Shown here in pieces: positions 1-64,000 of a stretch of DNA of 64,000 bases (position 1 is its first letter; each line of letters starts with the position of its first letter). The DNA lies in NCBI GenBank assembly GCA_950097015.1, contig CATNEN010000032.1:2108001-2172000 (forward strand), in the 5' to 3' direction. Origin of the DNA: Macrostomum hystrix (taxonomy: Eukaryota > Animalia > Platyhelminthes). The notes below the pieces were generated by a model that saw only the letters and a program-made list of their open reading frames with translations, was not told where the DNA came from and did not search any database. A program made the translations under genes and the position numbers.

Positions 1-96
1 CCCAAGCCTTCTCTCCGCGGCTGCGCCCTAAATGAATGTGACCTCGCCGTGGAATCGAACTTAGGGACCTTGGTGCGAGAGCAAACCGCTCTGCCA
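1..96 (-). mobile_element. SINE family 1, tRNA-like head (cut by window edge)
   Basis: Reverse complement reads TGGCAGAGCGGT (A box)...GTTCGATTCC (B box), followed by the family body GCAGCCGCGGAGAGAAGGCTT. Confidence 0.8.
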
Positions 97-835
97 ATTT
101 ACAGGAGCAAAGATTTATTCTTTTTGTCAGTTGCGACTCTTGAAAACAGTTGCTTTTAGCGCCAATTATCCGCTATCCAAAGATAACAAGCAGCTATTTA
201 AAAAACAGAAATTTTTGCACTTGGGCCCGTCACCATGGTCCCGAAACCAAGCTGACAATTGCCGCAATAACTCAGTTTACGATGGTATTAATGGCCCACA
301 GGTGGACAGTCGGTGATAGTCAGGACCTGAGGGTTGTAGGCTGGGCTGGTTCAGCTCATACCGCGGACTCGTCGCCTGAAAATGTTGAGTTCTAGAACGC
401 GCGACCGCTTGAATTATGCATGACCAGAGAGCCGCCGCCATGAGTGCGCGGCCTCCCCTGACTTCCCAATAGTCAACGGAGAGCATTTCATAGCTCACCG
501 GCGTATCAAAATATGGCATCAAGCCAAGCTGGGTGGGCTGTCGACCCAGCGACCAACCGGCCCGGTCTCACCTCCCTCTCTCCTCATGTCTCTCCGTCTC
601 TGTCTGCCACTAACCAATCCAGCAGCCGCAGACATCCCCAGAGCCACCCACCACCCTGCCACGATCATAGAGTCCGTGCCGCCGTCACCGCCGCCGCTGC
701 CGCCGCCACCGCTGCCGCACTCGACCAGCGCCGAGACTATCAATTCTCCCCCCCATACAGCTTTGCCCGCCAGAAGATTGTGCTAGCAGCCTTCGGTTGG
801 CATTCAAGTCCCTCCAGCCTGCTCTCAGTGACGTC

Positions 836-3800
836 ATGAACTGTAAGTTTGTTGCCGCTTTCAGTGGGAACTCCAGCGTGGACTGAAAATTCCCAACCGA
901 ACCCCGCAGTGAGCTTTGTCTCCATCGCCGCGTTCGCCCTGTGCCTTCTGGCCACCGCGTCCGCCTACCGGCAGCTGATGCGAACCAGCGACTGTGAGAC
1001 TGGGATTTCACTGGGATTTCACGTTTATTTCACTGGGATTTCACTGGGATTTCACTGGGATCCATCAGTGTCTATCTTAAAAATCCCCTAAGTTCTCCCA
1101 GCAAAGTCGCTAATTTTCCTTTCCTTCAGCGGCTGCTGGCGCCGTGGGCAACGACTGTCCTCGGTCAGCGCCGTGGCCATGCAAGAGCGGCCAGTGCTTG
1201 TCCTTCGCCTTCATCTGCGACGGCCGAGCTGACTGCAGTGACGGTTACGACGAGGACAAGGCCCTCTGCACCGCCAGTAAGTGTCGTAGGTTTTACCATA
1301 GACAAATTTCCTCAACCCCGGCGTGGGCTAATAGTGTCAGAGAGACACTGGGAAATTGTGGGATACAGTTTGACCTAGCGGGATACAATGAAAGATACAG
1401 GGAGACAGTGGTGGACACAGGGAGACAGTGGTGGACACAGGGAGACAGTGGTGGACACAGGAAGACAGTGGTGGACACAGGGAGACAGTGGTGGACACAG
1501 GGAGACAGTGGTGGACACAGGGAGACAGTGGTGGACACAGGAAGACAGTGGTGGACACAGGGAGACAGTGGTGGACACAGGATGGACCAGACAAGCTTTA
1601 GCCCCAAGGTTGGTCAGTAACTGTTAATATGCACCAGTTCTGACTAAACAACTGTTCTGCTACATAAATAGTTGCCGGGCACACAGGAAATCGTGTGTTT
1701 GCCGACGGAAGAAAATTTAACTAGAATTGGTGGACTCATTAGGCAAATTGAGTTGTACCTTAGCTCAGCGGGAGAGTTCGTTCTGAAAGAAGGCCAAAGA
1801 GACTGTACAGACGAGTTCGTCCGATTCTTTTCGATGACGGACAAGCATCTACCTGTTTGTGAAGCTGATGAGGCTAAACTGCTCACAACTCCAACATCTG
1901 TCAGCCTGCCAGACGAACAATGTCAAACAAATGGTCAGCTAGTCAGTATGTCAGCTTTCATCAGTGTCAAACACGTTTTAGAAAACGCACCAGTTTGACA
2001 ATAAAATTGAGTTTTTTCCCAAACACTCAGAGAATAACGCAGGCGAAAATTCTGAGCCGCGCGCACCCAAGTGTCAGAAAAAATTGTAAATGAGATAATG
2101 CCTACGGAAGACAATCGGTGACAATGGCTGACTCTGCTTTTTTGTTCGTGTTTGGCAGTCAAGTGGGGCTGCCTTACTCCACCGAGTTGCCTAATTATCG
2201 CGGGAATTGATTGAATTTGGCAGCTATGGGAGGTGGCACTTATCTTCTCTTATCTAACCAGATTCCTTCTACTCAAAATCAAAGAGAAAATTTTAATAAA
2301 TTTACTTGATTATTCAAGCTAAACATGTGTGATACAGAGTGATTTTATAAATAAACACATGGATTTGATCGATAAACACGTGAATTTCACAGACAAACCC
2401 TTGGATTTGATATAAAAACACGTGGATTTCATGGATAAACACTTGGTTTTGATAGAAAAAAACAATGATTTGATATGTAAACACTTGGATTTTTACTGAT
2501 AAACACTTAGATTTGATAGTTAATTTCTTGGTTTTAATAGATTATTATTTGGTTTTCGCAGATAAATCATTGGATTTGATGGATAAACACTTGGATTTGA
2601 TAGATAAACACATGGATTTGATGGATAAACACTTGGATTTGATGGATAAACACTTGGATTTGATCATTAAACACTTGGGTTTGATAGATAAACACTTGGA
2701 TTTGATAGATAAACAGTTGGATTTGATGGATAAACACTTGGATTTGATAATTAAACACTTGGGTTTGATAGATAAACACTTGAATTTGATAGATAAACAC
2801 TTGGATTTGATAGATAAACACTTGGATTTGATAGATAAACACTTAGGTTTCACAGATAAACCCTTGGATTTTATTGATAAACACTTGGATTTTACAGATA
2901 GAGATAGAGTTTATCGAAGTTACCCTATTGCGTTCTATTGCGATGAACAATCTCACACAAAACACTCACAAACTCACAGAATATCACTGGCAAATCATTC
3001 GAACGAATTTCTCCAGTCGAAACCAAAGCGACCTAGGTGAAAAAGAATAATTTTGGTGCAGCATTAATCACTGGGCAACGGGGAAAACTTTGGCCTGATA
3101 AACAACCTGAGTAGGTTTTGCCGCAATGGGTCAAACCGAGCTCCAAAGCTATTGCCGGCAGCAGCGGAAATGATTCGTGACCCATTGTGACCCGCATTAT
3201 TTCTGTTGGTCTAGAAAATATGAGATTTACTTTTAGTGATGTGTACTCAAAATCTGCATTGCTACTGCTTACATTGCCCACAATGCATAGATTTATAGAA
3301 CAGTTCACACCAACAACCTCAGTTCCCTCCTACAGCCTCAGTTCACTCCTACAGCCTCAGTTCACACCTACAGCCTCAGTTCACACCTACAGCCTCAGTT
3401 CACTCCTACAGCCTCAGTTCACTCCTACAGCCTCAGTTCACTCCTACAGCCTCAGTTCACTCCTACAGCCTCAGTTCACACCTACAGCCTCAGTTCACAC
3501 CTACAGCCTCAGTTCACTCCTACAGCCTCAGTTCACACCTACAGCCTCAGTTCACTCCTACAGCCTCAGTTCACTCCTACAGCCTCAGTTCAATCCTACA
3601 GCCTCAGTTCACTCCTACAGCCTCAGTTCACTCCTACAGCCTCAGTTCACTCCTACAGCCTCAGTTCACTCCTACAGCCTCAGTTCACTCCTACAGCCTC
3701 AGTTCACTCCTACAGCCTCAGTTCACTCCTACAGCCTCAGTTCACTCCTACAGCCTCAGTTCACTCCTACAGCCTCAGTTCACTCCTACAGCCTCAGTTC

Positions 3801-6765
3801 ACTCCTACAGCCTCAGTTCACTCCTACAGCCTCAGTTCACTCCTACAGCCTCAGTTCACTCCTACAGCCTCAGTTCACTCCTACAGCCTCAGTTCACTCC
3901 TACAGCCTCAGTTCACTCCTACAGCCTCAGTTCACTCCTACAGCCTCAGTTCACTCCTACAGCCTCAGTTCACTCCTACAGCCTCAGTTCACTCCTACAG
4001 CATCAGTTCACTCCTACAGCCTCAGTTCACTCCTACAGCATCAGTTCACTCCTACAGCCTCAGTTCACTCCTACAGCCTCAGTTCACTCCTACAGCCTCA
4101 GTTCACTCCTTTTCCTTTCTGCAGAGGACCGCCCGGCCAGCATCATCCTGAAGATGTTTATCCAGCGATTCCACCGATGGCTAATTCCGAACGTCCTTGG
4201 CGAAGGCACCCCCGATGAGCTGTCGAAACTGCTGACTGGTGAGTGCGGCCGAATGTAAGCAGATAATCGAAGCTAAAATCGAAGCTAAAATCGAAGCTAG
4301 AATCGAAGCTAGAATCGTAGCAAAAATCGATGCTAGAATCGAAGCAAGAATCGATGCTAGAATCGTAGCAAGAATCGTAGTAAGAATCGAAGCTAAAAAA
4401 CGTAGCAAGAATCGAAGCTAGAATCGTAGCAAGAATCGAAGCTGGAATCGTAGCAAGAATCGAAGCTAGAATCGAAGCTAGAATCGCAGCAAAAAATCGA
4501 AGCTAGAATCGTAGCAAGAATCGTAGCGAGAATCGGGACAGAGTTCGTTGCGGGACAGTGGCTGCCTTGCACTCATTGAAGCATTTGACCGCTTTTCATT
4601 AGAATTCTAAGAATTCAGAATCTGCAATCGGGATGCAGCTGCACTAATAAGTTTAATGAGCAGCACTCGGTCATTTCAACGACACTCCGGTCTCGAATAT
4701 TGGCCCCTAGCAACACAACAGCAGAAGATAATGACTGTTCTCCGAGGCCACTTTAAAAGTCTTTCTACAAGCAACGAACACTTGGTAGCACTAATAATGT
4801 ATGCCCGTGTGTGTGTGTGTACGCGTCTGAGTTTGCAGCCGGAATGACCTGAGTAAGAAATGGGGAGCAGAGGAAATCTCTATTTTTTTCAGAGTCAATC
4901 TCACTTCTCTCCCTCATACACTTATGTTTGATGAGTTTGGCTGCGTAGCAATGGACTGGATCGGCGGCGGCAGCAGCAGCAGCGACGGCTGTGAAGCGGA
5001 GTGCGTTTGAGTGGCTCATTCTGCAGTGTCTAAACCGAAGCTTTGGACTTAGTCCCAGAAATAGAAGCTTTTCTAATAGGAAAAGTTTCTCAAGACGAAA
5101 GCTGGCCCGCGAAAGTGGCCAGCTCGGGAAAAATGTTTGGATTACAGATTCCATTTCATCCTGGCTTGTCCAGCTTTCTTGTCGACCGAATCGCTTGCTG
5201 AGGATGACTTGAAAATTTACACATTTTTAACGATCGGATAACAAGAAATCAACAACTTCGCTAAGCGTGTCAAACAAGCTCACTGACTGATCAAACAATG
5301 GGATTATGGAATTGCTCTGCATCAGCTTTCCGGATTCTAACCAGGTCGCAATGGTTAAAAAAACCTGAAAAACCTGTAACATTTCCCAGATTGTTTACTT
5401 AATGTTGCTAAAAACACAATGTTTTAGAGTACTGCTCATCGTTTCACCCTGTTCTGCTGCAGAACTAAAGAAATTTCCGTTTTTTTGAGGAAAACTTCGA
5501 TTATGCGGTCTAACTCACAATCGCTTTGAACTCTTCGAACCCACAAAAACTGCTTTTAAGTGACATGGATTGCAAAACTTGTCCTAAGCATATAACCTTA
5601 AGCTATGGCAACACTAACCACATCCAACCCAAATAGTAATCCAATAGCTGGCAAGCCAACCCAAGCCAGCCCAAGCCAATCAAAGCCAGCCCAAGCCAGC
5701 CCAAGCCAGCCCAAGCCAACCCAAGCCAGCCCAAGCCAGCCCAAGCCAGCCCAAGCCAACCCAAGCCAGCCCAAGCCAACCCAAGCCAGCACAAGCCAGC
5801 CCAAGCCAGCCCAAGCCAGCCCAAGCCAATCAAAGCCAGCCCAAGCCAGCCCAAGCCAATCAAAGCCAGCCCAAGCCAATCAAAGCCAGCCCAAGCCAAT
5901 CAAAGCCAGCCCAAGCCAGCCCAAGCCAGCCCAAGCCAGCCCAAGCCAATCAAAGCCAGCCCAAGCCAACCCAAGCCAGCCCAAGCCAATCAAAGCCAGC
6001 CCAAGCCAATCAAAGCCAGCCCAAGCCAACCCAAGCCAGCCCAAGCCAGCCCAAGCCAGCCCAAGCCAATCAAATCCAGCCCAAGCCAGCCCAAGCCAAC
6101 CCAAGCCAACCCAAGCCAGCACAAGCCAGCCCAAGCCAGCCCAAGCCAGCCCAAGCCAATCAAAGCCAGCCCAAGCCAGCCCAAGCCAACCCAAGCCAGC
6201 CCAAGCCAGCCCAAGCCAATCAAAGCCAATCAAAGCCAGCCCAAGCCAACCCAAGCCAGCCCAAGCCAATCAAAGCCAGCCCAAGCCAGCCCAAGCCAAC
6301 CCAAGCCAGCCCAAGCCAATCAAAGCCAGCCCAAGCCAACCCAAGCCAGCCCAAGCCAGCCCAAGCCAATCAAAGCCAATCAAAGCCAGCCCAAGCCAAC
6401 CCAAGCCAGCCCAAGCCAATCAAAGCCAGCCCAAGCCAGCCCAAGCCAACCCAAGCCAGCCCAAGCCAATCAAAGCCAGCCCAAGCCAACCCAAGCCAGC
6501 CCAAGCCAGCCCAAGCCAGCCCAAGCCAACCCAAGCGAACTCACCGCACGCGCCCTCAGAGGAGCGCAGCGTTGACGACTACGCCAAGAAGGTGAAGCTG
6601 ACGGCCGAGCAGCGCAGCACGCTGGTCCGCGTGATGGAGTACGCCCGAGACGGCCGAGTGCTCGACCTCATCATGGAGGGCATGCCTGAGGACGCCTATC
6701 GCGAGGCTTACGCCCTGTTTGGTCGCATTGTGGAGAGCGGCTTCCTGGGCTCGGAGACCATCTAG
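836..6765 (+). CDS. Prohormone-4-like secreted protein (signal peptide + LDL-receptor class A domain + prohormone-4-type C-terminus), about 185 aa; exons 836-842, 910-993, 1130-1276, 4125-4238, 6560-6765
   Basis: All introns are GT-AG and phase-consistent (558 nt). Translation gives MNLSFVSIAAFALCLLATASA (signal peptide), CPRSAPWPCKSGQCLSFAFICDGRADCSDGYDEDKALCTAKDRP (LDLa) and the C-terminus EERSVDDYAKKVKL...FGRIVESGFLG, which resembles the prohormone-4 tail (...FFLEKLVNTGFLD). Confidence 0.85.
1398..1583. repeat. Minisatellite, 20-bp unit GGAGACAGTGGTGGACACAG, about 9 copies
   Basis: Direct inspection. Confidence 0.95.
2340..2900. repeat. Degenerate minisatellite, 21-bp unit GATAAACACTTGGATTTGATA
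   Basis: Direct inspection; explains ORFs 2513-3040 and their shadows. Confidence 0.9.
3340..4110. repeat. Minisatellite, 19-bp unit CTACAGCCTCAGTTCACTC, about 40 copies
   Basis: Direct inspection; ends about 15 nt before the acceptor at 4124. Confidence 0.95.
4262..4535. repeat. Minisatellite, 12-bp unit ATCGAAGCTAGA-like
   Basis: Direct inspection. Confidence 0.9.
5648..6538. repeat. Compound CCAAG(C/CAGC/CAAC/CAAT) 5/10-bp repeat
   Basis: Direct inspection; accounts for the repetitive part of ORF 5605-6765. Confidence 0.95.
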
Positions 6766-8949
6766 ACTGTCGCCCTTGGAAGCCAATCCGGATTATAACA
6801 GCTGCGTTTGAAAATTGCCAGTTGAAACTTGAGTCATCGCGAGAAAAGTTGATTTGTTCGAGCCTATTGAATGTTATTAATAAGAACAACCCGTTGAGAA
6901 CACCAACTCGACCGATTTCAATGCGTTCCGGCCGTGCCCCAGCCCACAGCTCTATGTCTCTCAATCTCTATATCTCCGTGACAGTGCGCCTCACCTCCAT
7001 GAGGGCCACAGAAGTCCTGAATAAACGGAAAAAAGACAGATTCCAATGAACTACGGATAGCCAAGCATATTCTACCGAGCGTCAGGCACACTTTTTTCAC
7101 TGAACTTCAATGCATTTCTAGAGATTTACTTGTAGAAACAAAAAATTAGACCTCGATTTCGAAGACCCAACGAGTGAGTTTAGTCTCATGGGAGAACTGG
7201 GCCATCAGTGTCACCTGCTGGAAAAGCTGAAGCAAAAAAAAATTGTGGATTAACAGCAGATGCAGTGCGAGCTGCCTCACTCCGTCAACTCTAAGCCATG
7301 GTACAAGCAGATGTATTTGAGCAGTTCTGAGCACAGCTGAAAAGTTTGTCAGATTGTCAGACGCTGAGAGGACGAGGATTCCTAGCTAAATGGCGAAAGC
7401 TGACTTCGGGTCAAGCTTTTTTCGTTTGCATTAGGATTCCTGTCCTTCTCTCGCTGGCTCCCCTCCCACAAATTTTGTTCTGACATCGAATCTCCATCTC
7501 CAATCCGCACTTCTCACTGTCTCATTCGAGACCTCAAATTTATTCCCGTGAGTGCTCACTCCTGACGGCGATGCCAGTTCAGCTCTTGCTGCGTGTCGGT
7601 CAGTCCTGCAGGTGCTGGCTCTAACACGCGATCCTGTTATGCACAGTGCCCACTTTGTTTAAAATGGCCATTCATGCAGCCGCAGCTCTGTTGCCACACT
7701 CATCCGGTTCTCAAGCTGCAGTGTTGAGCTGCTCAACACTTGCACGCTGACTCCACCTAGTCTCTGGGACGGGTCGCCCAATATTCCTCTCTCCTCTCCA
7801 ACCCTCTTTTTCATTCCGACCCTGAAACCACTGAGCACACCTCACTGGCTGCTCTGGGCTTAATTAAAAAGACGGAAGGTTATAGAGGTGCGTCTGGCGA
7901 GCTGGTGGCAACAGAGATTATTACGGGAATACTTTTGCGTGGCAACTGGACCAGGCACAATTGGCAGGCCAACCTCATCGCATATTCACACAAGTGGACC
8001 TTCTTTCTTTGCTCAAATAGCTGCTTAAACCGTTTCAGCTACTGAAAGAGTTCAGGCGAAAGGTAACAGACTAACTAAACGGTGCGAAATCCAAATCCTT
8101 CAGAATCTAATCCAGGATTAATCGACCCACACCAAAAATATCGCATTTTATAGGAGAAGAGAGACAGCACCCTAGAGATGGAGCAGAAGAAAGTGTTTAG
8201 TCGAGGCAGCTTTTTCATATCTGTTTTGAGTTTTCCTTTTAGTTTAGATGTGGGGGTCCTTGGGGCTAATCCTTGAAAGATGAGCGTTTCCCTGGGACGT
8301 GATTTTCAGCTCCGCATTGACATAGGCATTGACATGTGTGTCCTCTAGCTCACCACTAGTTATCCATCTCATATCCCAGTCTATCACGTTTCTTCTACGA
8401 GCCGTAGTTCAAAACTAATAATGAGAAATAGAAGAAACATCGGTTTGGCTGAGCTCAGCTGATGAGTCGATGGGGTTATTAAATACTATTTTTTCAGGAC
8501 ACAAGTTCGCCACTAGGATTCGTACCGATCGAAAAACAAAAAACATGAGGACATCCTATACTACTTTAAGTAAATCGGCAATTAAGTATGAGTGTTGTGG
8601 GGAGGATAAGCTAAGCTACTCAATAAGTAAATTTATAAAAGTTTCCAGAAGCCTGCTTTGCACAATGTCGAGGTCATTGTCACGGTCGGAAGCCGAGGCA
8701 CCTCGATGTGAACGCGGTGCCGACCTCCAGGCCTGCCAGGCACACCACAATGCCCAGAGTGACTCCGCAGAACACCCAGAAGAGGCACTTGTCGGCCGCG
8801 GACTCCAAGATGGCCCACTCGTTGTCAAGGATACCAGAGCGAGGAGTGGAATCTCTGGTGCAGTTTGAGCCAGATGATTCACCTGATGTGCCCACGGTGT
8901 TCTCTGGCGCGTCCTGCTTTTAAGTATAATTGAGAAATGTTTACTTATG

Positions 8950-9232
8950 CTTAATAATAACAATAATATTTGGTGACAGTAGACCCACAGCCAGTGATGT
9001 GTCAATTCTGTACTCAGGCACGCAGTCACACAGGTGTGTACATCTGTCCTGACTTTCTCATCGTCAGGCAGTTCACTCTCACTGTGCCTTGGAGGTTTGC
9101 CTAAAGGGCCGTAAATTGCACGACAAGCCCCCGAGCCATCTCTACCCAAAATAAATGAATTGGGCCTCGCCGCGGAATCGAGCTTAGGGATGCTGGTATG
9201 AGAGTCAAACGTTCTAGACCGCTCTGCGATCA
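8950..9232 (-). mobile_element. SINE family 1 copy in the last intron of copy A
   Basis: Shares the head and the body motifs ACTGTGCCTTGGAGG and ACAGGTGTGTACATCTG with the other copies. Confidence 0.75.
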
Positions 9233-11154
9233 CCACATCAGGAAATGTTAATTAGCAGCTTCTGAGGCGTGAGGGGCAGAGCGGTGACGCATCCGGTTTT
9301 CGCATGAAGGTCCCGAGCTTTGAATCCGTGTCGAGGCCACATTAGTTTAGTGCGAGGCTGAAGTAACAGCTCAGTCGCTGCCCCAACTATAATGGATCAG
9401 CTTGGCACTATTACTGTCACAGGTCGCTAGCAATGCAATCTTAGCAGCTTATGCTTACCACATTCGCCGAAACTCTCACTCGCGATCTGCTGAGAACCCA
9501 TCTATTGAGAAAGAGCAGCCGGATCATTTCATTGCTCACTCCACCGCCTCTGGCCTGTTTGAAGTGGCAGTCAAGTACAAAAGCGTTGCCAAGGACGTTA
9601 GCCATCGTCATGAAGACAGTCAGGCTGAAATACCAGGCTGCCAGGTGTCGAAGGAGACAGGAGTGGCTGATAACGCAATGCTGTGCATTTTGCATGTTAA
9701 CTGGTTGGTTTTAAAGCCCAAACTCACTGAGCAGTGGCACAGACTCGCTCTGAGTTGGCGTGTAGTTGCCAGCCAGCTGCAGGAACACGCACATGGACAG
9801 CACGATGGTGACGCTGAACGAGACTCGCTCGCTATCGTCTGGCGGCAGTCGGAAGGTCAGGGAGGAGATGGCGAGCAGCAGGATGCTGGGCAGGATCAGG
9901 TTCACCATGTAGAAGGTCGATCTTCGCGAAGCGCATAATTTTTGCGAAAAAATTAATAGAAACTGATAAAAAAACATTTTCTTTATAGCCTGCTTTAAAC
10001 AGTAGAAAGAGCACGGGAGTATTTCAAATGCCCCCATTTATCTTTCTGCATCTTCTAAATTATTCAAAAATCGGTCATTCGGTTTGGGAGCTATCATGAA
10101 GTAGGCATTAGGTAGGTAGGCATTTGAAATACGAGCTACCCCGTGGTCGTTCCTAGAGAGAGAAGAACCGTGGTATTTCTACTGTTAAAACTGGCTCGAT
10201 GTCTAGTTAAGTTAAGCTTTGAGTACGCAAATATTCTCACTCCTAGGCAGCATAAACACTGCATCTAGGGTCTTGGCCTTGGGGTCCTGTAGTCTCTAAA
10301 ATATCTCCTTGACTGCACTAGCAAGTGATCAGAGCTATCCGAAAAATACGAAAATACCGAAAAAGAGATATCCAGAAAGATTTGGTCAATGATTGTATTG
10401 ACCCCATCTTTTCTAATGGAGACGTCAATAATGCAAAACTCGTTGCTGTCCCTCAGTTCCGAAGCGACTGTTATGATTTGATACAGAGTTTTAACCTGCA
10501 GCGTGAGCTGTTGCACGCTTCTAGTTATGGAGACCAGCACCAACGGACAGGACTGGGTGTCGTAGGGGAAGGTTTGTAGCTGCATCGGGTACTTTGTTGT
10601 GACCAAGTACTGGCCAAGACGCTGAATATGCAGGCCACAGATTCGGCTTCTTGCACCCGCTGGGCACTCTTGGTGCAAATTCGTGTACGGAATAAGAGAA
10701 GCCTAGCTCTATGAACGATCAGAGAGTGCAATAAAACTATTATCTCACACGCCGTAGAAGAAGACATCAGGCTGCCACAGCACCGACGACGGCACGGCTA
10801 CATCCGTGATGGCATCCAGGCTGGAGTTGAATTTGCCAAGCCAAGCGAGGCGGCTGTCCAACCAGTTCTGAGGGTTGGCATGTGCTTGTGATTAGCCTTG
10901 ATCACCTGCTCACCAGTTCAAGCCAAAGCTGCAATGTTGTCTCCTGCGCTGCGGAATCCTGAAGTAAAGAGTCTCGAATAAAACTCGTATGTTTCTACTT
11001 CGGAATTTCATTAATTGTGCTTTATTCTGGTAATTTATTTGGTCCGTAGCCATGCCAGCCTACTTTACAATGGGATATGGGTATAGATCTTTGGGCGCGC
11101 ATTGCTATAGGATAGTTATAATGCGCTTCTGTTCTTCGTGGTACTCACGAAGTA

Positions 11155-12202
11155 ATTCAAATTCTAAATCTAATTCTAATTCTAATTCATAATTTAGACG
11201 GCCGATCGAGTATTCATCGATCTGGGACAAATCGATGAACCCGTCGTCCCACAGGGAAGGGAAAACTGTGGCGACCTTCTCCCAGCACACCGGCATAAAC
11301 TCTACCGTTTTCCAGAACGAAGTTCTCGCCATCAGCTCCTGCGCCCTGGAGCTGATCAACCAAAACGTCCACGGAGCAGAAATCTTCCTCCACTCGGACA
11401 GCCAGCCAGGTGGCGATCCATGCCCTTGGACGCACGCACACCTGCTCGCGCACAGTCCTCGACTGCGTCGCGCAACTCAACCGCTTAGGGACCCACAACA
11501 AGGTGTCCCTAAGGTGGATTCCAGGGCACTCAGGCCACCCTGGTAACGAACTGGCCGACAGCCTCGCCAAGGCCGGTTCGACGGGTTCGCTTTTTGGCCC
11601 CGTGCCTGCGACCTCCACCCCTACCGCCGTCGTCAACACTCGGATTAACCAGTGGGTGACCTCAAAGCACAAGGACAGATGGATCAATACCGCCGATTGT
11701 CGGCAGTCTCGCGCTGCTGTCCCTTGTCCCTCCACTGCCCTTCGCAAAGCCTTGCTTGGACTGAACCGCAAGGACATCAGGGCAGTTACCATGGCCCTCT
11801 CTGGCCATGGCTGTTTCGCCAGGCACCGCTTCCTGCAAGGCAAAATCCGCAGTGAGGAATGCCCCTTCTGCCTCTCCTATGTCGAAGATGCAGAGCATTT
11901 TATTTGCGACTGCCCCGCCTTCACTCAGGACAGGCTCACCTATCTCGGCCCAAACCCGGATCTCCCCGACGTTTTCAGGCCTGAGAACATCTGCCAGCTC
12001 GTCCGATACCTGAGGGCCACCGGGCGAGCAACCCTCTACCTCCTGGACTCTCCGGAGGAGGACCGCGCTGCGGACGCCGGCACCACCGGATCCCCCAGCG
12101 CGACACCGCAGCTTTAGTTGCCCGTGGTCGCCAGGGGCTAGCGGAATGGGCGGCAACGCCTCCCCGGAAGATGCCCCCTGCAGCTAAGTCAAGTAAGTAA
12201 GT
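11155..12202 (+). mobile_element. 5'-truncated non-LTR retrotransposon (RNase H + CCHC end of ORF2; I-group, Loa/Lian-like)
   Basis: RNase H motifs [34 protein letters not shown]; zinc knuckle [18 protein letters not shown]; stop at 12117; short 3'UTR ending in (AAGT)n. A 4-nt CCAG duplication near 11403 frameshifts the ORF. Confidence 0.9.
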
Positions 12203-13271
12203 ATCTAGGCTGGAGAAAACTACGAAAACTCCAACAGTGTTGGCTGTGCTATTCTCTTTTGAAGGCGGCGGTCTGACCTCTCTCCGATAGACTGACGGTT
12301 CTAGGAGTCGGAGGGAGGTCACGACTGTCTGACCTCCTCGTCTGGGGAAAGACTCCTTTCTGCTGCTGCTGCTGCCGCTGATGCTCCCGAGAAAGCAAGA
12401 GCAAATAAAAGCTGAGAAACTAAAGTATAAAAAGCAGAGCAGGGCATACTAGCGAAGTTTGAATCTATCTGACGAGTTTGAGCCCATTTTAAAGGCTTCG
12501 ATGCTGCTTATAAACTAGTGCCTCAGTTGAAGCCGCTGGATTCTATAGAATATTCTTCCAGAAAGAATTAACACACATGCAATAGCAAACATCTCACCAC
12601 ACGACAGAGCTACACTCTGGACCCCAAAAATCAATCTCAGAACTTCATATATCGAAAAATGCTAAACGTAGCACTTAAACATCCATAAGGGCTTTCTCGT
12701 CTCTCCGACGATAAGTACTTAGCAAAGCTTGGAGGCTAATTCCTTTAAATTCGATTCAGCCAAGCCTCAATTGATTTTCAAAACGAAGCAACTATACGCT
12801 CTCCAGGGCCGTTGAAAGGTTTATACACAGAGAAGGTTCATTCTCCAGTGATTGCATTTTGTAAGCTCAACTATGAAATTTGCTGACTAACTGGTACAAA
12901 ACCAGTCTGAAATGACTCCACAGTAGCTCTCTCATGATCTACAATGGCACTGACCTACGGAGTCACTGCATTTGTTCACTTTGCCAAAAAGTTTTTCAAT
13001 AACAACCAGTATTTACCCGACTGTTTGAACAGAGTCGATTGATTTTCTGAGAATGTTTGAGAATGATGAGAGGGGAGCCACTGAGCAGTCATTGGCTGTG
13101 TGGGTTTCGAGGGGAAGAGGCACTGAAAGGCAAAAGCTGTCTGAGCAGGCGGATGCACAGCAAATATAGAAATGCTTCCCATCTCGGTCTGTGTGCCTAT
13201 CAGAGGCCAGGAGATCATTTTGCCACAAAATTTACCTGGACCAAATGGACGATCACAAAGCAAGGCCCATC

Positions 13272-15488
13272 ATGACTCGGTCACTCGGCGTTGCCCTCAT
13301 ATTCGGCATTCTAGCCTCCAGCTCCGCAGCACAGCCCAGCCGTGTTTCCATCGAAGAACAGGCCATGTCGGTGCTGGGTCTGCGCGACGGCGCCTACAAC
13401 AAGGACGTCAGGCCGCCGCCTGATGCCGGGCAGGCCAACACCGTTACCATCACGATTCAGCTGAATAGCCTGGTTAAGGCGGTGAGCCTCCTATGCATTG
13501 TTATTGATAACTCTGGTATGAATTGGGGGTGAGTAGCAGAGCGTCTAACGCGTTTGACTCTCGCACCAGGGTCAATGCGTTTCGGACGCAGCCGCGGAGA
13601 GAAGGCTTCGTGGCTTGTCATGCAAATTTCGCCCTTTGAGGGCCAACCTCCAAGGCACAGTGAGTGTACACTGCCTGACAATGAGAAAGTCAGGGCAGAT
13701 GTACACACCTGTCTGAGTGGTGCCTGCGCACGGTATCTATGTGCGTGTGTGCTCAGGAGTCAGCGAAATGAGAAGAATGGCCTCCTCGCTGGCTACAGGT
13801 CTACTGTCAATAAATGATGTGCCATTGCCCGCAGCCCTCTTGCAACTATTATTTTTGTCATTGGTATAAATTATATTTTTGTGATTGAATTTTTCCTTTC
13901 TAGGACTCTTCAGCTCAACAAATCACTCTCCAGGTCTGGTTGGGATTGGTAAGACAGATCGCGCCTTATTCAAATTAGTATGTATGAAGGTACTTTCTTA
14001 TAGAAAATAAGTGATTAAAAACACTGCAGAAATGGCTGGACAGTCGGCTAGCGTGGCTGGACAAATTCAACTCCAGTCAGGCCATGGCTAACTTGACGGA
14101 AATGCTCGTGCCCACAGAGCGAATCTGGACTCCGGATGTAACATTCTACGATGTGTGAGGCAATGATCTACTTTTATTCTGATTAATGGCCCCTGAATGT
14201 TTCACCTGTTTTTTGAGTCCCAGAGGTTTTTTACTCCGAAGTTTTCTTCACATTCTAAGGTTTGGTTGCCCTATAATTTCACACCTAGTTTCACTAACAT
14301 CTATCGGAACAGGATGGACGTCAAGGACCTCACAGGCACCGTTGCCCAAATCCAGCTGAGCAGCAATGGAATGGCTCATCGCATAATGGGCCAACTGCTG
14401 ACAGTCAAGTGCGGCATGGCGATGCTTCACTTTCCTTATGATAGGCAGTCCTGCGTTGTCAAGGCTTCCACCATGATGCAGAGACAAGAGAAGCTGAAGC
14501 TGAGGATTGAAGAACAAGCCGCTCTGACGACTTTTCTAGTCAGAAGCAACGAATTCTGCCTGCAGAACCTGAGTCTTCGCATTGTACAAGCTGCTGATTA
14601 TGAATATGCAGAGTTCTTGGTGTCATTTCAAGTGAGTTCTATTACGGATCTGTCCTAACTATTGGCTTTCAGCTTTGAACCGTTTTCTCTTCAATGCTCA
14701 CCGAGATGTCTGACGTCTTCTTGTCTTCCTCACAGCGCATGTCGACCTTCTACATGGTGAACCTGATCCTGCCCAGCATCCTGCTGCTCGCCATCTCCTC
14801 CCTGACCTTCCGACTGCCGCCTGAGTGCGGCGAGAGAGTTTCGTTCAGCATCACCATCGTGCTGTCCATGTGCGTGTTCCTGCAGCTCACAGGCAACTAC
14901 ACGCCGACTCAGAGCGAGTCTGTACCCCTTCTCAGTGAGTACTTCGCTCTCTTAGATATCAAAATTCCATAATGCAAACGAGACAGGGGAGGGATGAGAG
15001 AGAGATGATACAGGGAAAAGATGAGACAGGTGTTGGAAGGGGCAACGGGCCGTATTTGGGAGCTTCGAGGGCCGCATCTGGGAGTTTGCCGACTAATGTG
15101 GGCTAGGCCATCATTTCATTTTCAATGTGTCATTTCAGCATGCTACTGCAGTCTGGCAGTCGTCATGACCATTGGTACAGTTTTCGGCAACACATTCGTG
15201 CTGAGCTGCCACCACAGGCAGACGAAAGAGTCTCGAGTCGATAATCGGTTAGTTCGGCTAATCTTTCTCAGCCGCATGGCTGCCTGCAGTGATAAAACGC
15301 GTAAAAAGGCCATTACACCTGTTAATGATGAGCCTGAGACATTCGCCAATGAATGGGCGGCCGTGGCCAGAGCAGCCGATCACTGCTTCTTCCTGCTCAT
15401 GCTGGCCATAACACTGGCCCTAGCTCTGGCCCTAGTCATCATTGAGTTGTCAACCTCCACTGGTCATTGTCTGGGGTCCAATGAATAG
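13272..15488 (+). CDS. Divergent nAChR/5-HT3-like cation Cys-loop receptor subunit, copy B, 415 aa; exons 13272-13481, 13904-13948, 14030-14154, 14313-14631, 14736-14934, 15139-15488
   Basis: Phase-consistent model (1248 nt). Signal peptide, RPP motif, WLDSRLAW, IWTPDVTFY, Cys-loop CGMAMLHFPYDRQSC, M1-M2 PPECGERVSFSITIVLS, and MA/M4 NEWAAVARAADHCFF. Confidence 0.92.
13525..13855 (+). mobile_element. SINE family 1, near full length (about 330 bp), in intron 1 of copy B
   Basis: GGGGGTGAGTAGCAGAGCG head, conserved body, and tail GCCATTGCCCGCAGCCCTCTTGCAACTATTATT. Confidence 0.8.
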
Positions 15489-15796
15489 ACCGAAGATTTG
15501 CGCACACACGGAAACCGAGAGCCTCAATGAGATTTTTCCCCGAGGATGAAAACCTACTGTTAGAGTTATTTACTTCCCATTCTCAGTTACTCCGCCAAAA
15601 AGTAAGTGCTTGTACTAGTTGTATCTAGATTCAAGTGGTAGTAATTTTAGAACACTTAGAGTTGGCAATCAATACAAACCAGCAAGCTGCTGTTTAAACG
15701 TTGTGCTGGATAAATACAGCTGGTAGATAAGGCAAGAAATTTATATTGAAAATTCTCCGGAGCTAATATTTCACCAGTGAAACTCAACCCCATCGA

Positions 15797-16778
15797 ATTT
15801 CTGCACCTGTTCTTCACTAGCTTAGACTACTCTTACTTGAGAGTTTGAGAGCATCAAATTTCTGCACCTGTTCTTCACTAGCTTAGACTACTCTTATATG
15901 AGAGTTTGAGAGCATCAAATTTCTGCACCTGTTCTTCACTAGCTTAGACTACTCTTATATGAGAGTTTGAGAGCATCAAATTTCTGCACCTGTTCTTCAC
16001 TAGCTTAGACTACTCTTACATGAGAGTTTGAGAGCATCAAATTTCTGCACCTGTTCTTCACGAGCTTAGACTACTCTTACATGAGAGTTTGAGAGCATCA
16101 AATTTCTGCACCTGTTCTTCACGAGCTTAGACTACTCTTATATGAGAGTTTGAGAGCATCAAATTTCTGCACCTGTTCTTCACTAGCTTAGACTACTCTT
16201 ACATGAGAGTTTGAGAGCATCAAATTTCTGCACCTGTTCTTCACTAGCTTAGACTACTCTTACATGAGAGTTTGAGAGCATCAAATTTCTGCACCTGTTC
16301 TTCACTAGCTTAGACTACTCTTACATGAGAGTTTGAGAGCATCAAATTTCTGCACCTGTTCTTCACTAGCTTAGACTACTCTTACATGAGAGTTTGAGAG
16401 CATCAAATTTCTGCACCTGTTCTTCACTAGCTTAGACTACTCTTATATGAGAGTTTGAGAGCATCAAATTTCTGCACCTGTTCTTCACTAGCTTAGACTA
16501 CTCTTACATGAGAGTTTGAGAGCATCAAATTTCTGCACCTGTTCTTCACGAGCTTAGACTACTCTTACATGAGAGTTTGAGAGCATCAAATTTCTGCACC
16601 TGTTCTTCACTAGCTTAGACTACTCTTATATGAGAGTTTGAGAGCATCAAATTTCTGCACCTGTTCTTCACTAGCTTAGACTACTCTTACATGAGAGTTT
16701 GAGAGCATCAAATTTCTGCACCTGTTCTTCACGAGCTTAGACTACTCTTACATGAGAGTTTGAGAGCATCAAATTTCT
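15797..16778. repeat. Tandem array, 61-bp unit, about 16 near-identical copies
   Basis: Unit AAATTTCTGCACCTGTTCTTCACTAGCTTAGACTACTCTTACATGAGAGTTTGAGAGCATC, with no spacers. Confidence 0.95.
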
Positions 16779-17344
16779 ACCTGTAAAAATCGGTGACGCA
16801 CTGACGATTGGAGATAACTCGTATACTTTCAGTTGCGCCTCTGCTCTGCCCGGAATATATCCTTTATCGTGACCAACTCTCAATGATGTTAGCACTATAG
16901 CAACTGTCTCTTTTAGTAATGCCACAGGACTACAATATTTTTTTTGCTTTTTGTAATTCATACTTATTTTGTTACATGTTTGGCACCCAAAATGGCGCTA
17001 TTTCAAATACTAATTATTTATATATCGCCATAAAGATTGTCATGAAAATAGTTAAATCTAAATCCATATAGACGTACAAAAGTGAACAGCTGAAAGTCAT
17101 CCATGCACAATAAATAGCAAGTAGATAAAGACAATAAATTTTAGTTTACACACGCGTCAAATTTCGTTATGAAACAAGAACAAGTCTATGTATCCCATAT
17201 TATGATGTATTTGGGATTTTTTCGCTTCCTTGTCCATAAAAACGCTGTGCCGCGACTTTCACGTCCTTCTGCCCGTTCTTTTTCGTTTGTTATTTATCTG
17301 CACTTTATACTGTTTAACTTTATTTTCTCACCCTCTCCCTGCTC

Positions 17345-17800
17345 GTTGATTGGTCATTCTATAATTGTTCTTTCTCTCGTGTCCAATCGTGTATTTCACC
17401 CCTCCCCTCACCCCCTCACCCACCCCCTGTCACGCACCCCCCTCACCCATTCTATAATTGTTCTTTCTCTCGTGTCCAATCGTGTATTTCACCCCTCCCC
17501 TCACCCCCTCACCCACCCCCTGTCACGCACCCCCCTCACCCATTCTATAATTGTTCCTTCTCTCGTGTCCAATCGTGTATTTCACCCCTCCCCTCACCCC
17601 CTCACCCACCCCCTGTCACGCACCCCCTCACCCATTCTATAATTGTTCTTTCTCTCGTGTCCAATCGTGTATTTCACCCCTCCCCTCACCCCCTCACCCA
17701 CCCCCTGTCACGCACCCCCTCACCCATTCTATAATTGTTCCTTCTCTCGTGTCCAATCGTGTATTTCACCCCTCCCTCACCCCGTCACCCACCCCCTGTA
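17345..17800. repeat. Tandem array, about 92-bp C-rich unit, 4-5 copies
   Basis: CATTCTATAATTGTTCTTTCTCTCGTGTCCAATCG recurs about every 92 bp. Confidence 0.9.
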
Positions 17801-18425
17801 TTTCATCTCTTACCCTCTGGCTCGTCCTCACTTCTCTCACCCCTTTAACCCCCTGTTTTTCTCGTGCTATTTAAATACTTGCTTTTGCACTCTTTTTGAG
17901 ACGGTCTCTCATTGCGAAGACTCAATTTATTGCATGAGTATAAAAAGAAATCACTAATTGTATTAGGAAATATTTATATAAATATATTTATATAGGTTGC
18001 TATGACAATCAGACCAAGCTAAGTATTTGCACTGCTAGCAGAAATACAGACATCGTACCTCGTATTTGCAAATCTGTTGCTTACACAGGGATGGACAAGA
18101 TTATTTACTGGTGTCAATTTATTTGGGAACTTGGGAGTGTTTGACTTGCACTGAATTTCACTACCATTGTCCTAATGCAAAGTGATTCGTAGGATCGGTG
18201 CGAATTATAGTAAACCAAATAGGAGCCCTTTTAAGCATGCTTGATTGGCCAAATAAGCACAATCCCATCATGCCATGTTCAAACATAGCTTCCCAAACTG
18301 TTGTTGATTTTATGAGAAGCGCGCGCTTAAATTTGCCAGATCTCGTTCTTACTCCTAATTTCCATCACATAGTGGCCTCTATCCTGCATTTAGAGAAGCT
18401 TTAGAGCTTCGCGCAGTGCCTGTTC

Positions 18426-20894
18426 ATGGTCTTCCTCCAGACTTTGTTCGCCCTTTGCTTCTGCTGCAGCGGTTTCTTGGCACAGACGACCTCCGGTGAC
18501 TGGACGCAGTCGCCGGATGAGGCTCTGATGCGAGGACTAGGACTAACTGGTGGTTACTGCATTGGGGCCAGACCACCTCCGGACAATGGCACCGCTAACA
18601 TCATCAGCGCCTTCGTGCAGTTCGCCAGTTTGGTCAAAATGGTGAGCTTTGTCAGCATCGAAAAAACGATTGACCGAACTTTATATCGTTCTGCTGCCTT
18701 TAAAAAATTTTAGGAATCCACTGCTCAACATCTGACGCAACAGCTCTGGCTCTCTCTGGTAAAAAACTAGCAATTAGTCTGAACTAGCATGAATTATTCA
18801 CAATGTATAGCTTGTTGTTTAATAAGACAGAAGCTATTACATGTTCGTTTTTACTCGTAGAACTGGGTTGACAAGCGGCTTGCCTGGCTTGGAAAATTCA
18901 ATTCAAGCTTCGATCACGTTGACAAAATTTTGGTGCCAAGCAGTCAGATCTGGCAGCCGGACTTTAGTTTCTATGATGTGTGAGTACACATTTTTTGTGT
19001 TCGCATGCAAACCACCTTGGATTGGCACCAGCATCTTGCTTGGTGATAAGAAAATATGAATTTGTGCTTTTGTCTCATTCTTACTCAAAACTCGCAATTA
19101 TTGCACACATCTCAATCATTCCATAGAATCGAGGTAAAAGACCTCACCGCGGGCAAGTCGTCAGTCAAAGTGTTAAAAAACGGTCGAGTGCATTCTATAA
19201 TTGGTGTGCAGGTGATCTCAAAGTGTCAGCTCAAGCTGCTTCAGTTTCCCTACGATCGGCAGACCTGCGCAGTCAAGCTCGCGCCCAATATGGACGATCC
19301 GGACTTCATCACCTACCAGGTGGGCTCGCTGGGTTCCAACGACACCGTGACGGACTACCTGACAGAGAGCAACGAGTTTTGCCTGCTTACCATGGGCATC
19401 GGTTTAAAAATATTTCCCCGCTATTCTTATGTTGAGTTCAGCATCAGCTTTCAGGTTCGCTGCTTTCCTGTCGCGTGTGAATCATTTTATTTGTTGTTTC
19501 AATGAAGTAAATTTTCCGCAAATTACAGCGAAGATCGACCTTCTACATGGTGAACCTGATCCTGCCCAGCATCCTGCTGCTCGCCATCTCCTCCCTGACC
19601 TTCCGACTGCCGCCTGAGTGCGGCGAGAGAGTCTCGTTCAGCATCACCATCGTGCTGTCCATGTGCGTGTTCCTGCAGCTCACAGGAAACTACACGCCAA
19701 CTCAGAGCGAGTCTGTGCCCCTGCTCAGTGAGTCTTTCGTATGAACATTGGCATTCCATTTCCTATGGAGACATTATTCACGTGGACTCAATATATACTG
19801 TTCTGCTACGTTGAATTTAAACTGCAGCGTGTTACTATAGCCTGGCGGTCCTCATGACGATGGCAAATGTTCTTGGAAATGTTTTCGTTCTTAGCTGCCA
19901 CCAACTGAGCCATCAAGAAGACGCCTCTGTTGGCAGTCGGATCATTCGGCTGGTTTTTCTTAATCGGCTTGGCTCAGCCAGGAGTAAAACTGGACCTGTA
20001 ACGCCTACCTGTGTGAGTTGGTCTATTAAGCTCAGGCGAACAGTTTTTTTAGAAATAATGAAAATGCTCTCAGGGCCATGAAAATACTGACTCATGCTTT
20101 CCAAAGACCACTAATAATAATAATAAATAATTGCAGGAGTGCTGCGGGCAATGGCACATCATTTGGTGACACTGGACCCACAACCAGCGAGGTGGTGATT
20201 CTGTCCGTTCCTCAGACCCCTGAGCACACACTCACACAGGTGTGTACATCTGACTTTCTCATCGCCAGTGTACACTCTTACTGTGCCTTGGAGGTTGGCC
20301 CTAAAGGGCGTAGATCGCACGTCAAGCCCCTAAGCCTCCTCTCAGCGGCTGCGCCCCAAATGAATGTGGCCTCGCCGCGGAATCGAGCTCAGGGACCTTG
20401 GTGCGACAGGCAAACGCGTTAATAGCTCTGCCACTCACACCATACAAGGACATTTAAAATTCATGGGAAAATTGTTGAAGGCCGATTTTCGCTGAAACTG
20501 CATTAGTGAGATAGGCAATGTGTTAATTAAACGAATAAAGTTGAGTAACAACTATGCAATACATTCCAGTTGAAGTGGTCATTGGTTGCTCTAAATCCTA
20601 TCACACGTTTTACATGTTAACGTATGAAGCATTCTAGTTTTTTTTGACCTTCTAATTGTTTTATTAAATCAACAGGTGCAAGACCAGCTGCAGAGTGATC
20701 CAGGCAAGTCAGCTTCTATAATCGGTGACGTCAGCTCATACAATGACAACGAATGGGCCATTGTTGTTCGAGCTGCCGACAAATGCTTCTTTATTGTGCT
20801 GTTGAGCATCGTGATCCTACTGACTGCTGCTCTGATTGTCATTGAACTGCTGGCGTCGAGGTTGGAATGCCTTCGTGAAGTTCAGAACCTTTGA
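18426..20894 (+). CDS. Divergent Cys-loop receptor subunit, copy C, 436 aa; exons 18426-18641, 18714-18758, 18861-18979, 19127-19454, 19529-19727, 19828-20012, 20676-20894
   Basis: Phase-consistent model (1311 nt). Cys-loop CQLKLLQFPYDRQTC; same M1-M2 as copy B; NEWAIVVRAADKCFF before M4. Confidence 0.92.
20110..20440 (-). mobile_element. SINE family 1, full length with (ATT)n tail, in intron 6 of copy C
   Basis: A/B-box head at the right end, body motifs, and TAATAATAATAATAAATAATTGCAGG tail at the left end. Confidence 0.8.
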
Positions 20895-21224
20895 ATACGC
20901 GCTTAGGTAGCGATTATCCGCCATGCTATTTAGGAAAATTGAAAGCCTAGTTAACAGTTTTTTCTCATTGAAATCGTCTATTTCGCAAGATTTCGGCTAT
21001 TATAGCAACTCCGTACTTAGATCTTCTAAAACATCTTTGTGATCTTTGACCTCTTCGCATCAGATTTTGATAGCCATTACTAATATATAGGGTACTTTAC
21101 TTGTAGTTTGTAATAACTAACTGTTTTTAACTATCTAGAAAAATAAAAAAGCAAAGTAAAGCAAGCCATTTTGCGACGGTCCGCTGAAATTCCGCAGGCC
21201 CCTTAGCACGCACAGATACGCGAT

Positions 21225-21400
21225 ACATGTTGGCAGGCACACACTCACACAGGTGTGTTCATTGTACTATAGGGGTTGGCCTATATTGGCGTGAAAGCCC
21301 CCCCCAAGTCTTTGTTACCACGGCTGCGCTCAATTTTTTTTTACTTAGCAACAGACTCAAGCTCAGGGATTTTGGTGGAAGAGGCGGATGCGTCACTACT
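21225..21400 (-). mobile_element. SINE family 1, degenerate copy
   Basis: ACACTCACACAGGTGTG, GGGGTTGGCC, CACGGCTGCGC and GCTCAGGGA fragments occur in family order. Confidence 0.55.
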
Positions 21401-21641
21401 CGGACACTGAACCCTATTTTGGGTACATGTTTTTACACGCAATTCCTTATGAATAACAGGCACTGCTTGCTGCTCGCGAGTTAGTTTAAAATTAGGCTTT
21501 ACACACAAAACGTATCGAAGAACTTGGCTGCTGATGCACAATGTCTCGTGGTCTAAGAGCATGGTCAGTTCGTACGAGTCAATCAACGTACATCAATGCG
21601 TTTCTGCAACTCAAAAAAATTATTAACTAAAAGTGCTCATT

Positions 21642-24600
21642 TCAGTTTTTGATGCAATCCGGTGACGCAGTGACGGCTTGAATAATTGCCAAAGCGATCA
21701 CGGTGACGCAGGTGAGGAAAGCGAACGCCACGAACAGGCAATCGTCGGCTACCGCAACCACCGTGCGCCATTCGTTTTCAGCATTCTGCAGAGAATTTTC
21801 GGAGGCTGCAGAAGAGCTGTTGAGCATAGTCGGGTCATTCTGAAGGAATAAGTACATTCAGGAACATTTTAGAACTCAAAGTTTTGATTGATGGTCCCGA
21901 AATAAACTAACTTAATAGAATAGCTGAGATAGATGTCTTTGGATTAATATGAGCTTAAACATTTTGAATTTTATATCGCCTAATGGAACTTAGAAGACAG
22001 ACACATGAACCTCAATGCATTTAACTGCAGTGATGTCTGTTAGTGGGTGTTATTGGTAAACTAACCTCGGATGGCTCACGATTTGGTGAGCGCTTAAATA
22101 CCATCAGAATGAACCGATTGAGAAACAGAAAGCGAACAAGCCGGCTGTGGACCTTGCTGCTCTTCTCGTGCCAAAAGTGGCAGCGCAACACGAAAACATT
22201 GCCTAGAACATTGGCCATGGTCATGATCACCGCCAGGCTATAGTACAGCGCTAAAATGCGATGTACGATTTTTTATTTATTTACTGCTTGAAGTTGGTTC
22301 TCAAATGCTGATCCGACTCACTCAGCACGGGCACAGACTGGCTCTGAGTCGGCGTGTAGTTGCCTGTGAGCTGCAGGAACACGCACATGGACAGCACGAT
22401 GGTGATGCTGAAGGAGACTCGCTCGCCGCACTCAGGAGGTAGGCAGAAGTTTAAGGCTGAGATGGCGAGCAGCAGGATGCTGGGCAGGATCAGGTTCACT
22501 ATGTAGAATGTTGGCAAACGCTGTCGGTCAATGGAGAAAAGTTTTAAAGAACTTTGAGCTTCGGACATCCGAGCGAGAGGTCGGGAGTTCGGATCTCAGT
22601 TCACCCTCGTGAAAAAGGATAGTTGCATCAGCTCGGTAAAAACTGGGTTGGGTTTTGCAGCCTCCGGGGGTGGGTGGCAGAGCGGTTTAACGAGTTTGCC
22701 TCTCGAACCAATGTCCCTGATTCCGCGGCGAGGCCACGTTTATTTGGCGCGCAGCCGCGGAGAGAAGGCTTGGGGCTTATCGTGCAATTTAAGCCCTTGA
22801 GGTCCAACCTCCAAGGCACAGTGAAAGTGTACACTGCCTGACGATGAGAAAGCCAGGGTAAACGTCCACACTTGTCTGAGTGTGTGCCTGCGTACAGTTA
22901 TCCGCTGGCAGGATTACCCGAAATTCGATTTCAATGGCGATGCGGTCATAAGCCAGGCCTGTGAATGGCTTGTCCATGGTTGCCTTGGTCAGGCAGTACT
23001 CGTTGCTGGCTGTATAGTTGTCAGTCGGCAGCTTCATGACGCCGTGAACCTCCTGGTTCAATCGCAACCTCAGAGTGTCACTGTACTGAACCATGGAGGC
23101 TATGTACTGGTGGCAGTTTTGCACGTCGAATGGAAAAGCAATCATTTGCATGCTGCACTTTAAAGTTGTCAGGTATTCGATGTCGCTTGAGATCTGTCCG
23201 TCGCTCATCAGCCTGAGCAGGATTATGTCACTCGACACTCGTTTAGAGTCGACTCTTGGGTTGGAAAGTTTTTTATTGTCTTGGCATTGATTATTGATTT
23301 GTATATTTTAGGCTGTCCTTAGCTTGCAGTCTACTTCATTAATCTAAGTAACCAGACTAAATTATGCATACGCTCGCACTCCTTCCTTGTCCTTGTCCAC
23401 TGTCCTTGAAAGGCCCGCATTCTCGTGAGCCGTTTCTCTCGCGACTCCAATCTCTCCCGTGTCTCATCTCTCCCGTGTCTCATCTCTCCTGTGTCTCATC
23501 TCTCCCGTGTCTCATCTCTCCTGTGTCTCATCTCTTCCGTGTCTCATCTCTCCCGTGTCTTATCTCTCCCGTGTCTCATCTCTCCTGTGTCTCATCTCTC
23601 CTGTGTCTCATCTCTCCTGTGTCTCATCTCTCCGGTGTCTCATCTCTCCCGTGTCTCATCTCTCCATTTTCAATCCAGCCCACTGACCTATTCTATTTTC
23701 TCTCTGAGCATAGATCTCACGGATCCAAGCAGTTGAACTCACAAGTCGTAGAAGGTCACATCCGGTAGCCAGGAGGCGCTAGCAGGGAGAAGGATGCTGC
23801 TGATGTTGTCTAGGCTGGAATTGAACTTTCCCTGCCATGCCAGTCGAGTGTCTCTCCAGCTCTTTAAATTTTTAAGAAAGAAATGGTATTCATTTTTGCT
23901 TTTTCCTTTATCATAGAGAGTAGACTATATCAGAGAGAGAGAGAGTAGACTATATCAGAGAGAGAGTAGACTATATCAGAGAGAGAGAGAGTAGACTATA
24001 TCAGAGAGAGAGTAGACTATATCAGAGAGAGAGAGAGTAGACTATATCAGAGAGAGAGAGAGAGTAGACTATATCAGAGAGAGAGAGAGTAGACTATATC
24101 AGAGAGAGAGAGAGTATACTATATCAGAGAGAGAGAGAGTAGACTATATCAGAGAGAGAGAGAGTAGACTATATCAGAGAGAGAGAGAGAGAAGACTATG
24201 TCAGAGAGAGAGAGAGAGTAGACTATATCAGAGAGAGAGAGTAGATTATATCAGAGAGAGAGTAGACTATATCAGAGAGAGAGAGAGTAGACTATATCAG
24301 AGAGAGAGTAGACTATATCAGAGAGAGAGAGAGTAGACTATATCAGAGAAAGAGAGTAGACTATATCAGAGAAAGAGAGTAGACTATATCAGAGAAAGAG
24401 AGTAGACTATATCAGAGAAAGAGAGTAGACTATATCAGAGAGAGAGTAGACTATATCAGAGAAAGAGAGTAGACTATATCAGAGAAAGAGAGTAGACTAT
24501 ATCAGAGAGAGAGTAGACTATATCAGAGAAAGAGAGTAGACTATATCAGAGAAAGAGAGTAGACTATATCAGAGAAAGAGAGTAGACTATATCAGAGAAA

Positions 24601-25567
24601 GAGAGTAGACTATATCAGAGAGAGAGAGTAGACTATATCAGAGAGAGAGTAGACCATATCAGAGAGAGAGTAGACTATATCAGAGAAAGAGAGTAGACTA
24701 TATCAGAGAAAGAGAGTAGACTATATCAGAGAAAGAGAGTAGACTATATCAGAGAAAGAGAGTAGACTATATCAGAGAAAGAGAGTAGACTATATCAGAG
24801 AGAGAGAGTAGACTATATCAGAGAGAGAGTAGACCATATCAGAGAGAGAGTAGACTATATCAGAGAAAGAGAGTAGACTATATCAGAGAGAGAGAGTAGA
24901 CTATATCAGAGAGAGAGTAGACTATATCAGAGAGAGAGAGAGTAGAATATATCAGAGAGAGAGAGAGTAGACTATATCAGAGAGAGAGTAGACTATATCA
25001 GAGAGAGAGAGAGTAGACTATATCAGAGAGAGAGAGAGTAGACTATATCAGAGAGAGAGTAGACTATATCAGAGAGAGAGAGTAGACTATATCAGAGAGA
25101 GAGAGAGTAGACTATATCAGAGAGAGAGAGTAGACTATATCAGAGAGAGAGTAGACAGAAAGTAAAGTGAGTGTAAGCAAGAGAAAATAAATTGTAAAAC
25201 ATCCACAAACCAGGGTAAGCCAAAGTTGCATCACAATCTGCTGTTGCGCTGTATCCTGTCAAAGAGCCAGAGAATAAAAATGAGCACAATCATTGAACAG
25301 CTTTCCTTAGCAAAGGCTCTGTTTTGGTTAATATGCTGTTAGTCAGCATGAAGTGAGGCTACTCACCACACTGACAAGGCTGACCAAGTTGACACTGACC
25401 GTCACGGTGTTGGCAGTGCCATTGTCTGGAGGCGGCCGGGCTAGAGCATTGTAGTTGCCACCGGGCAGTCCCAGAGCTTTCAGCACTGTCTCATCTGGCG
25501 ACTCGGCAGTGTTGGCCCGGACAACAATGGCCAACAATGCGGCGATGCAGGAGAGAAGCTGCAGCAT
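21642..25567 (-). CDS. Divergent Cys-loop receptor subunit, copy D, 427 aa; exons 25567-25367, 25255-25211, 23861-23743, 23254-22918, 22520-22322, 22250-22066, 21839-21642
   Basis: Phase-consistent model (1284 nt) with intron positions and several exon sizes (45, 119, 199, 185 nt) matching copy C. Cys-loop CSMQMIAFPFDVQNC. Confidence 0.92.
22665..22915 (+). mobile_element. SINE family 1 copy in intron 4 of copy D
   Basis: GGGGTGGGTGGCAGAGCGGTTTAAC head and CAACCTCCAAGGCACAGTG body. Confidence 0.8.
23440..23665. repeat. Minisatellite, about 17-bp unit GTGTCTCATCTCTCCC
   Basis: Direct inspection. Confidence 0.9.
23915..25160. repeat. Compound repeat (GA)n-GTAGACTATATCA filling intron 2 of copy D
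   Basis: Direct inspection; the (GA)n tract length varies from unit to unit. Confidence 0.95.
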
Positions 25568-26565
25568 TTTCGGGGCTGCAGAGTTTCTGTCGACTCGGTT
25601 TGACATCATATATAAATAGTTTAATAGGATCTTCCAACTAACTAAGTGTAGCTAATGGGGTTTATGCTGCCAGCTACTCAATCAACATCGCTGGCTACTA
25701 GTTCCATCCAGTTAGTCAAATAGATGGCATAGGCAAACAGTCTATGTGCACAAATTGCATTTGCGAGTGGGAATCAGACCTAGCAATTAAGGAGTTGATT
25801 GACGTTGAGAAAGGTGGAGTGATCACACTCTGTTTGTCAGTTTGATGGTGATGACGGGAAATTAAAACCCGCTCAGTCAGTCTATGCCAAGGTCACCGTT
25901 TTCACATTCAGTTGATACTGAGTGACGCCTATTCACTAGACCCAATCTCTGATACTCAAGGTAATTCAACTTCAACGGATCCTGGGATCAGAAAGTCACT
26001 GCGATGTGATGGCCTCTCAATTTTCCTCAAATCGATCGCGATCGTTGCAATTGAAAGTCCCTTGTGTTACTGGTAGACAGACCCGCTATTTCCCCCTGGG
26101 GAAGGACCATGGGGTATTTCAAATCCCCATTGCCTACTTCACGATAGCTCCCAAGCCGAATGACCGACTTTCGTGATGAAAGTCCACCATATGGATGAAC
26201 ATTTTGTGCCATTAAAAAAATTAATTAATTAAATGGCGACTGGTTGAAACTAGTTTGCTGTTTTCACTGTCATCATTGCATCAGTTTGAATTTTTATGTT
26301 AGTTAAATGCAAGTTCAGTAACATCAATTAGTCAAGTCAACACACGTAGCTAGGCGAACTGCATGGCTGAATCAGACAATGACCGCTATTATCTATCGGC
26401 TTAGTTTTCAAGTACATGTTAAATTATTTAGGGTAGGACTTTCTGCGGCGGCTGCAGTATGAAACAGTAGACCGGACAAGTTCGTCAGACTAACTACTCG
26501 AACTCATCACAGATTTCTCAAAGTCTGAGGAAGGAATTTTTGTAACAAGACCCCGGCTACTGCTA

Positions 26566-26890
26566 GGGGGTGAGTGGCAGAGCGTTCTAACCGTTTGCCT
26601 CTCGCGCCAAGGTCCCTGAGCTCCATTTCGCGGCGAGGCCACATTCATCTGAGGTGCAGCCGCGGAGAGAAGGCTTGGGGGCTTGTCGTGCAATTTACGC
26701 CCTTAAGGGCCAACCTCCAAGGCACAGTGAAAGTGTACACAGCCTGACGATGAGAAAGGGCAGATGTACACACCCCTGTGTGAGTGTGTGCTCAGGAGTC
26801 AGCGAAATGGGCAGAATTGCCTCTTCGCTGACTACGGGTCTAGTGTCAGCAGATGATGTGCCACTGCTCACAGCCCTCCTGCAATTATGT
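26566..26890 (+). mobile_element. SINE family 1, full length
   Basis: GGGGGTGAGTGGCAGAGCG head through to the CAGCCCTCCTGCAATTAT tail. Confidence 0.8.
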
Positions 26891-28429
26891 ATATATTTTT
26901 ATATCAAGCTACAAGCTATAATATTAAGCACGTGCGCGCAGAAAAAAAATGAATATAACCAGTTTAAACAAGTAACTAACCGGCGTCATGAAAACACACC
27001 CCCTATTCTGGGTTGAAAGTTGACAAGAATACAGTTGCATGCAAAATTAAGACAATTGGTAGCACGAAACGAGTTTGAGAATGTATAGGAAAGACTAACC
27101 TTAGGTTTTCAGGCGGTAGTTTTTCATTTTGTTTTAAAACTGGCACTAGTAGAGTCGCATGATGACAGCACAAAAGGCCTTCGCTTTTTCTGAAGAAAAG
27201 CTTTCCAAAAGCATTGCCACTATAGGTGAGGACTTGAGCACCCGAGTTCTCGGGTACAGACAAATTCTAGAGTTCGCCAGCAGACTGAAGACCCTCGATA
27301 AAAAGACAGTCGCCAAGAATGAAAGAAATTTTCTGCGTCAGCAACCACAATTGCTGTTGCTGTACTCTTAAAATTTGAAAACCCGAGGTGCCCACTGGAA
27401 AGTTAGCTTATTTTTTATTTTTTAGATTCAGAGTGAGAATCACCTGTAAAATAGTCTTATATTTCAGACGCATGATTAAACAGCTTAACATTTGATGAAG
27501 ACAGATGATATCTACCACTGTAAATATTAACTACCGATTGATTGTACAATAGATAAACCAGCTATTGAGCACCGCTTCCAAAGGTTGTGTATGTCCATGG
27601 ACTTAAGGTCGACGCTGGTATGCTGGTACTCCTCTGTGGTATGCTCTCGACCTTTGATTGTACGCGGAGGTTGACTGTTGACTGTTAGACGATAAATATT
27701 GGACGAAAAAGCATTGATAGTTAATAAACTCAGAAAAAAATTCAAAGAAATTACAATTGTTGCGTTGTGATTCTGAAAAGTATTTGGGGATCAAATAACC
27801 GAAGCAGTCCCTGATCTCTTTCTATTTCGTTATTTAATGAAAAACTTTCAAAGCATGCAGCTGAGAGCACAAAATACCAGACAATAGTTTTTCTATAAAA
27901 TCGATAGTATTTATAAACTAAACTTGTTTAAAGTACAAACTAAACTTGTCGATAGAAAACGACAAAAACAATGGCTAAAAACCCAGACATTTCTAAATCT
28001 AGCATGTTAGCTTAAGCAAAGCTTTAGTTTCAAAGAAATCTGAAGGAAATAATGGTCAGAGTGCTTTGTTGCGCTTTGATATCGAAAGTAATTCAAATTT
28101 GAGTTCCACATTATTTACTACAGAGCAATCTGACCTTTAAAAATCAACAGTTTGTTTGAGAAATTAGGCAAAAAACACTACAGACTGGAGTGAGACTTCT
28201 TGACTGATATTTGACAGCTGCAGACTTATACATGTAAAAAGTTTGAGAGAAATCATGCTTTTCAGAAAAAGCAATAAAACATCTAAATTAAGAATGTGTG
28301 ATATAGGGACTGGCAGTTTCAGGGTATCAGGACATTCTATAGAATTAACACTATTGGCTGACACCGAAAATACAAAGGAAAGTTGCGAGGCTGAGTCTCA
28401 GCAATGCGATTGCAACTAAAGGCGACCGT

Positions 28430-31400
28430 TCAAATTTTGATCTCCATCAGGACGGCCACCTTGCGAACCATTTGCCTGTGCTTGCTGACCGGACCTGCGG
28501 GTTTTGTGTGACAGACTCAACTAAACTTATCATAGGGGTGAACTAACAGCCTTAAACTAGTCTTGAAGTCGTTTGGAGCAACCAGGCAAACTCATCAAGC
28601 CAAGGACCACTAGTAGTTAGCCTATGTTAGTAGTCCTTGCATCAAGCACTATCCATTCACAAGAAATAATTGATTACACCTGCCCCAATCGGGCCAGATG
28701 TGCAGCCGAGAGTACAACCGCAGCTATTGCGCGGCGCGTCTGAAGGCTGCGTACGGCTGTTCAGTCCATGGACAGGGGGGACGCCAGACCCACCCTCAAT
28801 TACCCCAGCTAATGCTGGTACCCATTAACAGCTGGGTGAACTGAAGCAATGCAGAGTTAAGTGTCTTGCTAAAGGACACAAATTGTTCCAGTGGAGTCCA
28901 GAATCGAATCCCCCGACCTTCAAGTCGTGAGTCTCTAACCACTAGGCTACAACTATCAAACTGTGTATCTTACCTATGTAGCTAAGCAGAACCGGCAGGA
29001 ACACGAGGCCGTGCAGAGCCCCGAAAAGCACAATGCCCAGGTACATGCGGAAGTAGAAGACGCGGAACAGCTGTGACTTGGCGAAGCCCAGAATGATGAT
29101 ACCGCCCAGTTTCGTCAGAGTGATGCCGGAGAACACCGAGCTGCCCATGTGGATGAAGCTGTCGCGCGCCTTCTCCAGCCTAGTCCTCTCCGCTGACACG
29201 GTGTAGGCTCTGACCAGGTGGGAGCAGAACTCTACTGAGATGCCCAGGGCCTAGAATGTATAATTATAAGGTACCAAATGGAGAAAAACTCGACTCTGAG
29301 ATTTAATATGATTATTTGCACTTTAAGAGTAGGAATACTAAGCCATTTTGCCGCCCGTTTTTATACCACGGGAATTCCCCTCTAAAAACTTTTTTGCCAG
29401 CGCCTGAATGCTAACAGCGTTGGGTGGTGACTGATTGGTTGACAGACTAGACAATGGTGTACTGTGGTTGAGCTGTGCCTAATATTTTGGCTTCATCAGT
29501 GAAATTGGAGAAATTCGCGTCAGGGTGTCCATAATGTCCTAGTTCCACCTGTTGTAGCCCTTAAAGGTCCAGGAGTCCGGCTAGATAAAGTTAGGTGACC
29601 AACGAAGACGGAGATGATGCAGGCACATTCGGGTGACATGCTGATAAGTTTTGAAGGCCTGGCAAAGCCGCAAAGGCGCAGTGCTAATTTGTGTATAGTG
29701 GTGTATGAAATACACTAGCGCTTATGGGAAAAAATCCGACCTTCGGCCAGAAACATTGAATATCTCGACGGTCTGAAGAGCTCGCGGCTTGATTATTGTT
29801 TTAGAAGATGCGCAACAAAAAGTTGGCCCGTGTTCTTTAGTTTCACGTGCTTGCGTTGTTCCGTTCGGCTGCAGCAAAAATTCCCCCTTGGTAGTTCAAC
29901 AGTAAAGCTACCATTTTAAAACAAATAAACCACGTACCACCAGTCATAATCGCTGACTCACCATGACAAGATTCACCAGAGAAACGGCATTCAGCGATAT
30001 GTCCCAGAAGAACATGAGGCCCAGCATTGACAGTAGAATGAGACCGATCGTAAGCATGATGATGAATGTCGCAAAAATGTCCAAGCCAAGGAGCACCAGG
30101 GTGACGAAGGCGATGGCGGCAGAACAGATGGCCAAGTTAATGGCCGTATCGCTCACTATCGTCAAGTATTGTTCGTAGAAAACGTAGAACACACTGTAGG
30201 GGAACACCTTCAGGTCCTTGCGTCCGGTTGTAGCCTGGAAGTGGCGGGTAATGTCCTCGGACATTTTCACTGCCATCTTGTAGGCGTTGATGAAATCATC
30301 GCCGTTGCGTAGAACCGAATGGTAGGTCATGTAGTGCGATGCGGACACGCCAACTGTTCTCGAGAGCTGTTTCTCGCGCTTGATTGCCGCAGCATAGGCC
30401 GCGTGGCCACCCTTGGGGCAGGCGACCCCGGGATTGTCTTTGAGAAAGAAGTCGATGTAGCGGAAGAACTCGCCCTGGACTGGCCAGCCTTCGATTGTGA
30501 AGTTGACGCTGCACGGTGTGCAGTCGGCGGTACGACTGGAGGCGGGGCAGAACTGTCCAGAAGAGTGGTAGCTGCAGCACGGCGAAGTGTCACTCGGCTC
30601 TAGCCAATCTACGTAGTCGTCTAGCCAGGAGCTTGGTGGGCTTACAATGTGCGAGTAAGAAGGCACCTCGGCCATCTGAGACAGTTGGTTTAGCATCGAA
30701 TTTTGTGGACATCCGGCGCGACTGCAGATAAGGCTCTGGTGCACCGGATTCGAGTAATCCATCGCGCCCGAGACCACAAAGTAGACCGGCGGCCCGACGC
30801 TGAGAAAGTTCTTAATTCCGTCAAAGTAGGCGCTTACGTAGCTGTCCTCCGGCATGCTCAGCTCTTGGTCCAGTCCGATGCGAACCTTGTGCACACAGGC
30901 TAGGCAGATGCACGCCCAGGCGACGAAGATTAGTATGATCACTGGCCGCACCCATCTGTTAAAAATCCAGGAAGACATAAAGCGCTTAAAGAACTGAAAC
31001 AGGATGCCTTTACTCTCCGTCTTTCCCGCCTTGTCGCTGGTTTTCTGGCTTGCTTTTTTGGCCTTTTTAGAAACGCAGCAGCAGAGTACGTCTCGCCGAC
31101 TAGCAGCCTGACGCTTGGCGTCCAACGTTAGCACGGCGACGAAGCAGCTTATCTGCAGCAGGAAGTCCAGAAGGACAGCCATGCCAGCGTAAAGTGCGAA
31201 AACTCGCACTGCTGGCATTGAGGTGAATGCGCCAAAGAAAAAGGCGACAGACTCGCTGAGGCTGCTCAGCAGCATGCTGGGTCCAACACGGCCCACCACT
31301 CGGGCCACCTTCGACTCTACGCTGTCGGCTCCGGCAAAGTCTCGCTGATATGTGTGCACCAGGATGAAAATATTGTCCACTCCAACGGCCAATACTAAGA

Positions 31401-34400
31401 ATGGAACAACTTCGATGATGATTAACGTGGCTGGGAATCCCAGATAGCTCCACACGCCCAGAGAGCACGCTACTGCCACGAGCACGATGAAAACTCCAAC
31501 GAGGCCCATTGTTATCTTCACGTGAACCATCAAGCCACGGCAAGACTTGTACTGACCTAGGGTAAGCGTCACATAGGCAAACATCAGCATGTAGCTTCCT
31601 AGGATGGTGACCACGTCGGAGTTCGATTCTCGCTCCAATTCGTCCTGGATCGAGCGCTCTGACGAATACCTCACATCCAGCTCCTCGTGCGTCTCGTTTG
31701 CGAATCGGTGCATGACCTCCAGAAAAGCACTCTCCCACTCCATGGCCATACGAACCTGTGAGTATAGGAGAAAGTGAGGAGTGAGCTCTTATCTTAGCTT
31801 TTATAGTAGCTCAGGACTTAATCCAAATATTACGACATCTTACCTGCTCTGAACCATGGTCTACGTGATTATTCACCAAGAATGTGAGCACAACAGCAGT
31901 AGCATTGAGGTATTCTTTGTTGCTATAGCCTCCAAACACCACCCACGGATAGATGGGACCGCCCCATTCGGAGAAGCAGCTCAGCTTCAGGTTGCTGTCG
32001 CTGCTGACACTAAGCGGATTCTTGGTGCAGGCCAACAGGTGCGTCACAAAGTCTGCATGAGTCAGTCCAAAGTCCAAGTCCACCGCGTCCTTGTTTAGAG
32101 TGCTGCTGTTGGACTGGAAGTAGCCCAGAGGGCTCTGCACCGCGCAGGTAGAGTAGCTTGGCGAAAGTGGCTTGAAGCAAATGTCTGTTAGGCTGATGTC
32201 TTGCTTTTTAGTCTTGCTCCAAACCTTCATGCTGGTAAGGTTAGTCTGCAGTTCCAGCACCTTCTGCAGAAATTTCTTGCTAATAACTGGCCCAAAAGAC
32301 TTGTGCGCCAGAGGCTCATAGTAGGGAATTTTGGGCTCGTGTATGTAGCTGCTCTTGTTCCGCGGAATAATTATCACCTGTTCCGTTCGATAGAATGGTC
32401 TGAAATAACATGAGAAGGTTGGTGTTAGTGAAAGGTTAATTTGCTATAGCTATTTAGTGCACTGGCATCATTTGGATACTGTAATCATCACTACTTGAGC
32501 TGTTGCTCACAGTTTGAGCACAATTGTGGAATGCAGACAGATACTTAAACTGAGAAGCGATGGATTAACAAACTAAATTTAGAGCTGACACGACGGGCAG
32601 TTTGTCAGCCTTCTGAAGACATGGGGTGGGTCAAAGAAGTGGGTGCGGGTCTGTTGCGTTGTTTTAGAGTGCGCCATGGCAACCAAAACAAAAAGATTTA
32701 TTCCAAGCAAACGAAGCCGAAACCAGAGTGAGAGGGAGAGAGAGCGGGGGCAGGGATTGTGATGGCCAGTTTTAATAGCCACATTCAAATGCTGTTCATC
32801 CATTGCCGTTAGCACTCACATGACGAGGCCAGCGTTCACAATAGAAAGAGAAGAAGGCAATTTACAAAGAAGAGAGGCCGGGTGCTTGGAGAAGAGTCTG
32901 ATGCTGATGCAAGCCCGGTGTGGCGTGACTACCACCCCCGCTGAGGGCAAGTGGACGATGGTTATTGTCGGGTGTGTAATGAGCGGGTCAGGTGGGCGCA
33001 TTCCTTCCACCCACCATTCTGTCGGGCTGAATTGCAGCAGAATGTGAGCGACCACCCCATGATGACAAATGGCGACTAAATTATTTAGTCAACTGCGATA
33101 AATCCGAAATATAGCATGAGTTTTTTAGCGAAGGGCGCATGAATTCCCACGCCATGACTTGTTTCTTCTTAGTAAAATAAAACGCAATTAAGCTAGTAAC
33201 GAATCGAATGCACTAAAGTACTCTCTTGCCTTATCAAGGGTAGATCAACTGGTTTGCTTTGTCAGCCTAGCCCTGCCATCTCGACAATAGCAAGCAATAC
33301 TGGCTTGACAATTTCAGTTCCCAGAATATCGAGACAAGAAGTCGGCGCTGGGCAAAAGTCTCTAATATCGTTCCCATGCAGTTGTATTGCTGGCTGGCAA
33401 GCCAGGCATTGCTCTGTATTGTGAGAGAGGGCGATGTACAATGTGTGCCAGTCCCACCAGACCCTGGCTTAGAACACTCCGCGTAAGCAAGAAATGGAAT
33501 TGAATGACTCTAGAAATTGGACAAGCGACAGAGAATAGAGGTGGAATGAGTTCTGGTCTAAGCCAGTCGAGTGTTGTTAAAGTTGCAATTTGTAAGCAGG
33601 CACAAAAGCACAATGGCATATCAGCCGGGGTGACGCCGGTTCTCAATAATTGATGAGTGTTTAAAAATTTGGATAAGAAACTCAATTCAACATAGTGGGG
33701 AAAATGGGGAATAAAATATGAGCAGTAAAAAATTACTTACCCGAAATTCTTATCAAAGAAGGCCTTCTGCTGCCTGGCAGTCGACTGCGGCGAGCTCCAT
33801 AGTTCCACAGGGTCCGTGGTCACTTGAAAGAACAGAACACCACAAGACAATGCGATGCACACAACGAAGCTCAGCATGATGACGACAATCGGGTGCTTGG
33901 CCACTAGTAGGCCCCAGCTAGTGAATGCGGCTTCAATGCGGGCCTCGAACTGTCCGCTGACGCGATCGGAGCAGTCAATCTCAGTGTCCGAAAGGCGAGT
34001 GCCGTCAGTTAGGAAGGCCTGACTACTCGGCGAGGTTAGGCCGTAGGTCAGCTCGCTGGCTACCTTCTCGGATGATGCAGCAGAATAGGCGGTATTAGAG
34101 TCCTTCGAAGACGTGCTGATGCGGGAGTGCAAGCTGTTCAATCGATGCGCCTGGACAAAGAAAAAGATGTTCCACGCGGAGAAGGCAATGACGAAGGCGC
34201 CATAGACGGCAGCGATGATGACGTACCAGCCGTCGACTCCAAGAATCAGCCAGGGCTTCGGTGGCTCGGGGATCTCTGGCGCCTTGGCGCAGGCCGCCTG
34301 GCAGTCACTGCAGGAGCAGGGGGCGATGCCGCGCTCTCTGTCACCAACGTGACACTGAACGGAACTAACATTCATAGGGCAGTGCTTCAGGCCCTCGCTG

Positions 34401-35178
34401 ACGTGGCATACATCCTCCACCAAGAATTTAATTTCGAACGGAGCGTACGGATTTTCGGACGGGCTACCAATGAACTTAAACAAGTCATTAACTGTGCACT
34501 TTTCCACGCTGACAGACCCGCACATGGCAGCGATAGCCTTGCCGTTTCCGTGGCTGACGCCTTTGCAGCTGTTAAAGAATGTGTGAGCGAATCTGCTGCT
34601 GATGTTGTAGTCAACAGCCCTGACTGAATTAACGGACTCGTCAAAGTTTGTTATCCTCATAAACGAGCTTTGGTTAGCAGAGCAAGCCATGCTGCAAAAC
34701 AAGGAGCGGAAGTTTCTCCAGCAAGCCGGACAGCGCCTCAAAAGGAGGCCGGCGCGGTCCATCTGGATGCTCAAAGTTTCGACCTGAGCATCAGAGCAGC
34801 ATGTCCGAACACCCTCGGGACCGTTAGTGACGAACTCCGGGCAGAGGTTCTTCAGCAAGGCCAAAGACTTCGGGCTGCTCATCGGCTTGGGCGGTCCGCT
34901 GTATTTGCAATTAATTGGATGATCCGTATCACTGCGACCGCACTCATCGTACATGATGCAGTCCGCGGAAACCTAGCAGAATGATTTTTTTCATTAGATA
35001 CGCCGGTTTTAAGGTGCAAATTAGGATTTTCTAGCTTAAAACACACAAAAAATCTATCTACCTACCAACCTATCCACCCAGTTTAAAGAAATGTACATAC
35101 AGTATTTAAGCATTAGTTTAAACTCACGAAATCTAGCCAAAGAGTTGCGATGAAAATTATGCTAATCAAAAGCTTCAT
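28430..35178 (-). CDS. NPC1: Niemann-Pick C1 lysosomal sterol transporter, about 1324 aa; exons 35178-35128, 34972-33741, 32399-31844, 31755-29962, 29250-28974, 28494-28430 (last exon tentative)
   Basis: N-terminal Cys-rich domain CIMYDECG...[17 protein letters not shown], sterol-sensing domain [49 protein letters not shown]. Model is phase-consistent (3975 nt). Confidence 0.95.
28680..28950 (-). mobile_element. SINE family 2 (tRNA head + CORE-like central domain)
   Basis: Reverse complement: TAGCCTAGTGGTT (A box), GATTCGATTC (B-box-like), GTGTCCTTTAGCAAGACACTTAACTC...CACCCAGCTGTTAATGGGTACC. Homologous to 36705-36985. Confidence 0.8.
29340..29790 (+). repeat. Unclassified dispersed repeat of about 450 bp, copy 1 (NPC1 intron)
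   Basis: Collinear with 57635-58045, e.g. GGGTGGTGACTGATTGGTTGAC, CAGTGAAATTGGAGAAATTCGCGTCAGGGTGT, ATTGAATATCTCGACGGTCTGAAGAGCT. Confidence 0.85.
32850..32970 (+). mobile_element. Possible decayed RTE-type LINE 3' fragment
   Basis: Translates [13 protein letters not shown], resembling the LEKxLMLG motif at the end of RTE/BovB ORFs. Short and degenerate. Confidence 0.3.
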
Positions 35179-36437
35179 TCTCTTTTGATTCTTGACACCA
35201 GTGGCGCAGTCAATTAAAATACTTCTGAAACTGCGCTCTCGGAACAGAAGGAAAAATAAACGATATATAATAAACGATTCGGATTTGGATAGTTTTTCGA
35301 GAAAGATGGCATTAAAATTGTTCGATAAAACGGTTGTATTTATAATGAATCTTTAAATAGCTCTTAAATGGAATGGCCAGTTGGATTTCAAGGTCGCAGA
35401 ATCACCCCACAAAAAAACAAACAAATCGTCTTGAGCCAAGGAATTTCTTTAGTTAATTTTTAATACTTTTTATATCCCACACTACAACGACTAAGTGGAA
35501 CGTAAATGTTGACTAAACAATGGTTCTTTCTTTTGTTTTATCGATTCACGAAATTTATAGGCACCATTTTAAAAACTCAATTGAAACAAGCAAGCGAGTT
35601 CTCTCAAATCACCGCATAGTTTCATTACATTTTTTATCAAAAAATGAGACTTTTTTCTAAATACATTTGCTGTCATGATAATTTTTCTTTGCATAGAAAG
35701 AAATTTCATAAAGATGATCAAATTTAATATGATCAAACACAATGCTATTATAAAGAAATTAAATGAAGGGAAGTAAGAAAACAAAAACTAAAAAATAAAC
35801 TCTGAGAAACAAATATAATTTTTAAATAGTTTACTTCTTTCGAATTCTTCAACTAAGAAAATGAGTTCATTGGGTTGGTTCATATTGTAAATTATAAACT
35901 CACTAGATATTTGTATTTTTTTATATTATAAATATATTATAATTTATAAATATTTTTATTCATAAAAAGCAATAGGTCTGTGTTTAGATAAAAATATTTG
36001 CTAATAAATCATTTAATTTAACTGTTCGAATCACACATTTAAAAAAAATGCTGTTTTTGTTTTTAGTTTAGAAAGAATGCATGCTGTACAATATTATTTG
36101 TAGAATTAGTAAGTAAGCTTTAGAAAAGCCAAAAAATTAATATTTTTTTTAATTACAAGACCTACAGATTTACTAAGCTTAAGCAAAAGCTTAACATCCA
36201 TTTAGTTGTGTCAAAAAGAGAAATTTTACAAAAACTATTTTTTCACTGTCTTATGATATGTCGATTTAATAAAAGAAAACTATTGTGCCAGTGACGGCCG
36301 CTCATATCCAACTATTTTTTCAGTGCTTATTAGAACACAAAATTGGTGGCCTTCTCTGATTGGTGGAGAATTCTGACATAAGAGCCCGAATATTTCTCAT
36401 TGATGATATGTCTCCCAAAGGTTCTCAAAGCAGAAAA

Positions 36438-39400
36438 ATGCTGAAATGTTTTCTATCATTAATCTGTCTGTATGAATTTTATAAAAGTTTCTACGATTTG
36501 AACAATAATTTCGGTAAGTTTTCAAAACCGATCATTATTGATTTATGCATTCGCGGATACAAAACTCAATTAAAATAGTGAGCTGTGATTAAAAAAGCTA
36601 TCTGTAATGATTCAAAAGGGTCTTCTTCAGTTGCAAACCCAGGATATGCATACCTCTCTGATCCGCTGTATCAATGTATTATGTTTTTTGTTTGGCGGTT
36701 TTAGCCAAGTGGTCGGAGTTTCGGACTCACGACTTGAAGGTTCGAATCCCGACTCCACTGGAACAATTCGTTGCCTTTAGCAAGGCACTTAACTCTGCAT
36801 TGCTTCAGTTCACCCAGATGTTAAATTGTTACCAGCATTACCTGGGATAATTGAGGGTGGGTGTGGCGTCCCCCAGTCCATGGACTGGACTGCCGCACGT
36901 AGCCTTCAGATTCGCCGCGCAATAGCTGCGGCTGTGCTATAGACTGCACATCAGGTCCAATAGGGGCAGGTGCAATCAATTATTATTTTTTTTTATTTTA
37001 CTTTTATTTTTCATGAATTTTTGTTGCTTCAGGCACGATCGAAGTCGGTGCTTCATCAGTGTTCTCAGCAGCCTGCAGTTTTTTACACTCGAGAAAATCC
37101 GCCTGCTCAACAGTGTGTTCGCTGGCCAACAGCTCTTCGAATGGGAACTTGTCAGCCTGGATTTTCTACGAAGGATCCTTCGGTTCGTAATGAGCCTTCT
37201 GTTGGGAATTTTTGAACTGGGAATCAGTTGGATGGGATGCTCCGATTCCAGAATCGGTGAGATTTGAATTATTGTATTGGTTAGAAGTGGAAAGCCAGAG
37301 ATGGTCAGTTTTTGTGCTCAACTGTCTATGGCCACGGGTGCGCTGAATTTTATTCGCGATTGCTTTAATAACTCTCTGGCCTTGTCCATAGACTATCGTC
37401 TCTACCGCATTAATCAACTAAACAAATATAGCTTTTTGCAGACCGTTTGATCCTTCGAGCATTCGATTTAATCCACAGTGGCAAAATCCGAGCGTTTCAG
37501 GCCGATTTTCAAGTTGTCTGTGGGCAAAAGTATGACAAATAATAATATTACAAATAATAAACAAACTGTTTACAAACAGTTTGCAAAAGTTTGCAAATGG
37601 TTTACAACTAGTTTACAAATGGTTTACAAATATTTTACAAGTGGCATAAGTAAGCATAAGTAATTGCAAAGCATTTTTTGGCTCTTCTGTCCGATGTCGA
37701 TTGGAACATTCTTACTTGAATCAAAGTGTCTCTACTCAATATATAAACCTTGATAGTTTGTTGACATAATACAAAAATGTGAATGTTCATTACTTGATGA
37801 TATTGTGAGGCGGCAAAGGCAGATATTTGCAGAGCAAATATTAAGATGCACTCGTGCATCGTTGGCCTGTCAGAAATCACTCTCCTGACCAAACTTTGCA
37901 CCCACTTCAGCCACGGCTGTCGAGCGCATTCTGTCAACGTCTGAAAATTCTGGAACAGCTCCGCCATGTCCCATACGTTTGGTTGCTAGGCAAAGCCATT
38001 TGCACAGAGACGCATGCCCAAACTGTTCGAAAAGGCCTAAAGATATAAACAACGACTTGCGGTTTCGTATCGACCTGCTTGATTCCGACGTAAGTTTTAC
38101 TGTTTAATTGAATAGCTTCTAAAGAATTTAAGTCAGTCGCGCATTATGTATTTCAGCGCATTCCTCTGTGGACAGTTGACGCCGAGAGTTCGGCTGTCAA
38201 TAGTTCTGTCAGCAATGTTACTCTTTCATTTTCTGGCGAGGTTTTTGAGTTAATCGAGGTTTGTCGGCGCGGAACTTTCCTGTCCGATAGAATAGCATTC
38301 CGCAGAACTCAGAAATATTTGCATGCGTTTCTTTCATTAACAGAATCGAAATTTGAATGCTACGCAACCCAAGTTCAGAGTTCTGGCCCTCATGGTGAGT
38401 GCTGACACAGTTTAGTGCTTCGGACGGGGCATTTGGTGCCTTAGAATCGCGGTTTGTTAGTCAGTATAGAACAGACAGTTGGGCTCTGTGGACTGATAGT
38501 TGGGCTCTGTGGACTGATAGTTGGGCTCTGTGGACTGATAGTTGGGCTCTGTGGACTGATAGTTGGGCTCTGTGGACTGATAGTTGGGCTCTGTGGACTG
38601 ATAGTTGGGCTCTGTGGACTGATAGTTGGGCTCTGTGGACTGATAGTTGGGCTCTGTGGACTGATAGTTGGGCTCTGTGGACTGAGAGTTGGGCTCTGTG
38701 GACTGATAGTTGGGCTCTGTGGACTGATAGTTGGGCTCTGTGGACTGGCAGTTGGGCTCTGTGGACTGGCAGTTGGGCTCTGTGGACTGGCAGTTGGGCT
38801 CTGTGGACTGGCAGTTGGGCTCTGTGGACTGGCAGTTGGGCTCTGTGGACTGGCATCTGGATTCGACGCTTGAGCTGACCCGCCACATTTTCAGGAGCCT
38901 CCGTTTGTGATGTTTAGCAACGGGAGTTTTGTAGGCTACAGCGTGTCAGTCCTAGACCACATTGCCAAGCGGTTGGGTTTTGACTATTCTATCAGCGGTA
39001 CAGAGTCCTGGAGTGACTTGCTGGCTAGCATTGAGGACCTGGTGAGCCACACATTCTTATTATTAATTTAGTCAGATTATCCGGTAAGACCCGGTCTCTA
39101 CTTGCGACCTAAATGCAAACTACGCTCGTACAAGCTCGTACTTGGATGCCTAACTACTAGCGGGCGAAAAAGTTGATTCCTCGTTTGTTAGCGCAATTCA
39201 ACCCTCGCCAACGTCAAGAAGGCGGACATCGGCATCGGGCCGATTTCAATTTCCTCGGAGCGTCGCCGGGTGGTGGATCTAACTCTGCCCTGCTACGACT
39301 TCGCCGGCCTGCAGCTGCTGACGTCGGTCGGGTATCCGGACGCAGCCTACGCAAGTTCGTACGGCGGCTTTTTCTTTGTGAAGGCTCTGCAACCGGAGCT

Positions 39401-41817
39401 GTGGGCCTGCCTGGGCGCCGCTACGCTCACCACTGGACTGCTCGTGGCTCTGTTCGACCTGCTCAGTCCCTGCAGCTCCCGCAATGCAGAGGCTTTCACA
39501 GCAGTTGGAGATGATGAAGCACCGGAGACTGGCGGCAAGGTAAGAATTGCCTATTTATGTTCTCTTTTCATGGCCTGCTTGAGTGGATCAATGGAGCGAC
39601 TATCGCTATCACTTAATTTTCCGGAAAATGTTTCGGGATCGCTAAAACATGCGAACGCTTTAACTTGGTGCTACTGTAAAATAATGTCAAATTTAACATC
39701 CATCGATTGAAGCAACGCTCACGCGCAGATATTCAGTATCGGTGAGAGCCTCTGGTACGCGCTTGGCGCCCTGACCCAAGCCGGGGACAGTTTCGATCCG
39801 AGAGCCGCCTCGGCTCGTCTGGTGGTGGCGGGCTTCTGGCTTCTGTGCTGCATCGCCCAGGCTCTGTACACAGCCAACCTGGCGGCAGTGCTCACAGGTG
39901 AGCAGCTTACCGCCGCCTCCGTCAATTCAATTCGTCAACTTGCGGCACAGAGCGATATCAAGGTTAGTCAGTGATATTACTATTTTTTCTCGTAGATAAA
40001 AGCTACGATTTCCTTAAAATGTTGACTTTTTCAGTACACTGTGCAGCGCAATACGATTGGACACGAGTTCTTCCAGCGCATGGCCGACATCGAGTCGCAG
40101 TTCTTTACAATCTGGCGCGATTCCATCGCTGAATGCGGTGGGTCAAGTTTCTGACTGTGATGTCAAGGTTTCTTTCTCTCTACATCGCTCGTATTATCAT
40201 GCAGCTAAAATTGTCTCAATATTTCGACGACTTGGTACTCGTAATAACTGACAGAGCAATATGTTTTTTTTTATCCCAAAAATCCAATTTTCTTAAAGGC
40301 CCAAATCGTCCGCTGCCCTGCGAGTCATCGACGGTGTGGGAGTACCCAGTCGAAGAGAGGTACACCCAAATGCTGAGCCGCATGAGCGGCTGGGGCCTGC
40401 TGAACAGCTCGCAGGAGGCGCTGGAGTTGGTGCGCTCAGGCGGCTGGGCTGTGTTCATGGACACACCGCTGGCCAGATACCACTCTAGCCGGGATTGCCG
40501 CTTGCGCACTGTTGGCGAGGTTCTGAGCTCGCGGCCCTACGGAATGGCCCTGCGGAAGGGCTCGCCGATGACTAAAAACTTCGACATGGCGTATGCTTGA
40601 AATTATTTATGAAATGATTCCATCTTTGCTTGAGTACTTTGAGATGTGGGCTCAAATTCTATGAAGTATGGGTTATGATCGATGCTCTGGTGAATCTGGG
40701 GTATAATTGACGCTCTGAATTATCAGGTGTTTTGTTGAATTTAATTGAAGTGAATCGGAAGGACCAGGGGTATAATCGACCGCTCTGAAGGATCAGGATT
40801 ACGATCGATGCTCTGAAGGATCAGGGGTATAACTGACGCTCTGAAGAATCAGGGTTACGATCGGCGCTCTGAAGGATCAGGGGTATAACTGACGCTCTGA
40901 AGGATCAGGGGTATAACTGACGCTCTGAAGAATCAGGGTTACGATCGGCGCTCTGAAGGATAAGGGGTATAATTGACGCTCTGAAGGATCAGGGGTATAA
41001 TTGACGCTCTGAAGAATCAGGGTTACGATCGACGCTCTGAAGAATCAGGGTTACGATCGACGCTCTGAAGAATCAGGGTTACGATCGACGCTCTGAAGGA
41101 TCAGGGGTATAACTGACGCTCTGAAGAATCAGGGTTACGATCGACGCTCTGAAGAATCAGGGTTACGATCGACGCTCTGAAGAATCAGGGTTACGATCGA
41201 CGCTATGGAGGACCAGGGGTATAACTGACGCTCTGAAGGATCAGGGGTATAATTGACGCTCTGAAGGACCAGAAGTTTAATTGAGTTGCTTTAATCTATA
41301 AAAGTAAAAACGCACTCTTATTTCCATAAAGAATCCTCGAGATGCAACAGGATCGAAAACTCGAAGAGCTCAAATTGGTCTGGTGGGACAGTGGGAAAGC
41401 AGTGTGTCCAGCTGATGAGCGGTCTATCGGTGAGCAAACTGATTGTATTGCTGCTGAAATTTCAAATCAAATTTTAAACAAATTTTAACCAACCAATTGT
41501 GAACCAACCTCACATGCATTCTAGGCCAATGTACTCATCCAGAATTCCCCCAACTGAAATCTGCTTTCTCAGGCCTGAAGCTCAGATCAATAGGTGGACT
41601 GTTTGCCCTGCCGGCCGCTGGAATCTGTCTGGGGTTTCTGATTCTGCTTGTTGAATTAGCGGTTGCCAGAATGCGTCGATCAAGGCTGGTGCGAATGAAA
41701 AATTGTTGTTTGCATTTCATAAATGATAGAAAAATCATCATCTCATTTAAACCAAAATACGTCCTTCAGGTTTCTACGGAATTGACTGGTTCTCAACCGG
41801 AGAACGAGCTCAACTAA
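36438..41817 (+). CDS. Ionotropic receptor of the IR25a/IR8a-related group. Confident exons: 38344-38394, ~38895-39041, ~39219-39540, ~39730-39962, ~40036-40137, 40299-40590, 41332-~41428, 41573-41688, 41770-41817. The 5' exons (from ATG 36438) are tentative.
   Basis: S1 EPPFV...KADIGIGPISISSERRRVVD; pore LWYALGALTQAG; LYTANLAA; RMADIESQFFTIWRD and VWEYPVEERYTQM, which match the IR25a-type insertion (RMAxIE..FYEIWKD / VWDYPVSDKYTKM); M4 IGGLFALPAAGICLGFLILLVE. Confidence 0.85.
36705..36985 (+). mobile_element. SINE family 2 copy
   Basis: TAGCCAAGTGGTC (A box), GGTTCGAATCCC (B box), GCAAGGCACTTAACTCTGCATTGCTTCAGTTCACCCAG, and an ATTATT tail. Confidence 0.8.
38470..38855. repeat. Minisatellite, 21-bp unit AGTTGGGCTCTGTGGACTGAT/GGC, about 18 copies
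   Basis: Direct inspection; the GAT variant gives way to the GGC variant along the array. Confidence 0.95.
40670..41280. repeat. Minisatellite with two interspersed 28-bp variants
   Basis: GACGCTCTGAAGGATCAGGGGTATAACT and GACGCTCTGAAGAATCAGGGTTACGATC. Confidence 0.9.
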
Positions 41818-43229
41818 AGTTTGACCCATCGCACGAATCCTGGCCGCTTTACTACTAGTAGGTTAAGATGAACATCGCTTCACAAAAATTTTAATAAAAT
41901 AAACACGAGCTTGTTGACTACTGGCTGTCAGCAAGCAAACCGAAAGAAAATCCGAGCAGAGCCACATTCAATGACGACTCAGGCCTAGTCAGTGGCATCG
42001 TGCGATTATCTTGGCCATTGTTTTGCTATTCTAAGCTCGCTATTCAAGAAAGTTGCTTCTTAAGAGGCATAAGCAAACTATCAAGTTGTGCTCAGAATGA
42101 CCGGAAGTCGAATTCTAAGCTATTTAAATTTATAGAATTCAAATTTTTTTCTTACGCTGCTCACAGAGCGCTTGATTGGACAGCATTGAAGGTTATTTGA
42201 CTTTGTTGATATTTTGTCTTAAAAATATATATTTGCTATCAGGCGCAAAAAACTTTTAATCTTTTGAAAGCAGGCTTTAGTCGGTTCCAATGCAATTAGA
42301 CACGTCATTTTATTATTTGATTTCATATTTGAAGTCACTCAAACAAAAGAAAGTGAATATCTTGATTTCAGCGCCACCTATTAGGGATTGTTGGCGCAGT
42401 CTTAGACGGAACACGCTTCAAGCTATCCAAGACTCAAACTTGGGGTCACGGAGAGGCCGTGAGAGTTCCTCCGAGAAGGGGGTCGACCCATCGCCCCGGT
42501 CGGACAATGAATGGCTTCTCGAAGATGACCCGGGGACACTTTCTTTTTAAAAGAAGGCCCTCAACAAGCAAAGTAAGAATTTTGACAGATCCCTCGGGCG
42601 CACAGCCAGTGAGCTTCTGAGAACTTTTTAGAAGCTTCTTCGAGCCACGTCAAATTGTATGGCTGAGAGATTAGTTGGCCATCACCCACCTCCTTCCTTC
42701 ACACCCAAAAGCCACCCAGAGCCCTGCAGCGAACGTGCCTGACCATTGAGTTGTCAGCGCGGGCCCCCTGTGTATGTTTCGCTTCTCCAAAAGCCAGCGG
42801 TCGCTGAGACATCAGCACGCGCGCCTACCGTGGATACTGCTGTCAGCTCTGTCTCTCTGGCCCTTAGTGGCGTGGTCTCATTTTCTCTTGCTGGCTTATT
42901 ATAGGAATTCTCAGTCGGGGCAACTCGGCAGACAGCCTGGCGCCGGCGCAGGACGCCAACCTCCCTCCTTTCAGGCTCTCTCAGCAACTCAATGCGAAAT
43001 AGAATCGGTGCGAGTGCGGCAGCAGAGCTAGATAAGTGACGGAATCCTGCGGCGGACCGCCACGCTCGCTCTCGCACGCAGATTCTAACTCTTTCATTTA
43101 ATAATCTTTCTTTTGTTTTTGTTGCATAAAAAAGAGAAAATCTATTGCAGCGAATCTCAACTCATTTTTAATCTCAATAAATACCGACAGAGAGAAATCG
43201 CGAGAGAGTGTGCAGAGAACCGATCAATC

Positions 43230-45606
43230 ATGTCGGCTTTGCAGTTGCGACGGTCGAATTTCTGTCTGATCTGCCTCCCAATTCTGCTGACTTCGCTCCT
43301 GCTGTGTTCCGTGCAGGCGGCCCGGCCGTCGCCAGATCCGTTGGCCAGCCTGGCCCGCCTGCTGGGCGTCCAGCGGGTGCCGGCGCACCTCAGAGGCAGC
43401 GCGGGAGCACCGCTGTTCCTGCGTCGATTGTTCGACTCGGTGTCCGAGACCGACGGCAGAGCGGTTCGGTCGGTGCCGTATCACTCGGACTCGGTGGTTG
43501 CCTACCCTGACTGGGGTGAGTTTGAGTTCATAATCCGCTGACTTCTGAGCACACTTACACAGGTGTGTACATCTGCCTTGACTTTCTCATCGCCAGGCAA
43601 TGTATACATTCTCACTGTGCAAGCAAATAGTGACTTAAGAAATGATTTTCTCAATAAAAAAACATCAAAATTTCGCAGCAACTGGCAGCCAGACCTTCTA
43701 CAACTACAACCTGACTCGGCTGCCCTATCAGGGCGATATTCGCTACGCCGATTTGCACCTGTTTCGAGCGCCTTCCATTGCAGTCGACCGAGCCTCCAGA
43801 CGACGGCGACGAGAAGCGCCAATGAAAACTGTCGCGCCATCGAGAATAATTAAGGTGTGTCTGAGTCAGCTTGCTGAAGCTGTGAATCGGGATTCTGTGA
43901 ATCGGGATTCTGTGAATCGGGATTCTGTGAATCGGGATTCTGTGAATCGGGATTCTTGATTCATTCTTTTGCTTAATTTTTACAGTTAAAGCTATACCAA
44001 GTGACAGACCCCAGACGTCGTGGCACCCCATTCGGAAATATCCTGCTGTCACAGAAGCTGATACCCATTGACTATCGAGGCTGGATTGTGTTCGAGGTCA
44101 GCCAGGCGGCGCTAAGTTGGATGGAGTCCTCCGGAGTCACAAATCACGGTGAGGCAGTTTTTCCTTCCCTAGTTGCACATCCGGTAGAGTCTGGATCAAG
44201 GAGATTGTACAGGCGGATGTGCTGGTTGACTAGAATAAAAATTTTTGTGTAGGTTGCTAAATTTAGTCTAGGGATGTGATTGGCTGAGAAAAAATCTATA
44301 AAACTGGGTTTTTGGTTGCCAACTTTAGTCTAGGGCTGTGATTGGCTGAGAAAAAATCTATGAACCTGGGGTGCCGGAAATATTATTAGTGACCGTGCAA
44401 ACGTTGATAAGCCAAAATTTTCTATCCTCATATATGGCTATTGGCGGACTAACCTAATCGCCTCAGGTCTAGCTGTATTCGCCTTTTTCACCAACGGCGA
44501 GCCAGTGCCGCCAAGCAGACTAGGATTCGTTCAACGCGGCGAGAACCGCGACATCCTGCAGCCGGCGCTGATGGTGTACGCGTCTGAGACCGACCGGCGG
44601 AATCGCGCTGAGCTAGGTGATTTGATGAATTTAGTTTCTATTTTTCGAGCTAAATATATGGGGGGTTGAGTGGCAGAGGGGTTAACATGTTAGCCTCTCG
44701 CACCAAGGACCCTCGCACCAAGGACCCTCGCACCAAGGACCCTCGCACCAAGGACCCTCGCACCAAGGACCCTCGCACCAAGGACCCTCGCACCAAGGAC
44801 CCTCGCACCAAGGACCCTCGCACCAAGGACCCTCGCACCAAGGACCCTCGCACCAAGGACCCTCGCACCAAGGACCCTCGCACCAAGGACCCTCGCACCA
44901 AGGACCCTCGCACCAAGGACCCTCGCACCAAGGACCCTCGCACCAAGGACCCTCGCACCAAGGACCCTCGCACCAAGGACCCTGCAAAAAATGTTTTTAT
45001 TTTTCAATGTGAATATACGGATTTATGAAATCGAATAAATAAAAACCAAATTAACCCCAACCCGCTCATCCATCCCGCCATCCAGAGAACAACTCGTTTA
45101 ATCGAGCATTCGATTCCTTCGACCCAAATCGCTACGCCAGCGTGTACGGCGGCACCTTCGCCCTGACAACTGGTCGACGTCTTAGCCGAGGTCGACGAGC
45201 GGCCCCGGCTGCAGTCGCCTCCGCCGCCGCCGGCTCCGCCGTAGCATCTTCGACCGCAGCTCAAGATTCGTCATCAATGAGCGTCACTTGTAGGCGCTAT
45301 CCAATGTACGTGGACTTCGCCAAGGTCGGCTGGGACGAATGGATCATCGGACCGCCCGGCTTCAATGCCTTTTTCTGCAGCGGCCACTGCCCCTTCCCGC
45401 TGGGCCAGCAGTTCCACCCCAGCAACCATGCAGTGGTGCAGAGCATCATGAATCACCTGGGCCCCGCAATTAGCGGACCGGTGCAGAAGCCATGCTGCGT
45501 GCCGAGCAAGCTGGACAGCATCAGCATGCTCTACTATGACGACAATGAGAGAGTGGTGCTGAAACAGTACGACGATATGATTGCACTGTCCTGCGGGTGC
45601 CAGTGA
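43230..45606 (+). CDS. admp: Anti-dorsalizing morphogenetic protein (BMP/TGF-beta family), 431 aa; exons 43230-43515, 43679-43854, 43986-44148, 44467-44616, 45086-45606
   Basis: Phase-consistent model (1296 nt). Signal peptide, prodomain, and basic cleavage sites RRLSR/RGRR. The seven-Cys domain has ADMP-type rather than BMP2/4-type residues: CPFPLGQ..PSNHAVVQSI, VVLKQYDDMIALSCGC. Confidence 0.85.
43535..43625 (-). mobile_element. SINE family 1 internal fragment (ADMP intron 1)
   Basis: CTGAGCACACTTACACAGGTGTGTACATCTGCCTTGACTTTCTCATCGCCAGGCA matches the family body. Confidence 0.7.
43883..43957. repeat. 15-bp unit GTGAATCGGGATTCT x5
   Basis: Direct inspection. Confidence 0.9.
44660..44985 (+). 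repeat. SINE family 1 head followed by 15-bp unit CACCAAGGACCCTCG, about 19 copies
   Basis: GGGGGTTGAGTGGCAGAGGGGTTAACATGTTAGCCTCTCG runs directly into the array; the unit equals the SINE head segment CTCGCACCAAGG(A/T)CC. Confidence 0.9.
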
Positions 45607-45912
45607 GGCCTGGATAATTCTGTACTTATAGATTTGCTTCGGTCCGGTTCATTGATGCTCCTGTTGTTTTTGCTTCATTTAACAAACCGTGGTTTTTATT
45701 TCTGGAAAATTATTCGATGTTGCCTTTCTTGATAAAAGCCTTTTAAGCTTCTTTATAACTTTCTTCTTTTATAACCAGACAAGTGCATACGCATTAATCT
45801 CTAAGAGCTGAAACATTTCTTGAACTCGTATTCCCTAACAAATCATGAACGCAAAAGTGGCACCCAAATTCAAGACAACAAAACATTTTCTCCAATCTCT
45901 TCGAAATTACCA

Positions 45913-46455
45913 GAGAACCAGCAAACTCACTCATATTCTGGACGCGTTTAGCCAATCAGGCAAGGGGGAGGGCATTGAGAACCAGCAAACTCACTCATAT
46001 TCTGGACGCGTTTAGCCAATCAGGCAAGGGGGAGGGCATTGAGAACCAGCAAACTCACTCATATTCTGGACGCGTTTAGCCAATCAGGCAAGGGGGAGGG
46101 CATTGAGAACCAGCAAACTCACTCATATTCTGGACGCGTTTAGCCAATCAGGCAAGGGGGAGGGCATTGAGAACCAGCAAACTCACTCATATTCTGGACG
46201 CGTTTAGCCAATCAGGCAAGGGGGAGGGCGTTGAGAACCAGCAACCTCACTCTCTCTGTCTCACTCTCCCTGTTCTAAGAGCTTCTAGCCAATCAGAAAA
46301 GGAGGAGGGTATTGAGAACCAGCAACCTCACTCCCCCTGATCTAAGAGCTTCTAGCCAATCAAAAAAGGAGGAGAGTACTGAGAACCAACCAGCTTTTAG
46401 CCAATCAGACAACGAGGAGGGTATTGAGAACCAGCAATCTCACCCCCTGTTCTAA
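45913..46455. repeat. 64-bp tandem unit containing AGCCAATCAG, about 5 clean and 3 degenerate copies
   Basis: GAGAACCAGC recurs at 45913, 45977 and 46041. Confidence 0.9.
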
Positions 46456-47166
46456 AAGCTGCTCTTAAAACGGACGAATAAGTACTGGGATTAGGGCTAA
46501 TGATATCCGTCTGACGAACTCACAATAACTTCTCGCAACTTGATGTACGCGTCGCGATTTTACTATACTTCACGCCCTAAACTTTTTACATTCGTATTTG
46601 AGAACTAAGTCGCCATGGACTTGGGGACATTTAACTATTATCTTTTCTCATGCAAAACTTTGCGAGTGTCAATTGCTGTTTCAGCCTTGTACAGCAAACA
46701 CCTTTAATAAACAGAAGCAAATTATTACTTTACTTTATGAAATTGTATAAGCGCAGCTTTGCTTTCATTTAAGCAGCAATTAAATAACAAGCTTTGAAGC
46801 AGATAAAACTCTACTGGGTCGCTGACAGTAAGTAGTACGAACAGCGCATAAATTGGTCTTTATATATTCTAGAACCAAAGTTATGTACAGTTTAAACGGA
46901 CAGGTGCCCCTAAGTCTGTGATTAATTAAGCATGTCAAGTGCCGTGAGAATTCTTAGAAAATAATTGCGGCTGCACCTTTTGAATGCGAATCGAGAACAA
47001 GAAAAAAGAACAGGTATCTGGGACAGCGAGAGCACGCACTATTGATTGAAAAGCAAGACAGAACGAAATTCAGAATAGCAGAATAGCAAGCTGATTGGTT
47101 TTTACAGCAATGGGATTTGGGATTGACAGAGGAAACAGACTAGAGAAGCTGGAGCGGCAGGAGGTC

Positions 47167-47746
47167 TCAGTCACGATCGTTATCATCTGGGTCATCCGCG
47201 CGCTCTTCAGCTGCCTCGGGCTCAGCCTCTTCTGGTTCCGGTTCGGCTTCCGGTTCCGGTTCCGGTTCCGGTTCCGGTTCCCCTTCCGCTTCTTCCTCAA
47301 CCTCTTCTCCTTCCTCAGCATCGCCATCTTCGTCGTCCGCTTCTTCTTCATCTCCTTCTTCCACATCTCCTTCTTCTTCTTCTTCTTCGTCTGCCTCTTC
47401 TTCCCCTTCTTCCTGTTCGTCTTCTTCCTCCTCTCCATCTTCTTCTCCATCCTCTTCTCCATCTTCTTCTTCCTCAGCTTCTTCTTCATCTTCTTCCTCG
47501 CCGCTGTCCTGTCTGCTGGCAGCCTCCGTAGCGGCGCCGTCTCGTTCGGCCTCGGCGCCACCTGCGCCGGTGGCAGCGGCGGCTGCGGCAATTTCTTCAT
47601 GAGCTTCTCGCTCCTCGCGTTCAAGCCGCAGGCGCTCCAGCTCCAGCATCTGCTCCCGCTCCTGCTGCTCCAGCTGCAGCAGCAGCTCCCGGTCTGCCTG
47701 CTGCTCGGCTGCCGCTGCCGCAGCCTCAACGCCTGCGTCTTCCTGA
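47167..47746 (-). CDS. Terminal exon encoding an extremely Glu/Asp-rich region with EP repeats; possibly the 3' exon of the gene starting at 54968
   Basis: Acceptor ccaccag|TCAG at 47746; open frame QEDAGVEAAAA...EEEDEEEAEE...PEPEPE...DRD*; GC-rich, coding-like composition. Confidence 0.7.
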
Positions 47747-47804
47747 CTGGTGGAAGAATTGTTTTATTTATTGTGATTAGCGTTTTCTTTCTTATTGAGC
47801 TCCT

Positions 47805-48495
47805 ACTGGGAGACAGAGGACTGGGAGACAGTGGACTAGAGGACAGAGGAATGGGAGATAATGGACTGGGAGACAGAGGACTGGGAGATAAGAGGACTGG
47901 GAGACAGACTACTGGGAGACAGAGGACTGGGAGACAGAAAACTGGGAGACAGAGGACTGGGAGACAGAGGACTGGGAGATAATGGACAGGGAGACAGAGG
48001 AATGGGAGATAATGGACAGGGAGACAGAGGACTGGAAGATAATGGGCTGGGAGACAGTGGACTAGAGGACAGAGGAATGGGAGATAATGGACTGGGAGAC
48101 AGAGGACTGGGAGATAAGAGGACTGGGAGACAGACTACTGGGAGACAGAGGACTGGGAGACAGAAAACTGGGAGACAGAGGACTGGGAGACAGAGGAATG
48201 GGAGATAATGGACAGGGAGACAGAGGAATGGGAGACAGAGGACTGGGAGACAGAGGACTGGAAGATAATGGGCTGGGAGACAGTGGACTAGAGGACAGAG
48301 GAATGGGAGATAATGGACTGGGAGACAGAGGACTGGGAGATAAGAGGACTGGGAGACAGACTACTGGGAGACAGAGGACTGGGAGACAGAGGACTGGGAG
48401 ATAGAGGACTGGGAGACAGAGGACTGGGAGACAGAGGACTGGGAGACAGAGGACTGGGAGACAGAGGATTGGGAGACAGAGGACTAGGAGACAAA
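47805..48495. repeat. 15-bp GGACTGGGAGACAGA repeat with a 226-bp higher-order period
   Basis: An identical variant block starts at 47861, 48087 and 48313. Confidence 0.9.
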
Positions 48496-49019
48496 GGATA
48501 GGTTGTCCATGCACCCTTAATTATTGGCAGGCCAAGTTAGCAGAAATATTACTACAGCTAGTACAAGTTTCATCGCAGGTATTCAATAATGTCAAGCATT
48601 CGCAACACATGCTTTTTGTATTCTACTTCTGGCTATTTTCTTTTCGCCTGTGTTCATTTCACGACAAGGGATTTTTTAATTCGAAAGGCAGTCCAACTGA
48701 CCTTTCCGCTTTGCATTTCTTAATAGATACTGCTTTGCCACAGGATGTGAATCCAGGGATTGTGCACTGAATTTCTGGCATGACTTCGAGGTGGCTCGAA
48801 TGCACGTCGATTGTATGCGATTCTGATGCACTTATCAAATCCCTAGACTACATTGCGGAGGGCTATGAAGGTTAGCTTTTAGAAGTAAAAAATTTATGAA
48901 TCTAGCAAGACAAAGTACTCGTACGTATATTAGGTCGTGGATGAAAACTCGATGAGCTATGAGTCGAGTTTGTGAGTCTATTAAGGAATTTGACAGCCCA
49001 TCTCACTCCGAATTGATAA

Positions 49020-49425
49020 ATCTTTCAGCCAATAAGAAAAGTGAACAGACCAAACCCATCTCACCCCGCGTTGTTAAAGTTTTCAGCCAATCAGCTCGGA
49101 GGAGAGTGAACAGACCAAACCCACCTCACTCCGTGTTGTTAAAGTTTTCAGCCAATCAGCTCGGAGGAGAGTGAACAGACCAAACCCACCTCACTCCATG
49201 TTGTTAAAGTTTTCAGCCAATCAGCTCGGAGGAGAGTGTACAGACCAAACCCAGCTCACTTCCTGTTGTTCAAGTTTTCAGCCAATCAGCTCGGAGGAGA
49301 GTGAACAGACCAAACCCAGCTCACTTCCTGTTGTTAAAGTTTTCAGCCAATCCGCTCGGAGTAGAGTGAACAGACTAAACCCACCTCACTCCCTGTTGTT
49401 AAAACATTCAGCCAATCAGACGTGA
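49020..49425. repeat. About 65-bp tandem unit containing TTTTCAGCCAATCAG
   Basis: Direct inspection; about 6 copies. Confidence 0.85.
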
Positions 49426-49837
49426 AAGAGGTGTAGAGTTTTGAACTAAATGAGTTGCACTAAATCCGATGGCAGCAGCTATTGGGGCTGCGACAGTATC
49501 CTTTCACTGTATGGCAATGCTTGAAAATATAAAATTCTATCTTTTCAATTGAATGTTTAAGAACTTTCTACAAGCACTCAAAGAAACGCAGCTTTGTTGA
49601 AGCTGATGTTTTTCAAAGAGATCCCATGTTTAAAAAACTAAGCTTGTCGAAGCTAATTGGACACTTTCACATGCTAAAAGAATGTTGAAAACCTAATGCA
49701 TCGCATTTGATGGAAGAAATTTCTCGGAAATAAAGATACCAAATGCCATTTAAAATCGAAAACTAAAATTGAAGCTAGCTAAAGAATTTTACTGTCAACT
49801 GCCTCCTCCTGACAGTACACACACAATACTGTAGAAT

Positions 49838-50345
49838 ATGGTTGTCGGCGCTGCTTCAGCTGCTGCTAATGTTGGCAGTATTTTCTGAGTTCTCCAAAAA
49901 TCAAATCTTCAACAAATCACCGGCGTAGACTGCGTGAGCTCAAGCTTTTTCCACATAGTAGTGGAAGTCTGCTCTGCACTGAGGTGAGGAGCTCATTGTG
50001 CTTTGACGGAAAAGTGGCAGGCCTTCAGGCTGCTGTCAAGAAGCTCATGTGAGTGCAAGCTGTTCCTGTTCGATGTGTGCAGTCACCGAGTGCAGTCTGA
50101 GCCGAACTGCACCAATCAGGTCACTGTGTACGTGAGGTCTCTGCCTGGAGTGCCTCCGGGTAGTCTGTGTCCACCTGGATACCAGCACACCAGGTACGGC
50201 ACCTCATACAAGGTCGTGACTTCCCCCCCTCTGAACTGGACCACTGCCAACCTGGCCTGCAGTTCTGATCCGGGACTGGCCAAGTTTTCGGATGCAGGTG
50301 ATTCTGATGAAGCCCTGTACCTTCGCTACCTGAAGCAGCAGACTT
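49838..50345 (+). pseudogene. Truncated, frameshifted duplicate of the PAN/C-type lectin gene
   Basis: Aligns to 51078-51595. No in-frame ATG, a 1-nt deletion near 49918, TGA in place of a Cys near 49983, and the copy ends in a 21-bp tandem repeat before the CTLD core. Confidence 0.8.
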
Positions 50346-51077
50346 GGGACCTGAAGCAGCAGACTTGGGACCTGAAGCAGCAGACTTGGGACCTGAAGCA
50401 GCAGTTGAAGTTGAAGTTGATTCTATGCGTCCTGATCGCGTCGTTAAACACGAAGCATCAGTTTTGCTGCTCTTTTAAAACGCAGCAAAATTTATTTGTT
50501 TGGCGACAAAAACTCTGCCCAGGAGGCGGTTCTAGAAGTCGGAACTGAGTTGTCAGGCATGTGCAGTAGCGAATTTCATAAATATACTCATATTGAAAAA
50601 ACTCCTGCCTTCCAAAGTAAGGCTTTAAACAAAGAACTCTCAAATTTCGCTCAAAAACTTTTTCTTGAGGCGCCAAGCGTGTCACATCCTTGCGAGCATA
50701 CTTGAGAGGGAATTTGTTTGAATGCTTAGTTGACTTAATTGACGATTTTTCAAAACGCGTTGAGCATCCGTTGGGAATGTACCAGATGTCGATTTATTTC
50801 CCATGTCAAGAAATTGGCTAGTTTTTTGGGCTTTCCGACTGAAAATCTGCCTAGCAACAATAGGCACTTGTATTTAACGTTATGCGACAGAGCCATTAAA
50901 AATGGACTAAATTCCTATTGGAACGGCAATTGCACACCAATGAGAATACTCAGCCGCTTGTCATTGCGGGTAGAACCATTCACATCAGCACAGTTTTTTT
51001 ACGCTTGTCAAGGCCGGCATTCAGTGCAGGAAAGCTTGGACAGCCGCGCAGGGTTTGTATCTTTCGCAACCGAGGTC

Positions 51078-51845
51078 ATGAAGCATCTGTGCGCTCTGGT
51101 GCAGCTCATGTGGGTGACAGCGGTTGTTTCTGAGCAATGCACCTCCAGACAGACGAGGTTCCATCCCATTACGGGAGTGGACTGCGTGAACTCCAGCTTC
51201 TTTGTCACTATTGGGGGGCTGTGCGATCCACTCCAGTGCAGCCTAAAGTGCGCCCGAAGGGAGAAGTGCCAGGCATTCACCCTGTTAACCAATGGCACCT
51301 GTGAGTGCAAGCTGTTCCTGTTCGATGCGTGCAGTCACCGAGTGCAGTCTGTGCTGAGCTGCACCAATCAGGTCACTGTGTACGTGAGGTCTCTGCCTGG
51401 AGTGCCTCGCGGTCGCCTGTGTCCACCTGGATACCAGCACACCAGGTACGGCACCTCATACAAGGTCGTGACTTCCCCAGCTCCGAACTGGACCGGAGCA
51501 TTGCTGACATGCGGTTCTGATCCGGGACTGGCCAAGTTTACAGATGCAGGTGATTCTGATGAAGCCCTGCACCTTCGCTACCTGAAGCAGCAGACTGCAC
51601 CGACTCAGACCTTCTACGTTGGCGGCCACCTCAAAATCGGCACGGATCCGGTCACCAAGGCCAACTGGTTCTGGACCGCCTGCGACCGGCAGATCGACCT
51701 GAGCACCTGGCACGACTCAGAACCGAATGGAGGAGGCGCAACATACTGTTCCAGTCTGTGGAGCGGCTATCCTGATGGAGGAATTGACGATTTTGACTGC
51801 GGCTGGAACCTGCCATTCATCTGCGAGTGCCAGTCTGTGTTCTGA
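51078..51845 (+). CDS. Intronless secreted PAN/apple-like + C-type lectin domain protein, 255 aa
   Basis: Signal-like MKHLCALVQLMWVTAVVS; CSLKCARREKCQAF..CECKL (PAN-like); CTLD with WTGALLTC, FYVGG, WHDSEPNGGG, IDDFDC and FICEC. Confidence 0.85.
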   Translation: MKHLCALVQLMWVTAVVSEQCTSRQTRFHPITGVDCVNSSFFVTIGGLCDPLQCSLKCARREKCQAFTLLTNGTCECKLFLFDACSHRVQSVLSCTNQVTVYVRSLPGVPRGRLCPPGYQHTRYGTSYKVVTSPAPNWTGALLTCGSDPGLAKFTDAGDSDEALHLRYLKQQTAPTQTFYVGGHLKIGTDPVTKANWFWTACDRQIDLSTWHDSEPNGGGATYCSSLWSGYPDGGIDDFDCGWNLPFICECQSVF

Positions 51846-52309
51846 GTCACTTTTCAAAAGAGGACTGCTCACAGCCTTATTGAGAACTTTTTACGAGAAT
51901 TTAGAGAATATAGAGACTCATTGTTTCTGTGTTTTCAAATGCCATAGTAAATTTTAAAGTGTCCAATATTTTCAATCTGTCTGCTTCATTCTATGATTGT
52001 TTAAGAATCTTTAGGTGCAACATTGAATGAAATTTGTCAAATTATTCACCTTTTTGTTAAGCCTTTGAGTGGTTTGCCCCGCAGTCCGCTACAGTCAGTT
52101 TAATTGCAAATTTGCTCCTCATCTGAGCTGGAATTATTTTTCACAAATTGAGTCTGCCAGGTAAAACCCCTGGTTGCTATGCGACGCTGTGTTTAGTGAA
52201 GAGGAATTTTCTGTCTTAGAAGCAGAAGGAGAAGCAGAGAGTTTTTTTACTCAGTAACTGTTGTCGCTTCGCTTCCTGACTTACAAGTAAACATTGAAGT
52301 TCTTTATTT

Positions 52310-52960
52310 AATTCATGAGTGAGTTCATGAGTGGGTTATGAATTCATGAGTGGGCTTGTGAGTTTATTAGTGAGTTCATGAGTGGGGTTGTGAGTTTATT
52401 AGTGAGTTCATGAGTGGGGTTGTGAGTTCATTAGTGAGTTCATGAGTGGGCTTGTGAGTTTATTAGTGAGTTCATGAGTGGGGTTGTGAGTTTATTAGTG
52501 AGTTCATGAGTGGGGTTGTGAGTTCATTAGTGAGTTCATGAGTGGGCTTGTGAGTTCATTAGTGAGTTCATGAGTGGGGTTGTGAGTTCATTAGTGAGTT
52601 CATGAGTGGGGTTGTGAGTTCATTAGTGAGTTCATGAGTGGGGTTGTGAGTTCATTAGTGAGTTCATGAGTGGGGTTGTGAGTTCATTAGTGAGTTCATG
52701 AGTGGGGTTGTGAGTTCATTAGTGAGTTCATGAGTGGGGTTGTGAGTTCATTAGTGAGTTCATGAGTGGGGTTATGAGTTCATTAGTGAGTTCATGAGTG
52801 GGTTTGTGAGTTCATTAGTGAGTTCATGAGTGGGGTTGTGAGTTCATTAGTGAGTTCATGAGTGGGGTTGTGAGTTCATTAGTGAGTTCATGAGTGGGGT
52901 TGTGAGTTCATTAGTGTGCTCATGAGTGGGGTTATGAGTTCATTAGTGATTTTATGAATG
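52310..52960. repeat. 32-bp unit GTGAGTTCATGAGTGGGGTTGTGAGTTCATTA
   Basis: Direct inspection. Confidence 0.95.
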
Positions 52961-53582
52961 AGTTAATGGTTAGGCTTGTGAGTTCGTGAGTGCAATGCAG
53001 CCCCTGTGTGGAATCCCTTACAGACTGGTAATTATGCGAGCCACTAAAACAACCAAAGCAACTGCCATGAGGCATGCAGGATTGGCTACTCAAATTTGCT
53101 CTGCGTTTGCAGATGCGGATGCGGACTCCGTTTCAAGATCCCCGCCCTCTTAGCGCTTGAGGAGAAGCTCTGACTGGAAATTGCCAAGCAAAGTTTTTTT
53201 TCTACTGGCTGTCAGTTTGCTGTGGCGGTACTAGCTACTCATTGTTTGCAGCTTCAGCGTAATGGGAATCTTGATGGGAGTTTTGCCATTCAGGGTTGAA
53301 AATTTTAGTAGATTTCAGTCACCGATCAATTTGTCTTTTGTTTTCCGTTTTGACAAGTTTGAGATCTTCAATTGGAGACAGGAAGATGCCTTTGAAGCCA
53401 AGTCTTCTATTCTTGAGGAAGAGAATTTCAGAGTTTCTATGGGCATTTTTTTATTGAAAGACTGCCTTAAACTAATGGAATACTATGACTATAGACTTGT
53501 GTATGTGTATGCAAGTATAGAAAAGTACTGGCCTTAATTAATATTGAATAACAAGCCCTGGGTTGTTCAGTAGTCCTTGAAA

Positions 53583-53757
53583 TGAGTGAGTGAGTGAGTG
53601 AGTGAGTGAGTGAGTGAGTGAGTGAGTGAGTGAGTGAGTGAGTGAGTGAGTGAGTGAGTGAGTGAGTGAGTGAGTGAGTGAGTGAGTGAGTGAGTGAGTG
53701 AGTGAGTGAGTGAGTGAGTGAGTGAGTGAGTGAGTGAGTGAGTGAGTGAGTGAGTGG
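53583..53757. repeat. (GAGT)n microsatellite, about 43 units
   Basis: Direct inspection. Confidence 0.98.
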
Positions 53758-53764
53758 GCTGTGT

Positions 53765-53940
53765 GTACATCGACAAAACTTAGTGACACTAGACCCGCAG
53801 CCAGCGAGGAGGCAATTCTGCCCATTCCGCTGACTCCTGAGCACACACGCACACAGATACTTTACCCTCAGGCATGCACTCACACAGTTGCGTATATCTG
53901 CCCTGATTTTGTTATCGTCAGGCAGTGTACACTTCCACAG
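53765..53940 (-). mobile_element. SINE family 1, 3' fragment
   Basis: GTGACACTAGACCCGCAGCCAGCGAGGAGGCAATTCTGCCCATTCCGCTGACTCCTGAGCACAC. Confidence 0.75.
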
Positions 53941-53998
53941 GGGTCAGGGAATCGGGGAAGGGAGACTGCTCATGAATCAAAACCAGCTGAAACTCACT

Positions 53999-54968
53999 CG
54001 CTGGCGCCGCCCGCGTGGCTTCCATCGGTTTCCGAATCCGGCGCCTCCGCCCGCTGAAACTGGTGGCTCTCCTCACCGGCCTCGGCTGACAAAGCCGCAT
54101 TCATGGTGACCGACGCTGCTCCAGCAGCCGCAGCCGCAGCGGCTGCGTCCGCCTCCAATAATCTTCGCTCTGCCTCAGCCGCTTCGCGCAGCCGAGTCCG
54201 CTCCTCCAGCTCGACCAGCTGCTGATCTCGCAGCGCCTGCGCCGCCAGCATCTCGTCCGTGTAGCCGGCGTCCATCAGGCGCTCCATGTCGCCGAGAGCA
54301 CGCGAGTCCACCTTCATGCTGTGCTGCTGCAGGGCGTCCACCTCGGCCTGGTTCTTCGCCAGAAACCGCGTCTCCAACCCGCCGCTTCTGACCGCCGCAG
54401 ATAAACCAGTGCCAGCAGCAGCAGCTGCGGCGTCGTCAAGTCCAGCGAGTCCCACCCTCCGACGACGAGAATTTCGCTTCTTCTTAGCGCCTCCCGCACC
54501 GATCGCTGCGACTGTTGCCAGCAGAACCGCTGCTTTTGGTCCTCCGCCGATGGCAACATCATCGGCTTCTCCTCCAGCCGGTGCGTCTGGCTCGGGCGGC
54601 TTCGCAGGAGGCCTCCGACCTACTGTCAGGCCTCCATTTTTACGGACTCCATTCGCGGTTCCGCTGCCAGTCTTCCTTGGCCGACGGGGGCTCGACCTCG
54701 CCGTTGAATTGGCGTCTAAGAAAGTCTCCGCAGACCCTTTCAAGTTGTCGATGATAGCCAGGCGCTGCTGAATCTCCAGCTCCGGTGGCAGATGTCGGGC
54801 GTGCTCGTAGCGCAGAGCGAGCTCCGCGTCGTCCATGGTAGCTCGGCACCTGTAGGCCGCCTCATCTGCGCTCTCCCGCCATCGGGCGCGGCCTCTCCGA
54901 CTTCTTCTGCTATAGTCGGGCCGGACTCCGCAGCAGCAGCCGCCGAACGCAGGCACTGTGTTGCCCAT
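53999..54968 (-). CDS. First coding exon of an orphan Ala/Arg/Glu-rich protein with N-terminal MG..CCC (predicted myristoylation/palmitoylation)
   Basis: Open frame of about 323 codons starting MGNTVPAFGGCCC and ending at a strong phase-2 donor, GA|GTGAGT. GC-rich codon usage. No family recognised. Confidence 0.7.
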
Positions 54969-55529
54969 CAATGGAGGTCGCTGGGACCAGGCCCAGAAAC
55001 TGCATCCGACTTCAAATAGAGAATGAAATTCTTCGCCTTAATTTGCCTGCCCGTGCTTGTGTTCACCCCGGTGTCTGCGCTGGCAGGACAGAAAAATTAA
55101 TTCTGGGCCGGAGAGAGGGCGAATAAAATTCGACCCCACTACTTTGTGCCAGACATTCTTGCTTGTAAGACCGCCGGGCACTGTACACAGCAAGCCTTCC
55201 AATGCCCGTTCGCTGGCTAGCCATTGTTTTTATAAGTGACAACACTTGAGACGCCTTTTAATGCTTCAGTTTTGCTTACGCACAGCCTATTTCTGTTAGC
55301 GCTCCACAAGCGACTCGAAGATGACGAGGCCCCATGTGAACATGCTCATGTGTGCTCACGAGAGCATTGCTTTGCCCTCACAGCTGGCCTATTGACCTCG
55401 CATTTGATCCATGCTAAATGCACACTTCAAGTGGCATTGTTTTTAAATAGCTCTTCTCAGGGTCACAACAGCCATCAGAAACAAACCAAAGGTCTCTCAA
55501 TGTCTCCTAAGATCGCTAAATGTCTCCTT

Positions 55530-55720
55530 ATATCTCTCAATCTCTCCTTAGATCTCTCAATCTCTCCTTAGATCTCTCAATCTCTCCTTAGATCTCTCAA
55601 TCTCTCCTTAGATCTCTCAATCTCTCCTTAGATCTCTCAATCTCTCCTTAGATCTCTAAATCTCTCCTTAGATCTCTCAATCTCTCCTTAGATCTCTCAA
55701 TCTCTCCTTAGATCTCTCAA
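55530..55720. repeat. 20-bp unit TCTCTCCTTAGATCTCTCAA
   Basis: Direct inspection. Confidence 0.95.
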
Positions 55721-56229
55721 TTAAAATATAAAATGATGCGAATCCACATCATCGATGTTGCTCCCGTTGAAAGGTCCAGTTGAAATTTCTTTGTAACCAT
55801 GCAATATCAGGTTTCGTTCTAAGCTTTAATGATACCAATTGAATTTGCAAGTGAAGGCATGCAAGGCAAATGGCATTATCTCTAGTTACAATTTCTAACT
55901 CACTGAATTGCCACTTCGGGTCAAAAAAACTGTTTCGCCTTTAATAGCAATTCGATAAGATATTTTTAACGTTGGTGCATAATGTGAAATTGTTGCGAAA
56001 TGAAAAAAACTAGAATGAAATTTCGATTCTGACAGACACTTCGGGTTTTATCTAAAAACTTTTTCGGACTTAAAAATTGTATCGAGCATAGCCACTTTGT
56101 TTACATGGTTGCCAGGACGACAGAACAGCTTTCTACATATTTCTAAACAAGAAATTTTAGACGCTGAACTTGAGCTTCATAGCTGAAACCAATTCTCCGC
56201 GCAGCAGCTAAACAAAGACACCGATAGTC

Positions 56230-59200
56230 ATGAGCTCGGATCCGCTGGCCCTAGGCGACTACCTCATTGTGGGCGTCCACTTCACCATCACAGTCGCACT
56301 TGGACTTTGGGTGAGACCTTTGTTACTCTCTGCCTTTGCGTGGAAAACCAAGGAAGAATCTAAATTTGGGTGTGATAAACTGTGGGTGCGACAAACTGTG
56401 GGTGTGATAAACTGTGGGTGTGACAAACTGTGGGTGTGACAAACTGTGGGTGTGACAAACTGTGGGAGTGACAAACTGTGGGTGTGACAAACTGTGGGAG
56501 TGACAAACTGTGGGTGTGACAAACTGTGGGTGTGATAAACTGTGGGTGTGACAAACTGTGGGTGTGATAAACTGTGGGAGTGACAAACTGTGGGTGTGAC
56601 AAACTGTGGGTGTGATAAACTGTGGGTGTGATAAACTGTGGGTGTGATAAACTGTGGGTGTGATAAACTGTGGGAGTGACAAACTGTGGGTGTGACAAAC
56701 TGTGGGTGTGACAAACTGTGGGTGTGATAAACTGTGGGAGTGACAAACTGTGGGTATGACAAACTGTGGGTGCGACAAATCGGGGGAGTGACAAACTATG
56801 GATGTGACAAACTGTGGGTGTGACAAACTGTGGGTGTGACAAATCGGGGGAGTGACAAACTGTGGGTGTGACAAACTGTGGGTGTGACAAATCGGGGGAG
56901 TGACAAACTGTGGGTGTGACAAATCGGGGGAGTGACAAACTGTGGGTGTGACAAACTGTGGATGTGACAAACTGGGGTTGTGACAAACTGTGGGTGTGAC
57001 AAACTGTGGGTGTGACAAACTGTGAAAGTGACAAACTGGGTGTGACAAACTGTGGGTGTGACAAACTGTGGGTGTGACAAACTGTGGGTGTGACAAACTG
57101 TGAAAGTGACAAACTGGGTGTGACAAACTATGTCAAACTGTGATTGTTTCAGTCGTCACTCAAAAGCACGAAGACGTCGGCCGAGAGCTACTTTCTGGCA
57201 GGCCGGGACATGACGTGGCCCCTGGTCGGCCTGTCGCTGTACATGAGTAACATCGGCAGCAGCAGTTTCATGGGTGTCGCCGGATCTGCCGCAGCCAAGG
57301 GTGTGGCGGTGCTGTGCTACGAGTTCTGTGTAAGTGACTGTAAATATGAACAATGCCAAGGCACCCGAGGTCACAGACCGAAATATCCTAATTGTCATTG
57401 GCCAACGATACAATTTTTCAAAGTTATGTCCATTAATGACAGCAAAAAAGTTATGGACTGCTAACAGGCCTGAATGTCTATGGTAAAAAGCTAGTCCAAT
57501 GCTTAAATGCACACTATTCTATGGCCCAATCATTGCGTCACGGTCATTGAGTACCGCTTTTAGTTTATCTTCAAAGATTGACCATAGACGAAGTTTTAGT
57601 GTTTGGAAGAGGTGCAAGAGAGACGTGCTTCTGTTTCCCGCCCGTTTTTATTCCAAGGGAGGATTTTTAGGCAGCGCCCGAATGCAAACAGCATTGGGTG
57701 GTGACTGATTGGTTGACGGACTAGGCGATGGTGTCTTGTGGTTGAGCTGCGCCTAATATTTTGGCTTGATCAGTGAAATTGGAGAAATTCGCGTCAGGGT
57801 GTGTTGTAGCCTTTGAAGGTCCAGGAGTCCAGCTAGATAAAGGTAGGTGACCATAGAAGACGGAGACGATGCAGGCACATTCTGGTGACATGCTGATAAG
57901 TTTTGAAGGCCTGGCAAGGCCGCACTGAGGCGCAGTGCTAATTATTTGTGTATATCGATGAATGAAATACACTAGCGCTTATGGGAAAAATCTGACTTTG
58001 AACTCAGAACCATTGAATATCTCGACGGTCTGAAGAGCTGGCGACTTAAATATTTAAATTTTCATTTGTTCAGGGTCTGTTTGGTATCATTCTGCTTGGC
58101 TACGCTTTCATTCCTGTCTACGTCAGCTCCGGTGCATTCACCATGCCGGAGTACCTCCGCAGACGCTTCGGCGGCAGTCGGCTGCAAATGTACTTGGCTG
58201 TGCAGAACCTCATCCTGTTTGTCTTCACCAAACTGTCTGTGCGTGTTCGCCGTTTGTGGGCAAAACTGCTTCTTCAGGAAAACTATATTTTTCCCCACCG
58301 CTATCTCCGATCCTACTGTGGGTTGCCCAATCAGCTACCTCCAATCCTACTGTGGGTTGCCCAATCAGCTACCTCCAATCCTACTGTGGGTTGCCCAATC
58401 AGCTACCTCCAATCCTACTGTGGGTTGCCCAATCAGCTACCTCCAATCCTACTGTGGGTTGCCCAATCAGCTACCTCCAATCCTACTGTGGGCTGCCCAA
58501 TCAGCTACCTCCAATCCTACTGTGGGTTGCCCAATCAGCTACCTGCAATCCTACTGTGGGCTGCCCAATCAGCTACCTCCAATCCTACTGTGGGCTGCCC
58601 AATCAGCTACCTGCAATCCTACTGTGGGTTGCCCAATCAGCTACCTCCAATCCTACTGTGGGTTGCCCAATCAGCTACCTCCAATCCTACTGTGGGCTGC
58701 CCAATCAGCTACCTGCAATCCTACTGTGGGTTGCCCAATCAGCTACCTCCAATCCTACTGTGGGTTGCCCAATCAGCTACCTCCAATCCTACTGTGGGCT
58801 GCCCAATCAGCTACCTGCAATCCTACTGTGGGTTGCCCAATCAGCTACCTCCAATCCTACTGTGGGTTGCCCAATAAGCTACCTCCAATCCTACTGTGGG
58901 CTGCCCAATCAGCTACCTCCAATCCTACTGTGGGTTGCCCAATAAGCTACCTCCAATCCTACTGTGGGCTGCCCAATCAGCTACCTCCAATCCTACTGTA
59001 GGTTGCCATCCGCTTACCTATTTTCAGGGCGAGCTGTACGGAGGCGTACTGATTGTACAGCAGGCCCTACTAATCGAAAACAAGTACTTGGCACTGCTCG
59101 GCTTATTGGCAGTCACCACTCTGTACACAATTCTGGGTACGGCTTTCCCCCTCATTGCATATGAAAGAGTAATCACATTACATTTATTGACCAATTTGCA

Positions 59201-62200
59201 ACAAACAATTTCAGGCGGGCTTTCCGCTGTGATCTACACGGATGCACTTCAGGGCGTCATTGTGGTGATTGGCGCCTTCATTCTGACTGGATACAGTGAG
59301 CTGCCTGATTATATAATACTGTATTTTACGCTCCTACTTTCAGTAGCTTATCGTGTCATGATATTAGAAATTTACCAAATTTGCTAATTATTTTTCTATT
59401 TCGGGCGCAGCCGCAGAAAAAAGAATTGTGGAAATTGTGGGGAATTTTACGCCCTTGTGACTCAACCTCCAAGGCACAGTGAGTGTATACCTGTGTTGGC
59501 ATCTATGTGCGTGTGTGCTCAGGAGTCAGCGCAATGAGCAGAATTGACTCCTCGCTGGCTGCGGGTCGACTGACGCCAAATGTTGGGACATTGCCCCGCA
59601 TAAATAATCAATTCCTTTCCTAGAATCCAAACCGACTCAAACATTGGCATTAAAACCAGGCATGAGCGCTGTCGGCTCCTATGACAACATGGAGAATTTG
59701 TACTTTCGCTCCATCGCCAATGAAACCCTGTTGGGCAACTCGACCTGCGGCATGCCGGACTCGGAGGCCTTCAAAATGATGCGGCCCATCACGGACCCGG
59801 AGTATCCCTGGCTGGGCATCAGTGCGGGTGCATTCATCCTGTCAGGCTGGTACTTCTGCACCGACCAGGTGCTGGTCCAGCGGATCCTGGCAGCCAAGGA
59901 CCTGACACACGCCAAGGCAGGCACCGCCCTGGCAGCCATCCTGAAGATCATACCCCTGTTCATCATGGTCTGGCCTGGCATGATCGCCAGGGTGCTCTTC
60001 CCCGATGTGGTGGCCTGCGGCAGCGCCGATGCTTGCATGAAACAGTGCGGCAGTCCAGGTGGCTGCAGCAACGCCGCCTACTTCTACCTGGTGCTGCGGG
60101 TAAGACTGCACTCACCAGCACTCACCAGCACTCTCCAGCACTCAACAGCACTCACCAGCACTCACCAGCACTCACCAGCACTCAACAGCACTCAACAGCA
60201 CTCAACAGCACCCACCAGCGCTCACATGCACTCACCAGCACTCACCAGCACTCACCAGCACTCACCAGCACCCACCAGCGCTCACATGCACTCACCTGTA
60301 CTTACCTGAACTCACATGCACTCACCTGCACTCACTAGCAATCCCCTGCAAACTCCTGCACTCACCAGCACTCACCAGCACTCACCAGCACTCACATGCA
60401 CTCACCAGCCACCAGAACTCCCAAGTAAAAGTTCAACGCATCGCCGACAACTTCGCAGGTGATGCCCACTATTGTGAAGGGCCTGATGGTCTCTGCGCTT
60501 CTGGCCGCGCTGATGTCCTCGCTGACGTCCATCTTCAACAGCGCCGCCACGCTATTCACCGTGGACATCTGGATGAAGTTCCGGCCGCACTCCAACAACA
60601 AGGAGCAGATGCTGGTGAGCCGCATCTTCACCCTCGGCTTCCTGCTAATCGGCATCGCCTGGCTGCCCACGGTGGACCTGGCGGAGGGCGGCCAGATCTT
60701 CCACTACCTGCAGCAGATCAACAGCTTCTTGGCTCCGCCGCTGTTCGCCTGCTTCCTCATGGCCGTGATGTGGACCCGCATGAACGAGGAGGGCGCATTC
60801 TGGGGCCTCGCCGTCGGCCTGGTTGTCGGCGTCGCCCGCATGATCTGGAGCTTCGTGCAGTCGCCTCCGGGCTGCGGCGAGACGGACACAAGGAACGAAC
60901 TGCTGCGCAACTTTCACTACCTGCACTTCGCCATCTTCCTGTTCGCCCTGAGCGCTCTAGTCAGCTTCGTTGTCAGTCTCGTCACCAGGCCGATGCCCCG
61001 AGAGAAAGTGAGTGTTCGAATCCCACTGTGGACCTCGGAGTATCGGCCCTGACTTTCTTATTGTCGGGTAGTGTACAGAAACACGCTTGGAGTTTATCCT
61101 CATGGCATTTATCGCGAGTATGTTAAATACCAAAAAATACTTACCTTATTTTTTAATCAGATTTCGGCGAATCAGGATTTCATCTATTTGGGATTTCGGC
61201 AATCAGGAATTCGATCGATTAAGGATTTGGGCGATTTTGGATTCGATCTGATAGGGATTTCAGTGATTAGGGATATCAGCGATTGGGAACTTCAGCGACA
61301 AGGGATTTCAACTACAAGGGATTTCACGATTTCGGCGAGAATCTGAGGAAGGGATCAAAGAGGATTCGAGGTAGGGATCAATGGGGATCTGAGGTAGGGA
61401 TCAATGGGGATATGAGGTAGGGATCAAGGACGATCTGAGGTAGGGATCAAGGAGGATCTGAGGTAGGGATCAATGGGGATCTGAGGTAGGGATCAATGAG
61501 GATCTGAGGTAGGGATCAATGAGGATCTGAGGTAGGGATCAATGAGGATCTGAGGTAGGGATCAATGAGAATCTGAGGTAGGGATCAATGAGGATCTGAG
61601 GTAGGGATCAATGAGAATCTGAGGTAGGGATCAAGGAGGATCTGAGGTAGGGATCAATGGGGATCTGAGGTAGGGATCAAGGAGGATCTGAGGTAGGGAT
61701 CAAGGAGGATCTGAGGTAGGGATCAATGGGGATCTGAGGTAGGGATCAATGAGGATCTGAGGTAGGGATCAATGAGGATCTGAGGTAGGGATCAATGAGG
61801 ATCTGAGGTAGGGATCAATGAGAATCTGAGGTAGGGATCAATGAGGATCTGAGGTAGGGATCAATGAGAATCTGAGGTAGGGATCAATGAGAATCTGAGG
61901 TAGGGATCAATGAGGATCTGAGGTAGGGATCAATGAGGATCTGAAGTAGGGATCAATGAGGTAGGGATCAATCTGAGGTAGGGATCAATGAGGATCTGAG
62001 GTAGGGATAAATGAGGATCTGAGGTAGGGATCAATGAGAATCTGAGGTAGGGATCAATGAGAATGTGAGGTAGGGATCACGGTTGTATCTGAGGTAGGGA
62101 TCAATGAGGATCTGAAGTAGGGATCAATGAGGATCTGAGGTAGGGATCACGGTTGTATCTGAGGTAGGGATCACGGTTGTATCTGAGGTAGGGATCAATG

Positions 62201-63150
62201 AGGATCTGAGGTAGGGATCAATGAGAATCTGAGGTAGGGATCACGGTTGTATCTGAGGTAGGGATCAATGAGGATCTGAAGTAGGGATCAATGAGGATCT
62301 GAAGTAGGGATCAATGAGGATCTGAGGTAGGGATCACGGTTGTATCTGAGGTAGGGATCAATGAGGATCTGAGGTAGGGATCAATGAGAATCTGAGGTAG
62401 GGATCCCGGTTGTATCTGAGGTAGGGATCAATGAGGATCTGAAGTAGGGATCAATGAGGATCTGAGGTAGGGATCAATGAGGATCTGAGGTAGGGATCAA
62501 TGAGGATCTGAGGTAGGGATCACGGTTGTATCTGAGGTAGGGATCAATGAGGATCTGAGGTAGGGATCAATGGGGATCTGAGGTAGGATCACGGTTGTAT
62601 CTGAGTTAGGGATCAATGAGGATCTGAGGTAGGGATCAATGAGGATCTGAGGTAGAAATCAATGAGGATCTTAGGTAGGGATCACGCAGTGGAGGTTGGC
62701 TGTCAAGGGCGTAAGTTGCAAGCCCCAAACTTAAAAGTGGCCGCACCGCGCGGAATCGAACTCAAGAAGCCTGGCGCTACTCGCCTTCTCAAACCAGCCG
62801 AATGCCGAACCCACCCGCAGCTGGTTGGCACCACCATTTGGACTCTGCGCAGCAAGGAGGAGATTCAGCGCATCCTAGACGAGACCGAGGTCCCGGACCT
62901 CGCCGCTCTGGCCAAGAAAACCGACGAGGACGAAGTGAAGAAGGGCCGCGACTGGAAGACCACGCTCATTCACGTGTTCTGCGGTGCCACCGAGGCTGAG
63001 GACCAGCTGGACGAGTCCGTCAGGGAGGCTATCGAGCTACGGATGACCGCCACAGCATCCCGGGTCAATCCCAAGTGGCAGTCGCTGGTTGATGTACTGT
63101 CCGCTGCCGCTGTAGCCATCGGCCTGTTCATGTGGGGCTTCATGAACTGA
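56230..63150 (+). CDS. SLC5 sodium/glucose or myo-inositol cotransporter (SGLT/SMIT type), 643 aa; exons 56230-56310, 57153-57329, 58074-58238, 59028-59136, 59215-59295, 59660-60099, 60459-61007, 62821-63150
   Basis: Phase-consistent model (1932 nt). Motifs YFLAGRDMTW, SNIGSSSFMGVAG, TMPEYLRRRFGG, GGLSAVIYTDALQ, WYFCTDQVLVQRILAAK, GLMVSALLAALMSSLTSIFNSAATLFTVDIW. Confidence 0.93.
56368..57135. repeat. 16-bp unit TGACAAACTGTGGGTG filling SLC5 intron 1
   Basis: Direct inspection. Confidence 0.95.
57635..58045 (+). repeat. Unclassified dispersed repeat, copy 2 (SLC5 intron 2)
   Basis: Same shared blocks as 29340-29790, with an internal deletion. Confidence 0.85.
58310..59000. repeat. 34-bp unit CCAATCAGCTACCTCCAATCCTACTGTGGGTTGC, about 20 copies
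   Basis: Direct inspection; SLC5 intron 3. Confidence 0.95.
59403..59600 (+). mobile_element. SINE family 1, head-less copy (SLC5 intron 5)
   Basis: GGCGCAGCCGC...CAACCTCCAAGGCACAGTGAGTGTA...GCTCAGGAGTCAGCG. Confidence 0.75.
60106..60412. repeat. 10-bp unit GCACTCACCA (SLC5 intron 6)
   Basis: Direct inspection. Confidence 0.9.
61345..62680. repeat. 23-bp unit GAGGATCTGAGGTAGGGATCAAT, more than 50 copies (SLC5 intron 7)
   Basis: Direct inspection. Confidence 0.95.
62685..62795 (-). mobile_element. SINE family 1, 5' fragment (SLC5 intron 7)
   Basis: GGAGGTTGGC..AAGGGCGTA..CAAGCCCC and CGCGGAATCGAACTCA (reverse-complement B box). Confidence 0.6.
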
Positions 63151-63277
63151 GGCCTCTCTAACTCGAGTCGGTTGGCAAATTTTCTGTGTATTATAAACTT
63201 CTATTTTTGGAGGCTGCATGACTTTTGGGATGAAATTGGCCCGTCATATGACAGCTAACTTTGATTACTTTCATATA

Positions 63278-63716
63278 TGGTGAGTGCTGGTAAGTGTTGG
63301 TGAGTGCTGGTGAGTGCTGGTGAGTGCTGGTGAGTGCTGGTGAGTGCTGGTGAGTGCTGGTGAGTGCTGGTGATTGGCTGGTGAGTGCTGGTAAGTGCTG
63401 GCAAGTGAGTGCTGGTGAGTGCTGGTAAGTGCTGGCAAGTGAGTGCTGGTGAGTGCTGGTGAGTGCTGGCAAGTGAGTGCTGGTGATTGGCTGGTGAGTG
63501 CTGGTAAGTGCTGGCAAGTGAGTGCTGGTGAGTGCTGGTAAGTGCTGGCAAGTGAGTGCTGGTGAGTGCTGGTAAGTGCTGGCAAGTGAGTGCTGGTGAG
63601 TGCTGGTGAGTGCTGGCAAGTGAGTGCTGGTGAGTGCTGGTGAGTGCTGGTGAGTGCTGGTGAGTGCTGGTGAGTGCTGGTGAGTGCTGGTGAGTGCTGG
63701 TGAGTGCTGGTGAGTA
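63278..63716. repeat. 10-bp unit GAGTGCTGGT (reverse complement of the 60106-60412 unit)
   Basis: Direct inspection. Confidence 0.95.
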
Positions 63717-64000
63717 GCGGGTCCCTGATGTGGATTTTCTGTATCTACTATTGGTGCTGAAATATCGCTTGGTTTATCAAAGACAAAATAAACTTGGAAA
63801 CTAAATAAAAATATCCAGCCAGTGCTCAGAATTGTTTTATTGCCGCAATTAAATCGCTTTTTTAGAAACGTTCAGGTTTCTTTTTTCGTTTACGTGAGTT
63901 TGATAGTACTTCAATGTAAGTAGGATAGAAAGCTTTTGCCTTTTAACTCTTTGGCACATTAATACCAACCCATTCGAATACTTTGAGTACAGCTTCAGCC

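What the first reader, a model, noticed from the sequence alone, without database searches (positions are those of the whole stretch)
14736..19727. Pore exon (M1-M2) is homogenised between paralogs while ligand-binding exons diverge
The 199-nt exons of B (14736-14934) and C (19529-19727) share an uninterrupted identical run of about 100 nt. Past the first two codons I count only about 5 differences, all synonymous. The same exon in the inverted copies A (~9729-9927) and D (22322-22520) also carries long identical tracts (GTGAACCTGATCCTGCCCAGCATCCTGCTGCTCGCCATCTC; CACCATCGTGCTGTCCATGTGCGTGTTCCTGCAGCT). Flanking introns, the extracellular exons and the M3-M4 exons do not align at this level. Identity at synonymous sites points to exon-restricted gene conversion, giving a shared channel module coupled to variable sensor modules, as in constant/variable receptor families. 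Even pseudogene A retains the tract.
Basis: partly seen in the sequence, partly recalled or inferred. Interest (0 to 1): 0.78.

Follow-up and report, generated by a model that had tools for sequence, protein, structure and literature searches.

The report
Gene-converted pore exon in flatworm channels
Four old neighbouring ion-channel genes of a Macrostomum flatworm, one of them dead, carry a nearly identical copy of the one exon that builds the pore, most likely because that exon keeps being copied between them (gene conversion); the process is well known, and this scan saw it before at two other loci of this genome.

Summary
The window holds four Cys-loop (nicotinic-type, cation-pore) receptor paralogs. 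B, C and D are intact; A is a pseudogene.

- **The exon.** The 199-nt exon 5 (pre-M1 Arg, M1, M2) is 83-96% identical in DNA between copies. B and C differ at 8 of 199 nt and share a 98-nt perfect run.
- **Synonymous sites.** NG86 dS in exon 5 is 0.13-0.44. In every other exon pS is 0.59-1.27 (essentially saturated), and protein identity there is 23-67%. Flanking introns show no detectable similarity.
- **Not protein conservation.** The start of M3 is also conserved as protein, yet its synonymous sites are highly diverged.
- **Not codon bias.** Shuffling synonymous codons within the exon gives a mean of 38 identical codons (maximum 49) against 57 of 63 observed.
- **Older duplication.** M. lignano proteins show that the B/C duplication predates that lineage split, yet B and C have the more similar exon 5.

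Best reading (about 0.8): interlocus gene conversion confined to the only segment still similar enough to pair. The "constant/variable receptor" analogy fails, because each gene has its own exon 5.

The scan already reported the same process at two other loci of this genome, another Cys-loop cluster and a TRPV cluster.

The parts
14736..14934 (+). Gene B exon 5 (199 nt): pre-M1 Arg, M1, M1-M2 loop with the GER motif, M2, start of the M2-M3 linker. This is the homogenised segment.
   Evidence: AG/GT splice sites. Pfam Neur_chan_memb E 5.8e-13. 8 of 199 nt differ from C.
19529..19727 (+). Gene C exon 5, homogenised segment.
   Evidence: Aligns to human alpha-7 nAChR residues 205-270, E 6e-13.
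9728..9926 (-). Pseudogene A exon 5. It is intact in length and frame and 93% identical to C, but the acceptor dinucleotide is CG instead of AG.
22322..22520 (-). Gene D exon 5, 88% identical in DNA to B and C. Its differences cluster at nt 1-21, 63-84 and 181-198.
13272..15488 (+). Gene B, 415 aa, six exons: 13272-13481, 13904-13948, 14030-14154, 14313-14631, 14736-14934, 15139-15488. There is no intron between M3 and M4.
   Evidence: Open frame, all introns GT-AG. Pfam LBD hits on exons 3 and 4.
18426..20894 (+). Gene C, 436 aa, seven exons: 18426-18641, 18714-18758, 18861-18979, 19127-19454, 19529-19727, 19828-20012, 20676-20894.
   Evidence: Pfam LBD hit on exon 4.
21642..25567 (-). Gene D, 427 aa, seven exons: 25567-25367, 25255-25211, 23861-23743, 23254-22918, 22520-22322, 22250-22066, 21839-21642.
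8680..12500 (-). Pseudogene A. The exon 1 remnant has a frameshift and lies about 12500-12206. Then exon 2 at 10958-10914, exon 3 at 10867-10749, a shortened exon 4 at about 10648-10358 with the first Cys-loop Cys replaced by Tyr, exon 5 at 9926-9728, exon 6 at 9637-9459 and exon 7 at 8913-8680.
11410..12117 (+). Retroelement fragment (RNase H) lying where A's exon 1 donor site should be.
   Evidence: Pfam PF00075, E 2.7e-8. A's exon 1 has no GT donor.

Best explanation
**What it is.** Four old, tandem and inverted paralogs of an orphan cation-type Cys-loop receptor lie within 17 kb. They diverged long ago: introns are unalignable and synonymous sites are essentially saturated.

**Proposed mechanism.** The M1-M2 exon has stayed very conserved as protein. 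It is therefore the only stretch with enough DNA identity to pair with a paralog during repair of DNA breaks. Non-allelic (interlocus) gene conversion then repeatedly copies part or all of this 199-nt exon from one copy into another, which renews the identity and keeps the process going.

**Why the tract matches the exon.** Tracts cannot extend into the diverged introns. Homogenisation therefore looks exon-restricted and is weakest at the exon's edges. The dead copy A takes part as well.

**Shown and inferred.** Shown: the mosaic of synonymous divergence, the failure of codon bias to explain it, the greater age of the duplication relative to exon 5 similarity, and the pseudogene state of A. 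Inferred: the repair mechanism itself, homology limitation as the reason for the exon-sized tract, and GC-biased conversion as the cause of the raised GC3.
For: 1. Exon 5 has dS 0.13-0.44, while pS is 0.59-1.27 in exons 1-4 and 6-7 for all six pairs.
2. In a sliding window, pS falls to 0.00-0.46 only inside exon 5. It is back at 0.50-0.89 in the first 22 codons of M3, although pN there is only 0.10-0.23, and it is 0.60-0.83 in the conserved exon 2/3 window with pN 0.13-0.20. Protein conservation alone therefore does not lower pS in these genes.
3. Identical codons at identical amino acids: B-C has 57 of 63 in exon 5 against 56 of 140 elsewhere (Fisher p 3e-12). All six pairs give p of 3e-4 or lower.
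4. Shuffling synonymous codons among positions of the same amino acid within each exon 5 keeps the exon's own codon bias. It gives a mean of 38.1 and a maximum of 49 matches for B-C against 57 observed. None of 10,000 shuffles reaches the observed value in any pair.
5. Runs of identical codons over silent sites along the whole gene: 0 or 1 of 10,000 permutations reach the observed run for A-B, A-C, B-C and B-D.
6. Introns flanking exon 5 show no similarity above shuffled controls.
7. In the ligand-binding-domain tree, window C groups with M. lignano C' (P0153 residues 586-1001) at 97/94 support and excludes window B. Yet in exon 5, B-C are 98.5% identical as protein against 91-94% to their M. 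lignano counterparts. B and C share Ser and Ile where both lignano copies have Ala and Val.
8. A has at least four disabling lesions, yet its exon 5 is 199 nt, open and 93% identical to C.
9. GC3 of exon 5 is 0.80-0.86 against 0.42-0.79 in the other exons, which fits GC-biased conversion.
10. Parsimony-informative sites within exon 5 conflict: nt 6 and 171 group A with C and B with D, while nt 100 groups A with D and B with C.
Against: - No orthologous DNA was available. It is therefore untested whether exon 5 is also unusually similar at synonymous sites between species, which would point to constraint rather than conversion.
- The concerted-evolution signal against M. lignano rests on two amino-acid sites plus distances. 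The exon 5 protein tree is unresolved.
- Clustering of synonymous differences within exon 5 is only weakly significant: p 0.012 for B-D, 0.037 for A-B, not significant for the other four pairs.
- The conflicting informative sites are only three and could be homoplasy.
- No reads could be laid on the assembly.
- The tract ends coincide with the exon ends within about 10 nt. That would also be expected under selection acting on the exon.
Confidence: 0.8

Rival explanations
1. There has been no copying. Exon 5 is kept similar at synonymous sites by selection or mutation bias acting on the DNA or RNA itself: very strong codon preference, splicing enhancers, RNA structure or editing sites, or an overlapping element.
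For: - GC3 of exon 5 is high, 0.80-0.86.
- The similar tract matches the exon boundaries.
- The M2 core is invariant as protein across all ten M. lignano family units, so the exon is under unusually strong constraint.
- The antisense frame of exon 5 is open in all copies.
Against: - Within-exon synonymous-codon shuffles never reach the observed codon identity.
- The predicted RNA fold is no more stable than shuffles, z 0.16, and no Rfam family matches.
- D carries at least 8 third-position changes within nt 9-84, so these sites can vary.
- Differences are denser at the exon ends, the reverse of what splicing-enhancer constraint predicts.
- Pseudogene A keeps the similarity.
- Other regions conserved as protein have highly diverged synonymous sites.
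Confidence: 0.1
2. The similarity is an assembly or polishing artefact: reads of one paralog's exon were used to build or correct the consensus of the others.
For:
- The genome is rich in repeats.
Against: - The four copies are all different, with 8 to 33 differences per pair, and each sits in its own frame with its own splice sites.
- Polishing cannot create 90% identity from saturated sequence.
- Independently produced M. lignano gene models show the same protein-level pattern in neighbouring subunits.
Confidence: 0.04
3. The homogenisation is favoured by selection. Identical pore modules let subunits with different sensor domains assemble freely into one channel, and conversion is the means by which the pore co-evolves across subunits.
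For: - M2 is identical in the three intact genes.
- TLR1/TLR6 are a published precedent: conversion limits divergence of the transmembrane and signalling part while the ligand-binding part diverges (PMC2077338).
Against: - Nothing here separates selected conversion from neutral conversion.
- Purifying selection on the protein already explains identical M2 across species.
- The dead copy A is converted too, which fits a passive process.
- Co-assembly of these subunits is unknown.
Confidence: 0.06

Closest known systems
Interlocus gene conversion limited to a conserved domain of tandem receptor paralogs, as in mammalian TLR1/TLR6 (Kruithof et al. 2007, PMC2077338)
   Same: - The paralogs are tandem.
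- The ligand-binding part diverges, while the transmembrane or signalling part is kept nearly identical in DNA by conversion.
- Paralogs resemble each other more than they resemble their orthologs in that part.
   Different: - The tract here is a single 199-nt exon, not about 900 nt of an intronless coding region.
- Four copies take part, two of them inverted and one dead.
- The between-species evidence here is protein-level only.
Concerted evolution by conversion in protocadherin, opsin, globin and CEACAM clusters (from my own knowledge, apart from CEACAM, whose title and abstract appear)
   Same: Mosaic genes in which some exons are homogenised between neighbours and others stay old and different.
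   Different: - Protocadherin and UGT1A clusters also share true constant exons by splicing. This cluster does not.
- The gene family is different.
Nicotinic-type (cation-selective) Cys-loop receptor subunits such as alpha-7 nAChR and 5-HT3A
   Same: - Exon 5 aligns end to end with alpha-7 residues 205-270, E 6e-13, and has Glu at the position of alpha-7's GEK motif.
- Pfam LBD and transmembrane domains are found.
- B, C and D have the C-x13-C Cys-loop.
   Different: - No vicinal Cys pair is seen in the loop C region.
- The ligand-binding exon 4 has no match to any solved structure at E 0.01 or below.
- The M3-M4 loop is very short.
- The ligand is unknown.
Earlier notes of this scan on the same genome: s1-339195 (three intronless Cys-loop receptors with a gene-converted pore segment) and s1-270690 (TRPV paralogs that are conversion mosaics)
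   Same: Same genome, same kind of mosaic, and in the first case the same protein superfamily and the same segment.
   Different: - The loci and genes are different.
- Here the genes have introns, so the tract equals one exon.
- I could not see or check those sequences.

Membership tests
Interlocus (non-allelic) gene conversion / concerted evolution | A segment is far more similar between paralogs than the rest of the genes, at synonymous sites too. | tested here: met
   dS is 0.13-0.44 in exon 5, while pS is 0.59-1.27 elsewhere. Sliding windows confirm it. Fisher p ranges from 3e-12 to 3e-4.
Interlocus (non-allelic) gene conversion / concerted evolution | The similarity is not explained by codon usage. 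| tested here: met
   In within-exon synonymous shuffles, none of 10,000 reaches the observed codon identity in any pair.
Interlocus (non-allelic) gene conversion / concerted evolution | In the segment, paralogs within a genome are closer to each other than to their orthologs, and the segment tree disagrees with the flank tree. | tested here: inconclusive
   - Protein level only.
- The LBD tree groups window C with M. lignano C' at 97/94.
- In exon 5, B-C are 98.5% identical against 91-94% to their lignano counterparts, with two shared derived residues.
- The exon 5 tree is unresolved.
- No orthologous DNA was available.
Interlocus (non-allelic) gene conversion / concerted evolution | The copies are real and separate in the genome, shown by reads spanning each copy and its flanks. 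| not testable with these tools
Indirect support: the copies differ from each other and have their own splice sites.
Cys-loop pentameric ligand-gated ion channel, cation-selective nicotinic/5-HT3 branch | The Neur_chan_LBD and Neur_chan_memb domains are present. | tested here: met
   PF02931 on exons 3 and 4 and PF02932 on exon 5, all above the curated cut-offs.
Cys-loop pentameric ligand-gated ion channel, cation-selective nicotinic/5-HT3 branch | The Cys-loop has two Cys residues 13 residues apart. | tested here: met
   Present in B, C and D. In A the first Cys is replaced by Tyr.
Cys-loop pentameric ligand-gated ion channel, cation-selective nicotinic/5-HT3 branch | There is a Glu at the cytoplasmic mouth of M2 (the GEK/GER ring), and the best matches are to cationic members. 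| tested here: met
   The alignment to alpha-7 puts GER on GEK. The best 60 solved-structure hits are all nAChR or 5-HT3A.
Acetylcholine-binding alpha-type nAChR subunit | Loop C carries a vicinal Cys-Cys pair. | tested here: not met
   No CC pair appears in the region before M1 in any copy. The genes are therefore not filed as alpha subunits, and the ligand is unknown.
Constant/variable receptor cluster (protocadherin/UGT1A type) | Many variable exons are each spliced to one shared set of constant exons. | tested here: not met
   Each gene has its own exons 5-7 and its own stop codon, with canonical splice sites. Splicing itself could not be checked with RNA reads.

The most novel reading that the evidence does not exclude
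Pore-exon conversion may be a selected, family-wide feature of flatworm orphan Cys-loop receptors. Under this reading, many subunits with very different sensor domains are kept compatible for mixed assembly because their M1-M2 module is continually equalised by conversion. That would give a combinatorial receptor repertoire with one common channel. The recurrence in at least two clusters of this genome, and the near-identical M2 of neighbouring M. lignano subunits, do not exclude this.
Probability: 0.12. Interest if true: 0.7.

Novelty: new member of a known kind. Interest (0 to 1): 0.4.

Why it matters
- **A clean example.** This is a well-controlled case of how gene conversion can be confined to the one exon that purifying selection has kept similar. 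One part of a receptor ends up evolving in concert while the ligand-binding part diversifies freely.
- **A caution for phylogeny.** For Cys-loop receptors, trees or dating built on the transmembrane region can mislead in expanded invertebrate families.
- **Literature.** A full-text search of the held library found no paper combining gene conversion, concerted evolution and ligand-gated ion channels. The process itself is textbook.
- **Context in this genome.** Together with the scan's other two loci, it suggests that interlocus conversion is common among clustered channel genes in Macrostomum.

Tried and rejected
- **Orthologous DNA.** The look-up of encoding contigs had no record for P0004 or P0005. 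All close relatives are UniRef-only M. lignano proteins without contigs. The search for homologous proteins with P0004 returned only itself.
- **RNA-level constraint.** The exon 5 fold has z 0.16, and there is no Rfam match in 8000-27000. Rejected as an explanation.
- **Codon bias alone.** Rejected by the within-exon shuffle.
- **Extension into introns.** An apparent A-C similarity just upstream of exon 5 did not exceed shuffled controls.
- **Further copies.** A local tblastn and blastn of the window found no fifth copy.
- **Mosaic substructure inside exon 5.** It is suggestive at most.
- **tblastx of the whole window.** This gave almost no output. I replaced it with an all-against-all blastp of open segments.
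- **Joined models.** The spliced models were sent to database tools exon by exon, by reference only. Joined coding sequences were built only inside scripts, to check frames, make codon alignments and search the window itself.


Full report
**What is there**

The region 8.6-25.6 kb holds four paralogs of a Cys-loop ligand-gated ion channel. A and D are on the minus strand, B and C on the plus strand.

I built the gene models from open segments conserved between the copies, from splice sites read in the DNA, and from a scan for the expected 45-nt micro-exon.
- B (415 aa, six exons), C (436 aa, seven exons) and D (427 aa, seven exons) give uninterrupted frames with GT-AG at every intron.
- Pfam finds Neur_chan_LBD on exons 3 and 4 and Neur_chan_memb on exon 5.
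- Exon 5 aligns end to end with residues 205-270 of human alpha-7 nAChR, that is the pre-M1 Arg, M1, the M1-M2 loop, M2 and the start of the M2-M3 linker. GER sits on alpha-7's GEK. The best 60 matches listed, out of 96 solved-structure matches, are all nAChR or 5-HT3A chains, so the pore is of the cation type.
- No vicinal Cys pair is seen before M1, and the ligand-binding exon 4 matches no solved structure at E 0.01 or below. These are orphan, non-alpha-type subunits.

**Which organism**

The scan's earlier notes name the genome as a Macrostomum flatworm. In agreement, the only close relatives among 1.84 billion representative proteins are five Macrostomum lignano UniRef entries, with 75-89% identity over exon 5. 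The next hits drop to 59% or less.

Outside exon 5 those proteins are only about 49-67% identical to the window's genes. The window is therefore either another Macrostomum species or an old duplicate.

**A is a pseudogene**

- Its exon 1 has a frameshift between the SPDEEV and RPPP motifs.
- Exon 1 has no donor site, and a retroelement fragment (RNase H, 11410-12117, plus strand) lies there.
- Exon 4 is shortened, cannot be joined in phase, and has Tyr in place of the first Cys-loop Cys.
- The acceptor of exon 5 is CG instead of AG.
- Even so, its exon 5 is 199 nt, open, and 93% identical to that of C.

**Checking the observation**

- B and C exon 5 differ at 8 of 199 nt. Three differences are in the first two codons and five later ones are all synonymous. 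The longest identical run is 98 nt.
The exon is at 9926-9728.

Per-exon Nei-Gojobori estimates, computed on codon alignments made exon by exon:

| Region | DNA identity | Protein identity | Synonymous divergence |
|---|---|---|---|
| Exon 5 | 83-96% | 80-98.5% | dS 0.135 (B-C), 0.143 (A-C), 0.256 (A-B), 0.35-0.44 (pairs with D) |
| All other exons | 40-66% | 23-67% | pS 0.59-1.27, essentially saturated |

In a sliding window of 22 codons:
- pS falls to 0.00-0.46 only inside exon 5.
- pS is back to 0.50-0.89 in the first 22 codons of M3, where pN is only 0.10-0.23.
- pS is 0.60-0.83 in the conserved exon 2/3 window, where pN is 0.13-0.20.

So conservation of the protein does not by itself lower synonymous divergence in these genes.

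The 120 nt of intron on each side of exon 5 show no similarity above shuffled controls in any pair, and the four-way alignment collapses just past the splice signals.

**Is it more than codon bias or chance?**

- Exon 5 does have raised GC3, 0.80-0.86 against 0.42-0.79 in the other exons.
- I shuffled synonymous codons among positions of the same amino acid within each copy's exon 5, which keeps that exon's own bias. The observed number of identical codons was never reached in 10,000 shuffles for any of the six pairs. For B-C, 57 of 63 were observed, against a shuffle mean of 38.1 and a maximum of 49.
- Identical-codon fractions in exon 5 against the rest of the gene differ with Fisher p from 3e-12 to 3e-4.
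- A Sawyer-type run test on silent codons along the whole gene gives 0 or 1 of 10,000 permutations reaching the observed run for A-B, A-C, B-C and B-D, 68 for A-D and 263 for C-D.

**Other constraints on the DNA**

- The exon's predicted RNA fold is no better than shuffles, z 0.16.
- Rfam has no match in 8000-27000.
- D carries many third-position changes in nt 9-84, so these sites are free to vary.

**Age of the duplication relative to exon 5**

One M. lignano model (P0153) is a fusion of neighbouring genes. It holds the M1-M4 part of a B-like subunit (residues 232-410) followed by a complete C-like subunit (586-1001).
- In a tree of the ligand-binding exons, window C groups with this C-like subunit at 97/94 support and excludes window B. 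The B/C duplication therefore predates the split between the two lineages.
- In exon 5 the order is reversed. B and C are 98.5% identical as protein, against 91-94% to their lignano counterparts.
- B and C share Ser and Ile at two sites where both lignano subunits have Ala and Val. The Met/Arg difference at codon 2 follows the B-like/C-like pairing (B and B' Met, C and C' Arg), as expected if the first codons lie outside the tract.

This is the signature of concerted evolution, but it rests on protein sequences and few sites, and the exon 5 tree itself is unresolved.

**Mechanism**

The best explanation is interlocus gene conversion.
- The copies lie 2.6-12.4 kb apart, in both orientations.
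- Exon 5 is the only stretch with enough identity for heteroduplex formation, so tracts start and end inside it.
- This explains both the apparent exon restriction and the higher density of differences at the two ends of the exon.
- Each event renews the identity that allows the next one.
- The dead copy A takes part, which fits a passive repair process.
- The raised GC3 fits GC-biased conversion.
- Three informative sites within the exon support conflicting groupings. Synonymous differences are clustered in B-D (p 0.012) and A-B (p 0.037) but not significantly in the other pairs. Several separate events are therefore likely but not proven.

**What is not supported**

- Each gene has its own exon 5, M3 and M4 exons and stop codon. 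Nothing is shared by splicing.
- The M2 core is invariant as protein in all ten family units found in M. lignano models. Ordinary purifying selection already gives a common pore, and nothing here shows that conversion itself is favoured.

**Known parallels**

- The closest published parallel I read is TLR1/TLR6. [quoted passage not shown]
- The library held no paper combining concerted evolution, gene conversion and ligand-gated ion channels. A hit in a nematode channel review was only a CRISPR reference.
- This scan had already reported the same process in the same genome on other DNA: another Cys-loop cluster (s1-339195) and a TRPV cluster (s1-270690). I could not check those. They are leads that suggest the process is common among clustered channel genes in this animal.

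**Limits**

No reads were laid, so the assembly, the expression and the splicing are unchecked.
- No orthologous DNA could be obtained. The decisive comparison of ortholog dS in exon 5 remains to be done.
- Spliced models went to database tools exon by exon, by reference. Joined sequences were used only inside scripts, and the joined search step was left out.

**Verdict**

This is a real, statistically strong mosaic, best explained by exon-sized interlocus gene conversion (about 0.8). It is a new example of a known process, of moderate interest.

Noticed in passing
window 8968-9234, 13525-13865, 20110-20444, 22666-22898, 26564-26902; also 1-86, 43534-43620, 53758-53938, 59397-59596: An interspersed repeat of about 300 nt, 72-88% identical between copies, lies in a different intron in each of the four paralogs: A intron 6, B intron 1, C intron 6, D intron 4. 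It also occurs elsewhere in the window. It looks like a MITE- or SINE-like element inserted independently.
   Followed up: partly
window 15139-15488 (B), compared with 19828-20012 plus 20676-20894 (C): B has M3, the short cytoplasmic loop and M4 in one exon. A, C and D have a phase-0 intron there. This is an intron loss in B or a gain in the others.
   Followed up: no
window 11410-12117 (+): A retroelement fragment with an RNase H domain (PF00075, E 2.7e-8) sits where pseudogene A's first intron should begin.
   Followed up: partly
window 13904-13948, 18714-18758, 25255-25211, 10958-10914: All four copies keep a 45-nt micro-exon (exon 2) that encodes a 15-residue stretch of the form D/E-S/T-x-x-Q ... 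L-W-L-x-L. I found it only by scanning for AG...GT windows of that length.
   Followed up: yes
window 15669-16883, 23869-25257, 3149-4250, 5532-6400, 52211-53000, 56218-57130, 58164-59143, 61226-62700: The window holds very many minisatellite arrays with units of 8 to 61 nt. One lies just downstream of gene B and another fills most of D's second intron.
   Followed up: no
window 28665-28961 with 36984-36690, and 29390-29797 with 57664-58054: Two further repeat pairs, 83-84% identical, lie outside the receptor cluster. Their nature is unknown.
   Followed up: no
P0153, P0001, P0003, P0007 (M. lignano UniRef models): The public M. lignano models of this family are fusions of two or three neighbouring receptor genes, sometimes with unrelated sequence such as a C-type lectin or low-complexity tails. 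These are annotation artefacts, but they show that the family is clustered there too.
   Followed up: partly
window 9717-9926 (+), 14733-14945 (-), 19526-19738 (-): The antisense strand of exon 5 is open in one frame for about 70 codons in the copies compared. This is probably a side effect of the GC3-rich codon usage.
   Followed up: no
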